Positions 1 through 64,000 of a DNA stretch of 64,000 nucleotides are shown here, one piece after another. The position numbers and the translations under genes were made by a program. Below the pieces are notes generated by a model that saw only the letters and a list, made by a program, of their open reading frames with translations, did no database searches and had not been told where the DNA came from. Each line of letters starts with the position of its first letter. The first letter of the stretch is position 1. Source of the stretch: Trueperaceae bacterium (GTDB taxonomy: Bacteria > Deinococcota > Deinococci > Deinococcales > Trueperaceae); NCBI GenBank assembly GCA_965213705.1, contig OZ243913.1, forward strand, positions 3,232,001 through 3,296,000, given 5' to 3'.

Positions 1-791
1 GCGAGCGTCGCCACGCTCAACAGCGCGAGTTTGAACGTCTCGGTCGACAGCCCGAGCTGCGCGGCCTGCGTCTCGCCGAGTTGCAACAGGTTGAGGGCGC
101 GCGCCGACGCTTGCACGACCACGGCCGTCAGCAGCACGAACGGCAGCACCGCGGCAAGCTTGCTCCAGCTCGAGAACGCGAAGCTGCCGAGCAGCCAGGC
201 CAACACCCCCGCCGCCTGTTCACGCGACGCCAGCATCACGAAGGAAGTTAGGGCGCTCAGGCTCGAGCCCACCACCACCCCCGCCAAAATCAGCGACACC
301 AGCGGCACGCCGCGCCCCTGCCGCGCGAGGGCGTAAACGAGCAAAACGCTCAGCAGTGCGAACACGAACGCGACCGGCGGCACGCCGAGGCGCGCCAACA
401 GCGGCACGCTGCCCCCGAAGACGATAGCGAGCGTCGCCCCGAAACCCGCCCCGCTCGCCACGCCGAGGAGGTAGGGGTCGGCGAGCGGGTTGCGAAACAA
501 CCCCTGATACGCGACGCCCGCAAGCGACAAAGCCGCGCCGACGAGCGCGGCCGTGAGCACTCGCGGCAAGCGCAACTGCCAGATGATGGTGTCCGCCGGG
601 CCGGACAGGGTGCCGAAAACGCCGTGCCACAGCGCGCGCAGGGTTTCGGCGGGCGGTACCGCCACCGAGCCGACACTCGTCGCCAGCAACATTGCCGCCA
701 GCAACGCCAACGTGACGAGGGCCAGCGGCGTCCAGCGTGGGGGGCGCACGCGCCGCGCCGACGCTTTCGAACGACCGGCCGCCGACTGCAC
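1..791 (-). CDS. btuC: Cobalamin/iron-siderophore ABC permease (FecCD/BtuC family), runs off window edge
   Basis: Not in the ORF track (no stop in window). Manual translation from GTG at 791 gives MQSAAGR...LALVTLALLAAMLLATSVGSVAVP...IIWQLRLPRVLTAALVGAALSLAGVAYQGLFRNPLADPYLLGVASGAGFG, the FecCD signature. It abuts the btuF stop. Confidence 0.88.
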   Translation of the reverse strand, partial: MQSAAGRSKASARRVRPPRWTPLALVTLALLAAMLLATSVGSVAVPPAETLRALWHGVFGTLSGPADTIIWQLRLPRVLTAALVGAALSLAGVAYQGLFRNPLADPYLLGVASGAGFGATLAIVFGGSVPLLARLGVPPVAFVFALLSVLLVYALARQGRGVPLVSLILAGVVVGSSLSALTSFVMLASREQAAGVLAWLLGSFAFSSWSKLAAVLPFVLLTAVVVQASARALNLLQLGETQAAQLGLSTETFKLALLSVATL

Positions 792-1676
792 TTAGAACAA
801 GCCGGAATGCAGAAAACTTGCGAACAGTTTGACCGTGTCGCCCATGCGCGGACCCGGCCGGTTGACGAATTCGCCTTGCGCGTCGCTGAGTTCGAACACC
901 TGCCCCGACCCCAGCGCGCTCAAACTCGCCCAGCCGGGCCGGGCTTGAAGCGTCGCGGCGGACTCGCCGGGGGCGTCGGCGAGGATGATAATATCCGGGT
1001 CGGTCGCGATGACGAACTCCGGGTCGAGTTGCGGAAAGTCGCCGAGTTCGGCGGGTGAGACGGTCTCGCCCCCCGCTTTCGCCAACAGCGTGCCGATAAA
1101 CGACTCCGGCCCGACGCTGTAGGGGGTCGGGTCGATTTCGTAGTAGACCGTTTTGACGGGCAACGCGCTCGTCAGCTCGGCGACCGCCTCGATTTCTCCC
1201 CGCACGCGCCCGACGAGCAGCGCCGCTTGAGTTTCGCGGTTGACGAGTTCGCCGACCACACCGAAAAAGGTGAAGGTGTCTTCGACCGTCTGCGGACTGC
1301 CCGCGTACACCGTGAGTCCGGCGTCACCGAGAAGCTGCGCGAGTTCGCCGTACTCGGTCACAAAGACAAGGTCGGGCTCGAGCGCCACAATCGCCTCGAC
1401 GTCCGGCCCGCCCTCCACGCCGGTCAAGCCGCCGCCGAGTTGGGGCAGCCGGGTAACCTCTTCCGGGTAGGTACTAAAGGTGTCCACGCCGACGAGTTTG
1501 TCGCAGGCGTTTATAGCGCAGAGCGTTTCGGTGTCGCTCGGCAACATCGAGACGACGCGCACCGGCTCGCGCTGCAGGGTGAGTTCGCGGCCAAGTTCGT
1601 CGGTGACGGTGAGGGGATAGGTGGTGGCGAAGGCTAGGCCGAACAACCACAAGCTTAAAACCAACAAACGCTTCAC
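792..1676 (-). CDS. btuF: Cobalamin ABC transporter substrate-binding protein (BtuF-like)
   Basis: Signal peptide, YPLTVTDELGRELTL...RVVSMLPSDTE...DVEAIVALEPDLV and RPGPR motifs. Lies downstream of a B12 riboswitch. Start placed at GTG 1676 behind GGAG. Confidence 0.85.
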   Translation of the reverse strand: MKRLLVLSLWLFGLAFATTYPLTVTDELGRELTLQREPVRVVSMLPSDTETLCAINACDKLVGVDTFSTYPEEVTRLPQLGGGLTGVEGGPDVEAIVALEPDLVFVTEYGELAQLLGDAGLTVYAGSPQTVEDTFTFFGVVGELVNRETQAALLVGRVRGEIEAVAELTSALPVKTVYYEIDPTPYSVGPESFIGTLLAKAGGETVSPAELGDFPQLDPEFVIATDPDIIILADAPGESAATLQARPGWASLSALGSGQVFELSDAQGEFVNRPGPRMGDTVKLFASFLHSGLF

Positions 1677-1701
1677 AAAAGCCTCCAAAGGCTCTTGCGG
1701 G

Positions 1702-1730
1702 CAAAAGAAAAGCCATCCCGTTTGGAATGG
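1702..1730 (-). terminator. Intrinsic terminator, probable riboswitch expression platform
   Basis: Minus strand CCATTCC-AAAC-GGGATGG followed by CTTTTCTTTT, between the aptamer and the btuF start. Confidence 0.75.
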
Positions 1731-1790
1731 AAGGAAGCCTCGAGGTCTCGAGTGCCACCTTTCCTCGTCCTCGCAAGGGGTGCAGTTTAT

Positions 1791-1866
1791 GAAGTGCGTC
1801 TGGCATTCGGGCTTTCACCGTTGCGGGACAGCGCCGGACTTACACCGGTCTTCCCCAGACACCTTC
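1791..1866 (-). promoter_or_regulatory. Cobalamin riboswitch (short form)
   Basis: Minus strand GGGGAAGACCGGTGTAAGTCCGGCGCTGTCCCGCAACGGTGAAAGCCCGAATGCCAGAC matches the B12-box core. Closing stem GTCTGG/CCAGAC. Located upstream of btuF. Confidence 0.9.
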
Positions 1867-2193
1867 AGAAGCAAGCTTACGGCGGGACCGGGGCTTTGTC
1901 AACCGGAACGCTGACGCTCGCCAGGGCTACCGTAAAGCCACACAAAAGGGGCGTGTTTGCGAACGAACGCGAAGCAACTAATTGAAGTGCGCTGGCAGTG
2001 AGGTGGGCGTGAGGTTGCCTCAACGCTTCCGCTTCCAAGGCTACGCCCGACTGCGCGAGCGCTACGACATGTGTGAAAGCTGACTTTGCGATTGCCCTGC
2101 GACGCTTCTAGGTTAAAGGTATTTAGAACCAATCCGCTTGACGAGACATTTGTCCGACGCGGGCCGCGCGTCCCACCTTTTATACTGGAGGTT

Positions 2194-2787
2194 GTGCAGC
2201 GCACCCTATTGTTATTTCTCGCAACTGCCCTCCTTGCGGGCTTGGGCTACGGCGCGTACACGCTGGGCCGGTGGGCGGCGGCGCCCGAACTAGGCGGTAC
2301 CGCGCTGCAAAACCCCGTCGACGTGCGCGGGCTGACTTTGACGGGTGCAGACGGTCAAACCGTGTTCGGCGACTTCAAAGGTGAAACGGTGCTGGTCTTT
2401 TTCGGCTATACCCAGTGCCCGGACGTGTGCCCGGTCACCCTGGCGCGGTTGGCAAAACTCTACCGCGACCTGGGCGAGCCGACCGGTCTAAAAGTCGTGA
2501 TGGTGACGGTCGACCCGGCCAACGACACGCCCGAGGCGACCCAACAATACGCAGCCTCGTTTCAGCCCGAGTTTGTAGGTTTGAGCGGCAGCAACGCCCA
2601 AATCGCGACCGCCGCCAAGACCTTTTTCGTCGGTTTGGGCGCAAACGGGGAACCCTTCGCGCACACCGACGCGGTTTTTCTAGTCAACCGCCAGGGGTAC
2701 TTTCAGACGGTTTATTCTCAGGCGAACTTAGAGGCTTTGGCGGCGGACGTAGCGAGCTTGGGCGGGAAACTCCGTAAGTCGGGCTGA
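2194..2787 (+). CDS. SCO1/SenC family copper chaperone
   Basis: FFGYTQCPDVCP (CxxxC), TVDP and conserved His (AHT). N-terminal membrane anchor. GTG start after GGAGG. Confidence 0.9.
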   Translation: MQRTLLLFLATALLAGLGYGAYTLGRWAAAPELGGTALQNPVDVRGLTLTGADGQTVFGDFKGETVLVFFGYTQCPDVCPVTLARLAKLYRDLGEPTGLKVVMVTVDPANDTPEATQQYAASFQPEFVGLSGSNAQIATAAKTFFVGLGANGEPFAHTDAVFLVNRQGYFQTVYSQANLEALAADVASLGGKLRKSG

Positions 2788-2813
2788 GCCTGAGCAGGTG
2801 CTGGAGGTCCCCC

Positions 2814-5000
2814 TTATAAATCCTGCTCATCCCCGAAATTTTGCTCGGGGCTCGTTTCGGGCAGGGTGAAGTAAAAGGTCGCGCCCGCACCGACCTCGCT
2901 CTCGGCCCAGAGCGTGCCGCCGTGGCGGTGGACGACGCGCTGGACCGTCGCCAAACCGATGCCGCTGCCCTCAAACTCCTGGGGGCTGTGCAGGCGCTGA
3001 AACGGGCTGAACAGCTTGGCCGCGTAACGCATGTCGAAACCGGCCCCGTTGTCGCGCACAAAAAAAGCGTCTTCGCCCGTCCGCCCGAAGGCGACCACGG
3101 CCGCTTCGCGGTGTTGCGTAAACTTCCAGGCATTGCCCAAGAGGTTTTCCAACACGACTTTGAGCAGCCGCGCGTCCCCCGCAGCGCTCAAACCGGGCTC
3201 CAGGTCGAACACCACCTCACGGTTTTTGTAGCGGTGGCCCAGGTCGGTGGCGACCGTTTGCGCCAGCTCGCTCAGGTCGAGCGGCGCTACTTTCATGTCG
3301 GCGCGCGCCAACCTCGAGAGGTCGAGCAGGTCATCGATGAGGTCGCCCATGCGCGTGGCCGCCGCCTGGATACGCGCCACGTAGTGAACCCCGGTTTCGT
3401 CGAGCTGGTCGCCGTAGTCTTCAAGGAGCGCTTCGCTGAACCCGGTCACACCGCGCAGCGGCGCGCGCAGGTCGTGTGACACCGAGTAGTTGAAAGCCTC
3501 CAACTCCTGGTTGAGCGCCCCCAACTTGGCAGTGCGGTCCTCGACGCGGACTTCTAAGTCGGCGTTCAGCGCCTTTAGTTTTTCCTCGGCTTCGCGCGAC
3601 GCGCGGTAAAGGTCGGCGTTGTCCACAGCCACCGCCGCGCGCCCGGCCAGTTTTTCAGCGAGGGCCAAGTCGTCGGCGTTGAAACGCCGTCCCGACTCCG
3701 CCCACACGAGCGTCAGCGCGCCGAGCGTCTGCCCGCGCGCGGTCAAGGGCACGATTAGCGCCGACTTCATGCCCACCGCGCGGATGAGTTGCCAGTGTTC
3801 CTCGTTTCGGGCGCTTGCCCTGAGCAAGTCGTCGGAAATGTCGGGGAACAGGGCGCGCTCGCCCGTAGCGACGACCTTGGCCGCGCCCTGCGAAGCGTTG
3901 GGGTCCGGCGGGTAAAGGTGGCGCAGCGTTCTCGCCAGCTCGAGCTTGGCCGGGTCGCTGTGAGCTATAGCGACCTGTCGCAGCGCACCGTCGGCACCGG
4001 GCATGTCGACCACACACCAGTCGGCGAGAAACGGCACCATCAGCTCGACCACCGTCTGCAAGGTCGACTCGATGTCGAGCGAACCCGCCAGCAGTTTGCT
4101 CGCTCCGGCCAGGTGGCGCAGCCGCTCCTCGCCCAGTTTGCGCTCGGTGACGTCGTAGTTGACGCCCAGCATATACAGCGCGACGCCGTTTTCGTCGCGA
4201 ACAAAGTTGCCCCGACCCGCCAGCCAGCGCAGCGACCCGTCGGCCGAATGCACGCGGAACTCATGGTCGTAAATACCGCGCTCTTCTCTAGCCGTGTCGA
4301 TGACGGTTTGCAGAGCGAGCAGGTCGTCCGAGTAAACCCGTTCGAAAACCAGCTTACCCGTGACGTGCTCGAGGCCTGGGTCGATGCCGAACAGCTTGCG
4401 GTCGGTGGTGTCGAAGCTGACTTCGTCGGTCGTCAAGTCCCATTCGAACGTGCCCATCGCGCCGGCGGTAAGCGCGAGCTGCAAGCGTTCTTCCTGACGG
4501 TTCAGCGCCGCCTCGCCCTGCAGCCGCGCGCTGATGTCCAGGCCGGTCGCCACCAGGTGAGTGACGCGCCCCGCAGCGCCGAAGACCGGCGCGACTTGGC
4601 AGTCCACCATGAGAAACCGGTCTTCGGTCAAGCGAACCCGCGCGGTGTAGGGACACGTTTCACCCGCGGCGGCGCGCCCCACGACGTCGCGCAAGCGGTC
4701 TTGCAGCGCCGGGTCGTACGCGTACCAGTAGGCTTGGGCCAAGTGCCGACCGACGACCTCCTCGGACTTTGCAGAAGTGATACTCAGGACTGGCCGGTTG
4801 ACCTCGAGCACTTCCCCCTCCGCCGAGAGCAGGGCGGCGAAAATAGGCAGCGCGTCCAGCACGTCTTGCACCTGCAGGTGGGCGTCCGGCTGTGAAGCGT
4901 TCCGGCGCTCTTGCGACTCTGCCAGGGGCGCGGCTTTCGTTGCGTCTTTCACCTCGGACCTCCTGGACGTTCGCGGGCGTTTCTCAAGCGTCACCGGCAT
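2814..5000 (-). CDS. PAS-PAS-GAF sensor histidine kinase
   Basis: H-box SVSHDLRAPL, N-box NLLGNAWKF, DNGAGF and GSGIGLA. Two PAS/PAC domains and a GAF domain upstream. Confidence 0.93.
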   Translation of the reverse strand: MPVTLEKRPRTSRRSEVKDATKAAPLAESQERRNASQPDAHLQVQDVLDALPIFAALLSAEGEVLEVNRPVLSITSAKSEEVVGRHLAQAYWYAYDPALQDRLRDVVGRAAAGETCPYTARVRLTEDRFLMVDCQVAPVFGAAGRVTHLVATGLDISARLQGEAALNRQEERLQLALTAGAMGTFEWDLTTDEVSFDTTDRKLFGIDPGLEHVTGKLVFERVYSDDLLALQTVIDTAREERGIYDHEFRVHSADGSLRWLAGRGNFVRDENGVALYMLGVNYDVTERKLGEERLRHLAGASKLLAGSLDIESTLQTVVELMVPFLADWCVVDMPGADGALRQVAIAHSDPAKLELARTLRHLYPPDPNASQGAAKVVATGERALFPDISDDLLRASARNEEHWQLIRAVGMKSALIVPLTARGQTLGALTLVWAESGRRFNADDLALAEKLAGRAAVAVDNADLYRASREAEEKLKALNADLEVRVEDRTAKLGALNQELEAFNYSVSHDLRAPLRGVTGFSEALLEDYGDQLDETGVHYVARIQAAATRMGDLIDDLLDLSRLARADMKVAPLDLSELAQTVATDLGHRYKNREVVFDLEPGLSAAGDARLLKVVLENLLGNAWKFTQHREAAVVAFGRTGEDAFFVRDNGAGFDMRYAAKLFSPFQRLHSPQEFEGSGIGLATVQRVVHRHGGTLWAESEVGAGATFYFTLPETSPEQNFGDEQDL

Positions 5001-5029
5001 TATCCCTCGAGCCGCCCCCCGGGCGCGCG

Positions 5030-5345
5030 TAAAAAGTCACCTAGTCGCGTTTGGCAGCGGGTCTTTGCGGAGCTTCTACCGGCGGTTTCAGGAGCGATTG
5101 AGACGTAACCAATGCGAGACCCCTCCGGCTAGATAGGCCACCTCCCCTAAAAAGGGAGGTAAGGTCAAGACCGATTTGTCCGTCCTAGTGTCACGCGGAG
5201 GGGCCGAGGAAAGCCCGCCACCCAGGACCGAAAACCGCCGGGCGTTAGACCTTTCGTACCAGAGAGGACCAGTCCCACCCAAACGAACAGCAGCAAAAGG
5301 TTCGCGCGAACCTCCTGCTGCTGTTGCCCCCGTTCCCCGGCCAGA
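5030..5345 (-). ncRNA. Candidate structured non-coding RNA or long leader, family unknown
   Basis: Nested inverted repeats: 5048-5054/5279-5285, 5079-5089/5230-5241, 5120-5127/5196-5203, a hairpin at 5140-5160 and a long hairpin at 5286-5325. Several mismatches become G-U pairs only on the minus strand. TATATT lies at 5351-5356 (minus) and a U-tract at about 5031-5035. Confidence 0.5.
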
Positions 5346-5440
5346 ACCCGAATATAGCAGAACCCGAGCGGCTTGGCTAGGTACGTGGGTCGCCTCGAGC
5401 ACCGACAGGTGTACCAGTCGAGTTCGGTGTAGAACAGCCT

Positions 5441-6610
5441 TCAGCGGATGATGTCGACCGGGTTCAGGGCGACGGCGCGGCGCGCCGGGACAATTCCGGC
5501 GACGGTGCTGGTCAGCAAGGAGAGACTGCAGACCCACACAAAGTCGAACACTTGCAGCTGCACCGGCAGTTGGGTGATGAAGTACAGGTCGCCCGGCAGC
5601 GGAAACGGCTTGAGCTTGAAGTACAAGCTGATGCCGAGGCCGAGCAGCGCGCCGAGCAGTGTGCCTGCCGCGCCGAGCGCAAAACCTTCGACTATGAACA
5701 CCGACAGAATTTGCCGCTGCGACGCGCCCATCGCCCGCAAAATGGCAATTTCTTCCGTTTTCTCCGCCACCGTCAAAATGAGCAGGTTGGCGATGCCCAT
5801 CGCCGCCACGAGCACGATCAAGAACACCACCACGCCGATGAGCGCCTTTTGCAAGCGCAGTTGCTCGATGAGGTTGGCGAACAGCTCTTGCCACGAGCGG
5901 GCGACGAGCCCGGTCTTGGCCGCAAGGTCACGGCCGACCGCGGCGGCCCGGTCGGGGTCCGCCACGCGGACGTGATAGCCGCTGATTTGCCCCTCCTTGC
6001 CGAGGTAGCTCTGCAGTGCGGGGACGGACGTGTACGACACCACCGCGTCGAGAAGTTCGTTGCCGACCCGGAAGGTGTCGGCAACCGTGAAAGCGCGGCG
6101 CTGTTGCGAAACGTTGAGAACTTGCACCTCTTCGCCCGGATAAACGCCGAGCTGGGTGTAGGCGAGCGAGCGGCCCAGGATGATTTCGTCGTCGGCCAAG
6201 GTGCCGAGCTGGGGCAAGTCGGGCAGCACGGCGCGCTCGAGCCTTGGGTCGATGCCGAACAGTTGCGTGTAGCCGTTGGTCGCGCTCAAACCGAGGTTGG
6301 CGTCGGCCCGCCGAAAGATGAGGGCTTGCGTGGTCAGGTAGGGCGCGACCGCCACGACGCCGGGTTGTTCTTCTAAAGTTTCGAGCGTGGTTTCTTCGAA
6401 CGGCAAGGTTTCGCCGGGCAGCGCGCTCAAACTGAGGTGCGGCGTCGCCTGCAGGGTGCTCCGCTCGATTTCGGCGATAAAGCCGTTCGTCAGTGACAAA
6501 GCTGTGATGAGCACCATCACCCCGACCGCGACGCCGACGACGGTCACGACGGTTTGTAGGGTGCGGCGGCGGACGTGCCGGTAGGCCAAAAAAAGAGTAA
6601 AGTGACGCAC
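5441..6610 (-). CDS. ABC transporter permease, LolC/E (FtsX/MacB) family
   Basis: N-terminal TM, periplasmic domain, then EKTEEIAILRAMGA and C-terminal PARRAVALNPVDIIR. Confidence 0.9.
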   Translation of the reverse strand: MRHFTLFLAYRHVRRRTLQTVVTVVGVAVGVMVLITALSLTNGFIAEIERSTLQATPHLSLSALPGETLPFEETTLETLEEQPGVVAVAPYLTTQALIFRRADANLGLSATNGYTQLFGIDPRLERAVLPDLPQLGTLADDEIILGRSLAYTQLGVYPGEEVQVLNVSQQRRAFTVADTFRVGNELLDAVVSYTSVPALQSYLGKEGQISGYHVRVADPDRAAAVGRDLAAKTGLVARSWQELFANLIEQLRLQKALIGVVVFLIVLVAAMGIANLLILTVAEKTEEIAILRAMGASQRQILSVFIVEGFALGAAGTLLGALLGLGISLYFKLKPFPLPGDLYFITQLPVQLQVFDFVWVCSLSLLTSTVAGIVPARRAVALNPVDIIR

Positions 6611-6791
6611 ACGCTACTCTACCCGATTCGGTTTTTTGGCGGCCTGCGCCGGGCGGCGGGGCTCTCGGGAACGAGGTGCGGCGGGGCGGGTGAAGGCGGC
6701 AACCCGCACGTGCCAGGGTTGTGTCGTAAACTCGACCCGACACGCGTCCTCTCCCGCGCGACGCGCGAACAAGAGTTTGAAAGGACGGTCA

Positions 6792-7760
6792 ATGACTATT
6801 TTGGTTACGGGTGCGGCGGGCTTTATCGGCTCCCACTTGTCGGAGCAACTCGCCCGGCGAGGGCACAGCGTCCTCGGCGTCGACTGCCTCACGCCTTACT
6901 ACAGCCAAGCGCTGAAAAGCTCGAACGTCCGGCACCTCGAGCGGTGCGGCGTCGTTTTCGAGCGCTGCGACTTGGCCGAAGACACCTTGTCAACTCACCT
7001 AAAAGGCGTCGACTTCGTTTTTCACCTGGCCGCCCAACCCGGTATCTCGGCGGCCGTGCCTTTCGCCGACTTCGAACGCAACAACGTGTGGGCGACGTAC
7101 CGACTGCTCGAGGCAACGCTGGCTTCGGGGGTACAAGGTTTTGTCAACGTCGCGACTTCGTCGGTTTACGGGGCCGACGCCACGGGCGACGAAACGGCCG
7201 AGGCCAAACCCACCTCGTTTTACGGCGTGACCAAGCTCGCTGCGGAACAGTTGGTGCTGGCGCAGGCGCGGGACAAAGGCTTTCCTGCTTGCTCCGTACG
7301 GCTTTTCTCGGTTTACGGCCCCAGGGAACGACCCGAAAAGCTTTTTCCCAAGCTTATCGACGCCGTCCTCACGAACCGACCTTTTCCCCTGTACGAAGGC
7401 AGCTTGAAGCACCTGCGCAGTTACACCTACGTCGGCGACATCGTCGACGGCCTGGTCGCCACGATGGACCGTTTTTCGGCGTGCAACGGTGAAATCTTGA
7501 ACTTGGGCACGGACACCGCCATAACGACGGGTGAAGGTGTTGCTATCGTCGAGACCCTCCTCGGCAAAAAAGCGAGGCTCGAGGTCACACCCAAACGCCC
7601 CGGCGACCAGCTCAAAACCCACGCCGACATCACAAAAGCCAGAAAACTCCTGCAGTACGACCCGTCCGTCACCCCGGAACAGGGACTCGAGAAAGAGGTG
7701 CAGTGGTACCGCGACGAGGTATTTGGGAAAATCAAGCTTTACAAGGAGCCGACCCGCTGA
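6792..7760 (+). CDS. NAD-dependent epimerase/dehydratase (UDP-sugar 4-epimerase-like)
   Basis: MTILVTGAAGFIGSHL, TSSVYG, YGVTK (YxxxK). Start at ATG 6792 after AAGGA. Confidence 0.92.
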   Translation: MTILVTGAAGFIGSHLSEQLARRGHSVLGVDCLTPYYSQALKSSNVRHLERCGVVFERCDLAEDTLSTHLKGVDFVFHLAAQPGISAAVPFADFERNNVWATYRLLEATLASGVQGFVNVATSSVYGADATGDETAEAKPTSFYGVTKLAAEQLVLAQARDKGFPACSVRLFSVYGPRERPEKLFPKLIDAVLTNRPFPLYEGSLKHLRSYTYVGDIVDGLVATMDRFSACNGEILNLGTDTAITTGEGVAIVETLLGKKARLEVTPKRPGDQLKTHADITKARKLLQYDPSVTPEQGLEKEVQWYRDEVFGKIKLYKEPTR

Positions 7761-7812
7761 CTTGTTTTCGAACCCTAACCGGGGCGACGTACCAAAGAAC
7801 CCGTCACAGGCC

Positions 7813-8424
7813 CTACTCCACAGCGGACAGGCGCGGCGGGGTCGTAAACTCGCTGTCGGCAGCGGCATAAAGTTCGGGGCCGACGCGGCCCCAGCGCACG
7901 ACCTCGACCTCGACCTGGCGAACGCCCCAGGTCACCGCGTCGGACAGCCGCGGAAACCACACGTCGACCTGCCGACGTTTGCGTTCGTGCATCGTGTCTT
8001 CGACAACGAAAACTTGTTCGTCGAGCAGGTCTTGAAAACGGCCCGCCCCGCGGCCGTTGTAGTAACCGCCCAAGTCTTTCAAGCGCACAAGCGAGCCGTA
8101 AGGGATGTCCGCGTCGAGCAAGTCCCTACTCACCGCGATGATGCCGAAGCGGGTAGTAGCCCCCGTCGCCGTGATGTTCGGCGTCGCGTCGGTCTGACTC
8201 TCGAGCGAGTTGTAGGCGGTCGCTTTAAGGGTAAAAACAGGTGTCGCCACCGGTCCCACCTGAGAGTTTCTCGAGACGGTACGTGCGTCTGCGAGGACGG
8301 TAACGCCCGGAACCAAGTTGAGACTAACCACTTTTTCAGGTTGCGGTGGCGCGCTGAAGGCGGTGATGAGAACGGCTAAAACCAACCCTACAGCGCAGAG
8401 TTTGCCACTGACATGAAGTGCCAT
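7813..8424 (-). CDS. 3D (Asp-Asp-Asp) domain exported protein
   Basis: Signal peptide, ATAYNS...TD.TP..TATG, IAVSRD, VEDTM and VDVW motifs. Confidence 0.8.
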   Translation of the reverse strand: MALHVSGKLCAVGLVLAVLITAFSAPPQPEKVVSLNLVPGVTVLADARTVSRNSQVGPVATPVFTLKATAYNSLESQTDATPNITATGATTRFGIIAVSRDLLDADIPYGSLVRLKDLGGYYNGRGAGRFQDLLDEQVFVVEDTMHERKRRQVDVWFPRLSDAVTWGVRQVEVEVVRWGRVGPELYAAADSEFTTPPRLSAVE

Positions 8425-8451
8425 GCGCACCTCCCGAGTTGTAGAGCTTAA

Positions 8452-9993
<1,542 letters not shown>

Positions 9994-10097
9994 GCGCGGC
10001 CGTCCGTTCGGGGAGTGTAGGGTTAACCCGTGCCGAGTCGCCTTTTTAACACCCGCCGCGGTGCCCACTTCCTAAGCTGGGAGGCGTCAGGGGGTTT

Positions 10098-11036
10098 ATG
10101 ACCACACGCAGCAGCTTGGCCGAGCAAGCCCTGGACGCCATGCCCCAACACGTCGCCGTACTGAACGCCGCGGGCGTCATCGACCTCGTCAACGCCGGGT
10201 GGCTGAAGTTCGCTTGTGAAAACGGTTTCTGCGAAGCCCGGAGCGAGTCGTTCGTGGGCGTCGACTATCTCCAGGTGCTCGCCGCCGCCCAGGGCGACGA
10301 AGAGGACACCTCACGGCTGTCCTACGACGGGATTCGGGCGGTCTTGCAGGGCGAGAGTTCGCACTTCTCGCTCGAGTATCCCTGCGACTCGCCCAGCGAA
10401 AAACGTTGGTTTATCGTCGACGTACGGCCGACCCTGGGACGCGACGGGGCGCTCAGCGGCGCGGTCGTGGTCCATACGGACATTACCGGCCGCAAGGCGT
10501 TGGAACAGCAGCTGGCGCAACTCGCCCACCGCGACAGCCTGACCGGGTTGGCGAGCCGCGCTTTTTTTCTGGCGCACGCCGAACGCTTGCTCAGCCTCGC
10601 CGACCGGGGCAAGCGCGCGATGCACCTCATCTACCTCGACCTAAACGGCTTCAAACCGGTCAACGACACCTACGGACACGCGGCTGGCGACTACTTGCTC
10701 GTCAAGGTCGCCGAGCGCTTTAAGAGGCGGGTGCGCGAGAGCGACCTGCTGGCCCGCTTGGGCGGCGACGAGTTCGTCGCGCTGGTCGAGGACAATACCG
10801 AGGCCATAACCGTCGGCCGCCGCTACTTAGCGACCCTCGAGGACCCTTTCAAGGTGAGCGGCCAAGAGGTGCGGGTAGGCGCGAGCGTCGGCGTCGCAAC
10901 GTTTCCACAGGACGGGCGCACTGTTCAAGAACTGCTTCACTTCGCCGACGAACTCATGTACAAAGCCAAGAAGCGCGGCGGCGGAGTGGTGACGCAGGCC
11001 GCGTCGCCCCACGCTCCCGTCGGGTGCAATCCCTGA
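10098..11036 (+). CDS. PAS-GGDEF diguanylate cyclase
   Basis: DLNGFKPVNDTYGH, I-site RESD, RLGGDEF. Confidence 0.93.
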   Translation: MTTRSSLAEQALDAMPQHVAVLNAAGVIDLVNAGWLKFACENGFCEARSESFVGVDYLQVLAAAQGDEEDTSRLSYDGIRAVLQGESSHFSLEYPCDSPSEKRWFIVDVRPTLGRDGALSGAVVVHTDITGRKALEQQLAQLAHRDSLTGLASRAFFLAHAERLLSLADRGKRAMHLIYLDLNGFKPVNDTYGHAAGDYLLVKVAERFKRRVRESDLLARLGGDEFVALVEDNTEAITVGRRYLATLEDPFKVSGQEVRVGASVGVATFPQDGRTVQELLHFADELMYKAKKRGGGVVTQAASPHAPVGCNP

Positions 11037-11232
11037 GGTGTCGGCCGCCGACTTCAGCGCCCGTTTGCTAAAGTAGGCGGCGAAACCGAACGCGAGGTAC
11101 AACACCCTTTCCGTTTCATTCCCTCATCAAACGCGAGCAGAGCGAGAAGAAAACACATGAATTTCGATAAGAAGCGAACAACTCTTCTAAGGTTTACAAG
11201 CTGTAGTACCGGAATCCGTATAAACTGATGCC

Positions 11233-11451
11233 ATGAACATTTTTTCCATCATCGTAGGTGTGCTGGCACTCCTCGGCGCGTTCGTCGGTTTTATTCCCCT
11301 GTTGGGTTGGTTCAACTGGCTCGTCATTCCGCTCGCCGTCGTCGGCCTCGTGCTGGGTTTGTTGGCAAAAGAGAACGGCGGCCGCAACGTCAACATCGTC
11401 GTGTTAGTGCTGGCTGTCGTTCGTTTGTCGATAGGCGGCGGAATTTTTTAG
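11233..11451 (+). CDS. Small hydrophobic membrane protein
   Basis: 72 aa with about three hydrophobic segments (GFIPLLGWFNWLVIP). TAAACT -10-like hexamer 6 nt before ATG. Confidence 0.75.
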   Translation: MNIFSIIVGVLALLGAFVGFIPLLGWFNWLVIPLAVVGLVLGLLAKENGGRNVNIVVLVLAVVRLSIGGGIF

Positions 11452-11452
11452 G

Positions 11453-12019
11453 TCAAAAGTTTTTCTCGATAAGGTCGATTTGCGTGCCGTCTTGCGTGAC
11501 GGTGCGCACCACGCCGACGCTCGGCACAAAAAACAGGTCCAGAAACGTCTGCCCGCCCGTGCTGGTGATGGTCTGCTGGCGGATTTGCAGCGCGTTGAAA
11601 CGTCCGGCCTGGGTTTGCACGCCGCTGACGGCGACTACCTCGAAAGACAAGGTGACGTCCAAGTCGCCGACTTTGGCTGTGCTTTTCCAAGCCTGCCCGA
11701 CTTGCAAAGGTGACGGGGGATAAAGGGTCAGCGGCGGTGTGTAGCCGAGCACCGACCCGCTCGCCGCCGTGCCGAGCAGAAACACGCCGCCGTCATAAAC
11801 GAGGTAGTCTTCGGACACGGGTTGGCCCGCCAAGGAATGCAAAAACACCATCAGCGAGCGGCCCTCGACCTCTCGAGGGCCGCTCAAGGTTTGGGTGTCG
11901 CCGTTGCTGTAGGTCCAGCTCAGGCCGTCGCGCGACGGGTAGTAATCCTCTTGCGCCGCCGCCAGCCCTGAAACCAGGAGCAAAACTAAAACTGCAAAAG
12001 CTGCCGAACGCCTGCGCAT
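11453..12019 (-). CDS. Exported hypothetical protein
   Basis: Signal peptide then YYP...WTY; beta-rich body ending FFVPSVGVVR. Coupled to proC. Confidence 0.75.
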   Translation of the reverse strand: MRRRSAAFAVLVLLLVSGLAAAQEDYYPSRDGLSWTYSNGDTQTLSGPREVEGRSLMVFLHSLAGQPVSEDYLVYDGGVFLLGTAASGSVLGYTPPLTLYPPSPLQVGQAWKSTAKVGDLDVTLSFEVVAVSGVQTQAGRFNALQIRQQTITSTGGQTFLDLFFVPSVGVVRTVTQDGTQIDLIEKNF

Positions 12020-12804
12020 CAGCTTTCCTCCCGGCTGAGGTCGGCGGCGCGTCGGCTCGCCGCTTCGATGGCGTCTATCAGGCCGTAACGCACCCCGTGC
12101 CGCTCCAGCGCCTTGACGCCCGCAATCGCGGTGCCCCCGGCGCTGGCAACTTCGTCTTTGAGGTCAGCGGGGTGGCGGTCTTCTAAAAGTTTGGCGGTCG
12201 CCAACAACACTTGCCGCGCCAAGTCCCTCGCCACGCTGCGGTTGAAGCCGACCCGCACACCGCCGTCGGCAATCGCCTCGGCGACCACGGCGGCAAAAGC
12301 CGGTCCCGAGCCCGCCAAACCGGTAAAAGCGTCGAAGAGCGTTTCCGGCACGTGGTAAACCGTGCCCACGGCGGTAAACAGCAGGTCGGCCAGCGCCAGG
12401 TCGTCGGGGGTGGCTTGGGGCAGACTTGCCAGGGCGGTCGCGCTCAAGCCCACCCGCGCGCCCAAGTTCGGCATGGCCCGCACCACCCGGTTGCTGCCCA
12501 CCCGGCGCGCAATGCTCAAAGCCGAGACACCGGCCATAAGGGAAATATACGAGGCGTTGCGCTGCGCAATCAGCGGCGCGACGTCGTCGAAATACTGGGG
12601 CTTGACCGAAATCAGCACGCGCTCGGCGTGGTGAATCGCGTTGTCGTCCAGGCCGGTGACGCCGTAGTGCTCGCTCAAGACGCGCAAACGCTGCGCGTCC
12701 GGGTGATAAATCCCGACGTCGTCCGCTTGCAACACGCCCGCGCGCAACGCGCCTGTCAAAACGGCCCCGCCCATCTTGCCCGCACCGACGATGGCGAGTT
12801 TCAC
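12019..12804 (-). CDS. proC: Pyrroline-5-carboxylate reductase
   Basis: GAGKMG, SVKPQ, RAMPN, GLAGSGPAF, V.SAGGTAI. Confidence 0.96.
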   Translation of the reverse strand: MKLAIVGAGKMGGAVLTGALRAGVLQADDVGIYHPDAQRLRVLSEHYGVTGLDDNAIHHAERVLISVKPQYFDDVAPLIAQRNASYISLMAGVSALSIARRVGSNRVVRAMPNLGARVGLSATALASLPQATPDDLALADLLFTAVGTVYHVPETLFDAFTGLAGSGPAFAAVVAEAIADGGVRVGFNRSVARDLARQVLLATAKLLEDRHPADLKDEVASAGGTAIAGVKALERHGVRYGLIDAIEAASRRAADLSREES

Positions 12805-12992
12805 AGGGTCACGCCGGTCGAGTGCCGGGCGGCCTCGAGAGCAAAAACTTCGCGAGAAAAGACGGTACCGAGGACCGCGTAAAAAGTACCAAGTGAGTAA
12901 AGGGCGCTTTTGCCCTTACCCGTCGGCTTCACACCCCTACCCAAACGGTCGTGCAGTTGAATCATGTCGGACGCTCCAAAAACGCCCCGCCA

Positions 12993-13358
12993 CTATACCG
13001 GGTTTGCGGGCACACCACGGCGCTGAGTCAAATACCTCACAAAAAAGACGAACAACGCCGCGCCGAGCGTGTCGGCTAAAAGGTCGAGAGCGTCCACGCT
13101 GCGCCCCGGCACGAAGCCCTGGTGCAACTCGTCGCTCGCCCCGTAGAGGACGGTCAAAACAAGAGCGACGCCCACCCGCCCCGACGCCATGTACAAAAAC
13201 GCGCCGAGCACGCCGAACGCCGTGGCGTGCGCGAGCTTGTCTCCGTAGGGCAGCAGCACCAGCAAACTCGCCCCGCCGCGCGCGTCGGGCGAGCTGGAAA
13301 GCCAAAAAATCAGCCCGGCCCACACCAGAGAAAGCGTCCACCAAACAATTTTAGGCAT
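12993..13358 (-). CDS. VanZ family membrane protein
   Basis: IFWLSS, DKLAH...FGVL, DELHQGFVPGRS.D..DLLAD. Start overlaps the mce stop. Confidence 0.88.
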   Translation of the reverse strand: MPKIVWWTLSLVWAGLIFWLSSSPDARGGASLLVLLPYGDKLAHATAFGVLGAFLYMASGRVGVALVLTVLYGASDELHQGFVPGRSVDALDLLADTLGAALFVFFVRYLTQRRGVPANPV

Positions 13359-13773
13359 GTTCGACAAGTTCGACCAGGGTGCCGCCCGTCCACTTCGGGT
13401 GCAAAAACACGACCCGCGTGCCCGCCCGGCCCGGCCTGGGTTCCAGGTTGACAAAGCGCGCGCCTGCGGCGCTCAACCTTGCAACCTCGGCGGTCACGTC
13501 ATCCACGCGCAGCGCGACGTGGTGCAGACCGGAGCCGCGTTTGGCTAAAAAGGTTGCGATAGGACTTCCCGGCGCAGTCGGCTCGAGCAGCTCTAGCAAG
13601 CTCGCCCCCACCTGCAACGCCCGCACCCGGACGTGCTGCGACACGACGACCTCGTCCTCTCCTACCTGAACCAACCCGAGGAGCCGATACGGCGCGGAGG
13701 CTGCCTCCAAGTCCGAAACAGCTATGCCGACGTGGTCGAGCGGCAAGCCGCTGAGCTTGTCCGGCAGCGTCAC
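13351..13773 (-). CDS. mce: Methylmalonyl-CoA epimerase (VOC family)
   Basis: LDHVGIAV, LELLEP...SPIA.FL.KRG.GLHHVA, FLHPK..GGTLVELVE. Confidence 0.9.
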   Translation of the reverse strand: MTLPDKLSGLPLDHVGIAVSDLEAASAPYRLLGLVQVGEDEVVVSQHVRVRALQVGASLLELLEPTAPGSPIATFLAKRGSGLHHVALRVDDVTAEVARLSAAGARFVNLEPRPGRAGTRVVFLHPKWTGGTLVELVEHA

Positions 13774-14090
13774 GCAGGTTTGGGGGCCATCACGACGAGC
13801 AGCACGAGGTCGCTGTCCGCGTGGTTGGCGACGCCGTGGGGCGTCCCGGCGCGAGCGATGACGGCCGTACCTTCGGGCAGCAAGTCCTGCTCGCCACCGA
13901 TGTCGAACATCGCCTCGCCCTCTAAGACCACGTAAACTTTGTCCTCGGTGTCGTGGCTGTGAACCCGCTGCGCCTGGCCGGGCCGCAAACAGTACTGGTC
14001 GAACAACATCTTGTCGGAGTCGAAAACGGGGACTTTTTGCATTTTCTCGTCACCGAACCGGCGGTTGTCGTTCAAGTTGACATAGTCCAT
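13770..14090 (-). CDS. Cupin domain protein
   Basis: HSH.TEDK.Y.VLEG and HGV.N cupin motifs. TATGCT 7 nt before ATG 14090. Confidence 0.85.
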   Translation of the reverse strand: MDYVNLNDNRRFGDEKMQKVPVFDSDKMLFDQYCLRPGQAQRVHSHDTEDKVYVVLEGEAMFDIGGEQDLLPEGTAVIARAGTPHGVANHADSDLVLLVVMAPKPA

Positions 14091-14187
14091 GCCGGACAGC
14101 ATACCGCACGGCTTCGCTGTTCATACCGGGGCTCGAGAGACGCGTTTTCATCCGCCGATTTGTCCACCGAGCAGTTTGGGGTGGAAA

Positions 14188-14324
14188 AGTAGGGGAGTAG
14201 AAGGTGGGGAGTAGGAGTAACAGTTTAAGCGGATGCTGCGCTTTTTTGGGCGGATGCTACCACGCTCTTTTGGGCGGATGCTGCGCTCCTTTGCAGCCTG
14301 ACTTCCCTACCCCACTCCCCTACC
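14188..14324. repeat. Composite intergenic repeat: inverted GGGGAGTA-type arms around three GCGGATGCT..CGCT direct repeats
   Basis: Purine arm 14188-14220, pyrimidine arm 14302-14324; direct repeats start at 14229, 14250 and 14274. Confidence 0.8.
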
Positions 14325-15360
14325 TGCTCAGCTCACCGCGCAAGTTTTGGCCCACCTGCTCGCGCACCTCGGACACGCTCAGGTCGCAACTGAACAGGTA
14401 CAAGAGTTTTGTCAGCGCGGCCTCGGGGGTGAGGTCGTAGCCGCTGACGACGCCTGCGGCTTCGAGCGCGCCGCCGGTCGCGTAACCGCTCATGTCCACG
14501 CCGCCGTACAAGCACTGGGTACAATTGACGATGACCACGCCGCGCTCGCTCGCTGCACGCAACACGTCCAACAACTCGGTGTCGGCGGCGGGCGCGTTGC
14601 CCGCGCCATAAGTCTCGAGCACCAAGGCTTGCAAGGGCTCTGCGACCGAACGCACGCTCGCCGCGCCGATGCCCGGAAACAGCCGCAGCGCCGCGACCTG
14701 CGCGGCTTGAAAAGTTTGCACGGTAAGCGGCCCTGCGGACCGGTGCAGCAAACGCTCGTCTATTTCGACGTCCACCCCCACCCGCCCGAGCGGCGGAAAG
14801 TTCGGCGAGGCGAACGCGCCGAAGCCGCCGACCGACATTTTCGTGCTGCGGTTGCCGCGCAGCAGCAAACCGCCGAAGTACAAACAAACCTCCGGCACCG
14901 CGTAGTGTGCGGCCAACAGCAGCGAGGTGATGAGGTTTTCGCGCGCGTCGCTGCGCACTTCGGCAAGGGGGATTTGTGACCCCGTCAGGATGACCGGTTT
15001 GCCGAGCCCCCCCAGCATGAACGACAGGGCCGAAGCCGTGTAAGCCATCGTGTCGGTGCCGTGGATAATCACGAAGCCGTCGTAGGCGTCGTACGTGTCG
15101 GCAACGTCCGCGGCGATGCGCTGCCAAACGCGCGGGCTCATGTTGGCGGAGTCGAGGAGCGGACGGTACTCGGTCAAGGTGTAAGCGGGTAACTCTTCAC
15201 GGGTCAGCTCGGGCATGGCCGCCAAGCGCTCGCCTAAGTAACCGGGCACCGGCGCGTAGCTGCCAGCCACCTTTTTCATGCCGATGGTGCCGCCCGTGTA
15301 GAGGATATGAACGCGCTTTGCCGTCGCCACCTTTGCCATCGCCACCTTTGCCATCGCCAC
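14320..15360 (-). CDS. ansA: L-asparaginase type I
   Basis: YTGGTIGM, HGTDTMAY, TGSQIP, RGNR.TK. N-terminus has a 15-bp triplication (15316-15360), so the exact start is uncertain. Confidence 0.93.
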   Translation of the reverse strand: MAMAKVAMAKVATAKRVHILYTGGTIGMKKVAGSYAPVPGYLGERLAAMPELTREELPAYTLTEYRPLLDSANMSPRVWQRIAADVADTYDAYDGFVIIHGTDTMAYTASALSFMLGGLGKPVILTGSQIPLAEVRSDARENLITSLLLAAHYAVPEVCLYFGGLLLRGNRSTKMSVGGFGAFASPNFPPLGRVGVDVEIDERLLHRSAGPLTVQTFQAAQVAALRLFPGIGAASVRSVAEPLQALVLETYGAGNAPAADTELLDVLRAASERGVVIVNCTQCLYGGVDMSGYATGGALEAAGVVSGYDLTPEAALTKLLYLFSCDLSVSEVREQVGQNLRGELSR

Positions 15361-15364
15361 AGCG

Positions 15365-16279
15365 TCAGGCGGTCGGGAGGAATTCAGAGGCTCGAGGTCT
15401 AGTCGGAACCACCCCGTAAGCCACCCGGTTTTTGCCCCTGTGCTTTACCCGGTACATAAGGGTGTCCGCCGCGCCGAGCAGGTCTTCCACGCTGTCCGGC
15501 GGTTCTAAAAACGTCACAATGCCGATGCTGAAGGTGACCGGCCAGCCGCGCTCGCGCATTTTTGCGAGCAGCGAGGTTTGGGCTTTGGCGAACGCCCGGC
15601 GTGCGTCTTCAGGCCGGGTTTCTACCATAAAGACGGCAAACTCGTCGCCGCCCAAGCGCGCAACCCGGTCGGTTTTACGCATCACTTGCTGCAGCGTCAC
15701 CACGACTTGCCGCAACAGCTCGTCCCCGACGGCGTGACCTGAGTGGTCGTTGACGTGTTTGAAATTGTCGAGGTCGATATAAGCGACGCTCAAAGGATGC
15801 GAGTAGCGCTGAGCCCGGTCGAGTTCGTACTCGGCGAATTCCTTTAGGGCGAGCTTGTTCAGCGCGCCGGTCAGCGGGTCGGTGCGCGACAAGGCGTGCT
15901 CGCGCGCCAGCAACGACCGCACAAACGCCGTCAAATAGCTCACGATGACAAAGTAAACAAAACGCAGCAGCGCGTTCCAGTAGGGAACGAGCAGGTTGGT
16001 GTAGACGGTACCGCCAGCTAAATCCGCCCAGAGCCAACACACCATGCCGACGCTCGCCAAAATCATGGCCCAGCGCCCGGTGACGACCCAGGCAGTGAGC
16101 ACAATCGGGATGAGGTAAAAAATCGCGATAGAAAGTTCCGGCCCGGTCCAGTAGTCGACCAGGCCCAAAAACCCTATCATGACGAGCGACAACATCAGGG
16201 TGACGTGACGCGGGCGACCTTCCAGGTAGTCGAGGGCGCGAAAGACGGTGGGGGTACGACCCAGCACGACTTTCAGCAT
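15365..16279 (-). CDS. Membrane-bound diguanylate cyclase (TM sensor + GGDEF)
   Basis: About four TM helices, DLDNFKHVND, I-site RKTD, RLGGDEF. Alternative start at 16318. Confidence 0.9.
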   Translation of the reverse strand: MLKVVLGRTPTVFRALDYLEGRPRHVTLMLSLVMIGFLGLVDYWTGPELSIAIFYLIPIVLTAWVVTGRWAMILASVGMVCWLWADLAGGTVYTNLLVPYWNALLRFVYFVIVSYLTAFVRSLLAREHALSRTDPLTGALNKLALKEFAEYELDRAQRYSHPLSVAYIDLDNFKHVNDHSGHAVGDELLRQVVVTLQQVMRKTDRVARLGGDEFAVFMVETRPEDARRAFAKAQTSLLAKMRERGWPVTFSIGIVTFLEPPDSVEDLLGAADTLMYRVKHRGKNRVAYGVVPTRPRASEFLPTA

Positions 16280-16403
16280 AGACCGCGGTCGGGCCGAGCC
16301 CTGCGATACTCTTAACATTTAGGCGCTCCGTGCGGCGCGATTTACCGGTTGCCGCCACACCTTCTTGAAGCGCTCGAGCGGGCAGGCTGCCCTAACCCGG
16401 TCC

Positions 16404-16467
16404 TTACCTACACAGTCCTTATCTACACAGTTTTTATCTACCCAATCCTCTTTTATCTACACAGCCC
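16404..16467. repeat. Imperfect ~15-bp direct repeat (TTATCTACACAG...) x4
   Basis: Copies start at 16404, 16419, 16434 and 16453. Confidence 0.85.
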
Positions 16468-17022
16468 TCAGATGCAAGCCTTGTCTTCTAAAAGCATGGT
16501 GGGCGTGTTGTTGGGCACTTTGTCGCGGCGCCGCTGCGCAGCTTCCTGCACCGCCTCGGCTAAAACCTCTTTGGTTTCGGGATAGGGAATAACGACGGCG
16601 TAAGGTAACTCGCGTTCGTCGACCACCAAATTCTCGTTTAGGCGGTCGGGAAAGCCGTTTTGTTCGTAACTTTTCAGCATCACCGCGACTACTCCGTTGG
16701 GCAGGTTGCCGCGGTCGGCGGCGGTCACCATTGCGTCACCCGCGCCGTGCAAAGACGCCATAAGTTCTAAGTCCACGGCGCGCTTGGCGAAAGTACACTT
16801 GCCGAGCAGGACAAGCGTCACCGTAGCGTCTTTTAAGAACTGTTCGCGCAGGTGGTGGATGACCTCGTGCTTGTCAGGATTTTTGACGATGTCCACGGGC
16901 AGTTCTTCAAAGTTGCGGTGCAAAACCGAGTCGTTGAGAAAGTCGAACTCTTTCAAAAACGCCTCGACTTCGGCGCGGTCGTCCGGGTCGTAGCTCAGGT
17001 AAACTTTTTCGGTAAAGTCCAT
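16468..17022 (-). CDS. TIR-like domain protein (MTH538/DUF1863, ThsB-like)
   Basis: KVYLSY..DD, LREQFLKDATVTLVLLGKCT...VDLE, PNGVVAV pattern typical of this family. Strong SD GGAGGAGG. Confidence 0.75.
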   Translation of the reverse strand: MDFTEKVYLSYDPDDRAEVEAFLKEFDFLNDSVLHRNFEELPVDIVKNPDKHEVIHHLREQFLKDATVTLVLLGKCTFAKRAVDLELMASLHGAGDAMVTAADRGNLPNGVVAVMLKSYEQNGFPDRLNENLVVDERELPYAVVIPYPETKEVLAEAVQEAAQRRRDKVPNNTPTMLLEDKACI

Positions 17023-17097
17023 GTTGCCTCCTCCAGCAGCCTATGTCGCGCGGCGACGGCACACTGTAAGCGAACACCGGAGCAAACCAGCGAAGTC

Positions 17098-17670
17098 TCA
17101 GCGAATACCCGGCGGCACCTGCGTGGGCGGCGGCTCGGGCAGGTTTTTGGGCATGGGCACGCCGTCAAGTATTTTGACGACGCCGTTCTCGTTGCAGCCT
17201 ACGAAAAACGGACAGCGCAGACACTCCGACCAGACCCTCGGGTGCAACTCTTTCGTCTTGTCGATGAGCCGGTAACCGCACTTCTCAAAAAACTCGACCG
17301 AGTACGTCCAGGCGAACACGGTCGGAATCCCCACGCGCCGCGCTTCGGCCTCACACGCCCCGACGAGCGCGCGCCCGACGCCCTTCGCGACCACGTCGGG
17401 CCGCACCGCCAGACCGCGCACCTCGGCGATGTCGCCCCAGAGGATGTGGAGCGCGCCGTTGCCCGCGAACACCGGGCCTTCGTCGGTTTCAAGCTCGGCC
17501 ACGAAAAAGTCGCGCAGGTTCTCAAAGATGTTTTGCATCGGGCGGACCAACATTTTGCCCTGGTGCGCCCAGTAGCCGATATTTTCAAAAATGAAAGGCA
17601 CGTCCTCGGAGGCGGCGGGGCGCACGGTAACGACGGACCCAGAGATATTTTCGACAACCGGACTCTTCAC
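17098..17670 (-). CDS. argA: GNAT N-acetyltransferase, short ArgA-like (N-acetylglutamate synthase)
   Basis: ALHILWGDIAEVRGLAV, FFEKCGY, VWSECLRCP...CNE. Directly follows argH. Confidence 0.78.
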   Translation of the reverse strand: MKSPVVENISGSVVTVRPAASEDVPFIFENIGYWAHQGKMLVRPMQNIFENLRDFFVAELETDEGPVFAGNGALHILWGDIAEVRGLAVRPDVVAKGVGRALVGACEAEARRVGIPTVFAWTYSVEFFEKCGYRLIDKTKELHPRVWSECLRCPFFVGCNENGVVKILDGVPMPKNLPEPPPTQVPPGIR

Positions 17671-17673
17671 GCT

Positions 17674-19080
17674 TCAACCTCCGGCAAGTGCTTCTTTAGC
17701 ATAGATGATTTGCCGCTCGACCTGCGCCGCGGAGGTGCCGCCGTAGCTGTTGCGTGCGTTGACGACCGCCTCGAGCCGCAACACCTCATAAACGTCTTCT
17801 TCAACAAGTGAGGACGCCGAACGCAGACTTTCTAAACTCAAGTCTTGCAAGTCTTTACCCTCCTTTACCCCGAGCGCCACGAGCTTGCCCACGGTCTCGT
17901 GCGCCTCGCGGAAGGGCAGGCCTTTTTTCGCCAAGTAGTCCGCCAAATCGGTCGCGTTCGAGTAGGCGCGGCCCGCGGCGTGATACATGCGCTCCTTGTT
18001 GAGACGCATCTTCGGCAACATGCTCACCGTGAGCTTCAAGCAAACCGAGAGCGTCGCGGCCGTGTCAAACACGCCCTCTTTGTCCTCCTGCATGTCCTTG
18101 TTGTAGGCGAGCGGCAAGCCTTTCATGACGGTCAACAGCGCCATGAGGTTGCCGTAAACGCGGCCCGTCTTGCCCCGAACGAGTTCGGACACGTCCGGGT
18201 TTTTCTTTTGCGGCATGATTGAGCTGCCCGTCGTGTGCGAGTCCGGCAGCGTCACAAAGCCGAATTCTTGGCTCGACCAGAGGATGAGTTCTTCGCTAAG
18301 GCGCGACAGGTGCATCATCAGGATGCTGGCGGCGCTGAGAAACTCCAAAGCGAAATCCCGGTCGGACACGGCGTCCAGTGAGTTGCGCGCGGGTTCGGAA
18401 AAAGAGAGCAACGCCGCAGTCCTCGCCCGGTCGATTGGAAACCCCGTTCCCGCCAGCGCGCCCGCACCCAGGGGCGAAACGTTCAGGCGTTTCAGCGAGT
18501 CCGTAAACCGCCCCTGGTCGCGCGTAAACATTTCATAGTAAGCGAGCACGTGGTGTGAGAATAAAACTGGCTGCGCCACTTGCAGGTGCGTGTAACCGGG
18601 CATGATGGCGTCCAGGTTGGCTTCAGCAAGGTCTACGAAGACGGCTCGAGTAGCTGTAAGCAAGTCTATCAACTCATACGTTTTTTCCCGCAGCCACAGC
18701 CGAAAATCCGTCGCCACCTGGTCGTTGCGGCTGCGCGCCGTGTGAAGCTTGCCGCCCACCGCGCCGACCCGCTCGGTGAGCGCACGTTCGATGTTCATGT
18801 GAACGTCCTCGAGGTCGACTTGCCACTCAAAGGTTCCGGCCTCGATGTCGGCGCGGACGCTTTCCAAACCACCGATGATTCGCTCGGCCTCGTCACTCGT
18901 CAAAACAGCTTGTTCGGCCAGCATTTTCGCGTGGGCGGTGGAGCCCTGAATGTCTTGCAGAGCCAAAGCTTTATCGACCTCTATAGAAGCGTTGAACTGC
19001 TGCACGAGCGCGTCGGTTTCCTCTGCGAAGCGCCCGCCCCACATACGTTTTGCTTCAGTTCGGTGCTTTGGCTTTGTCAT
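17674..19080 (-). CDS. argH: Argininosuccinate lyase
   Basis: [27 protein letters not shown]. Confidence 0.98.
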
Positions 19081-19152
19081 CCGTTTTCCCTTTTTGTCCT
19101 GAATTTGTCAAAAGTTTGGGCGTTGGTCGCCGGGCTCGAGACCCAAGCTCCA

Positions 19153-19710
19153 TCACCGACTGCCGTTCAAACTGAGAACCTGTTTGAGATAGTGTGCGGG
19201 TACGTGCTCGCTGAGCCAAACACCGTTACTCGAGCGGTAAAACGTATACCTGTCTTCGTGCATACGACCCGCCTCGACGCTCAGAACCACAGGTTTACCA
19301 TGCCGCCGGCCGACTTGCAGCGCCGTCGCCTCATCCACCGAAAGATGAACGTGCTGACGGCTGCCCTTGACCAGACCCTCTTGAAGAATGGCGTCTAGGA
19401 AACGCGTCGCCGTACCGTGATAGAGCCGGTCCGGTGGCGTCCGGGGCTCGAGGCCCAAGTCGACCTCTAAAGAATGCCCCTGATTCGCCCGAATATACAC
19501 GCCGTCCTCACTGAAAGCGAAACGCTTTTTGTCGCTTGTCGCCACGACGTGCTCGAGCTGTTCCCGGCTCATAGAAGTACCGGCTTCCGCCATTTTTGCA
19601 ATCAAGTCGTCAACCTCGGCCCAACCCTGCGCATCAAGCGTCAAACCAATCGTTTGAGGCTTGTGCCGGAGCATGAGGCTGAGAAACTTGCTGAGGCGGA
19701 CATCGGTCAT
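19153..19710 (-). CDS. kptA: RNA 2'-phosphotransferase (Tpt1/KptA)
   Basis: [42 protein letters not shown]. Start at ATG 19710; the longer ORF-track call overlaps the PIN gene. Confidence 0.93.
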
Positions 19711-19721
19711 GGGTTTGCGCG

Positions 19722-20138
19722 TCACTTGGCCCGCCACACCGGAACTTGCATTACGTCGAAGTGGTGGTCGAACGTCCAAACCGGCACGCTGAAGCGTTCG
19801 GCCAGTACGGCCGTCGAAGCGTCGACCAAGCTGATGCGCTGGTCGGTAAAGCGGCGCACTAAAACGGCTGCCAAACCGTAATCCTCGGGGGTGGGATTTA
19901 GCGGCGTCAATCCGTGTAGGACGACCTCGAGCCAGCGGTGAGCGACCGACAGCCGTAAAGCTCGGTAGAGTAGGTTGTAACACTCCAAAACAACCGGATA
20001 GCTCAAAGTCACGACGTATCCCTGCGTGACGAGGGACTGAAATTCTTGGGTGGCGCGCTCGTGGTACTGGTCGGATGCGTCCGTCAAAGCGTAAAGCGGC
20101 CCCGTATCGGCCATGACTGCACCGGGTAGAACAGTCAA
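19722..20138 (-). CDS. PIN-domain (VapC-like) toxin
   Basis: [25 protein letters not shown] acidic residues. Overlaps the antitoxin stop. Confidence 0.88.
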
Positions 20139-20410
20139 TCTTGTTGTACCGTTTCGGTGTAAGCGTCGTGGTTGACGCTGATGTCCGACCTGCCACTACC
20201 CTGCTCATCGACAGGAAAGGTCACGGGCCACCTCGAGGGCGGTTTATAGCCGCGCTCAGCCAACTCACGCTGCAGGTCTTGCGTTCTTAAAAACTGCTCG
20301 AGGGCCGTCTGCATGACTTTGGTCAGGCTGGGCGGAACGGGCTGCGCCGTCAGGTAGGCCTCGAGCCGTTCGTTGAGGTCGTCGGGAAGGGTGATGGTCG
20401 CGCGTTTCAT
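20135..20410 (-). CDS. CopG/RHH antitoxin
   Basis: [15 protein letters not shown] start, C-terminal SDISVNHD motif, immediately upstream of the PIN gene. Confidence 0.82.
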
Positions 20411-20455
20411 GATGACAGCCTAGCATGTTTGGTGAAGATGCTGCAAAGTATGAAC

Positions 20456-20920
20456 CTAAAGCTCGAGCCGCATCTCGTTACTGGTCTCGAAGCCCAGACT
20501 TTTGTAAACGGGTTCACCCTGGGGCGAGGCGTGGAGCAGGGCTCGAGTGCAGCCGATGATCCGTAAGTAGTCGGTACAGGCGTGGGTCAGCGCCTTGGCG
20601 ACCCCTTGCCCGCGCGCTGTGGGCGCGACGTAGACGCCCCAGATGTAGCCATACTTGCGCTTGTCGCCCTAAAAAACGGAAGGGTAAAGGCCGGCGAACA
20701 CTTGGCACGCCGCCGAGCCGACGACCTCACCCTTCACCTCGGCGATGAAAGCGGCGTACTCGAGCCCCGTTCGCGCCTGTTTGGTAAAGCGGAGCGCGTC
20801 GTCCAGCCAATCGTCGGAAAGAACCTTGGCTAACTCGTATTCAGCCCACATGCGGCGGTAGTTTGCGGCGACTGTTTCGTTCTCCCAGTCGGTAGCCGGA
20901 CGTATCGAAAAAGGGTTCAC
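20456..20920 (-). pseudogene. GNAT acetyltransferase interrupted by an in-frame TAG at 20669-20671
   Basis: The same frame continues past TAG: LYPSVF*GDKRKYGYIWGVYVAPTARGQGVAKAL...LHASPQGEPVYKSLGF, ending at a stop at 20456. The acetyl-CoA motif lies after the internal stop. Confidence 0.85.
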
Positions 20921-21013
20921 TCGGCGGCCTCGAGCATACACAAATCATAGCCTACCGCTAAAAGCATAGTTCGGTTCTGACTCGAGTAAAAGACGGATGC
21001 CTCACCTGTATAA

Positions 21014-22366
<1,353 letters not shown>

Positions 22367-22446
22367 AACTTACTCGAGCCACCCAAACCAAACATCACAA
22401 CAAAGATTGAGCGACCGACGTATAGTACGTGACTTGAGGCAACCCT

Positions 22447-23280
22447 GTGAACCCGCGTAAACCTACCCTCTCTCGGCGAGACTTTTTAAAACTCAGCGGT
22501 GGCGTGTCGGCTGCCGGGGTAGTTGCGGGAACCGGCTTGTACGCTGACAGTTACCGCTTCGCCGTCACCCGTCACCGAAAAGCGTTGGCGCATCTTAAAG
22601 CGCCCTTAAAAGTAGCTCACCTCAGCGACCTGCATTTTGGGCGCTGGGTCGGGGAGCGTATGCTCTCAAAGTGGGTGGACGCGACCCTCGCCGAGCGCCC
22701 CGACCTCATCCTCATCACCGGGGACTTTGTCGACTACACGACCACGGACGTTGCGCCCCTGCTCGAGCAGTTGCAGCGTTTGCAAGCGCCGCTGGGCGTG
22801 TACGGCGTTTTGGGCAACCACGACTACGACTTGGGCGAGGCTTTTTTAGTGCGGTTGAAAGAAGGGCTCGAGCGCTCAGGTGTCACCTTGCTCATCAACG
22901 AAGGCGTACAGGTGCGCGACGACCTCTTCTTGGCAGGCACGGACGACCTGTGGGAAGGCGAACTGGATTTGGCCCGAACACTGGCCGAACGGCCGAACGA
23001 CCGGGTGTGTCTGCTCATGACCCACATCCCCGACCTGCTGCCCGTGGTTCCGAACGACGTGGACTTGACCCTGTGCGGCCACACGCACGGCGGGCAGGTC
23101 AAGCTGCCCTTTCACGGCGCGGTCGTGACAGCCTCGAAGTACGGCAGGCGCTTTACCGAGGGTTGGTTCCAAGACCCCGTGACCGCGTTCGTGTCTCGAG
23201 GTTTGGGCTTCGGCATCATGCCCTTGCGGTTTTTGAGCCGCGCTGAGGTCGTGATGCTCGAGCTGACACCGCTCGGTTAG
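22447..23280 (+). CDS. Tat-exported metallophosphoesterase (YkuE-like)
   Basis: SRRDFLK Tat motif; DLH, GD, GNHD, H and GHTH motifs. Confidence 0.9.
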   Translation: MNPRKPTLSRRDFLKLSGGVSAAGVVAGTGLYADSYRFAVTRHRKALAHLKAPLKVAHLSDLHFGRWVGERMLSKWVDATLAERPDLILITGDFVDYTTTDVAPLLEQLQRLQAPLGVYGVLGNHDYDLGEAFLVRLKEGLERSGVTLLINEGVQVRDDLFLAGTDDLWEGELDLARTLAERPNDRVCLLMTHIPDLLPVVPNDVDLTLCGHTHGGQVKLPFHGAVVTASKYGRRFTEGWFQDPVTAFVSRGLGFGIMPLRFLSRAEVVMLELTPLG

Positions 23281-23299
23281 TCAAAGCAGTAGGCAGGGT

Positions 23300-23734
23300 T
23301 TAGGAGGTCGGTTCGTCGGCCTCGAGCCTTTTGCCAAAACTCACGACCTCGTCCAAGGTATAGCCGATGCTTTCGTAAAACTGCCTTACGCCAGCGTTGC
23401 CGCTGCGTACCTGCAAGTTGATTTTTGGGCAACCCAGCGCATGAAGTCTCGTTTCCGCTTCGTCCATCAACTGCCGCCCCCACCCTCTCCCCCGCTGTTC
23501 TAGCGACACGGCGAGGTAGTTGACCCAGCCCCGATGTCCCTCATATCCGGCCATAACCGTGCCGACGATTTTTTCGTCCTCCAGACCGACCAAAAAAAGC
23601 TCGGGCTGCACTTGCAACTTTCGGGCGATGTCTTTGTGCGGGTCGTTCCAGGGGCGTAGCAAGTCGCAAGCCTCCCACAGGGTGATGACGGCGGCTTCGT
23701 CGGCGGGTTGGAAAAGTCGGATGTTCACCTTCAC
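23300..23734 (-). CDS. GNAT acetyltransferase (YpeA-like)
   Basis: RPWNDP.KDI.RK, GYEGHRGWVNYLAV, GCPKINLQVR. Confidence 0.88.
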   Translation of the reverse strand: MKVNIRLFQPADEAAVITLWEACDLLRPWNDPHKDIARKLQVQPELFLVGLEDEKIVGTVMAGYEGHRGWVNYLAVSLEQRGRGWGRQLMDEAETRLHALGCPKINLQVRSGNAGVRQFYESIGYTLDEVVSFGKRLEADEPTS

Positions 23735-23772
23735 AGCCTAACCGCTGAAATCTCGAGGGGCAACTTTCAGGG

Positions 23773-24885
23773 TCAGGACTTTGTGAGCAAATCGGGATGC
23801 TCTGCCAAAGAGTCCAGCAAATAATCCACGTCATCCAAGGTGTTGTAAAAATGTGGCGAAACGCGCAGATTACCGTCACGGCTCGAGACAATCACGTCTT
23901 TCCCAGCCAGCTTCCCGACCAGCGTTTCGACGTCGGGTGACTTCAGGGCTACAAGCGCGCCGTGGTCGTCCGGGGTTGCCACACAAAAGCCCCGTTCCCT
24001 CGCACCTTGTTTAAGTGTGTCCGTAAGCTCGAGCAGATGGGCGGCGATAGCCTCGGTGCCGACGGACCGAACAAGCTCGAGCCCTGCCAGCCCCGCATAA
24101 AGGTTTGGATTGGGCGGCGTCCCCGACTCGAAGCGGCGCGCGCTCTTTGACGGCGCGTGCGCGTAAATGTCGAGCGCCATCACGTCGGCTTGGGCGAACC
24201 AGCCGGTGGCGGTGGGCTCGAGCGCCAAACCCTCCCGCACGTACATAAACGCGAGCCCCGCCGAGCCGAGCAGGTACTTGAGCGACCCGCCGACCAAAAT
24301 GTCGACGCCGAGCGCCTTCACATCAATCGGCATTGTGCCGAGCGACTGGTAGGCGTCGAGCAGCACCAGCGCGCCGTGACGGTGGGCCATGTCGGTGACG
24401 GCCCGCGCGTCTTGCCGCGCGCCGTTCCGGTAGCAAACGTGGGCGAGCGAGACGAGCGCCGTGCGTTCGTCGATGCGCTCGGCGTAGTGCTCGAGGGGAA
24501 TCGCGCCGCCGACTTCCGGAACGTGGACGACCTCCGCGCCGCGCGCCGCTTGCGCGTGCCAGACGTGCGCGACGGTTGGAAATTCGAAGTCGCTTATCAC
24601 AACCCGGTCGCGCTCACCGAACTCGAGCGCACTCGCCAGCGCACTCACCGCCGCCGACACGGAAGTAACCACCGCGATTTCGTCGGGGTGAGCGTTGACA
24701 AGGTTGGCAAAGGCGGTACGGGTTTGCTCGAGCTTGCCCACCCACAATTCCCAGGGCGAGCCGAGCGTTTCCCAGTCCTGTAGGTAAGTCTGATAAGCCG
24801 CTTTGACCTCTGTCGACAGCGCTCCCTTGGAGCAACTGTTGAGGTAAATTTGCGTCTCGAAGATGGGGAAGTGGTCTCGTAACAT
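23773..24885 (-). CDS. PLP-dependent class-V enzyme, probable kynureninase
   Basis: DAYQSLG, GGSLKYLLG (PLP Lys), TGWF, ESGTPP. Last gene of the operon headed by kynA. Confidence 0.7.
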   Translation of the reverse strand: MLRDHFPIFETQIYLNSCSKGALSTEVKAAYQTYLQDWETLGSPWELWVGKLEQTRTAFANLVNAHPDEIAVVTSVSAAVSALASALEFGERDRVVISDFEFPTVAHVWHAQAARGAEVVHVPEVGGAIPLEHYAERIDERTALVSLAHVCYRNGARQDARAVTDMAHRHGALVLLDAYQSLGTMPIDVKALGVDILVGGSLKYLLGSAGLAFMYVREGLALEPTATGWFAQADVMALDIYAHAPSKSARRFESGTPPNPNLYAGLAGLELVRSVGTEAIAAHLLELTDTLKQGARERGFCVATPDDHGALVALKSPDVETLVGKLAGKDVIVSSRDGNLRVSPHFYNTLDDVDYLLDSLAEHPDLLTKS

Positions 24886-24887
24886 CG

Positions 24888-25616
<729 letters not shown>

Positions 25617-25619
25617 AAG

Positions 25620-26399
25620 CTAGCCGAGTTCCTTGTGCCGTCGGCCCAAATACGCCTCGATGACGCTTTCGTCGTTCGTGACTTCTTCATAAGAACCCTC
25701 GGCAATCTTCACACCGTGGTCGAGGACGACGACCCGGTCGGAGATTTTGCCGACCACGTTCATGTCGTGCTCGATGAGCAGGACCGTGTAACCGCCCTCA
25801 TCGCGCAACTTGCCGATGAGACTGGTGATTTCGGCGGACTCGTTGGGGTTCATCCCGGCGGCGGGTTCGTCGAGCAGTAAAAAACGCGCGCCCGTGGTCA
25901 TGGCCCTGGCAATCTCCAACCTTCGCCTGTTCGCATAAGACAAGCTGTAAGCGGGCTGGTCGTAGCGGTAGCCCTGCAAGCGGCTCCCGAAAAAGGCCAG
26001 GTTTTTCTCGGCCTCGGCCCTGATTCGCGCCTCTTCCTCGCGCCAGCCCGGCAAACGCAGCATCGCCGACCACATCCCCGCGCGCGTGTGGCAGTACGCG
26101 CCGGTCATGACGTTCTCGAGCACGCTCATGTTCAGGTACACGCGCAAACTCTGAAAGGTTCGCGCCAACCCCAAAGCCGTGATGGCGTGCGGCCTCATCT
26201 TGAGAAGGGACTTGTCCTTAAACCGAATATCGCCCGCGCCGGGTTTGTAGATGCCGGTGATGAGGTTGATAGCCGTCGATTTCCCCGCCCCGTTGGGACC
26301 GATGATGCTGACGATTTCGCCTTCGGCAACCGTAAGCGACAACTCGCTGATGGCCTTGAGGCCGCCGAAGCTCAAGCTCACGTTCTCGAGACGCAACAC
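25620..26399 (-). CDS. Branched-chain-type ABC ATPase (LivG-like)
   Basis: GPNGAGKST, ARTFQ, LLLDEPAAGMN, EHDM. Confidence 0.93.
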   Translation of the reverse strand: MLRLENVSLSFGGLKAISELSLTVAEGEIVSIIGPNGAGKSTAINLITGIYKPGAGDIRFKDKSLLKMRPHAITALGLARTFQSLRVYLNMSVLENVMTGAYCHTRAGMWSAMLRLPGWREEEARIRAEAEKNLAFFGSRLQGYRYDQPAYSLSYANRRRLEIARAMTTGARFLLLDEPAAGMNPNESAEITSLIGKLRDEGGYTVLLIEHDMNVVGKISDRVVVLDHGVKIAEGSYEEVTNDESVIEAYLGRRHKELG

Positions 26400-27941
26400 C
26401 TAAACGACCTTCACTTCCGCCTTGCCGAGCAAACCTTGGGGACGCACAATCATCAACACGACCAAGGACACCCCGACGATCAAGATGCGGGTGGCGGCGG
26501 GCTCGAGGGCCAGCCTCGTCTCCCAGGAAAATGCGAACGAGTAGAGCGTAAGGCCTAGCAACACGTCGAACAAGCGCGGCCGGTGTTTGAACAAAACAGC
26601 CGCCAGAAGGACGAAAATCGCCCCAATCGTGACGACGTTCCCGACCGTTTGGGCGTCGGCGGGCAGCACGAGCCAACCCTGTACGAGTCGGTTGAGCCAC
26701 GAACCGGTTTGTAGGGGGCTCGAGTTAAGACCGGGCCACACGAAACTCAGCACGAACTTCAGGAGAAGGCCCCCGACAACCGTCCCGCCGACGACAAAGG
26801 CGAAGCGCCGCCAGGATTTCAAAACCGTCCATACGCCGAGCAGCCCAAGACCGTAAAAAAAGAAGCTCGCCAGCGTGACGCTCCGCAAAACCTCGGGCAA
26901 GACGGTAAAGATAAACGCGCCCAAAACCACGCCCGACAAACTGCCGATGCCGCCCAGCACCACCATCGCGTAAAGGTTGATAAGCGTCAAGGCGCTGTAG
27001 CGCGGCACCGGCACCACGTTCGCCAACCACGCCGCCTCGACCGAGCCCGCCAGCGCGGCAATGCCCGCGCCGACGGCGAAGGCCAGGATTTTCAGTCGTC
27101 CGGTCGGCGTCCCCATCGTCTCGGCGGCGAGTTCGTCGTCGCGAATCGCGCGCCAGGCGCGGCCGATGCGCGAGGTGTTGAGGTTGTGAACTGCCACATA
27201 AACGAGGGCGAGCAAAACCAAAAAAAGATAGTAGTAGTCCAGGGTCGAGTCGAAGCGAAAGCCGAACAAAGAAATATCGTCCAGGCGGTTGATGCCGTTG
27301 GGACCCCTCGTCAAGTCCACCGGGCGGTCACTCCAAGGAAAAGTCACCCGCGTCAGCGTCAGGGCAAGCTGCACGAATACCAGCCCGAACCCCAAGGTGA
27401 CGATGGCTAAATAATCCCCCGACAAACGCAGCGACACCGACCCGACGAGCGCGCCGACGAGCGCGACCACCAGGATGACGAGCGGCACGCTGACCCAGGA
27501 CGGCAGGTGCAACCCGTCCGGCCCGAAGGCGGTCACAAAGTCGGACGAGGTGTAAGCGTACAGGTAGCCCGCCAGCCCGTAAAAGGCCACGTAACCTAAA
27601 TCGAGCAGCCCGGCATAACCCACGACCACGTTCAGGCCGATTGCCAGCAGCGCAAAAACAAGAAAGCGCGCGCCCGTGCGCAGAATAAAGTCGTTGTTGC
27701 TCGAGCCTATCAGTTCCAAAAACAAATTCGTCCCGCTCAGCAACGGTAGGGCGACGAGCAGCAGCCCGACGAGCGCGTAGCGCCACAGCAGCGGCACCCG
27801 CTCCCAACGGTTGGCGACGCCGCCCCAAAACCCGGCGCGTTTGCGTTTGCGGCTCTCCGCCTGCGCGACCCATTCATCGGTGCCGATGCGCGGGTCTTGG
27901 CTTTGCGGATGGTTGTCCGAGGGGGGAAGCTGCTCGGCCAC
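26400..27941 (-). CDS. Branched-chain-type ABC permease (LivM-like, extended)
   Basis: GLNVVVGYAGLLDLG, LRLSGDYLAIVTLGF, GRAWRAIRDDE. Confidence 0.9.
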   Translation of the reverse strand: MAEQLPPSDNHPQSQDPRIGTDEWVAQAESRKRKRAGFWGGVANRWERVPLLWRYALVGLLLVALPLLSGTNLFLELIGSSNNDFILRTGARFLVFALLAIGLNVVVGYAGLLDLGYVAFYGLAGYLYAYTSSDFVTAFGPDGLHLPSWVSVPLVILVVALVGALVGSVSLRLSGDYLAIVTLGFGLVFVQLALTLTRVTFPWSDRPVDLTRGPNGINRLDDISLFGFRFDSTLDYYYLFLVLLALVYVAVHNLNTSRIGRAWRAIRDDELAAETMGTPTGRLKILAFAVGAGIAALAGSVEAAWLANVVPVPRYSALTLINLYAMVVLGGIGSLSGVVLGAFIFTVLPEVLRSVTLASFFFYGLGLLGVWTVLKSWRRFAFVVGGTVVGGLLLKFVLSFVWPGLNSSPLQTGSWLNRLVQGWLVLPADAQTVGNVVTIGAIFVLLAAVLFKHRPRLFDVLLGLTLYSFAFSWETRLALEPAATRILIVGVSLVVLMIVRPQGLLGKAEVKVV

Positions 27942-27943
27942 GC

Positions 27944-28873
27944 CTAGACCTTCTGCACGATTCGCTTGCCCAACAAGCCACTCGGTTTGATGAGCAAGAT
28001 GACCACGAGGATGACGAAAGCGACCGCATCCTTGAACGTCGCGGAAAGGTACACGCTCGTAAACGCTTCAGCGAGGCCCAAAATGAGCCCGCCCAGCATC
28101 GCGCCGGGAATGCTGCCGATGCCGCCGACGACCGCCGCGGTAAAGCCTTTTAGTCCGGCGACGAAGCCCATCGTGTGCCGGATGCTGAAGAAAACGATGC
28201 CGACCAGCACGCCCGCCGCCCCCGCCAACACCGCGCCGATAAAAAAGGTGGCGAGGACGACGCGGTTGACATCCACGCCCATCATCTCGGCGGCGTCCAA
28301 GTCGGTCGAGACCGCCCGCATCGCGCGGCCCAGCCGCGTCTGTTGTACGAAATAGGTGAGCGCCAGCATCAGCACTACGGTCACGCCGATGACGAGAAGT
28401 CTCGAGGCGTGAATTCGCAAGTCTCCGACCATCACCCCGGCGTTCAGATTGATGAGCGTGTTGCTGCCGTAACTCAAGGGGCGCGGGCTCACGGTGATTT
28501 GCACGAGGTTTTGCAGGATGAACGACACGCCCAGCGCACTGATGAGGGGCGCGATGCGCGGCGCATAGCGCAGCGGGCGATAAGCGAACCGCTCGACCGC
28601 GACGCTCACTACCCCGGCCCCGACCATCGCCACGACCAGCATGAGCACAATCACGAGCGCCGCCGGAATGAGCGTGCCCGTTTCGGCGTTGAACATGATA
28701 AACACGCCGTAACCGAGGTAAGCCCCAATCATGTAAATGTCGCCGTGGGCGAAGTTGAGCAGTTTCAAAATACCGTAGACCATCGAATAGCCGAGCGCGA
28801 TGAGGCCGTAAACGCTGCCCAGGGTGAGGCCGTTCAGCAAGGTTTGGGGAAGAAGTGTGAGAAACCCGTCCAT
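27944..28873 (-). CDS. Branched-chain-type ABC permease (LivH-like)
   Basis: NGLTLGSVYGLIALGYSMVYGIL..LNFAHG, GRAMRAV. Confidence 0.93.
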   Translation of the reverse strand: MDGFLTLLPQTLLNGLTLGSVYGLIALGYSMVYGILKLLNFAHGDIYMIGAYLGYGVFIMFNAETGTLIPAALVIVLMLVVAMVGAGVVSVAVERFAYRPLRYAPRIAPLISALGVSFILQNLVQITVSPRPLSYGSNTLINLNAGVMVGDLRIHASRLLVIGVTVVLMLALTYFVQQTRLGRAMRAVSTDLDAAEMMGVDVNRVVLATFFIGAVLAGAAGVLVGIVFFSIRHTMGFVAGLKGFTAAVVGGIGSIPGAMLGGLILGLAEAFTSVYLSATFKDAVAFVILVVILLIKPSGLLGKRIVQKV

Positions 28874-28881
28874 ACGTCGTC

Positions 28882-28907
28882 GTAGGGGCGGGTTTCAAAC
28901 CCGCCCC
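28882..28907. repeat. GTAG-type REP-like palindrome
   Basis: GTAG overlapping GGGGCGGGTTT-C-AAACCCGCCCC, in the gap between the SBP gene and the LivH-like gene. Confidence 0.75.
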
Positions 28908-28917
28908 CGTGGGTGCT

Positions 28918-30021
28918 CTAGCGCTCGACCAGCGTAAACTTGCCGTCTTGCACCTGGAACAAGAAAAACTGCGTATTCTCGGCCTGGTTGTTCTCACCGA
29001 AGGAAACGTTCACGCCCGCAGGCGTCTCCAGGCTCATGTTCTGCAGCGCGTCCACCACGCACTCGCGCGTCATGTCGTCGGCACAGGTCTCGATAGCGTC
29101 CAAGGCAACAAAGGTCGCCAGCGCCGACGCGCCGCCGAACGCGCCGAAGTTTTCAGTGAACTCGGCCCGGTAGGCGTCGTTGTAGGGCTGCATCGTCTCG
29201 ACCTGGTTTGGGTCGGGCGCGAAGAAGGTGACGTAAGCGCCCTCGGCGGCCGGTCCGGCGATGTCCACCCACTCGAGGCTGAAACCCCCGTCGGGCATGA
29301 ACAGGATGCCCTCGTAGCCCTGTTGATTGAGGGCGACCGCGAGACCCCCTGCTTGGCTCGAGATTTGGTTCGGAAAAAACACCACGTCCGCGCCCGAAGC
29401 GACCGCCGCCGTGGCGACCGAGGAAAAGTCAGTCTCGTCTTGCGTGATAGACGTCCGCGTGACGTCGGTGACGCCCGCCTCGCGGAGCAAGTTCTCGACC
29501 TCGTCGTTCAGCCCGACCGCGTAGCTCGACTGGTCGTCAAGCATGAAGGCCGAGGTAACGCCCAAGTCGTTCATCCAGATGTCCACAATCGTTTTGCTCT
29601 GGTCGGCGTCGTTGGGAATGGGCCGGAAGAAAGTCGGGGTGCCGGGGTCGGTCAGGTCGGTGCGGGTGCAGGCTTGGGTAATCTGCGCCAGACCGGCGTC
29701 TTCAAAAATAGGCTGCGTCGCCTCGCACACCTGGCTGCCCATCGGGCCGACGACCACGTAAAGGTCGGGGTCGGCAGCGAGCCGCTCAGCCACTACGCGG
29801 CCCACGTCCGGGTTGATTTCGGTGTCGCCCTGGACGAGTTCGACGTTCATGCCGGTGCGCTCGTTAAAGGCGTCGACGACGACCTTGGTAAAGCCAAATG
29901 CCTCTTGCCCAATGGACGCGGCCCCACCGGTCAGCGGCCCCATAAAGGCGAGCTTGACGCTCTGCGCCGCGGTGAGGTTGAGGAGTAGGGCGACGAGAAG
30001 GACGGATAAAAGTTTCTTCAT
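28918..30021 (-). CDS. ABC substrate-binding protein (LivK/LivJ family)
   Basis: Signal peptide, GPLTG.AA..G, VVGP..S, FFR....D..Q. Heads the permease genes. Confidence 0.9.
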   Translation of the reverse strand: MKKLLSVLLVALLLNLTAAQSVKLAFMGPLTGGAASIGQEAFGFTKVVVDAFNERTGMNVELVQGDTEINPDVGRVVAERLAADPDLYVVVGPMGSQVCEATQPIFEDAGLAQITQACTRTDLTDPGTPTFFRPIPNDADQSKTIVDIWMNDLGVTSAFMLDDQSSYAVGLNDEVENLLREAGVTDVTRTSITQDETDFSSVATAAVASGADVVFFPNQISSQAGGLAVALNQQGYEGILFMPDGGFSLEWVDIAGPAAEGAYVTFFAPDPNQVETMQPYNDAYRAEFTENFGAFGGASALATFVALDAIETCADDMTRECVVDALQNMSLETPAGVNVSFGENNQAENTQFFLFQVQDGKFTLVER

Positions 30022-30040
30022 GGTGTTGCCTCCTTGAATT

Positions 30041-30110
30041 AAGTATCGAGTACCGAGTAAAAAGTTGAAAGTAAAACTAAATGCTTTTACGTCCTATCTC
30101 CTCTGCTCCT
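30041..30110 (+). repeat. Dispersed heptamer-built repeat (AGTACCG family), copy A
   Basis: AAGTATCGAGTACCGAGTAAAAAGTTGAAAG...GCTTTT...TCCTATCTCCTCTGC; homologous to the reverse complement of 38571-38664. Confidence 0.8.
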
Positions 30111-30555
30111 TACTCTCTTCTAGCGGCCGGTGCTGCGACGGGTAATCCACAATCTTGTCCCATTCGTCCGCAGCCGAGCGCGCCACCACCGCGACGAGCG
30201 GGCCGTCGCCGATGTTGAACACTTCGTGGGGCACGCCGGGTTCGATGTAAATGAAGTCGCCCGCCTCGTTCTCGACCGAGTGCTGCAAGTCGGGGCCGAA
30301 GTCGTGGCGGACGCGGCCCTCGAGGATAAACAGCATCACCTCGAAACCGTCGTGGATGTGGGCGTAAGCCACAGCCCCCGGCGGCACCGTGGCGACGTTC
30401 ATGGACAAGCCCTGCGCCCCCACATTTTTGCCCGACAAGCCGGTCTTGTAACGGATGCCGTTCCAGGCGCGGTTGTCGGCCCCGCCGCCACGAATGGTTT
30501 GAACGCCGCCCAAGTCTTCGACATATTTTTTCAGGTCTTCTTCGGTTTCGGCCAC
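30094..30555 (-). CDS. Cupin domain protein
   Basis: AHIH..FE...ILEG and GDFIYIEPGVPHE motifs. Sits between kynA and the SBP gene. Confidence 0.85.
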   Translation of the reverse strand: MAETEEDLKKYVEDLGGVQTIRGGGADNRAWNGIRYKTGLSGKNVGAQGLSMNVATVPPGAVAYAHIHDGFEVMLFILEGRVRHDFGPDLQHSVENEAGDFIYIEPGVPHEVFNIGDGPLVAVVARSAADEWDKIVDYPSQHRPLEESKEQRR

Positions 30556-30703
30556 ACAACCTCCTCAAAAGCTCGTCTTCGGGCCAGGTGAAGTCACTCT
30601 CGTTTCTGTACCCGGCCTTACAGTTTAGTTACAGCCTAACCCAAGTTGCCGCAGGGGGTTGTGGATTGATAAAGCAGTTGGGAAAACCTTTCCCGCAAGC
30701 TTT

Positions 30704-31501
30704 CTACAGCCTCGAGCGAATCTCCCACAGGTCGGGAAACAAGGGCTTCAAGGTCGTCTCCAAATAACCCACCCCGGCCGAGCCGCCCGTGCCCAGCTTG
30801 TGCCCGATGGTGCGCTCGACCATCTTGACGTGGCGGTAGCGCCACTCTTGCAGGCCTTCGTCGAAGTCGACCAAACGTTCGCACACGTCGGCGGTGGCGG
30901 GGTCGTGGCGGTAAACCTCGATGAGGAGGGTCTGCAGCTCAGGGGAAGCTTCGACGCTCTGGGTCACGTCGCGCTGCAAAAGTTCGGCGGGCACCTCATA
31001 GCTCAGGCTCAAGTAGTGTAAAAACGCGTCCCACAGCGTGGGAGCCCGGTAGCGCGCCTCGAGCCGCCGCCGTCCCGGTTCGCCCTCGAAGTGGCCTTTC
31101 AAAATACCCGCCCGCTTGTAACCGAGCGCGAACTCCAACTCCCGAAACTGGTGCGACTGAAACCCGCTGCTCGCCCCCAGGCGGTCGCGGAAGCTGTTGA
31201 ATTCCAGCGGCGTCATGGTCTCGAGCACGTCCACCTGGGCGACGACGGTTTTGAGAATCGTCAACATCCGCTTGAAGGTGTGGAGGACGCGCGGCGTGTC
31301 TCCGCGGCGCAGCAGACCGCACGCGTAGTCGAGTTCGTGCAGCAGTTGCCGGAACCAGAGTTCGTAGGTTTGGTGGATGACGATGAACAGCATCTCGTCG
31401 TGCTCGCGTGAGGCGGGCGTTTGCAGCTCGAGCAGTTCCTCGACGCGGAGGTAGCTCGAGTAGGTGATGGTTTTGTGTGGCTTAGGGTCGGGTGTTTTCA
31501 T
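30704..31501 (-). CDS. kynA: Tryptophan 2,3-dioxygenase
   Basis: YSSYL...LL, HDEMLFIVIHQTYELWF, SSGFQS.QFR, WRYRH..MVERTIG.K.GTGGS.G. Confidence 0.97.
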   Translation of the reverse strand: MKTPDPKPHKTITYSSYLRVEELLELQTPASREHDEMLFIVIHQTYELWFRQLLHELDYACGLLRRGDTPRVLHTFKRMLTILKTVVAQVDVLETMTPLEFNSFRDRLGASSGFQSHQFRELEFALGYKRAGILKGHFEGEPGRRRLEARYRAPTLWDAFLHYLSLSYEVPAELLQRDVTQSVEASPELQTLLIEVYRHDPATADVCERLVDFDEGLQEWRYRHVKMVERTIGHKLGTGGSAGVGYLETTLKPLFPDLWEIRSRL

Positions 31502-31624
31502 GGTGATCTTCTCATCGTAGCACTTTCGCGTTCCGGGTCGAGGCTGACGTTACTCGTGCAGCCGACGAGAAACAAAGAACGTAAGCTCAAAGCAAGTCGG
31601 CTATACTCTTCTCAAGGAGACCCG

Positions 31625-31888
31625 ATGCGTTACGTGAGCGCTGATGAACAGAAAAAGGGCTTTGTTGCCGACTTGCTCAATCTGCTCGGCCAAGCTAAAG
31701 AACCTGTCACCCTTCAACAGGATGGGGAAGACGTGGCAGTCGTTCTGTCACCAAGACAGTTTGATGCGTTTGCAAACATTAGAGACCAGCAGATTAAAGA
31801 GTTTTTCGCTGCAAGAGACGCCCTAGCTGAAGAAGCGCAGCGCAACGGTTTGACCGAGGAAAAGTTGGCTGAAATTCTGAATGAGTGA
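31625..31888 (+). CDS. Phd/YefM-like antitoxin
   Basis: EPVTL...GEDVAVVLSP; C-terminal GLTEEKLAEIL. Overlaps the downstream PIN gene. Confidence 0.8.
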   Translation: MRYVSADEQKKGFVADLLNLLGQAKEPVTLQQDGEDVAVVLSPRQFDAFANIRDQQIKEFFAARDALAEEAQRNGLTEEKLAEILNE

Positions 31889-32306
31889 TGCTCGACCGCG
31901 CTTTGTGCTCGACACAAACACATTGGTGAGCGCCGCTTTGTTTCCACATGGACTACCGGGTCGGGTTTTAGACAAAGTAGTAGCTGAGGGCTTGCTCATC
32001 GTTTCTGCGCAAACATGGGCAGAATTTGTAGAAGTTTTGTACCGTGACAAGTTCGACAAGTATCTTTCCGACTTAAGGCGAAAAGCCTTTCTCGACTCTG
32101 TAGAGGCAGTTAGTTTCACAGTAGAGATTCAGGAAACCATCACAGCCTGCCGCGACCCGAAGGACGATAAGTTTCTCGAGGTAGCAGTCAACGGCCTCGC
32201 AGATGTCATCGTCACGGGTGACAAAGATTTGTTAGTGCTAGACCCTTTCAGAAATATTCCCGTTGTCGAAGCGCGGGCCTTTCTCGAGACCTTCGGCGAA
32301 ACTTGA
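31881..32306 (+). CDS. PIN-domain toxin (PIN_3 type)
   Basis: VLDTNTLVSA, CRDPKDDKFLEVA, IVTGDKDLL. Confidence 0.9.
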   Translation: MSDARPRFVLDTNTLVSAALFPHGLPGRVLDKVVAEGLLIVSAQTWAEFVEVLYRDKFDKYLSDLRRKAFLDSVEAVSFTVEIQETITACRDPKDDKFLEVAVNGLADVIVTGDKDLLVLDPFRNIPVVEARAFLETFGET

Positions 32307-32357
32307 CCTGCCTTATGTTCGGCTGTCTCCACCAACACTCGTCAACCGTCCGAGAAT

Positions 32358-33059
32358 TTAAACACCTAAATAGCGCCGCTTCAGCTCGGGCTGCGCGGCG
32401 AGGTCTAGGCTCGAGCCCGTCCACACCACGCGGCCCTTTTCCAAAACATAACTGCGGTCGGTGACGCTCAGCATTTCCGAGAGGTTGCTGTCCACGATGA
32501 GGATGGCTTGGTTCTCGGCTTTGAGCTGCTTGATGCTGCGCCAAATGTCCTCACGCAGCAGCGGCGCGAGCCCTTCGGTCGCCTCGTCCAGGACGAGCAG
32601 CTTTGGGTTGGTGAGGAGGGCTCGAGCGATGGCGAGCATCTGCTGTTCGCCACCCGAGAGTTGGTTGCCCAAGTTCCGCCGCCGCTCCTGCAGGCGGGGG
32701 AACAGGTCGTAAACGCGCTCGAGCGTCCAGGCGTCGGGTTTGTCAAACGGGTTACGCGCGGTGGCGACGAGGTTTTCCTCGGTGCTCAAGTTGGGGAAAA
32801 TGCGCCGTCCCTCTGGCACCAATCCGAGGCCGCGCCGCGCGATTCGGTGTGCAGGTTGACCGCTGACGAGCTTGTCTTCAAAGTGAATCTCGCCGCTACT
32901 CGGCGGGGTCAAGCCCATAATGGAGCGCACTGTCGTCGTTTTGCCCATGCCGTTGCGCCCGAGCAGACCGACTACCTCGCCTGCGCCGACCTCCAAACTC
33001 ACGCCGAACAGGACTTGCGACGCGCCGTAGGCGGTGTCGATGGCGGTGACGCTGAGCAC
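32358..33059 (-). CDS. ABC ATPase (LivF-like), second system
   Basis: GRNGMGKTT, LSGGEQQM, LDEATEGL. Confidence 0.93.
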   Translation of the reverse strand: MLSVTAIDTAYGASQVLFGVSLEVGAGEVVGLLGRNGMGKTTTVRSIMGLTPPSSGEIHFEDKLVSGQPAHRIARRGLGLVPEGRRIFPNLSTEENLVATARNPFDKPDAWTLERVYDLFPRLQERRRNLGNQLSGGEQQMLAIARALLTNPKLLVLDEATEGLAPLLREDIWRSIKQLKAENQAILIVDSNLSEMLSVTDRSYVLEKGRVVWTGSSLDLAAQPELKRRYLGV

Positions 33060-33060
33060 C

Positions 33061-33816
33061 CTAAACCTCCTCGTTCAGGTAAGCCCGCTGTACCTCGGGG
33101 TCGGCGCGGACTTCTTCGGGTCTTCCCGTAGCTAGAAGCGTGCCGTAAACGAGCACCGACACGCGGTCGGCCAGGCTGAAGACCACGTCCATGTCGTGTT
33201 CGACGAGCAACGTAGCATAGTCCTGTTTAACGGTTTCAATAAGCTGAGCCATCCGCTCGGTTTCGCTCGGCCCCATTCCGGCCATCGGCTCATCCAGGAG
33301 CAAGACTTTGGGCCACGTCGCCAGCGCCATCGCCAGCTCGAGCTGCCGCCGCTGCCCGTGCGACAGGTTCGCGGCGCGAGTATCAGCGTCAGCGGCCAAA
33401 CCTACTCGCTCGAGCAAAACCCGCGCCTCATCAATAAGACGCTTGTCCCGCCGCGCGTCCCGCCAAAAGTGAAAGTGGTGCTTTTCGTTCGCCTGCACGG
33501 CCAGCGCGACGTTCTCAAGGACGCTGAACTCGAGCAGCACCGCCGTAATCTGAAACGACCGCGCCACACCGAGGCGGGCGCGCTCCGGCATCGACACCCG
33601 TGTGATGTCGCGCCCCTCGAGTGTGATAGTCCCTGCGTCCGGCGTCAACTGCCCGCTCAGTTGCGCCAGCGCAGTCGTCTTGCCTGCACCGTTCGGGCCG
33701 ATGAGCGCGTGGATTTCACCGCGGTGAAGCTCGAGGTTTAAGTCGTTCGACACCAGCAGCGCCCCGAAGGCCTTGCGCAACCCTCTCACTTGCAACAGCG
33801 GTTCAGTCACCCTCAC
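33061..33816 (-). CDS. ABC ATPase (LivG-like), second system
   Basis: GPNGAGKTT, ARSFQ, LLDEPMAG, EHDM. Confidence 0.92.
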   Translation of the reverse strand: MRVTEPLLQVRGLRKAFGALLVSNDLNLELHRGEIHALIGPNGAGKTTALAQLSGQLTPDAGTITLEGRDITRVSMPERARLGVARSFQITAVLLEFSVLENVALAVQANEKHHFHFWRDARRDKRLIDEARVLLERVGLAADADTRAANLSHGQRRQLELAMALATWPKVLLLDEPMAGMGPSETERMAQLIETVKQDYATLLVEHDMDVVFSLADRVSVLVYGTLLATGRPEEVRADPEVQRAYLNEEV

Positions 33817-34795
33817 CCCCGATGAGCAAGCCCGCCAGACCGCGCCGCGCGAACAGGACGATGAGGACGAGCAGCGGGCCGAAAAAAATCTGCCAGTGCT
33901 CGGTAACTGAGACGAGGGTTTCCTCGAGCAGCAAAAACGCCCCCGCGCCGAGTACCGGCCCGACGAGACTGCCCATCCCGCCCAAAATCACCATCACCAG
34001 CAGTTCGCCCGAGCGCGACCAGTGGAGCAGGTTCGGTGAGACGAACTCGGTCTGGTTGCCGAGGAGCGCGCCCGCCAGTCCCGCCACCGCGCCCGCGATG
34101 CAAAACGCCGCGAGCCGGTAAGGGAGGGGTCGGTAACCGAGCGCGCGCATCCGCAACTCGCTACTTTTCAACCCGCGCAGGGTCCGCCCGAAACGCGCGT
34201 GGACGAAGCGCCAGAAGAGAAACATGCAAGCGAGCAGCAAAGCGTAAGAAACGTAAAACATCGTCAAGCGGTCGCCTAAGTCGAGGAGCGGCAGCGTGTT
34301 CGGCCCCCACCACAGCGAGAGGCCGTCGTCGCCGCCGTAGGGCTCGAGCGAGACGAAGAAAAAGTACAGCATCTGCGCGAACGCCAGGGTAATCATGATG
34401 AAGTAAACCCCCTTGGTGCGCAGCGAAATCACGCCGATGACGAGGGCGAACAAAGCCGAAACGAGCATCGCCAGGGGCCAGACAATGAGCGCCTGGTTCA
34501 TCCACGGCCCCGCGCTGAGGCCCAAAAACGCCTCTTCCTCAAAGGCGTGCTGCGACAAAATAGCGAAGGTGTACGCGCCGAGCCCCAAAAACGCCGCGTG
34601 CCCGAACGAGACCAGCCCGCCGTAGCCGAGGATGAAGTTCAAACTCAGCGCCGCCAGGCCGGAGATGACAATGCGGGTGAATACGGGCACGAGGTAACTT
34701 TGGTCGAGGGACAGGGCCACCAGCGGCGCTAGTCCCAAAACGAGGAGAGTGAGGGCGGTGACGGCTCGAGCGCGGTTGATGGGTCGTTCCCTCAC
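33803..34795 (-). CDS. ABC permease (LivM-like), second system
   Basis: LNFILGYGGLVSFGH, LRTKGVYFIMITLAF. Start at GTG 34795 overlapping the LivH-like stop; the ORF-track 5' extension is spurious. Confidence 0.9.
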   Translation of the reverse strand: MRERPINRARAVTALTLLVLGLAPLVALSLDQSYLVPVFTRIVISGLAALSLNFILGYGGLVSFGHAAFLGLGAYTFAILSQHAFEEEAFLGLSAGPWMNQALIVWPLAMLVSALFALVIGVISLRTKGVYFIMITLAFAQMLYFFFVSLEPYGGDDGLSLWWGPNTLPLLDLGDRLTMFYVSYALLLACMFLFWRFVHARFGRTLRGLKSSELRMRALGYRPLPYRLAAFCIAGAVAGLAGALLGNQTEFVSPNLLHWSRSGELLVMVILGGMGSLVGPVLGAGAFLLLEETLVSVTEHWQIFFGPLLVLIVLFARRGLAGLLIGGEGD

Positions 34796-35706
34796 GCGCC
34801 CCCGCCGAACAAGCCCTGCGGCCGCCAGGCCAGCACCGCGGCCATCAAAATATAAATCGCCATCGCCGACAAGGACGCGCCCACCGCGCTCGCAAAGCTC
34901 GGCGTTAGAAAAAGACCGAGCACGCTCGGCAAGTACGCGCGTCCCAGCGTGTCGGTCAGCCCGACGAGCAGCGAGCCCACCACGGCCCCCCGAATCGAGC
35001 CGATGCCGCCGATGACAATGACCACAAAGGTGAGAATCAGGATGCTCTCCCCCATCCCCGATTGCACCGCGATAAACGGCCCCGCGACGACGCCCGCCAA
35101 ACCTGCCAACACCGCCCCGAGCCCGAAGATAACGGTGTAAAGCCGTGAAATGTTCACCCCCAGCGCCCCAATCATCTCGCGGTCGCTCGCCCCGGCGCGA
35201 ATCCACATTCCCAAACGGGTGCGCTGCACGAGCAGGTAAAGCCCCAGCACAGTGAGCGCGCCGACGATAATCACCGCCAGTCGGTAAACCGGATAAGGCG
35301 CACCGGGTACGACCTCGACCGTCCCCAGCAACCAAGGCGGCACGTCGATTCTCAAGGGTTGCCGCCCCCAAACGACCCGCACGAGTTCGTTGAAAAATAA
35401 AATAAGCCCGAAGGTCGCCAACACCTGGTCCAAGTGGTCGCGTTCGTAAAGCCGCCGGATGACCGCGAACTCCACAACCATCCCGGTCAATCCTGCCGCC
35501 ACCGTGCCCACGAGCAAGCCCAACAAAAACGAGTCCGTCTGCACGCTCACCGTCGCCGCCACATACGCCCCCACCATAAACAGCGAGCCGTGCGCCAGGT
35601 TGATGAGGTTCATAATTCCGAAAATAAGCGTCAGCCCCGACGCCATGAGCAGCAGCGTGACGCCGAGCTGGACGCCGTTGAGAAGTTGCTCGAGAAAGAG
35701 GAGCAT
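34792..35706 (-). CDS. ABC permease (LivH-like), second system
   Basis: NGVQLG...ASGLTLIFGIM..INLAHG. Confidence 0.92.
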   Translation of the reverse strand: MLLFLEQLLNGVQLGVTLLLMASGLTLIFGIMNLINLAHGSLFMVGAYVAATVSVQTDSFLLGLLVGTVAAGLTGMVVEFAVIRRLYERDHLDQVLATFGLILFFNELVRVVWGRQPLRIDVPPWLLGTVEVVPGAPYPVYRLAVIIVGALTVLGLYLLVQRTRLGMWIRAGASDREMIGALGVNISRLYTVIFGLGAVLAGLAGVVAGPFIAVQSGMGESILILTFVVIVIGGIGSIRGAVVGSLLVGLTDTLGRAYLPSVLGLFLTPSFASAVGASLSAMAIYILMAAVLAWRPQGLFGGGA

Positions 35707-35716
35707 AAGTTTAAAT

Positions 35717-35782
35717 AAGGGAGTGGGAAGTAGGGTGTCAAGTCAAAAGCTTTTACTCCCTACTCCCTACCCCCACCTCCCT
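35717..35782. repeat. Inverted GGGAGTA/TACTCCC heptamer arms
   Basis: AAGGGAGTGGGAAGTAGGG...TACTCCCTACTCCCTACCCCCACCTCCCTT between the SBP and permease genes. Confidence 0.75.
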
Positions 35783-36942
35783 TACCGCCCCATCTCGCAT
35801 TCGGCCGCGTAAGCGTCCGCGTGGGCCTCGAACACCTTGCCGACGAGCTTGTTGGTGACGTTGCCGCTATCGTCCACGTAAGCCTGACGGACGTAGATGT
35901 CTTGAATCGGGTAGTGGTTGGTGTTGAACTCGAAGTCCCCACGGACTGAAACGAAGTCGGCTTCCTCGAGCGCAGCAATAAGCGCCGCCGTATCGTCCAC
36001 GTTGCCGTTGACTTTTTCCAAGGCCGAGAGAATGAGGTTGCCGGTGTCGAAACCCTGGCTCGAGTAGAGCGTCGGGTACTCGTCGTACTTCGCCTTGTAC
36101 GCCTCGACGAACGCTTTGTTCGCCTCGTTGTCTAAATCGGGCGACCACTGCGAGGTGTTGAAAGTTCCGGCAGCCTCCGCACCGACGGCGTCCAGCAGCG
36201 TGTCGTCGAACGAAAAGGCGGGGCCGAACAGCGGAATCTGGTCGACCAAACCCGCTTGACCGTACTGCTTGACAAAGTTGATGCCCATCGCGCCGGGATA
36301 AAAGAAAAAGACCGCGTCGGGGTTCGTAGCGCGAAGGGTGGAAATCTCGGCGGCGTAGTCGGTCTGGCCGAGCTGGGTGTAGACCTCACCGGCGATGTCG
36401 CCCTGGTAAAAACGCTTGAAGCCGGTCAGCGCGTCCTGGCCCGCCGGGTAGTTCGGGGCGAGGAGGTAAACGTTTTGAAAACCCTGGTCGGTGACGTACT
36501 GGCCCATCGCCTCGTGCAGGTTGTCGTTTTGCCAAGAGGCGCTGAAGTAGTTCGGGTTGCAACCTTTGCCCGCCAGTTCCGACGGCCCGGCGTTGGGCGA
36601 GATATAAACCACACCCTCACGCACCAAACGCGGAATCGTCGCCATCGCGATGTTGGAAAAAATCGAACCCGTCATAATCTTGACCCCGTCGCGCTCGACC
36701 ATCCGCTCGACAAGGCCCACGGCGGTCTCGGGGTCGAGGCCGTCGTCGGCGACGAGCAAGTCGATTTGAATGGGGCTCTCACGCATTTCGACGGCGAGTT
36801 CAAATCCTTTTTGAACCTGCTCGCCTAAATAACCGCCCCCGGTCGACAAGGTGGTGACCATGCCGATTTTGACGGGGTCTTGGGCGAGAGCGAGGCTTAA
36901 GAAGAGGGTGGTGATGAGACTCAGGATAAGTTTTAATTTCAT
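35782..36942 (-). CDS. ABC substrate-binding protein (aromatic acid/benzoate-type)
   Basis: KIGMVTTLS.GG..LG, PNAGPS.LAG..C, YFSASWQND..HEAMG, APNYPAG.D. Typical of SBPs found with abm clusters. Confidence 0.88.
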   Translation of the reverse strand: MKLKLILSLITTLFLSLALAQDPVKIGMVTTLSTGGGYLGEQVQKGFELAVEMRESPIQIDLLVADDGLDPETAVGLVERMVERDGVKIMTGSIFSNIAMATIPRLVREGVVYISPNAGPSELAGKGCNPNYFSASWQNDNLHEAMGQYVTDQGFQNVYLLAPNYPAGQDALTGFKRFYQGDIAGEVYTQLGQTDYAAEISTLRATNPDAVFFFYPGAMGINFVKQYGQAGLVDQIPLFGPAFSFDDTLLDAVGAEAAGTFNTSQWSPDLDNEANKAFVEAYKAKYDEYPTLYSSQGFDTGNLILSALEKVNGNVDDTAALIAALEEADFVSVRGDFEFNTNHYPIQDIYVRQAYVDDSGNVTNKLVGKVFEAHADAYAAECEMGR

Positions 36943-37769
36943 GTTTTTCCTTTCTCGAGCAGCTCCAAAACGGCTGCCCTGACAGTTTGCCACTGCGGGG
37001 TGGTAGCGACGACGATTTCGAAGTGGCCGGTGTCGGCCAGACTTTCCAGGCGAACCTCCTCGCCCCCCTTTTTCGCTGCGGCTTCGTAGAGTTTAACGTA
37101 GCTTATAGGAACCGTGTCGTCTTGAACGCCCTGGATTAAGATTTGCCGAACGCCGAGCGGGAGGAGTTCGGCGGGCGAGCCCTGCGCGTAGCGTTCCGGT
37201 ACCTCTTCGGGCGTACCGCCCATGAGTCTGTCGGGCGCGTCCGGGCAAATGTTCTGGTTTAAGGCTTTTGCTAAATCGGGAATCCCAGCCAAGGAGACGA
37301 CGCCGCGCAACTCGAGCGGCTTCTCCACATAAAGTTCGCTGTCCGAGTTGAGGTTGTGACGGCCTGCCAGCCACAGGGCCAGGTGTCCGCCCGCCGAGTG
37401 GCCGACGGTGAGGACTCGAGCCAAATCGAGGTCGTAATCGTCAGCCATCATCCTGAGAAAATCTGTACCTCTAGCGACATCTAAAAACGTGTTGGGCCAG
37501 CCGCCGTCAACGTCCAAACGGCGGTACTCGAGGCTCCACACGGCTACCCCGTCGTTCGTCAGGGCTCGAGCAAATTGACCCATGTACTCGAGGTTGACCC
37601 GCGCCCGCCAACAACCGCCGTGCAGCAAAACCACGACCGGATGCGGCCCTGCTCCATCAGGCAAATAGAGGTGTCCGAACTGCTCTGTATGAGGGCCGTA
37701 GCTCAAAACAACGTCCGGCGGCACCTTGGGCAGCGCCAGCAAATCATCGACTGTGAGCAAACTCGCCAC
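36939..37769 (-). CDS. Alpha/beta hydrolase with HGGxW motif (candidate kynurenine formamidase)
   Basis: HGGCW oxyanion motif, GHSAGG nucleophile elbow, D..VP and GHF. The specific function is inferred from context. Confidence 0.75.
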   Translation of the reverse strand: MASLLTVDDLLALPKVPPDVVLSYGPHTEQFGHLYLPDGAGPHPVVVLLHGGCWRARVNLEYMGQFARALTNDGVAVWSLEYRRLDVDGGWPNTFLDVARGTDFLRMMADDYDLDLARVLTVGHSAGGHLALWLAGRHNLNSDSELYVEKPLELRGVVSLAGIPDLAKALNQNICPDAPDRLMGGTPEEVPERYAQGSPAELLPLGVRQILIQGVQDDTVPISYVKLYEAAAKKGGEEVRLESLADTGHFEIVVATTPQWQTVRAAVLELLEKGKT

Positions 37770-37780
37770 GCGACCTAAAC

Positions 37781-38551
37781 CTAACTTGTCACGAGCGCCA
37801 GCACCCGCAGCGGACTTCCCGAACCGCCTACGAGCTTGAGCGGCGGGGTGATGAGGAGTGCGCCCTTGGGCGGCAGCTGGTCGAGGTTCGCCAAGCTCGC
37901 CAGTCCGAACTTCCCGGCCCCGTGAAACAGCGTGTGCGCGGGAAAAGCCGGGTCGAACCCGCCCGCCGCGCCCGCGTCGGTGCCGACGGTTTCCGTACCG
38001 AAGCCGAGAACGTCGCGCTCCACCAGCGCCTTGACCGCCTCAACTGAGGGACCGGGCGACACCGGCCCGTCCTCTTTGAGATTGAGAAACGCTTCCCCTT
38101 GCCGTTTCGACCAGTCGCTGCGGAGCAGCACCCACGAGCCCGCTTCGATGGGGCCGTGCTTGTCTTCCCAGGTTTCAATGTGCTCAGGCGTGAGCAAAAA
38201 GCCCTCGTCTTCTGCGACCTCGTTACTCACGTCGATGACGTTGGCAGGCGCGACGAGCTTGCTCGGCGGGATGGTGTCGGTCGTGTGCTCGGCCAGGTCT
38301 TTGCCCGTCACCCAGTGAACCGGCGCGTCGAAGTGGGTGCCGGTGTGCTCGCCCAAGGTGAGGGTGTTCCAGTACCAGGCGGGGCCGGCGTCGTCGTAGC
38401 GCGAAATCTCGGTGACGCTTAAACCTGGCGACGGCGCGAACATGTCAGGCAGCGCGATGACGGGCGTGCCGGGCTCGAGCGGCTGCGTCAGGTCGATGAC
38501 CCTGACCTTCCCCGAAGCGAGGTCGGTGATGAGGTTGGCGAGGGTGGACAT
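37781..38551 (-). CDS. Cyclase-family amidohydrolase (isatin hydrolase/KynB fold)
   Basis: GPAWYWNTLTLGEHTGTHFDAPVHWVTG (HxGTHxDxPxH), ETVGTDAG, GGSGSPLRVLA. Confidence 0.88.
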   Translation of the reverse strand: MSTLANLITDLASGKVRVIDLTQPLEPGTPVIALPDMFAPSPGLSVTEISRYDDAGPAWYWNTLTLGEHTGTHFDAPVHWVTGKDLAEHTTDTIPPSKLVAPANVIDVSNEVAEDEGFLLTPEHIETWEDKHGPIEAGSWVLLRSDWSKRQGEAFLNLKEDGPVSPGPSVEAVKALVERDVLGFGTETVGTDAGAAGGFDPAFPAHTLFHGAGKFGLASLANLDQLPPKGALLITPPLKLVGGSGSPLRVLALVTS

Positions 38552-38570
38552 GGTGGGGTTCCTTTCTGAG

Positions 38571-38664
38571 GATGCAGAGGAGATAGGAGGCGGAGGAGCG
38601 GAGGAGAAAAAGCTTCTGACTTTAACTTTCTGCTTTCTACTTTTTACTCGGTACTAGGTACTTC
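38571..38664 (-). repeat. Dispersed heptamer-built repeat (AGTACCG family), copy B
   Basis: Minus strand AAGTACCTAGTACCGAGTAAAAAGTAGAAAG...GCTTTT...TCCTATCTCCTCTGC. Supplies the last codons and stop of the ThDP beta-subunit gene. Confidence 0.8.
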
Positions 38665-39231
38665 TTTCTTCCCTTGAATAAACCGCCGAAACCTGAACGC
38701 GTTCTCGCTCAGCCCCAAATCCATCCCGTACTTGTCCGGCCCGACGGCCCGCACTTTGGCGACGATGACGCTGAGGTCGTCGCGCTCAAAGGCCTCCAAA
38801 ACAGCTTCGCCAAAGTTGAGAGGCGTGTCCACGGACGCGACATGTTCGATGCCCGCGCCCTTGGCAATCGCGGCCAAGTCGGTAATTCCGGCGGTCGTGT
38901 GCGAACTGAAGCCGCCGGTCGAGAGTAGCGAGCCGTTGTCGAAGATGATGTGGACTATATTTCTCGGGCGGTAGCGGGCCAGGGTGGTGAGGGTGCCCAG
39001 GTTCATCAGCACCGAGCCGTCGCCGTCGAGCACCACGACGCGCTCTTCGGGCAGGTGCGCCGCCAGCCCCAAGCCGATGGACGAGGCCAGCCCCATCGCG
39101 TGTTGCAAGTAAAAGAAGTTCTCGCGGTGGCCCAGGTTGTAGAGTTCCTGAGCGCAAGCGCCCATGATGGTGACGACGAGCTTGTCTTGCAACTCGGGGT
39201 AGATAACTTCCAAACAGCGAGCGCGTTCCAC
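38644..39231 (-). CDS. ThDP-dependent decarboxylase beta subunit (ComE-like)
   Basis: MGLASSIGLG, DGDGSVLMNLG...FDN ThDP-binding motif, STGG. Confidence 0.88.
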   Translation of the reverse strand: MERARCLEVIYPELQDKLVVTIMGACAQELYNLGHRENFFYLQHAMGLASSIGLGLAAHLPEERVVVLDGDGSVLMNLGTLTTLARYRPRNIVHIIFDNGSLLSTGGFSSHTTAGITDLAAIAKGAGIEHVASVDTPLNFGEAVLEAFERDDLSVIVAKVRAVGPDKYGMDLGLSENAFRFRRFIQGKKEVPSTE

Positions 39232-39245
39232 TTAATCCTCCACGC

Positions 39246-39764
39246 CTAATCCTCCATCAAGTCCCTGGTGAGCAGAAGCGCGACGGGCGACAAAGAACTC
39301 TGCGAAAACGTGTAAGCCTCGCGAATTTGCTTGGCGACTTTATTCGGGTCTCGAGCGTGCTCGAACGGGATGCCCAGCGCCCGCAACACCTCCTCGGTGA
39401 TAATTCCACCGCGCGTGTGCCACGGGTACGGCTCGCCCCAGTGCCCGCGAAAAGCGATGAGCATACATAAGGGCACGCTGTAGAGTTGCGCCAGCGAGAC
39501 GATGGCGTTGACGGCCGCCAAAAAGCCGTGATTTTGCATCAGCAGCGCGTGGGGTTCGCCCGCGAAGTACGCGCCTGCAGCGATGCCGATGGCCTCTTCT
39601 TCTTTGGCAACCTCGATGAGTTGGATGTCCGGGTCGTCTTCGGCGCGCTGCAACAGGTGGATGAGCCAGGTTTCGGGCAGCGCCGACACCGACTTAATGC
39701 CCGCTTTTTTGATGCCCTCGAAGACGATTTTCGAATTTTCGTAGGAGACCGACAAAGAGCGCAC
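39246..39764 (-). CDS. ThDP-dependent decarboxylase alpha subunit (ComD-like)
   Basis: KEEEAIGIAAGAY, LMQN.G, RG..GE. Alternative start at TTG 39755. Confidence 0.85.
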   Translation of the reverse strand: MRSLSVSYENSKIVFEGIKKAGIKSVSALPETWLIHLLQRAEDDPDIQLIEVAKEEEAIGIAAGAYFAGEPHALLMQNHGFLAAVNAIVSLAQLYSVPLCMLIAFRGHWGEPYPWHTRGGIITEEVLRALGIPFEHARDPNKVAKQIREAYTFSQSSLSPVALLLTRDLMED

Positions 39765-39904
39765 CTCTCTTGCAGACGCTGGAATGACGCTTTTAAAAAC
39801 CTTCTGGACAACAATATCATCCTAGCTGCGGAGAAAGTCAACGTATAAAAGGTTTAGGTTGAAAATAAATTTTGAAGTGCGTATGATTTGGGGGTGGAAG
39901 TAAC
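39765..39904. promoter_or_regulatory. AT-rich divergent promoter region with candidate operator
   Basis: Imperfect inverted repeat TCAACGTA-N9-TAGGTTGA at 39838-39862 and TATGAT at about 39882-39887, between two divergent operons. Confidence 0.5.
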
Positions 39905-40660
39905 ATGGAGCTAGCGGGCAAGCACGCGGTCGTAACCGGCGGCGGTCGCGGCATCGGCGCGGCGGTCGCGGCGGCGCTCGGCGCGGCCGAGGCAAAGGTC
40001 ACGCTGATGGGCCGGACGTTGGACGTGCTCGAGGCCACCAGAGACCGTCTCGAGAAAGCCCAGATTATCCAGCTCGACGTGAGCGACGAGGGCGGCGTGC
40101 GGGACGCTTTCGAAAAAGCCGCCGAGGACTTCGGCGACATCGACATCCTCATCAACAACGCCGGAATCGCCGAGAGCGCGCCGTTCGAGAAAACGCCCCC
40201 TGAGCTTTTCCAGCGTTTGTTGAACGTCAACCTCATGGGCACCGTTCACTGCACACAGGCCGTTTTGCCAGGCATGAAAGCGAACGGCTGGGGCCGTATC
40301 GTCAACATCGCCAGCACCGCCGGGTTGACCGGCTACGCCTACGTGAGCGCCTACTGCGCCAGCAAGCACGCGGTGGTCGGGCTGACAAAGTCTTTAGCCG
40401 TAGAGCTTGCTCGCACCGGCATCACCGTCAACAGCCTCTGCCCCGGCTATACAGAGACCGACATGCTCGGCGAGAGCTTGAGCAACATCAGCCAAAAAAC
40501 TGGAAAGACGCAGGAAGAGGCGAGGGCGGTGCTCCAAAACCCACAAGGCCGTTTCGTCCAGCCCGAGGAGGTCGCGGCGGCGGCGCTGTGGCTGTGTGGG
40601 GACTCGAGCGGTTCCGTCACCGGGCAAAACATCGTCATCGCTGGAGGAGAACTTGTTTAG
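39905..40660 (+). CDS. Short-chain dehydrogenase/reductase (3-hydroxyacyl-CoA dehydrogenase-like, abm cluster)
   Basis: TGGGRGIG, NNAG, YCASK. Confidence 0.9.
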   Translation: MELAGKHAVVTGGGRGIGAAVAAALGAAEAKVTLMGRTLDVLEATRDRLEKAQIIQLDVSDEGGVRDAFEKAAEDFGDIDILINNAGIAESAPFEKTPPELFQRLLNVNLMGTVHCTQAVLPGMKANGWGRIVNIASTAGLTGYAYVSAYCASKHAVVGLTKSLAVELARTGITVNSLCPGYTETDMLGESLSNISQKTGKTQEEARAVLQNPQGRFVQPEEVAAAALWLCGDSSGSVTGQNIVIAGGELV

Positions 40661-40675
40661 GAATTGGGAAAGAAA

Positions 40676-41098
40676 GTGAGCGGGCTCGAGCAGAGGCACA
40701 AACTGCTGCAACCGCCGGGCTGGCCCGCGCCGAAGGGTTACTCAAACGGGGTGGTGGCGAAAGGGCGGCTGGTCTTTGTGGCGGGCCTCATCGGTTGGAA
40801 CGATAAAGGTGAGTTCGAGAGCGACGGCATGGCCGAGCAAACGAGGCAAACACTGCAAAACGTCGTCACGGTCTTGGCCGAAGCTGGAGCCAAACCCGAG
40901 CACGTCGTCCGCATGACCTGGTACATCACCGACAAAGCCGAGTACCACGCCAACCTTGCCGCCATCGGCAGCGCCTACCGCGAGACGTTTGCCAGGCACT
41001 ACCCAGCGATGGCGATGGTACAAGTGGCCGCGCTGATGGAAGACCGCGCCAAGGTCGAAATCGAGGCGACTGCCGTGATACCGGAGGACGAAACGTGA
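40676..41098 (+). CDS. RidA family enamine deaminase
   Basis: [23 protein letters not shown]...[12 protein letters not shown]. Confidence 0.9.
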
Positions 41099-41931
41099 GT
41101 GCCTATCAACTCAGCTTGACGGACTTAAAACTTGCGAACTACGAAGCCAAGCACTTTCTGTGGGAGGTCTCGGACGGCCTCGCCACGCTCACGCTGAACC
41201 GTCCCGAGCGCAAAAACCCGCTCACCTTCGAGTCTTACGCCGAGCTGCGCGACCTGTTTCGCAATTTGGTCTACAGCGACGACGTGCGGGGCGTCGTCAT
41301 CACCGGGGCGGGAGGTAATTTCTGTTCGGGCGGCGACGTGTTCGAAATCATCGGCCCCTTGACCAAAAGCAGCATGAAAGACTTACTCGCTTTCACCCGC
41401 ATGACCGGCGACCTGGTCAAAGCGATTCGCGCCTGCCCGCAGCCGGTGGTGGCGGCTATCGACGGAGTGTGCGTCGGGGCGGGCGCTGCGATTGCGATGG
41501 CCTGCGACTTGCGCTACGGAACACCGGACGCCAAGGTCGCTTACCTGTTCGTGCGGGTGGGTTTGGCGGGCTGCGACATGGGCGCTTGCGCGATTCTGCC
41601 GCGCATCATCGGCCAGGGCCGCGCCGCCGAACTCCTCTTTACGGGCCGCAGCATGAGCGCCGAGGAGGGCGAGCGGTGGGGCTTTTACAACCGGGTGTGC
41701 GAGGCTGGAGTGCTCGAGGAGGCCCAAAACACGGTGCGCCGTCTTCTGCAAGGCCCGACCTTCGCCCACGGCATCACCAAGACGATGCTCAACCAGGAAT
41801 GGAACATGAGCGTGGAGCAAGCCATCGAAGCCGAGGCGCAAGCGCAGGCCCTGTGTATGCAAACTGAGGATTTTGTACGGGCGTTCGAGGCGTTTGCGGC
41901 AAAGGGAAAGCCCGTTTTCGAGGGGAATTAG
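41095..41931 (+). CDS. Enoyl-CoA hydratase/isomerase family
   Basis: [24 protein letters not shown]...A.ACDLR. Confidence 0.92.
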
Positions 41932-41932
41932 G

Positions 41933-43135
41933 ATGAAGCCTTCAAACGACACCCCGCCGACAGCGGGCACCGACCGCACCTTTCTCTCGTGGCCCTTTTT
42001 CGACGAGACGCACCGGCAGCACGCGGCGGGCCTCGAGCCCTGGGCTGCTAAAACCTCCAACGAAATTCCACATGGTGACGACGTGGACGCGAGCGTACGC
42101 GCTTGGGTCGGGGCGTTGGGTCGAGGTGGGTGGCTCGAGGCTTGCGTCTCGAACGAAGGCAAGCTCGACGTGCGCACGCTCTGCCTAAGCCGCGAAACAC
42201 TTTCCCGTTTCGACGGGCTGGCGGACTTCGCCTTTGCGATGCAGGGTTTGGGGAGCGGCCCTATCAGCCTGTTTGGCACCGACGAGCAAAAGGCCGCGTA
42301 CTTGCCCGCCGTGGCGAAGGGCGAGAAAATCGCCGCCTTCGCCCTCTCCGAACCCGTGGCCGGGTCGGACGTGAGCGCGCTTGCTACCACGGCTGAACGC
42401 GACGGTGACGGCTTCGTGCTGAACGGTGAAAAAACCTGGATTTCCAACGGCGGCATCGCCGACTTTTATTTGACTTTTGCACGTACCGGGGAAGCGGCGG
42501 GCGCGAAGGGCCTGAGCGCCTTCATCGTTGACGCGGACACGGAGGGGCTGCGGGTTGCCGAGCGCATCGAGGCGAGCGCGCCGCATCCCTTGGCTCGGCT
42601 GGCGCTCGAGAACTGCTGCGTCCCCGCGTGCAAACTCGTCGGGGAGGCGGGCCGCGGTTTCAACGTGGCGATGGCGACCCTGGACGTGTTCCGCTCGACG
42701 GTGGGCGCGGCGGCGCTCGGTTTCGCGCGACGGGCGCTGCAAGAAACGTTGGCACACACGACGACGCGGCAGCTTTTTGGCGAGCCCTTGGCAGACATGC
42801 AACTCACTCAGGCCAAACTGGCCGACATGGCCCTCGAGATTGACGCTTCCGCCCTGCTCGTCTACCGCGCCGCCTGGACCAAAGATTGCGTGCAGGAGCG
42901 CGTTTCGCGCGAAGCCTCGATGGCGAAACTCTACGCGACCGAGGCGGCGCAGCGCGTCGTGGACGCCGCCGTCCAACTCCACGGCGGGCGCGGCGTGAGG
43001 CGGGGCGAAACCGTCGAACGCTTATACCGCGAAGTCCGCGCGCTCCGCATCTACGAAGGTGCCTCGGAGGTGCAACAACAAATTATTGCCAAACAGACTT
43101 TGAAGGCGTACAGCGACGGGAAGGAAACTTCGTAG
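41933..43135 (+). CDS. Acyl-CoA dehydrogenase
   Basis: [37 protein letters not shown]. Start at ATG 41933. Confidence 0.93.
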
Positions 43136-43170
43136 CCATGCTCTTTTCTCTTTTTGGAGGTGACTGAGCC

Positions 43171-44775
43171 GTGTCTGACGCCACAGCCCATAAAGATACC
43201 TTTGTGCGTGACAACTTACCGCCGCCGGAACAATGGCCGGACTTTGTCAACCTGGACAAGCTCGGCTATCCCGACAGGCTCAACGTCGCGGCAGAACTGG
43301 TAGACGAGGCTGTGAAAAAAGGTTGGGGCGAGTGTCCCTGCATCCGCAGCGACGAGGTGACCTGGACGTATCGAGACCTGCAAGAACGAGTTGACCGCAT
43401 CGCCAACGTCCTCGTCAGTGAACTCGGCCTGGTGCCGGGCGAGCGGGTGCTGCTGCGCGCGGCGAACAACCCGATGATGGTGGCCTGCTACTTCGCGGTT
43501 CTCAAGGCGGGCGGCGTGGTGGTGGCGACGATGCCGCTGCTGCGCGCCAAGGAACTGAGCTACATGGTGAAAAAGGCGAAAGTTCGCCTAGCACTCTGCG
43601 ATGAACGGCTCGAGGACGAGATGACACGCACTCGTGAGCAGTGCGCGGAACTCGAGCACACCCTCTACTTCTACGGCTCGGGGGAACTCGAGACGCTCAT
43701 GGCTGAACAGCCTTCCACTTTCGACGCCGTGGACACCGCTGCGGACGACCCCTGCCTCATCGCTTTCACCTCCGGCACGACCGGCAACCCTAAAGCGACC
43801 GTCCACTTTCACCGCGACATCTTGGCCGTGTGCGACTGCTTTCCAAAGCACATCCTCGAGCCCGAGGCTGACGACGTATTCATCGGCTCGCCGCCGCTCG
43901 CTTTCACGTTCGGGACGGGCGGGCTGGTGTGGTTTCCGCTGCGGGTGGGGGCAAGTGTTTACTTGCTCGAGGCTCCTTCACCCTCCAACCTCGCCGCCAC
44001 TATCGAACGGGTCAAGCCGACAGTTTGCTTCACCTCGCCGACCGCTTACCGGATGATGCTGGAAGAGGGGTGCGACCTCAGCAGCCTCAAAAAATGCGTC
44101 TCAGCCGGTGAAACTCTGCCCAAAGCGACCTTCGACGCCTGGCATGAGGCGACCGGAATAAAACTCATCGACGGCATCGGCGCGACCGAGATGTTGCACA
44201 TATTCATCTCGGCCGCGGGCGACGACATCCGCCCCGGTGCGACCGGCAAGCCGGTGCCGAGCTATGAGGCCAAGGTCGTTGATGAAAAGGGCGAGCGCGT
44301 CGTGGGTGAAATAGGCCGCCTCGCGGTGCGCGGCCCCACCGGCTGCCGCTACCTGGCCGACCCGCGACAGCAGGAGTACGTGCTGGACAGCTGGAACCTC
44401 ACCGGGGACGCTTACCTGGAAGACGCGGAAGGTTACTTCTGGTTTCAGTCTCGAGCCGACGACATGATTATCTCCTCGGGCTACAACATCGCCGGGCCGG
44501 AGGTCGAGGACGCGCTGCTCGGTCACCCAGGGGTGCTTGAGTGCGCTGTGGTCGGCGTGCCGGACGAGACGCGCGGCCACATCGTCAAGGCGTTCGTCGT
44601 GCTGAGCGACGGGCACACGCCCGGTGACGAGTTGGTAAAAGAGCTTCAGGACTACGTAAAGGCGACCATTGCACCGTATAAATATCCTCGAGCCGTCGAG
44701 TTTATAGCCGCAATGCCCCGCACCGGAACGGGGAAGGTACAGCGTTTTGTCTTGCGAGAGAAGGCGACACCATGA
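43171..44775 (+). CDS. abmG: 2-aminobenzoate (anthranilate)-CoA ligase, AbmG-like
   Basis: TAH.DTF.RDNLPP.EQWP start, FTSGTTG.PK, DGIGATEMLHIF, APYKYPR. Confidence 0.85.
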   Translation: MSDATAHKDTFVRDNLPPPEQWPDFVNLDKLGYPDRLNVAAELVDEAVKKGWGECPCIRSDEVTWTYRDLQERVDRIANVLVSELGLVPGERVLLRAANNPMMVACYFAVLKAGGVVVATMPLLRAKELSYMVKKAKVRLALCDERLEDEMTRTREQCAELEHTLYFYGSGELETLMAEQPSTFDAVDTAADDPCLIAFTSGTTGNPKATVHFHRDILAVCDCFPKHILEPEADDVFIGSPPLAFTFGTGGLVWFPLRVGASVYLLEAPSPSNLAATIERVKPTVCFTSPTAYRMMLEEGCDLSSLKKCVSAGETLPKATFDAWHEATGIKLIDGIGATEMLHIFISAAGDDIRPGATGKPVPSYEAKVVDEKGERVVGEIGRLAVRGPTGCRYLADPRQQEYVLDSWNLTGDAYLEDAEGYFWFQSRADDMIISSGYNIAGPEVEDALLGHPGVLECAVVGVPDETRGHIVKAFVVLSDGHTPGDELVKELQDYVKATIAPYKYPRAVEFIAAMPRTGTGKVQRFVLREKATP

Positions 44776-47165
44776 AAATCACCATCATCGGCGGCGGGCC
44801 GGGCGGGCTCTACTTCGCGCTGCTCGTCAAAAAAGAGTGGCCGAGTTACGACGTGACCGTGTATGAGCGCAACGGCCCCGACGACACCTTCGGCTTCGGC
44901 GTGGTTTTTTCGGACGAAACGCTGGGCGTGTTCAGGGACTACGACGTGCCTTCTTACGAGGCGATTCGCCGCAACTTCGCCTACTGGGACGATGTGGACG
45001 TGTATTACAAAGGCCACACCCTGCGCTGCGCGGGCAACGGCTTTGCGGGCTGTTCGAGGATGTCGCTCCTCCTCCTATTGCAAAACCGCTGCCGCGACCT
45101 CGGCGTGAGGATGGTCTTCAACCACGCGGTAGACCCCAAAGACCTGTCCCGCTTCGCCGACAGCGACCTCATCGTCGCCGCCGACGGCATCAACAGCCGG
45201 ATTCGGGACGCGCTCGAGGGTCATTTCGGCACCGAGGTAGACCTGGGTCAGGACATGTTTTGCTGGTTGGGTTCGACGCGGGAGCTCGACGCCTTCAAGT
45301 ATTTTTTCCGCGAAACCCCCGCGGGCGTGGTCCTGGCGCACGCTTACCAGTACGAGCCGAACCGGAGCACCTGGGTCATCGAGATGTCGCCCGAGACACA
45401 CCGCAAACTCGGGTTCGACACCATGAGCGAAACCGAGTACGCCGCCGAGATTGAACAGATTTTCGCCGAGGAACTGGCCGGCCACCCGCTGCTGACCAAC
45501 CGCTCGCTGTGGCGGCAGTTCCCGACGGTGAAAAACGCGCGATGGACTCATAAAAACCTCGTGCTGCTCGGCGACGCCAAGGCGACGGCGCACTATTCGA
45601 TAGGCTCGGGGACGAAGCTGGCGATGGAGGACGCGGTGGCGCTGCTTAACGCCCTCCGCAACACCCCTACAGTGACCGACGCGCTAACCGCTTTCGACCA
45701 AGACCGCCGCGAGGAGGTCGAGAAGACCCAGCACGCCGCCAACGTCTCGCTGCAGTGGTTCGAGAACATGGAGCGCTACTTCGAAATGTCGCCCGAGCAG
45801 TTCGCTTTTGGAGTAATGTCGCGCTCGAAGCAGATTACCTATGAGAACTTGCTGCTGCGGGACAAGGGGTTTGTCGAGCGGGTCCAGAAGGACTTTTTGG
45901 ACGAAGTGCGGGACAAAGGCTTCAACGTCCCAGACGCCACCCCACCGATGTTCACGCCTTTTCAACTGCGCGACATGACCCTTACGAACCGCGTCGTCGT
46001 CTCGCCGATGGCGCAGTATTCCGCCGAGGACGGTTTGCCGAATGACTGGCACTTCCAGCACCTCACCAGCCGCGCGGTCGGCGGCGCGAGCCTCGTCTTC
46101 GTCGAGATGACCTGCCCCTCGCCCGAAGCGCGCATCACGCCGGGCTGCACCGGGTTGTGGAACGAGGCGCAACGGGACGCCTTCAAGCGAATTGTGGACT
46201 TCGTCCATGAGCACGCCGCCTCGAAACTCTGTATGCAGCTCGGCCACGCGGGCCGCAAAGGCTCGACGCAAGTGGGCTGGGAACGGATGGACCACCCGTT
46301 GCCCGAGGCGAACTGGCCCATTTATTCGGCCTCGTCGGTGCCTTATCAGGAGGGCGTCAACCAGGAACCCAGAGAACTGAGCCGCACCGACATGGACAAG
46401 GTCGTGGCGGACTTCGTGCGCAGCGCGCGCTACGCCGATGAGGCCGGTTTCGACATGTTGGAGATTCACATGGCCCACGGCTACCTGCTCGCCAGCTTCA
46501 TCTCGCCCTTGACCAACCAGCGCCAGGACGAGTACGGCGGCCCCATCGAAGCCCGGATGAGGTTTCCGCTCGAGGTCTTCAACGCCTGCCGTGAGGTTTG
46601 GCCCGAACACAAGCCGATGTCGGTGCGATTGTCGGCGAGTGACTGGTCCCCCGGCGGACTGTCCGGCGACGACCTCGTGGCCGCCGCCCGGCTGCTCAAA
46701 GACGCCGGAGTCGACCTCGTCGACGTTTCGACCGGGCAAACGGTCGCGGGCCAAAAACCCGTCTACGGACGCATGTACCAAACGCCCTTCGCCGACCTGG
46801 TGCGGCACGAGGTCGGGATTGCCACGATGTCGGTCGGCAGCATCACCACGCCGGACCAGGTGAACACGATTTTGTTGCAAGGCCGCAGCGACCTCGTCGC
46901 GCTGGCGCGGCCGCACTTAGCCAACCCCTATTTCACGCTGCACGCCGCCGCGCACTACGGCTACAAACCTCAGCCCTGGCCGAAGCCGTACCTCACCGGC
47001 AAAGCCCAAGCGTTCCGAATCGCCGAACGCGAGAACGAGGCGACCAGGGAGTTGCGGCTCAAAACGAGACCGCCGAGCCACGCGGTCGAGGTTGACGAAG
47101 TAGGAGCGGCTGGCGAGGCAACCTTGCAACAGGCCGACGCCCTGCTGGTGGAACAAGGAGACTGA
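44772..47165 (+). CDS. abmA: Anthraniloyl-CoA monooxygenase/reductase (bifunctional FAD monooxygenase + Old Yellow Enzyme)
   Basis: GGGPGGLY, DDTFGFGVVFSD, GDA..TAHYSIGSGTKLA, followed by NRVVVSPMAQYSA, HAGRKGS, HMAHGYLL. Confidence 0.9.
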   Translation: MKITIIGGGPGGLYFALLVKKEWPSYDVTVYERNGPDDTFGFGVVFSDETLGVFRDYDVPSYEAIRRNFAYWDDVDVYYKGHTLRCAGNGFAGCSRMSLLLLLQNRCRDLGVRMVFNHAVDPKDLSRFADSDLIVAADGINSRIRDALEGHFGTEVDLGQDMFCWLGSTRELDAFKYFFRETPAGVVLAHAYQYEPNRSTWVIEMSPETHRKLGFDTMSETEYAAEIEQIFAEELAGHPLLTNRSLWRQFPTVKNARWTHKNLVLLGDAKATAHYSIGSGTKLAMEDAVALLNALRNTPTVTDALTAFDQDRREEVEKTQHAANVSLQWFENMERYFEMSPEQFAFGVMSRSKQITYENLLLRDKGFVERVQKDFLDEVRDKGFNVPDATPPMFTPFQLRDMTLTNRVVVSPMAQYSAEDGLPNDWHFQHLTSRAVGGASLVFVEMTCPSPEARITPGCTGLWNEAQRDAFKRIVDFVHEHAASKLCMQLGHAGRKGSTQVGWERMDHPLPEANWPIYSASSVPYQEGVNQEPRELSRTDMDKVVADFVRSARYADEAGFDMLEIHMAHGYLLASFISPLTNQRQDEYGGPIEARMRFPLEVFNACREVWPEHKPMSVRLSASDWSPGGLSGDDLVAAARLLKDAGVDLVDVSTGQTVAGQKPVYGRMYQTPFADLVRHEVGIATMSVGSITTPDQVNTILLQGRSDLVALARPHLANPYFTLHAAAHYGYKPQPWPKPYLTGKAQAFRIAERENEATRELRLKTRPPSHAVEVDEVGAAGEATLQQADALLVEQGD

Positions 47166-47170
47166 CGACC

Positions 47171-47644
47171 GTGGCCCCCGAAGTCCTCAGCAAACCCGAC
47201 AAAACGGCCCTGCGGCTGTGGCTGCGCCTCCTCGGCAGCGCCAACCTCATCGAAAACCATCTCAAGCGTCGCCTCCGTGAACACTTCGACGTGACCCTGG
47301 CCCAGTTCGACCTGATGAGTGAAATCGCTCGAGACGACGCGCCCAAAACGATGACCGAAATCTCGCAACTGTTGATGGTCTCGAACGGCAACGTCACCGG
47401 CTTGGTAGACCGCTTGAGCCGGGACGGCCTCGTGCAGCGCGAGCCGTCGCCGGGCGACCGCCGCGTCTACCTCATCATCTTAACCGCCGAAGGAAAAAAC
47501 CTGTTTGCAGAGATGGCGGTCCAACACGAACGCTGGCTGAGTGAATTGTTCAGCGGCTTCGACGAAGCGTTCGTGAGCGCCCTCGCCGAAGACATCAAAA
47601 AACTTCGGGGAGGTTTGAAGGCGGGGCTCGAGGCGCAGGCATAA
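47171..47644 (+). CDS. MarR family regulator of the abm cluster
   Basis: LRLWLRLL, LMVSNGNVTGLVDRL, DRR...LT..G. Confidence 0.92.
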   Translation: MAPEVLSKPDKTALRLWLRLLGSANLIENHLKRRLREHFDVTLAQFDLMSEIARDDAPKTMTEISQLLMVSNGNVTGLVDRLSRDGLVQREPSPGDRRVYLIILTAEGKNLFAEMAVQHERWLSELFSGFDEAFVSALAEDIKKLRGGLKAGLEAQA

Positions 47645-47672
47645 GTAGCGGCTGCGCTATGATAGACACGAC

Positions 47673-47903
47673 ATGGAACACGTAAACATCACCCTACCCC
47701 TCGAGCTTAAAACCCGCGCCGAGACCCTGGCGCGTGAAAAAGGCGTTTCGTTAGAAGAGTTCGTTTGCGGACTCCTCGAGGAGCGTGTTTTGTTAGAACC
47801 TACCGAACGTGACCCATTTTTTGCTAAGCACAAAACGTTTGACGGAGACGTCCCTTCCGATCTCGCAGAGAACCATGACAAATATCTGTACGACGATGAA
47901 TGA
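47673..47903 (+). CDS. Antitoxin-like RHH protein without an intact toxin
   Basis: VNITLP.ELK.RA...A...GVSL; C-terminal SDLAENHDKYLY resembles the antitoxin at 20135-20410. Confidence 0.7.
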   Translation: MEHVNITLPLELKTRAETLAREKGVSLEEFVCGLLEERVLLEPTERDPFFAKHKTFDGDVPSDLAENHDKYLYDDE

Positions 47904-47909
47904 TGTTCG

Positions 47910-48386
47910 TTACCGCTGGTACTGCCACGTCCCTCCGACCCGCTTATCCAGGGTGACCTCGTGGTCCGTCTGCCCGGTAACCCGGTAGCCCATGCGCCGG
48001 TAGTAGTTTGTCAGGTCGTCGCGCACCGCGTCCAAAGTCAGGCTGAGGGTGGGGATGTTGGTGCGAATCGCCAACGCTTCGACCTTGGTCATGAGCCAGC
48101 GCCCGTAGCCTTGCGACCGTGCCTCGAGCAAAGTAGCAACGCGGTCTAAGTGCCAACCCACCCCGTCTTCACGCCAGCGCAGGGCGCAAATCACTTCGCC
48201 AGCACGGTTTTCCAGCAACAGCGCGCCGCCGTGCTCGAGCCATTCGCGCATCCTCGCGGGCGTCTCGGCACTTTGCTCGCGCGCTCGAGCGTAAAGCGTC
48301 ACCAACGCGCCCACGTCCTGCAGGCTCGCCTGCCGCAGCCGGGCCGCCTCGTAGGGCTCGGTTTCGGGCGTTACTGTTTTTAACAC
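47910..48386 (-). CDS. GNAT acetyltransferase
   Basis: RSQGYGRWLM motif A, YYRRMGY. Confidence 0.82.
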   Translation of the reverse strand: MLKTVTPETEPYEAARLRQASLQDVGALVTLYARAREQSAETPARMREWLEHGGALLLENRAGEVICALRWREDGVGWHLDRVATLLEARSQGYGRWLMTKVEALAIRTNIPTLSLTLDAVRDDLTNYYRRMGYRVTGQTDHEVTLDKRVGGTWQYQR

Positions 48387-48764
48387 CGCTCGAGCTTTTC
48401 AAGCACTATGAATTGGGTAATACCGCACAACCCGCCTCTCGCTGTGTATCGTCCGTGAGTCATTCGCTTCACCTTTCGAGTCGAGTTGCCGACAAACCCA
48501 CCCTCGCCCGCACAGGCTCATCAACTCCTGCTCTCGACTTTGTCCATTGGATACGTTGCGAAAGCCTTCCGCGAATTTTTATGCAGAAAAGGCTATAACG
48601 ATGCAGACTGTAGCATGTGAGGTCGGCGCGGTCAAGGCGCGTCGGCACGACCGGGTGGCCGAGGTAACAGGTTGCAACGTCCGCCAAAAACGATGCGACT
48701 AAGAGAAATAACTTGGCGAAGTGTATGTGCAGTATGTGCTATCTTGGACCTCAGAGGTGACCCG

Positions 48765-48989
48765 GTGCCGCAACTCCATCTTTATGTACCCGACGAAGTC
48801 GCGAAGCGTTTGCGTGAGCAGGCCAAGACCAAAAAAATGAGCTTGTCCAAGTACTTGGCCGAGATAGTCCAACGCGAAACGCCGACGGGGTGGCCGGAAG
48901 GCTACTTTGAGGAGGTCGTCGGCGGTTGGGTCGGTGAACCCTTAGAGCGACCTGAGCCCCTCGAGCTTGAAGAGCGCGACCCGCTCTAA
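48765..48989 (+). CDS. VapB-like antitoxin
   Basis: MPQLHLYVPDEVA.RLR...MSLSKYL RHH; abuts the VapC gene. Confidence 0.8.
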   Translation: MPQLHLYVPDEVAKRLREQAKTKKMSLSKYLAEIVQRETPTGWPEGYFEEVVGGWVGEPLERPEPLELEERDPL

Positions 48990-49394
48990 GTGTACCTCCT
49001 CGACGCCAACGCCTGCATCCACCTCATCAACGGCAGCTCGCCTGCTCTGAGCGCACGCTTTCAACGCCACGCGCCAAGTGAGGTCGGTATGTCGTCGGTA
49101 GTTACGGCGGAACTTCTGTACGGAGCGCGGTTTTTGTCACGTACGGCGGAGAACTTGCGGCTCATCGCTCGCTTTGTCGCACCCTTGCCGAGTTTTTACT
49201 TCGACGATGCCTGCGCCGAACACTACGCACGCATTCGCGTCGAGCTGAGGCGGCGCGGTAACACTATCGGGGCCAACGACCTGTTCATCGCGGCAACGGC
49301 GCTCGCCAACGGCCTGACCCTGGTCACGCACAACACCCGCGAATTCGAGCGGGTGCCGGGGCTCGGGCTCGAGGACTGGGAAACGAGTGCTTGA
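48990..49394 (+). CDS. vapC: VapC PIN toxin
   Basis: YLLDAN, AELLYG, IGANDLFIAATA, LVTHN.REF.RV.GL. Confidence 0.92.
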   Translation: MYLLDANACIHLINGSSPALSARFQRHAPSEVGMSSVVTAELLYGARFLSRTAENLRLIARFVAPLPSFYFDDACAEHYARIRVELRRRGNTIGANDLFIAATALANGLTLVTHNTREFERVPGLGLEDWETSA

Positions 49395-49555
49395 GCTTTA
49401 GGGCCACACCACTCGCTTTTTGAACAACGTCCACCTGAGAAGGCAAAGTTCGCAAACTCAAAACTTCGTGTTCTGCTTGTGCATGAGTCGAACCCCTGAT
49501 AGAAGCCGCTTTTGGTATAGATGTGGTATACAATCGGCTCGAGGAAGGCGGGGGA

Positions 49556-50659
49556 ATGGCGCGTTTACAAGGCCGCTTGGTGACGCCGTCGGGCCTGCGC
49601 TCGAGTGAAATCACTTTTGGGACCACAGTGGAAGAGGTCACCCCGAAGCGGGGCGGTGGGTCTTACTTGCTGCCCGGCTTTATCGACACGCACCTCCACG
49701 GTGGGGGCGGCAGCGACACGATGGACGGCCCCCAGGGTGTGCGCGCGTTGGCCCGCTTTCACTTGGAGCACGGCACTACTACGCTCTACCCAGCGACGAT
49801 TACGAATCCTTGGGAAAAGGTTTTGGCTGCGCTGAATGGGGTGCGGGAGGTGCGCGAGACGAACGACCCCAGTCTACCGGACGTTCCAGGGGCGCACCTG
49901 GAAGGCCCCTTCATCAGCGAGAAACGGCTTGGGGCGCAGCCGAGCTTTGTCCTCGAGCCCACGCAGGAACGTGTCGAAGAGGTGCTCGAGCTTGATGTCG
50001 TCTCGCTCGTCACCCTCGCGCCCGAACTGCCGGGGGTCTTGGAAGCGGCACAAACCTTCGCCGCCGCGGGCGTGCGCGTAAGCGTCGGGCACACGATGGC
50101 GGACTACGAAACGACTCGAGCCTTCACAAAAGCCGTGCGCGACGTGGGCGGTACGGCGGGTTTTACCCACCTTTACAACGCCATGAGCCCGCTGGAAAGC
50201 CGCGCACCCGGTGCCGTCGGCGCGGCGCTGGCCGACCCGACAAGCTACTCCGAAATTATCTTCGACACCCACCACGTTTACGAAGGCAGCTTTTTGACGG
50301 CGTTCGCCGCCAAGCCTACGGGCTTACACCTCGTTACCGACAGCATCCGCGCGTGTGGGCTCGAGGCGGGCGAGACGGAACTCGGCGGGCAGACGGTCAC
50401 GGTGTCCGGCGGGGTGGGCCGCTTGCCCGACGGAACTCTGGCCGGGAGCGTGTTGACGCTCGACCAGGCGCTGCGCAACGCCGTCGGCGCAGGTCTCTCC
50501 TTGGTGCAGGCAAGCCGCTTGCTGTCGCAGACACCCGCAAGCTACATGGGGCTCAATGACAGAGGTGTTTTAGAACTCGGCAAACGCGCCGACATCGTGG
50601 TGATGGACGAGGCTTTGAACATTCTCGAGGTCTATGTCGCTGGGCGAAAGGTCGTTTGA
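49556..50659 (+). CDS. nagA: N-acetylglucosamine-6-phosphate deacetylase
   Basis: PGFIDTHLHG, HLEGPF, TLAPE, THLYNAM, TDS, LAGS. Confidence 0.93.
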   Translation: MARLQGRLVTPSGLRSSEITFGTTVEEVTPKRGGGSYLLPGFIDTHLHGGGGSDTMDGPQGVRALARFHLEHGTTTLYPATITNPWEKVLAALNGVREVRETNDPSLPDVPGAHLEGPFISEKRLGAQPSFVLEPTQERVEEVLELDVVSLVTLAPELPGVLEAAQTFAAAGVRVSVGHTMADYETTRAFTKAVRDVGGTAGFTHLYNAMSPLESRAPGAVGAALADPTSYSEIIFDTHHVYEGSFLTAFAAKPTGLHLVTDSIRACGLEAGETELGGQTVTVSGGVGRLPDGTLAGSVLTLDQALRNAVGAGLSLVQASRLLSQTPASYMGLNDRGVLELGKRADIVVMDEALNILEVYVAGRKVV

Positions 50660-51584
50660 GGTGGTGGGTCTCGGCATCGACGCGGGCGGCTCGAGCACGA
50701 GATGGTTGTTGCTGGAGGACAACGGGCTCGAGCTGGGCCGCGGCACGCTCGGCCCGCTCACCGGGCATGTCTTTACACCTGGGGAAAAAGAGGAAAACTT
50801 GGGACGGCTGGCCGAGTTGCTTCGCGCGGCCTCAAGCATCACCAAACCGGACGCCGTGGTTGGCGGCATTACCGGGCTGCACGGCGGCACCGAGGCGGCT
50901 GGACTGTTTCAAGCTCGAGCGCAGGAGGTATCGGGTTTGCCGCCTGAGCGGGTCCTGTTCGACAACGACCTGCACATCGCCTACGCCAGCGCCTTTGCGC
51001 CCGGCGCGGGCGTGCTGCTCTATGCGGGCACGGGCAGCGTCGGCTACCACGTGACTGCAAACGGGGAGACCGTGCGCGCTGGCGGCTACGGCTACCTCAT
51101 CGACGACGCGGGCGCAGGCTTTTGGATTGGGCAGCAGGGAATTCGGCAGACGTTTCGCCTGCTCGACGAACTCGGGCAGCCTGCTGACACGGCCCTAGCC
51201 AGGGCCGTTTACGCAGACCTCGGCAGTAACGATTGGGACGACATCATCGAGACCATTTACGGCGGCGGGCGCAGCCGGGTCGCCGCGCTCGCGCCGGCGG
51301 TGGCCGCAGCGGCGCAGGCAGGCGATGACGACGCAAGGGTGATTTTGACGCGGGCCGGTCAGGAACTTGCGCGTCTCGCCAGGGCCGTGTTGGAGCGCGT
51401 CGGGCGACCTTTACCAGTGGCCTTCGCAGGTGGTATCTCGAAACTCAGCCCGGTGTTAACGAAAGCGGTCCAAGCGGCTTTGCCGGAGGGTACGGGCCTC
51501 GAGACCGTCCACACCGAACCCGTGCGCGCGGCGGCGCGGCTGGCGCTCGAGCTGGCGCAGCAAGCGCTAACGAAAGAGGTTTAA
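50634..51584 (+). CDS. N-acetylglucosamine kinase (BadF/BadG/BcrA/BcrD ATPase family)
   Basis: GIDAGGSST, ND, AGTGS, GGYG..IDD.G.G..IG. Between nagA and nagB. Confidence 0.87.
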   Translation: MSLGERSFEVVGLGIDAGGSSTRWLLLEDNGLELGRGTLGPLTGHVFTPGEKEENLGRLAELLRAASSITKPDAVVGGITGLHGGTEAAGLFQARAQEVSGLPPERVLFDNDLHIAYASAFAPGAGVLLYAGTGSVGYHVTANGETVRAGGYGYLIDDAGAGFWIGQQGIRQTFRLLDELGQPADTALARAVYADLGSNDWDDIIETIYGGGRSRVAALAPAVAAAAQAGDDDARVILTRAGQELARLARAVLERVGRPLPVAFAGGISKLSPVLTKAVQAALPEGTGLETVHTEPVRAAARLALELAQQALTKEV

Positions 51585-51586
51585 GC

Positions 51587-52369
51587 GTGGAAATCCTCAT
51601 CCAAGACAGCGCCGAGGCCGCCGCGAAACTCACCGCCGCCGTCGTCGCGAGCCGCCTGCGCGCCAAACCCGACCTGGTGCTGGGCTGCGCCACCGGGCGG
51701 ACGATGGAAAGTGTGTACGACGAGCTTGCGCGTTTGCACGAGGGGGGGCTCGAGTTTTCCGAGTGCCGCACCTTCAACTTGGACGAGTACGTCGGTTTAG
51801 CGCCGAGCGACGAGCGCTCGTACCACGCCTACATGCGCGAACGCCTCTTTAAGCGCGTCGACTTGAAGCCCGAAAATACTTTCTTGCCCGACGGAACCGC
51901 CCCCGACTTAGAAGCCGAGGCGCGGCGCTACGAAGCGCAGATTGCCCTAGCGGGCGGCATCGACCTGCAACTGCTGGGGCTGGGCGAGGCCGGGCACATC
52001 GGTTTCAACGAGCCGCTGTCGTCCCTGATGTCGCGCACGCGCGAAAAAGCCTTGACTATAACGACACGCGAGCAAAACGCCGCCTTTTTCGGCGGCGCTG
52101 ACCGGGTACCGCGGCGCGCGCTGACGATGGGCGTCGGCACGATTTTGGAAGCGCGTGAAATCGTGATGGTCGTGACCGGCGCGAAGAAGGCAAATATTCT
52201 CGCAAAAGCCACCGAAGGCCCGATTACCGCCATGATCAGCGCGACCGCCTTGCAACTGCACCCGAACTGCAAAGTCATCGTTGACGAGGCCGCCGCGAGC
52301 GAGTTGCAGGGCCGAGACTACTACCGCTGGGCGTTCGAGAACGAGCCGGAGTGGCAGGTTTATCGGTAA
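51587..52369 (+). CDS. nagB: Glucosamine-6-phosphate deaminase
   Basis: [31 protein letters not shown]. Confidence 0.95.
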
Positions 52370-52487
52370 GAAAGCTGAGGGTTTTCAGTCTTTGGTTTTT
52401 AGACTAAAAAAGAATCACGAACAACGAACAACTTTCTTCCTCGAGCCAGCTTCAAAGCCTCACACCCCGAATGGTAGCCTTAGCTCC

Positions 52488-53141
52488 ATGACTCCAGAAA
52501 ACGCGACCCCTCGAGCCGACGTGACCGTGATGGACCACCCGCTCATCCAGCACAAGCTTTCCATCCTCCGCGACGTGGCGACGAACGTCCGCGACTTTCG
52601 CGCGCTCTGCGAAGAGGTCACGATGCTCATGGCTTTCGAGGCGATGCGCGACTTGCCACTCGAAGACGCCGAGGTCGAAACGCCGGTGGCGCTGGCCCGC
52701 GGCAAGCGACTCGCCGGTAAAAAGCTCGCCCTCGTCGCCATTTTGCGGGCCGGACTCATCATGCTCGACGGGATTTTGAACCTGGTGCCGAGCGCGCGGG
52801 TCGGCCACATCGGGCTGTACCGCGACCACGAGACCCTACAACCGGTCGAGTATTTTCGCAAGCTGCCTTCCGACATCGCCGAGCGCGAGGTGTTCGTCCT
52901 CGACCCGATGCTGGCGACCGGCGGCAGCGCGGTCGCCGCCCTCAGCATCTTGAAAGACTTGGGCGTGACGACGCCGCGCCTGCTCTGCATCATCGGCGCG
53001 CCTGAGGGTGTAAAGGCGGTTCATAAGGTTCACCCGGACACACCCATCCTGCTCGCCGCGCTGGACGACCACCTCAACGAAAAGGGCTACATCGTGCCGG
53101 GTCTGGGCGACGCGGGCGACCGGATTTACGGGACGCGGTAG
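52488..53141 (+). CDS. upp: Uracil phosphoribosyltransferase
   Basis: [35 protein letters not shown]. Confidence 0.97.
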
Positions 53142-53237
53142 CTTGTGGGGCGAGGGGCTCGAGCGGCTGTGCAATTCTCTCGGTAGATGATAAAAACTTA
53201 CCCTCCAGAGGAAAGCTGCAGTGACAGAATTAGCGTG

Positions 53238-53840
53238 ATGCCTGATATATCGCTGCTTTACATAAAGCTCATAGCGTCGTTTTTGGCTGAAAAGTTGACC
53301 TTGGAAGAGTTTGCAGATAGGTATTGTGCATTTTGGAAAAGCAACAATTCTTTCGGCTCCGTCGAGGAAAGCCGTACCCTGGACAGCATATTCACTACCA
53401 TAGACACCCTTAGTGATATGCCTGAGATTAATCCAAACAAAGCTACCGAGGAAGAGTTGCGGGAAGAGTGTGCAGCAGCTATCGAAACATTACAGTCACT
53501 GAACGCAGGATGGTACAAGTCGTATGAAAACAAGGTAGAAACACTACCTGACCACCTTCAAAATGCTTACAACATACTGATATGCGCCTTTCCGAAAGGC
53601 ATAGCGCGGTCTCTCTACCACCCCCTCATTGCCTTGTTGAGCGCTTCCTTCAAAGACTCTGACCTGGTACATTTTGTATCGCATTACACTGGGATGCAGG
53701 AGGAAAATGTACGCGATGACATAGAGTACGTAGAATTTGCCCGAAGCTCAAACGCCCCTTTCCTCCTCAAAATCAAAGACTTGGATAAAAAGATGGATGA
53801 GGTTAAAAAAATCCTCCTCCCTTGTGGTTATCGCCCCTAA
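53238..53840 (+). CDS. AT-rich hypothetical protein with colicin-D-immunity-like N-terminus and DUF3349-like C-terminus
   Basis: Y..LI..FL...LT.EEF..RY...WK...LD.IF...D...TEEELR pattern, then AFPKGI...LY.PLIALL. Visibly lower GC than its neighbours. Alternative start at 53187. Confidence 0.55.
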   Translation: MPDISLLYIKLIASFLAEKLTLEEFADRYCAFWKSNNSFGSVEESRTLDSIFTTIDTLSDMPEINPNKATEEELREECAAAIETLQSLNAGWYKSYENKVETLPDHLQNAYNILICAFPKGIARSLYHPLIALLSASFKDSDLVHFVSHYTGMQEENVRDDIEYVEFARSSNAPFLLKIKDLDKKMDEVKKILLPCGYRP

Positions 53841-54029
53841 CCTAAACCAAGGTGCCAAGCACTGGGTGGAATAAGTAATCCTCGCAAGTCGAGATCAATG
53901 TCACCTCTACGAAGAAAGCACTCGAGCAACCGCCGCCAACCTCAAAAGCAAGGTTCAAAACGACTGTGGTGAAGCTAAAAAGCACCTCCGACTTTACAAA
54001 CCTGCACGGCTACGGCTTAAAATAGGGCC

Positions 54030-55145
54030 GTGCAAGGGGTGATGAGTTATTTTTGGCTGGTGAGCGTGTCGTTCGTGTCGGCGCTCGTCGGGGTGGCGTT
54101 TTTCGTGCCGCAGGTGCGGGCCTTTGCGCTACGCATCGGCGCGGTGCAGGAGGGCGGGGGGCGCAGGCTGCACGCGGGCGCGATTCCTAACATTGGTGGT
54201 ATTGCGATTTTGGGCGGTTTTTTGGTGGCGCTGCTGCTCGCCAGTATTTTTCAGCCTGCGCTACTCGAGCAGTACCGGGTGGAACTCCTAGCCATCGTTC
54301 TAGGCGGCTCGCTGATGACGCTGGTCGGCTTTATGGACGATATGTGGGAGGTACCCTCGCTTATGCGGCTCGCCTCGCAGTTCGTGGCGGCGGGAATCCT
54401 GGTCGTCAACGGGGTCAAGATTGAATACATCACTAACTATTTTGGACAGTTGGGCCTGTTCGCCGACAGCCGTTACGTGTACCTCTCCGGCATCGCCGAG
54501 GTGGTGGCGGTGGTGGTGACGCTTGTGTGGATTGTCGGTTTCACCAACGCGTTCAACTTTATCGACGGGCTGGACGGACTGTCGTCGGGGATTGCGGCTA
54601 TTTCGAGCCTCAGCCTCCTCGCGGTCGCGGTGCAGTTTCCCGACCGGGGCGCGGCGGTGCTTCTGTTGTCAGCCCTGGCGGGGTCGGCGCTGGGCTTTTT
54701 GCGGCATAACTTCACGCCCGCCAAAATTTACATGGGCGACTCGGGCGCGTACATGCTGGGCTACGTGCTCGCCGCCGTGAGCGTGTTGGGCGCGCTCAAG
54801 GTGACGGCCGCCGTCACCGTCGCCACGCCGATTTTGGTGCTGGCGCTGCCGGTCGTGAACATTACCCAAGTTACCTTGCGGCGCTTGTCTCGAGGCATCA
54901 ATCCGGCCGTGGCGGGCAACGACCACCTGCACGACATCTTGCGAGTGCGCAGCGGCTCGTCGCGGCTGGCGGTCGTTAGCCTGTGGCTGGCGACGCTGGC
55001 CCTCGGCACCCTCGGCATGATTTTGTCGCAGACACCGCCGCTACTGATGTACCTTACCGTCACGGCAACGGTGCTGCTTATTTTTGCAGTCTGTGTGCTC
55101 CGCCTCGCCGAAGTGCGGCGCGAAACCCTGGGCATCGGCGACTAG
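54030..55145 (+). CDS. WecA/TagO-like undecaprenyl-phosphate GlcNAc-1-phosphate transferase
   Basis: H...[32 protein letters not shown]. Confidence 0.92.
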
Positions 55146-55156
55146 GTGAGGCACGG

Positions 55157-56275
55157 GTGAAGCGCGTCTGTGTCGCCTTCGGCACCCGGCCCGAGGCGAC
55201 GAAGATGGCCCCGGTCGTCACCGCGCTGCAGGCGCAGGCGGGCGTGGAGCCTATCCTTCTCGTCACCGGCCAACAGCGCGAACAGCTTGACCAGGTTTTG
55301 GAGCTGTTCAAACTCACGCCCGACGCCGACCTCAACGTGATGAGCACGCGCCAAACCCTGCCGATTCTGCTGAGCCGAATCGTGCCGGAAGCGGCGCGTA
55401 AATTGCGCGAGTTGAACGTGGACTACGTACTCGTCCACGGCGACACTTTAACGACCTTCGCGGTGGCGCTGGCGGCGTTTTATGAAAACGTTCCGGTCGC
55501 GCACGTCGAGGCGGGTTTGCGCTCGTTCGACTTGCAAGAGCCGTTTCCCGAAGAGGCCAACCGTCGCCTCACGGCCGTCCTCACCGACCTCGACCTGCCG
55601 CCGACGCCTTGGGCTAAACGAAACCTGCTGAACGAGGGCAAGCCCTCAGACACCCTCGTCGTCACCGGCAACACGGCGGTGGACGCGGTGCAGACCTTGC
55701 TCGAGCACGCTCACCTACCCAATCATCTTCCGAAAACCAAACTCGTCGGCGTGACGATGCACCGCCGCGAGAACCTACCCGTGATGGCGGGTTTGGCTCG
55801 AGCCGTCGCCAACGCGGCCAAAGCGCACCCCGAGTATACTTTCGTCTACCCCGTCCACCTCAACCCGGCGGTGCGCGAGGCCGTGTGGCCGCCGCTGGCG
55901 GGGTTGGACAACGTCGTGCTGGAAGAGCCCTACAATTATTTATCCGCTTTAGCGCTATGGCGCGCCTCGGAGATTATCATCACCGACTCGGGCGGGATTC
56001 AGGAAGAGGGCACGGCGTTGGGCGTGCCGGTGGTGGTGCTCCGCAACGTCACCGAGCGGCCTGAAGGGGTCGAAGTCGGCGCGCTCAAACTGGCGGGGAA
56101 CGACCCGGAAGAGGTCGAATGGGTGTTGCTCGAGCTGCTCGGCGACCCCGAAAAACGTACCGCGATGCGCCAAAAACGCAATCCTTACGGCGACGGCCAT
56201 GCCGGCACGCGCGTCGCGCAGGCCGTGGCGTGGCGCTTGGGGCTCGGCGAACGGCCGGAGGACTGGGTACCGTAA
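55157..56275 (+). CDS. wecB: UDP-N-acetylglucosamine 2-epimerase (non-hydrolysing)
   Basis: [46 protein letters not shown]. Start at GTG 55157. Confidence 0.95.
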
Positions 56276-56389
56276 AGGCGCGAGTGACTTGTAAGCTCGA
56301 GCCACCAACCCAAAGCGTGAGGTCGGCTCCTGAGGGAGTGACCCCGCCTTCGTTACACTGAGCTTTCGTTCACCCAAGGAGGCTCAATC

Positions 56390-57400
56390 ATCTCGAGTGC
56401 TGACAAGGTCAATTCACTTATCAAAGTAACGGAGTGCGGGCTGACTTGCACCTCCGGCGGTTTCAGCGTCGACCCGTCTAAGGGGGTCGAGCTGGCGCTC
56501 ATCACCCACGCCCACGCCGACCATGCGCGGCCGGGCTCTAAGCGCTACCTAGCGACGCACGCCTCGCTGCCGATTTTGAAAGCGCGTTTGGGCGATATCG
56601 ACATCACGGGGGTCGAGTACGGGGAACGGCTCGAGCTGGGCGATACCCTGGTCTCGTTTCACCCCACGGGCCACGTGCTCGGCTCGGCGCAGGTTCGGGT
56701 CGAGCGGGGTGAGGACGTTTGGGTCGTCTCCGGCGACTACAAACGCGACCCCGACCCGACCTGCGCAGGGTTCGAGGTCGTCCCCTGCACTACCTTTATT
56801 ACCGAGGCGACTTTCGGGCTGCCGGTCTACGCCTGGGAAGCGCCCGCGGTAACGGCGCAGAAAATTTTCGAATGGTGGACGGGCGACCCGGAGCGGCCTT
56901 CGCTGCTGTTTTGCTACGCCTTTGGGAAAGCGCAGCGGGTGCTGGCCGAGCTGACTCGCTTTACCGACCGCCCGGTTTACCTTCACGGCGCGGTCGCCCG
57001 CCTCACCGAGCTGTACCGCGAGCAGGGCGTCGAGATGTTGCCGAACAAAAACGTGACCGACGAGGAAAAAGGTTTCGATTTTTCGGGTGAACTCATCATC
57101 GCGCCGCCCTCGGCGCACCGCTCGCCGTGGATGAAGCGCTTCAAGCTGCCGCAGACCGCCTTCGCCTCGGGCTGGATGCAGGTGCGCGGCAATCGACGGC
57201 GGCGCGGTTACGAGCGCGGCTTCGTGCTGTCCGACCACGCCGACTGGCGCGGGCTTATCGACACCATCGACGCGACGGGCGCGCAGACAGTCTTCGCCAC
57301 CCACGGCCAGAGCGACGTGCTGGCGCGTTACCTGCGCGAAACGCGCGGCCTGGACGCGCAGCCTCTCGCCAACCTGTACGAGGGCGAGGGCGCGGAATGA
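56390..57400 (+). CDS. Ligase-associated DNA damage response exonuclease (metallo-beta-lactamase fold), probable non-canonical ATC start
   Basis: The frame is open upstream of the track start (56576) and contains ITHAHADHARPG. Later motifs: GHVLGSAQ, SGDYKR, TEATFGLP, SDHADW. SD AAGGAGG at 56376-56382. Confidence 0.88.
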   Translation: MSSADKVNSLIKVTECGLTCTSGGFSVDPSKGVELALITHAHADHARPGSKRYLATHASLPILKARLGDIDITGVEYGERLELGDTLVSFHPTGHVLGSAQVRVERGEDVWVVSGDYKRDPDPTCAGFEVVPCTTFITEATFGLPVYAWEAPAVTAQKIFEWWTGDPERPSLLFCYAFGKAQRVLAELTRFTDRPVYLHGAVARLTELYREQGVEMLPNKNVTDEEKGFDFSGELIIAPPSAHRSPWMKRFKLPQTAFASGWMQVRGNRRRRGYERGFVLSDHADWRGLIDTIDATGAQTVFATHGQSDVLARYLRETRGLDAQPLANLYEGEGAE

Positions 57401-58995
57401 AGCGCTTCGCCGAACTGTTCGCCGACTTGGACGGCACCACCGCGACGAACCAGAAAGTCGCAGCGCTCCGCGCCTACTTCGAAACGGCCAAACCCGAAAA
57501 CGCCGTGTGGGCGCTCCACCTCCTCACCGGCAAACTGCGGCGCAAAACGCTCACCTCGAGAGCCCTCCGCGAAATCTACTTGCAAACGAGCGACCTACCC
57601 GAATGGCTTGTCAAAGACGCCAGTGCCCACGTCGGCGACACGGCCGAGGCGGTGGCGCTGCTGCTGAACGCCAACCCGCTGCCGCGGGGGGAAAGGCTCG
57701 AGCTGCCCCTTTACAAATGGTTGGAAGAGGAAATTCCCAAGGCCGCCGGGGCTGGCGACGAGGAAAAACGCGACCTCGTCCTGAGCTGGTGGGCGGCGCT
57801 GCCTTACGACGAACTGTTCGTCCTCCACAAAATCCTCACCGGCAGTTTCCGCGTCGGCGTGGCGGCAACGCTGGTGGTGCGCGCGCTCGCCGAGGCCCTT
57901 AGGCTGGACGCGCCCGTCCTCACCCATAGACTGATGGGCGACTTTCCGACGACGCCCGAGTTTTACCTCTCACTCGGTGACGAAGAACATGAGGGCGTGC
58001 GCGACAGCCAGCCGTACCCGTTTCTCCTCGCTTACGGTGTCGAACTGGATACGATTACCAACGACGGGTTGCACGCTTACCAGACAGAGTGGAAGTGGGA
58101 CGGCATTCGCGCCCAGGCCGTCAAGCGTGGGGGCGAAGTGTTCCTGTGGTCACGCGGCGAAGACCTCGTGACGAAACAGTTTCCCGAACTCGCCGAGGCT
58201 TTCTCAAAGCTCCCCAACGGCACTGTGCTGGACGGCGAAATTGTCGCCTGGGACGGTACGATGCCGCTACCGTTCAACAACTTGCAAAAGCGGTTGGGCC
58301 GCAAAAAGGTCGGGGAGAAAGTTCTTCAAGAGACGCCGACACACTACCTCGTTTACGACGTGTTGGAAGAGGACGGGCAAGACCTGCGCGACCTGCCGCT
58401 CGAGACCCGCCGCAAGCGCCTCGAGCACATTCTCGAAACATGTCCGCTCGAGCGCGTCACCCTCACTGAAACGCTTCACGCTACGAATTTGGACGAACTC
58501 GAGGCGCTGCGAAATGAGGCTCGAAACGTGAACGCCGAAGGCCTCATGCTCAAGCGCAAGGACAGCCCCTACCTAGTCGGGCGGCGCAAGGGGTTGTGGT
58601 GGAAGCACAAGGTCGACCCGTACACCCTCGACGCCGTGCTGCTCTACGCGCAGGCCGGGACCGGGCGGCGGGCGAACCTGTTCACCGACTACACCTTCGC
58701 GTTGTGGCAAGAGGGCGAACTCGTCCCCTTCACCAAAGCCTATTCGGGGCTCACCGACGTGGAAATCGGCAAACTCGACCGCTGGATTCGGGCGCACACG
58801 CTGGAGCGCTTCGGCCCGGTGCGCAGCGTCGCGCCGGAGCAAGTGTTCGAACTCGCCTTCGAGGGCATCGCCGCCTCGAAACGGCACAAGTCCGGCGTGG
58901 CCGTGCGGTTCCCGCGCATTTTGCGCTGGCGGCAGGACAAACCGCCCGCCGAGGCGGACACGCTCGAGACCGCGCTGGCCTTGCTCGAGGCATGA
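57397..58995 (+). CDS. ATP-dependent DNA ligase
   Basis: EWKWDGIR (adenylated Lys), LDGEI, EGLMLK, WWK.K, RFPRI. ATG 57397 overlaps the exonuclease stop. Confidence 0.95.
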   Translation: MKRFAELFADLDGTTATNQKVAALRAYFETAKPENAVWALHLLTGKLRRKTLTSRALREIYLQTSDLPEWLVKDASAHVGDTAEAVALLLNANPLPRGERLELPLYKWLEEEIPKAAGAGDEEKRDLVLSWWAALPYDELFVLHKILTGSFRVGVAATLVVRALAEALRLDAPVLTHRLMGDFPTTPEFYLSLGDEEHEGVRDSQPYPFLLAYGVELDTITNDGLHAYQTEWKWDGIRAQAVKRGGEVFLWSRGEDLVTKQFPELAEAFSKLPNGTVLDGEIVAWDGTMPLPFNNLQKRLGRKKVGEKVLQETPTHYLVYDVLEEDGQDLRDLPLETRRKRLEHILETCPLERVTLTETLHATNLDELEALRNEARNVNAEGLMLKRKDSPYLVGRRKGLWWKHKVDPYTLDAVLLYAQAGTGRRANLFTDYTFALWQEGELVPFTKAYSGLTDVEIGKLDRWIRAHTLERFGPVRSVAPEQVFELAFEGIAASKRHKSGVAVRFPRILRWRQDKPPAEADTLETALALLEA

Positions 58996-59060
58996 CCGGC
59001 TCGGCTCGGGGGCTCTTTTTGAGGCAGGTAGGAAAGCAAGGGCGTAGGAACCTAAAGGCT

Positions 59061-59106
59061 CTTGACTTTCTACTCGGTCCTTTTCACTCGGTCCTCGGTA
59101 CTTTCT
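59061..59106 (-). repeat. AGTACCG/AGGACCG heptamer repeat patch
   Basis: Minus strand AAAGTACCGAGGACCGAGTGAAAAGGACCGAGTAGAAAGTCAAG. Confidence 0.7.
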
Positions 59107-59118
59107 CCTCGGCTCCTC

Positions 59119-61542
59119 ATGAGTGACGGGCTCGAGGAGAGTCGCGTGCTTGAGCCCGTCCGCGCCTGGTTCGCTGGGCAAGATTGGAGGCCGCTCGATT
59201 TTCAAGAGGAGACCTGGGCCGCGTACCTGAACGGGGAAAGCGGCCTGGTTCAAGTTCCGACCGGCGCGGGCAAAACCTACGCCGCCGTGCTCGGGCCGGT
59301 GGCGGAGATGCTGGACGCGCCCAGCACGGGTCTCAAACTGCTTTACCTGACGCCGCTGCGCGCCGTGGCGCGGGACATCGAGGCGGCGGTTCGGCGGGCG
59401 CTCGACGGGCTCTCACCCCACCTGCGCGTCGAGAGCCGTACCGGCGACACCAAGGCGACGACGAAGCGCAAACAACTCAGCGACGCGCCCGACATCCTCA
59501 TCACCACGCCGGAGTCTTTGAGCGTGCTGCTGTCGTACAAGGGCTCGAGCGCGTTCTTTTCTTCTTTGCAGGGCGTCGTCCTCGACGAGTGGCACGAACT
59601 CCTGGGCAGCAAGCGCGGCACGCAAACCGAGTTGGGGTTGACGAGGCTGCGAGGTTTACGGCCCGAGTTGCGCACCTGGGCGCTCTCGGCGACGCTCGCC
59701 AACCCCGAAGAGGCGGCGGCAACAGCGGTCGGCACCGGGCGGCCGTACCGCATCGTCCGCGCGGACTTGCCGCGCGAGACGCGCCTGACGAGTGTCTTGC
59801 CTGAGAACATCGGCACCTTCCCGTGGGCGGGACACTTGGGCGCTCAGATGGTAGGGCCGCTGTTGGAGGTCTTGGACTTGGGGCGCTCCACCCTCGTCTT
59901 CACCAACACGCGGCGAGGGGCGGAGCGGTGGTACCAGTTTTTGGCCGACGCGTTGCCGAACGTGGGCGGCATCGCACTGCACCACGGCAGCGTCGAGCGT
60001 GCTGCGCGCGAGCGCGTCGAGGCGGGGTTGAAAAGTGGCGCGGTGCGGTTGGTGGTGGCGACCTCGAGCTTGGACCTCGGGGTGGACTTTCAGCCGGTCG
60101 AACAAGTCGTGCAGGTCGGCTCGCCCAAAAGCGTGGCGCGGCTGCTGCAGCGCGCCGGCCGCTCGGCGCACACGCCCGGCGGCGTGAGCGAGGTTTGGTT
60201 CGTGCCGACGAACGCGTTGGAACTCCTGGAAGTCAACGCCCTCCGCGAAGCGTTGAACGACCACGTCGTCGAGCCGCGCCGACCGCTTGAGAAATCCTAC
60301 GACGTGCTCGCCCAACACCTCGTCACGCTCGCCTGCGGCGACGGGTTTACGGATGAGGTTTTAAGCGAGGTGCGCGGCAGCGTCGCGTACCGGGACTTGG
60401 GTGGTGAAGAATTCGGCGAAATCCTCAACTTCGTTCAGCACGGCGGGCGCAGTTTGCGCGCGTATCCGGACTTTCACAAAATCGTGTGTGAAAACGGGCG
60501 CTACAAAATCGCCACTCAAAAACTCGCGCGGCGGCACCGCATGACCATCGGCACCATCACGAGCGATTCAAGCGTGTTCCTGAAGTTCACCAACCGCCAA
60601 AAAGTCGGCTCGGTGAACGAACAGTTCGTGTCGCGCCTCAAACCGGGCGACGTGTTTTTGTTCGGCGGCCACAAGCTCGAGTTCGTCTCGATGCAGGACA
60701 TGACCGCGCTGGTGCGCAAGAGCAAAAAACCGACCACCGTCACCGCCTCGTTTACCGGCGAGGCGCTGCCGCTGTCGCACCTGCTGGGCGCGTACGTGCT
60801 GCGCGAGTTCGGGCGCGGCCCCGAGCACCCACCACCCGAGTGGGACGCGCTGCGGCCGGTGTTGGAGACGCAAGCGCGGCTCTCAAAGTTGCCGAGTGCG
60901 GGGGAGTTGCTGCTCGAGCTTGTAGACACCCGCGAGGGTCGGCACCTCTTCCTCTACCCTTTCGAGGGCCGCAGCGTCCACGAAGGCTTGGCCGCGCTCC
61001 TCGCCCTGCGTTTGACCAGGGCGCAGAGCAGCACGCTCAGCTTTGCGGTGGACGAGTACGGTTTGGAAATCCTCGCGCCGAAAGGCTACGCGTTCGAGGA
61101 GCTGTTGACGCCCGACCTGCTCACCTCGCAAAACCTGGAAGCCGACCTGAAAGAGGCCGTCAATTTGAGCGAACTCGCGCGGCGGCAGTTTCGGGGCGTG
61201 GCGCAGGTTGCGGGCCTCGTGTTTACCGGCTACCCCGGCGCGCGCAAGACGAACCGGCAACTTCAGGTGAGCACGGCAACGCTCTACAACGTGTTTAGAG
61301 AGTTCGAGCCGCATCACCTGTTGCTGCGCCAGGCCGAGCGCGAGGTGTTGGCGCGGCTCGAGATGGACCGGCTCGAGACGACACTTGCACGGTTGCAAAC
61401 GCTGCCCTGGACCTGGACCGCGCCGCGCCGTCCGACGCCGCTGGGGTTTCCCCTCGTCGTCACGCGGCTGCGCGCGAACCTCTCGAGCGAAACCCTCACT
61501 GAGCGTTTAGAACGGATGATGAAGCAGTGGGCCAAGGTTTGA
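59119..61542 (+). CDS. Ligase-associated DNA damage response DEXH helicase (Lhr-core)
   Basis: PTGAGKT, TPLRA, TTPESL, DEWH, SAT, HHGS, TSSLDLGVD, QRAGRS.H. Confidence 0.93.
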   Translation: MSDGLEESRVLEPVRAWFAGQDWRPLDFQEETWAAYLNGESGLVQVPTGAGKTYAAVLGPVAEMLDAPSTGLKLLYLTPLRAVARDIEAAVRRALDGLSPHLRVESRTGDTKATTKRKQLSDAPDILITTPESLSVLLSYKGSSAFFSSLQGVVLDEWHELLGSKRGTQTELGLTRLRGLRPELRTWALSATLANPEEAAATAVGTGRPYRIVRADLPRETRLTSVLPENIGTFPWAGHLGAQMVGPLLEVLDLGRSTLVFTNTRRGAERWYQFLADALPNVGGIALHHGSVERAARERVEAGLKSGAVRLVVATSSLDLGVDFQPVEQVVQVGSPKSVARLLQRAGRSAHTPGGVSEVWFVPTNALELLEVNALREALNDHVVEPRRPLEKSYDVLAQHLVTLACGDGFTDEVLSEVRGSVAYRDLGGEEFGEILNFVQHGGRSLRAYPDFHKIVCENGRYKIATQKLARRHRMTIGTITSDSSVFLKFTNRQKVGSVNEQFVSRLKPGDVFLFGGHKLEFVSMQDMTALVRKSKKPTTVTASFTGEALPLSHLLGAYVLREFGRGPEHPPPEWDALRPVLETQARLSKLPSAGELLLELVDTREGRHLFLYPFEGRSVHEGLAALLALRLTRAQSSTLSFAVDEYGLEILAPKGYAFEELLTPDLLTSQNLEADLKEAVNLSELARRQFRGVAQVAGLVFTGYPGARKTNRQLQVSTATLYNVFREFEPHHLLLRQAEREVLARLEMDRLETTLARLQTLPWTWTAPRRPTPLGFPLVVTRLRANLSSETLTERLERMMKQWAKV

Positions 61543-62168
61543 GCGTCACGGTCGGGCCTGCCGAGTTGGAGCTGCTGGGCTCGAGGGCGGTTTACTGGCC
61601 TGCCCAGGACGCGCTGCTCGTCGCCGACTGTCACCTCGGCAAGGCCGAGACGTTTCAGGGGTTCGGCGTGGGCGTGCCGAGCGGGCATTTACAAGACCTG
61701 GCGCGCTTGGACGACCTGCAAAAACAGACCGGCGCGGCCCGGCTTTATGTACTAGGCGACCTGGTACACGCGCGCGGCGGGCTCACCGACAAGCTCGTCG
61801 ACGAGGTCGCCCGGTGGCGCGCCGGTTTTCCCGCCGACGTCATCGTCGTTTTGGGCAACCACGACCGGCGCGCGGGCGGGATTCCCGACCTCTGGGGAAT
61901 GAACGTGGTCGCCGAAGGGTACGAGGTTGGCGGCCTGAAACTCCATCACCACCCTCACGAGGAGGGTCCCTGCGTGTACGGTCACCTGCACCCGGTCGTG
62001 GGCGTGAAAAGCGCGCTCGACGCGCTGCGGCTGCCCTGTTTCGTGCTCGAGCGCGAACGCCTCTTGCTCCCGGCTTTTGGCACCTTTACAGGTGGGTTGA
62101 ACGTGGCGCGGGGGCCGGGGCGCGTCCTCTACGCCGCCCTGCCGGACGGGGTGGTGAACCTGGGGTAA
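61527..62168 (+). CDS. pdeM: Ligase-associated metallophosphoesterase/endonuclease (PdeM/MPE)
   Basis: ADCHLGK, GDLVH, GNHD, HHP, GHLHP, LPAFG.FTGG. Confidence 0.9.
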   Translation: MGQGLSVTVGPAELELLGSRAVYWPAQDALLVADCHLGKAETFQGFGVGVPSGHLQDLARLDDLQKQTGAARLYVLGDLVHARGGLTDKLVDEVARWRAGFPADVIVVLGNHDRRAGGIPDLWGMNVVAEGYEVGGLKLHHHPHEEGPCVYGHLHPVVGVKSALDALRLPCFVLERERLLLPAFGTFTGGLNVARGPGRVLYAALPDGVVNLG

Positions 62169-62282
62169 AACGGGCCAGACTGAGAAGAGTTCGCGGCCGC
62201 CCTACAAGCTTTTTACCGACCTCTTCCCGCAAACCCCCACTTCCCAACCCGGTTCAGGTATACTGCGGGCGGGAGTGGGACT

Positions 62283-63401
62283 TTGCCTGAAACGTCCGGG
62301 GCGGTACGTCACAAAGTCGAGGCTATTCGCCGGGAACTGCTCGAGCTGGAGCAGGGCGGCGAGCTGTCGAACTTGCTGCGCCGCGTCCTCGACGCGACCG
62401 ACAACACCATGACGATTACCGACCCGCGGCTGCCCGACAACCCGCTCGTTTACGTCAACAAACAGTTCGAAATCTTGACCGGGTACAGCCAAGACGAGGT
62501 CGCAGGCCAAAACTGCCGCTTGCTGCAGCAGGGCGACGACAACCAACCCGGTTTGGTTGAACTCCGCGCGGCGATTCGCGAGGGTCGTAACACGCGGGTC
62601 GAACTGCGCAACTACCGCAAAGACGGCTCGCTGTTTTGGAACGAACTCTACCTTACCGCCATCCGCGACGACGCGGGCAAAATCATCTACTTTTTCGGCG
62701 TTCAAAACGACGTGACGCGTTTTCGAGAACTCACCGAGTTGGAGCGCCGCCGCACCGCCGAACTCACCCTGGCCGAAAACCGCGAGCGGCACCGGCTGGC
62801 CCAGCGCTTGCACGACGGGCTGCAGCAAGACCTGTTCGCGCTGCAGTTTTCGCTGCGGCGTTTGCAAAAGCAGGTGCAGGCCGGCAACGCCGACCCAGGC
62901 GCCTTCGACGCCATCAACACCCAACTCAAAGACGCCGTGCGGGTCGCCCGCAACGTCACCAGCGACCTCGACATGCCGATGTTGGAGGCCGACGAACTCG
63001 TCAAGACGTTGCGCTGGCTCGCCAACCGCGCCGAAGAGCGCTACGGCCTCAAAGTCGAATTGAACACCCCGGAACGGGTCGACGTTCCCCACGAGGCGCT
63101 GCGCGTCTTGCTGGCCTCGCTCGTGCGCGAACTGATTTTCAACGTCGTCAAACACGCCGCCACCGACCGCGCCTGGTTGACGGTCCAGCAAGAGCAGGGC
63201 GGCCTCAAGCTCGAGATGTGCGACGCGGGCCGCGGGTTCGACGCCGACGGTTTGGAGCAGTCCGAGTCGACCGGCTTCGGCCTGACCGGCGTGCGCGAAC
63301 GCCTGCACCTGTTCGGCGGCGACCTGGACGTGACGGGCCGCGTCGGTAAGGGCACGCGCGTCACCATCAGTGTTCCGAACTTGGCGTTGGTACCGGACTA
63401 A
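62283..63401 (+). CDS. LOV-domain sensor histidine kinase (HisKA_3 type)
   Basis: ITDPRLPDNPLVYVN..F..LTGY...E..GQNCRLLQ...NYRKDGS.FWN...GVQND; then RLHDGLQQ, N..KHA, D.G.GF, GFGL.G.RER. Confidence 0.9.
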   Translation: MPETSGAVRHKVEAIRRELLELEQGGELSNLLRRVLDATDNTMTITDPRLPDNPLVYVNKQFEILTGYSQDEVAGQNCRLLQQGDDNQPGLVELRAAIREGRNTRVELRNYRKDGSLFWNELYLTAIRDDAGKIIYFFGVQNDVTRFRELTELERRRTAELTLAENRERHRLAQRLHDGLQQDLFALQFSLRRLQKQVQAGNADPGAFDAINTQLKDAVRVARNVTSDLDMPMLEADELVKTLRWLANRAEERYGLKVELNTPERVDVPHEALRVLLASLVRELIFNVVKHAATDRAWLTVQQEQGGLKLEMCDAGRGFDADGLEQSESTGFGLTGVRERLHLFGGDLDVTGRVGKGTRVTISVPNLALVPD

Positions 63402-63408
63402 AAAGTCA

Positions 63409-63463
63409 GTACCGAGTACCTAGTACCCAGTACCGAGTTGAAAGTGATTTTCACTCGGTACTT
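63409..63463. repeat. AGTACCN heptamer tandem with inverted copy
   Basis: AGTACCG AGTACCT AGTACCC AGTACCG AGTTGAA AGTGATT, then TTCACTCGGTACT. Confidence 0.8.
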
Positions 63464-63514
63464 CTTGCCCGTGCGACACGGTCTGCGCCCAGCGAGCGCG
63501 TTATCTTGAACGGG

Positions 63515-64000
63515 ATGGAGTTTATCGAACCCGCCGCGCTTTTCCCTGCCGGTGCGCGCGCGCCCAGCCGTCGCCTTTTGGACGTGCGCGCGCCGGTCGA
63601 GGTGGCGGCGGGGGCGCTGCCGTTCGCGCTCAACCTGCCCATCCTGACGACCGAGGAGCGGCACCGGGTGGGCCTGCGTTACAAGGAAGCGGGCCAGGCG
63701 GCGGCGATAGCGTTGGGCGAGGCGCTGACCCGCAGCGACTTGCCGCGCCGCATCGAAGGCTGGACCGAGGTTTGCGTGGCCGCCCCCACCGCCGTCTTGT
63801 GCTGGCGCGGCGGTTTGCGGAGCCGGCTCGCCCAAGAATTTATCCAGACGTCGAGTCAGGACGTGCCGCGCGTGCGGGGCGGTTACAAGGCGTTGCGTCA
63901 TCACCTGGTGAACAACCTGGACGCCTCGCTGGCGCGCAAACGCACGCTCACCATCACCGGGCTCACCGGCTCGGGCAAAACCGAGCTGTTGGAACGCTTG
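63515..64000 (+). CDS. selU: tRNA 2-selenouridine synthase (rhodanese + P-loop), truncated by window edge
   Basis: Not in the ORF track. Manual translation gives LLDVRAPVE...NLPIL..EERHRVG..YK..GQ.AAI.LG, CWRGGLRS, GGYKALR, GLTGSGKT. Confidence 0.9.
   Translation, partial: MEFIEPAALFPAGARAPSRRLLDVRAPVEVAAGALPFALNLPILTTEERHRVGLRYKEAGQAAAIALGEALTRSDLPRRIEGWTEVCVAAPTAVLCWRGGLRSRLAQEFIQTSSQDVPRVRGGYKALRHHLVNNLDASLARKRTLTITGLTGSGKTELLERL

Follow-up and report, generated by a model that had tools for sequence, protein, structure and literature searches.

A split ThDP enzyme linked to isatin hydrolase is a predicted isatinate decarboxylase in Trueperaceae

ComD/ComE and RhiE/RhiF (PMC12141560; 9IZ3/9IZ4) are ThDP enzymes built from separate PYR and PP subunits that carry a catalytic Glu and a GDG...N motif, and the enzyme pair described here shares these features together with their fold. 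It differs from both in scoring below the family cut-offs, in standing without a sulfonate or phosphonate context and in being linked to an isatin hydrolase (IH). A report on lumichrome catabolism, in which such enzymes are called rare, describes LumK/LumL as a two-subunit ThDP enzyme acting on a quinoxaline acid; its genes lie in a catabolic cluster and it follows ring-opening hydrolases, much as our pair stands with IH (PMC12746152). Both LumK/LumL, likened here by its published description, and AzcB/AzcC (9U8Q-9U8S) are, like the pair, ThDP enzymes made of two small subunits, and they use a cyclic or imino acid, whereas the pair has different neighbours and an open aryl 2-oxo acid as its predicted substrate.

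The isatin hydrolases of Labrenzia and Ralstonia belong to a clade defined by the metal motif HxG[T/A]HxDxPxH, a WXW/FXW pocket and GLAS/GLQC at a position where KynB has I(L/I)E (PMC6117287). Isatin, isatinic acid and anthranilate have been reported in Variovorax, in connection with the iad loci that degrade auxin and for which the IorB/IotA homologs IadB and IadA serve as markers (PMC9613470), and isatinate has been reported in Burkholderia (PMC12538310). The iad pathway (PMC9613470, PMC12633357) is similar to the locus presented here at its isatinate-to-anthranilate end, as we infer it, and in its ThDP enzyme IadAB, which is of the IOR type. By contrast, a Rieske oxygenase, a thiolase and IorAB are all missing from our source cassette, in which the split decarboxylase stands in for IorAB and the feed appears to be an amino acid.

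A divergent locus headed by a split ThDP enzyme

We analyzed a 64,000-nucleotide stretch of contig OZ243913.1 (the window) from a Trueperaceae genome that is 98% complete. As the preliminary description had reported, a split ComD/ComE-like pair heads an operon and is followed directly by a cyclase: three minus-strand ORFs encode the PYR (alpha) subunit (39246-39764), the PP (beta) subunit (38644-39231) and the cyclase (37781-38551), with gaps of 14 nt and 92 nt. Translation of the alpha subunit probably starts at a TTG codon at 39755, preceded by the Shine-Dalgarno-like agagagg, giving 169 aa. An abm-type anthranilate cluster recognized through NCBIfam (39905-47644, plus strand) runs in the opposite orientation and encodes an SDR, RidA, enoyl-CoA hydratase, acyl-CoA dehydrogenase, CoA ligase, AbmA-type monooxygenase/reductase and MarR. 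The divergent intergenic region between them (39792-39887, no strand assigned) contains sigma70-like sites in both directions, four against 0.3 expected from shuffles of 37600-40000, an excess that may partly reflect the low GC content of the spacer (only 40%). Two further minus-strand units follow the cyclase and are not conserved with the pair. One is an alpha/beta hydrolase (36939-37769; PF20434, HGGCW and GHSAG motifs), a local passenger found in no more than 3 of the 81 related loci; its nearest solved protein is a carboxylesterase. The other, a LIV-type ABC transporter (32358-36993; PF13458), probably takes up an aromatic acid; its binding protein was found in 2 of the 81 loci and has as its nearest solved chain 4EVQ, which has a benzoate-type ligand.

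The two lead proteins belong to the structural class with a separate PYR subunit bearing Glu and a PP subunit bearing GDG(x)nN. In alpha (PF02776), E55 and ALPETW are invariant; beta (PF02775) carries GDGS70...DN, and GDGS..DN was retained in 74 of 75 homologs. The predicted model of alpha (pLDDT 86) was nearest in fold to AzcB/AzcC (TM 0.82-0.83, with 26% identity between the Azc alpha chain and alpha), followed by RhiE/RhiF (TM 0.78, with 23% structural identity to RhiE). Assignment to a named family did not follow. Alpha scored 118.9 bits against the ComD model TIGR03845 (cut-off 147.95), beta 142.4 bits against the ComE model TIGR03846 (cut-off 221.5), and the halves 83.3 and 131.4 of the 312.5 bits of phosphonopyruvate decarboxylase TIGR03297, a model on which a split protein scores lower. 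In a profile search the tight clade of the pair, whose closest relatives are Trueperaceae MAGs (92-96% identity), graded into a wider family, and atlas searches returned generic names only. Plasmids also carry remoter split ThDP pairs (30-36% identity; 2 of the 19 were opened), but these were set aside, as their contexts differ from the IH locus.

The cyclase (PF04199) is a member of the isatin-hydrolase clade and is predicted to catalyze Mn2+-dependent isatin hydrolysis. It matched the solved isatin hydrolases 5NNB, 5NNA, 5NMP and 4J0N at 294-314 bits and the next cyclase at 109 bits, and it shares clade and motifs with the Labrenzia and Ralstonia enzymes (PMC6117287); against the KynB model TIGR03035 it reached 20.4 bits, far below the cut-off of 223. 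This bears out the earlier judgment that it is nearer to isatin hydrolases than to KynB, and the segments quoted for that judgment are present. All three clade motifs are found (W59-Y-W61; H69-H73-D75-H79; G216LAS, in place of the KynB I(L/I)E), and among 50 full-length linked cyclases the metal motif and GLAS were intact in 50 and WYW in 49.

Linkage to isatin hydrolase and exchange of ThDP enzymes

To describe the neighborhood of the pair we scanned 39 of 64 parts of a genome collection, confirming 490 relatives; since only the best 80 (74-96% identity) were kept, the resulting counts describe near relatives. Across these 80 loci and the locus of one further relative, 81 in all, the beta gene was found in 80 and the cyclase in 53, and the recurring neighbors were IH, a PLP enzyme and a transporter. 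Restricting the count to the 66 of the 80 loci with at least 1.2 kb downstream, we observed IH within 49, in 36 of which it is the adjacent gene; a PLP gene of the cassette type was present in 20 and a sodium symporter in 17. Records bearing the pair were labelled Deinococcota, Gemmatimonadota, Acidobacteriota, Chloroflexota, Pseudomonadota and Bacteroidota, although single MAG bins may be mislabelled. Metagenome loci (n = 80, mostly short) contained IH in 18 cases and the PLP gene in 25.

Whole-genome counts were based on the 48 of the 80 loci whose contigs are 20.5 kb or longer; all but one of these 48 pair genomes also had IH (47 of 48). In a control set of 40 relatives the pair occurred in three and IH in the same three. 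As a second control, 100 Gemmatimonadota genomes were drawn evenly; 80 were tested further, and the excluded 20 had no match above 31%. The pair (51-85% identity) was found in nine of the 80 and IH in 11, including all nine (Fisher p 2e-10, a value that is overstated because kin are not independent; most genomes are MAGs). In the other two IH genomes IorAB lies directly after IH, and IorA of the IH-associated type was detected in exactly these two of the 80, the query having been taken from one of them. Thus each of the 11 IH genomes carries one of two unrelated ThDP enzymes and none carries both, while 69 of the 80 have none of pair, IH or IorA at the thresholds used. The link between IH and the pair is conserved.

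A plasmid collection held 61 records with IH, of which 13 were opened, picked for taxon spread. Eight of these had a ThDP enzyme other than the pair: a single-chain protein directly after IH in three (two Deinococcus records and one Nonomuraea record, once within an abm operon) and IorAB in five (Paracoccus, Novosphingobium, Tsukamurella, Alloyangia and Sulfitobacter), where IorAB in the IH slot often adjoins anthranilate genes. In the remaining five, three of iad type and two from Burkholderiaceae, no ThDP gene was found within 6-9 kb, which counts against the role proposed for the pair. That one hydrolase is accompanied by three unrelated ThDP enzymes suggests, without proving it, that they share a 2-oxo acid, and the known product of the hydrolase is such an acid.

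Because the IH linkage is conserved and other ThDP enzymes fill the same slot, isatinate (2-aminophenylglyoxylate) is probably the compound that the pair decarboxylates. The motifs, the conserved linkage and the three-way exchange of ThDP enzymes, all of them read from sequence, give good support to the predicted conversion of isatin to isatinate and its decarboxylation by a ThDP enzyme. The hydrolase would open isatin to isatinate, the pair would convert isatinate to 2-aminobenzaldehyde and CO2, an unlinked dehydrogenase would presumably oxidize the aldehyde to anthranilate, and anthranilate would then enter the abm pathway in the source genome. The iad literature bears on this scheme in both directions. 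Compounds of formula C8H7NO3 and C7H7NO accumulate in strains expressing iadC-K2, downstream of IadI (PMC12633357); in formula they match isatinate and aminobenzaldehyde, an identification that is our own reading. The same source reports that the Variovorax iadC-K2 region fully restored anthranilate without IadAB, so the ThDP enzyme is not strictly needed there, which counts against our reading. Neither a ring-hydroxylating alpha subunit nor IorA/IorB was found in the source genome, which separates its locus from iad loci, recognized by IadCDE and IadAB.

A PLP enzyme and a possible supply of isatin

The preliminary description overlooked a PLP gene and an amino-acid transporter lying 13-14 kb from the pair in the window. 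A LIV-type ABC transporter (24888-30021, minus strand, with its binding protein at 28918-30021; assigned through Pfam, nearest solved chains being amino-acid binding proteins) precedes a kynureninase-like class V PLP enzyme (23773-24885, minus strand), and a conserved cupin (30094-30555, minus strand; PF07883) and a tryptophan 2,3-dioxygenase (KynA, TDO; 30704-31501, minus strand; PF03301) lie next to them. In one relative (G021) a single run extends from the cupin through the transporter and the PLP gene to the pair and IH, the PLP gene standing directly before the pair. The transporter-then-PLP order was seen in G021, G075, G084 and G087, and Gemmatimonadota have the PLP gene together with a symporter between or beside the pair and IH. 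PLP homologs also occur near IH accompanied by the other ThDP types, in Deinococcus sp. KNUC1210 (36%) and G146 (56%). The PLP gene is nevertheless accessory, the cassette type being present in five of nine sampled pair genomes and in about 20-23 of 48; the count of 25 of 81 loci includes one SufS match (L025) and one partial match (L063). A figure of 41 of 48 genomes was rejected as a measure of linkage because a 36-41% paralog is common in genomes without the pair and also turns up in unrelated contexts. Copies of the cupin 66-81% identical to ours were found in L078, L098, L243, L248, L260 and L275, and it recurs near the PLP gene, the pair or TDO.

The PLP enzyme shares the class V fold with Pseudomonas fluorescens kynureninase 1QZ9, its best solved sequence match, and with UstD 7MKV (Z 40.0 and 36.8), as well as the GWF and K-Y-L motifs of kynureninase. 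It differs from kynureninase in having 27% identity, 84.9 bits against TIGR01814 (cut-off 246.4), Leu for Tyr226, Gln for His204 and no Asp132. The enzyme itself reads L202-K203 and DAYQ against Y-K and DxxH in kynureninase, and all 31 rows of its cassette clade (85% support in a quick tree) carry Leu before the PLP lysine and DxxQ, replacing Tyr and DxxH. This clade is separate from the TDO-adjacent enzymes: 9 of 20 TDO regions fetched encode an adjacent enzyme of their own that retains Tyr226 and His204. An ordinary kynureninase was accordingly rejected, the two residues being absent, the score low and a canonical kynU (317 bits) present elsewhere in the genome. The SufS/IscS cysteine desulfurase model gave 106 of 475 bits, and the C-terminal loop reads SSRDGNLRVSPH at the HHC/GSAC position of desulfurases, without the catalytic Cys. 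In a fold search the predicted model matched cystine lyase, kynureninase and SufS equally well (Z 40.0-40.1, rmsd 2.4-2.5, 359 aligned), and a C-S lyase of the cystine-lyase type is a further candidate.

The decarboxylative aldolase UstD handles a Cbeta-Cgamma bond through an alanine enamine, and in kynureninase the catalytic Tyr226 relays the addition of water. Kynureninase likewise acts on the Cbeta-Cgamma bond through an alanine enamine, and the PLP phosphate is described as assisting water addition to the ketone (PMC7461572, PMC6411801). A substrate that already bears a gamma-hydroxyl needs no hydration step, and dioxindolylalanine fits this description. It is one of five products reported in all tryptophan degradation conditions (PMC8228365), and in vitro PLP enzymes couple isatin to alanine through the beta carbon, giving a product of m/z 237 (PMC13397446), which we read as dioxindolylalanine. 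We tentatively suggest that the PLP enzyme may cleave dioxindolylalanine to isatin and alanine, as a candidate Cbeta-Cgamma retro-aldolase. Neither tryptophanase nor a ring-hydroxylating oxygenase was found in the source genome, so the known sources of isatin seem to be absent from it. TDO scored 277.9 bits against TIGR03036 (cut-off 390.7); its role as an unusual oxindole-forming enzyme was unsupported, as its best solved matches are ordinary TDOs.

This upstream step is a weaker proposal than those that follow it: imported dioxindolylalanine, an oxidized tryptophan, would be cleaved by the PLP enzyme to isatin and alanine. A widespread salvage of oxidized tryptophan, in which the transporter would import dioxindolylalanine and the retro-aldolase, IH and a ThDP enzyme would lead to anthranilate or its CoA ester, is conceivable at about the same low level of confidence, and in such a salvage the split decarboxylase, the single-chain enzyme and IorAB could perhaps be interchangeable.

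Competing explanations and implications

We considered what else the hydrolase and the pair might do. The hydrolase might open a related oxindole lactam (dioxindole, hydroxylated isatin or oxindole-3-pyruvate), with the pair using another aryl 2-oxo acid or yielding the acid oxidatively. We regard this as unlikely, yet several observations favor it: IadI is placed after C8H7NO2 rather than isatin and is called a broad amidase (PMC12633357), the conserved cupin recurs nearby, and a linked gene for the aldehyde-oxidizing step toward anthranilate failed to appear, an aldehyde dehydrogenase being found in 0 of 66 pair loci with a single query. The latter result also counts against our own scheme. 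None was identified in the window, as had been noted, and the nine matches to the query in the genome, seven near full length, all lie outside it. Against a related lactam stand the IH signature, intact in all 50 linked cyclases, and the occupation of the same slot by IorAB, a 2-oxoacid oxidoreductase, often beside anthranilate genes; moreover, no electron-transfer partner was among the linked genes of the 81 loci.

Alternatively, the pair might decarboxylate an alpha-imino acid or heterocycle in the manner of LumKL/AzcBC, for example kynurenic acid, with the PLP enzyme as a transaminase. The closest fold to alpha is indeed an alpha-imino acid decarboxylase and not of the oxo-acid type, which counts against isatinate, LumKL offers a precedent (PMC12746152), and TDO lies within the same window. 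We nonetheless consider this improbable, since it leaves the near-obligate IH link and the exchange of the pair with IorAB unexplained, no ring-opening oxygenase was among the linked genes of the 81 loci, and TDO, present in 34 of 48 pair genomes, was not found in 14. A variant kynurenine pathway, with the cyclase as formamidase, the PLP enzyme as kynureninase and the pair handling a side product, is more doubtful still: canonical kynU in only 9 of 48 genomes against TDO in 34, and kynureninase as the best solved match of the PLP enzyme, speak for it, but the source genome has, besides its canonical kynU, a better KynB candidate elsewhere (144 bits, still below the cut-off of 223), 9 of 20 TDO regions carry their own adjacent Y-K/DxxH enzyme, and the cyclase has GLAS. 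That the pair is simply a sulfopyruvate (ComDE) or phosphonopyruvate decarboxylase, as the top NCBIfam matches and the 'sulfopyruvate decarboxylase subunit alpha' annotation of relatives would have it, is very improbable, because every score lies below its cut-off, the recurring neighbors are of another kind, and neither PEP mutase nor ComA, the one source of sulfopyruvate looked for, was found in the genome, in line with the earlier remark that no coenzyme M, sulfonate or phosphonate genes lie near the pair.

Returning to isatinate as the probable substrate, the fate of anthranilate appears to vary. The AbmA-type protein of the window cluster scored 1095 bits (cut-off 1078), and the abm-type cluster is likely the downstream sink in the source genome. 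Of the two associations that had been anticipated for the pair, that with the cyclase held, as the genome counts show, whereas that with abm did not: abmA is adjacent in only 4 of 66 pair loci, and an AbmA match, near full length or in two parts, was present in 19 of 48 pair genomes, so the abm sink is optional. In other genomes anthranilate may re-enter tryptophan synthesis.

The isatin/isatinic acid route of auxin and indole breakdown to anthranilate has already been reported, but in the open-access literature searched, which leaves out most subscription papers, we found neither the decarboxylation of isatinate nor the cleavage of dioxindolylalanine ascribed to any enzyme. An aromatic substrate had been expected to be a novelty for this enzyme family, an expectation partly pre-empted by LumK/LumL (PMC12746152) and AzcB/AzcC: LumKL acts on a quinoxaline acid, so a heteroaromatic substrate is not new for the class, but isatinate would be. 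Collectively, the gene pattern offers three candidate isatinate decarboxylases, including the IadAB of iad loci, and it corrects the common 'sulfopyruvate decarboxylase' misannotation, which would mistakenly suggest sulfonate metabolism in many uncultured bacteria. The step assigned to the pair would let bacteria recycle oxidized tryptophan into anthranilate. Should the proposed PLP step also hold true, a common product of tryptophan oxidation could be recycled by this route, and a naturally occurring aldolase would be at hand for amino acids that carry a tertiary alcohol.

Isatin hydrolase loci in other genomes

In the relative G004, at L017:9100-11032 (G004:C1, about 782900-784770), the beta gene of the two-subunit ThDP decarboxylase and the isatin hydrolase-clade cyclase gene are split apart by a low-GC insert of ~1.1 kb. 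The reading frame of this cyclase is also broken by a TAG codon where its homologs have a conserved Trp, possibly through decay or a sequencing error. In genome G047, a short alpha-subunit-like remnant (L288, G047:C4:1251642-1251893; 36%) lies immediately 5' of a lone isatin hydrolase gene, the intact pair being located 2 Mb away. Isatin hydrolase is also unlinked from the pair at loci L292-L294 and L297, and is often found 3' of a conserved membrane-transporter-like gene (~480 aa).

Other features of the window and TDO-adjacent enzymes

Two PIN-domain toxin-antitoxin-like pairs were located in the window, at 31421-32306 and 48672-49394, the former of which (50% GC) breaks up the stretch between the ABC operon and the tryptophan 2,3-dioxygenase (TDO) gene. 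Between argH and argG, an RNA 2'-phosphotransferase (KptA) domain gene (19153-20208) encodes an N-terminal extension (~165 aa) for which Pfam gave no match.

Class V PLP enzymes adjoining TDO in other records (L239-L241, L244, L246-L250) form a clade of their own with the motifs LTGHSHQAW and GGGYKY, and this clade looks like a kynureninase family missed by TIGR01814. Several of these genes are located inside abm anthranilate clusters.

ThDP enzymes in other catabolic neighborhoods

An unnamed single-chain ThDP family, scoring below every NCBIfam cut-off shown, was observed 3' of isatin hydrolase in Deinococcus and Nonomuraea (L129:8774-10414, L133:6774-8420 and L138:6777-8429); both Deinococcus records have peptidase genes close by. 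IorAB adjoins isatin hydrolase at L130-L132, L136, L137, L289 and L290, suggesting that the "indolepyruvate oxidoreductases" of the IadAB type in fact oxidize isatinate, yielding 2-aminobenzoyl-CoA. Distant split ThDP pairs (33%) at L124 and L125 reside within other catabolic clusters, one containing MmgE/PrpD with ALDH and the other an amidohydrolase with Rieske and molybdoenzyme genes, which suggests that the split ThDP class has further, still unassigned substrates.
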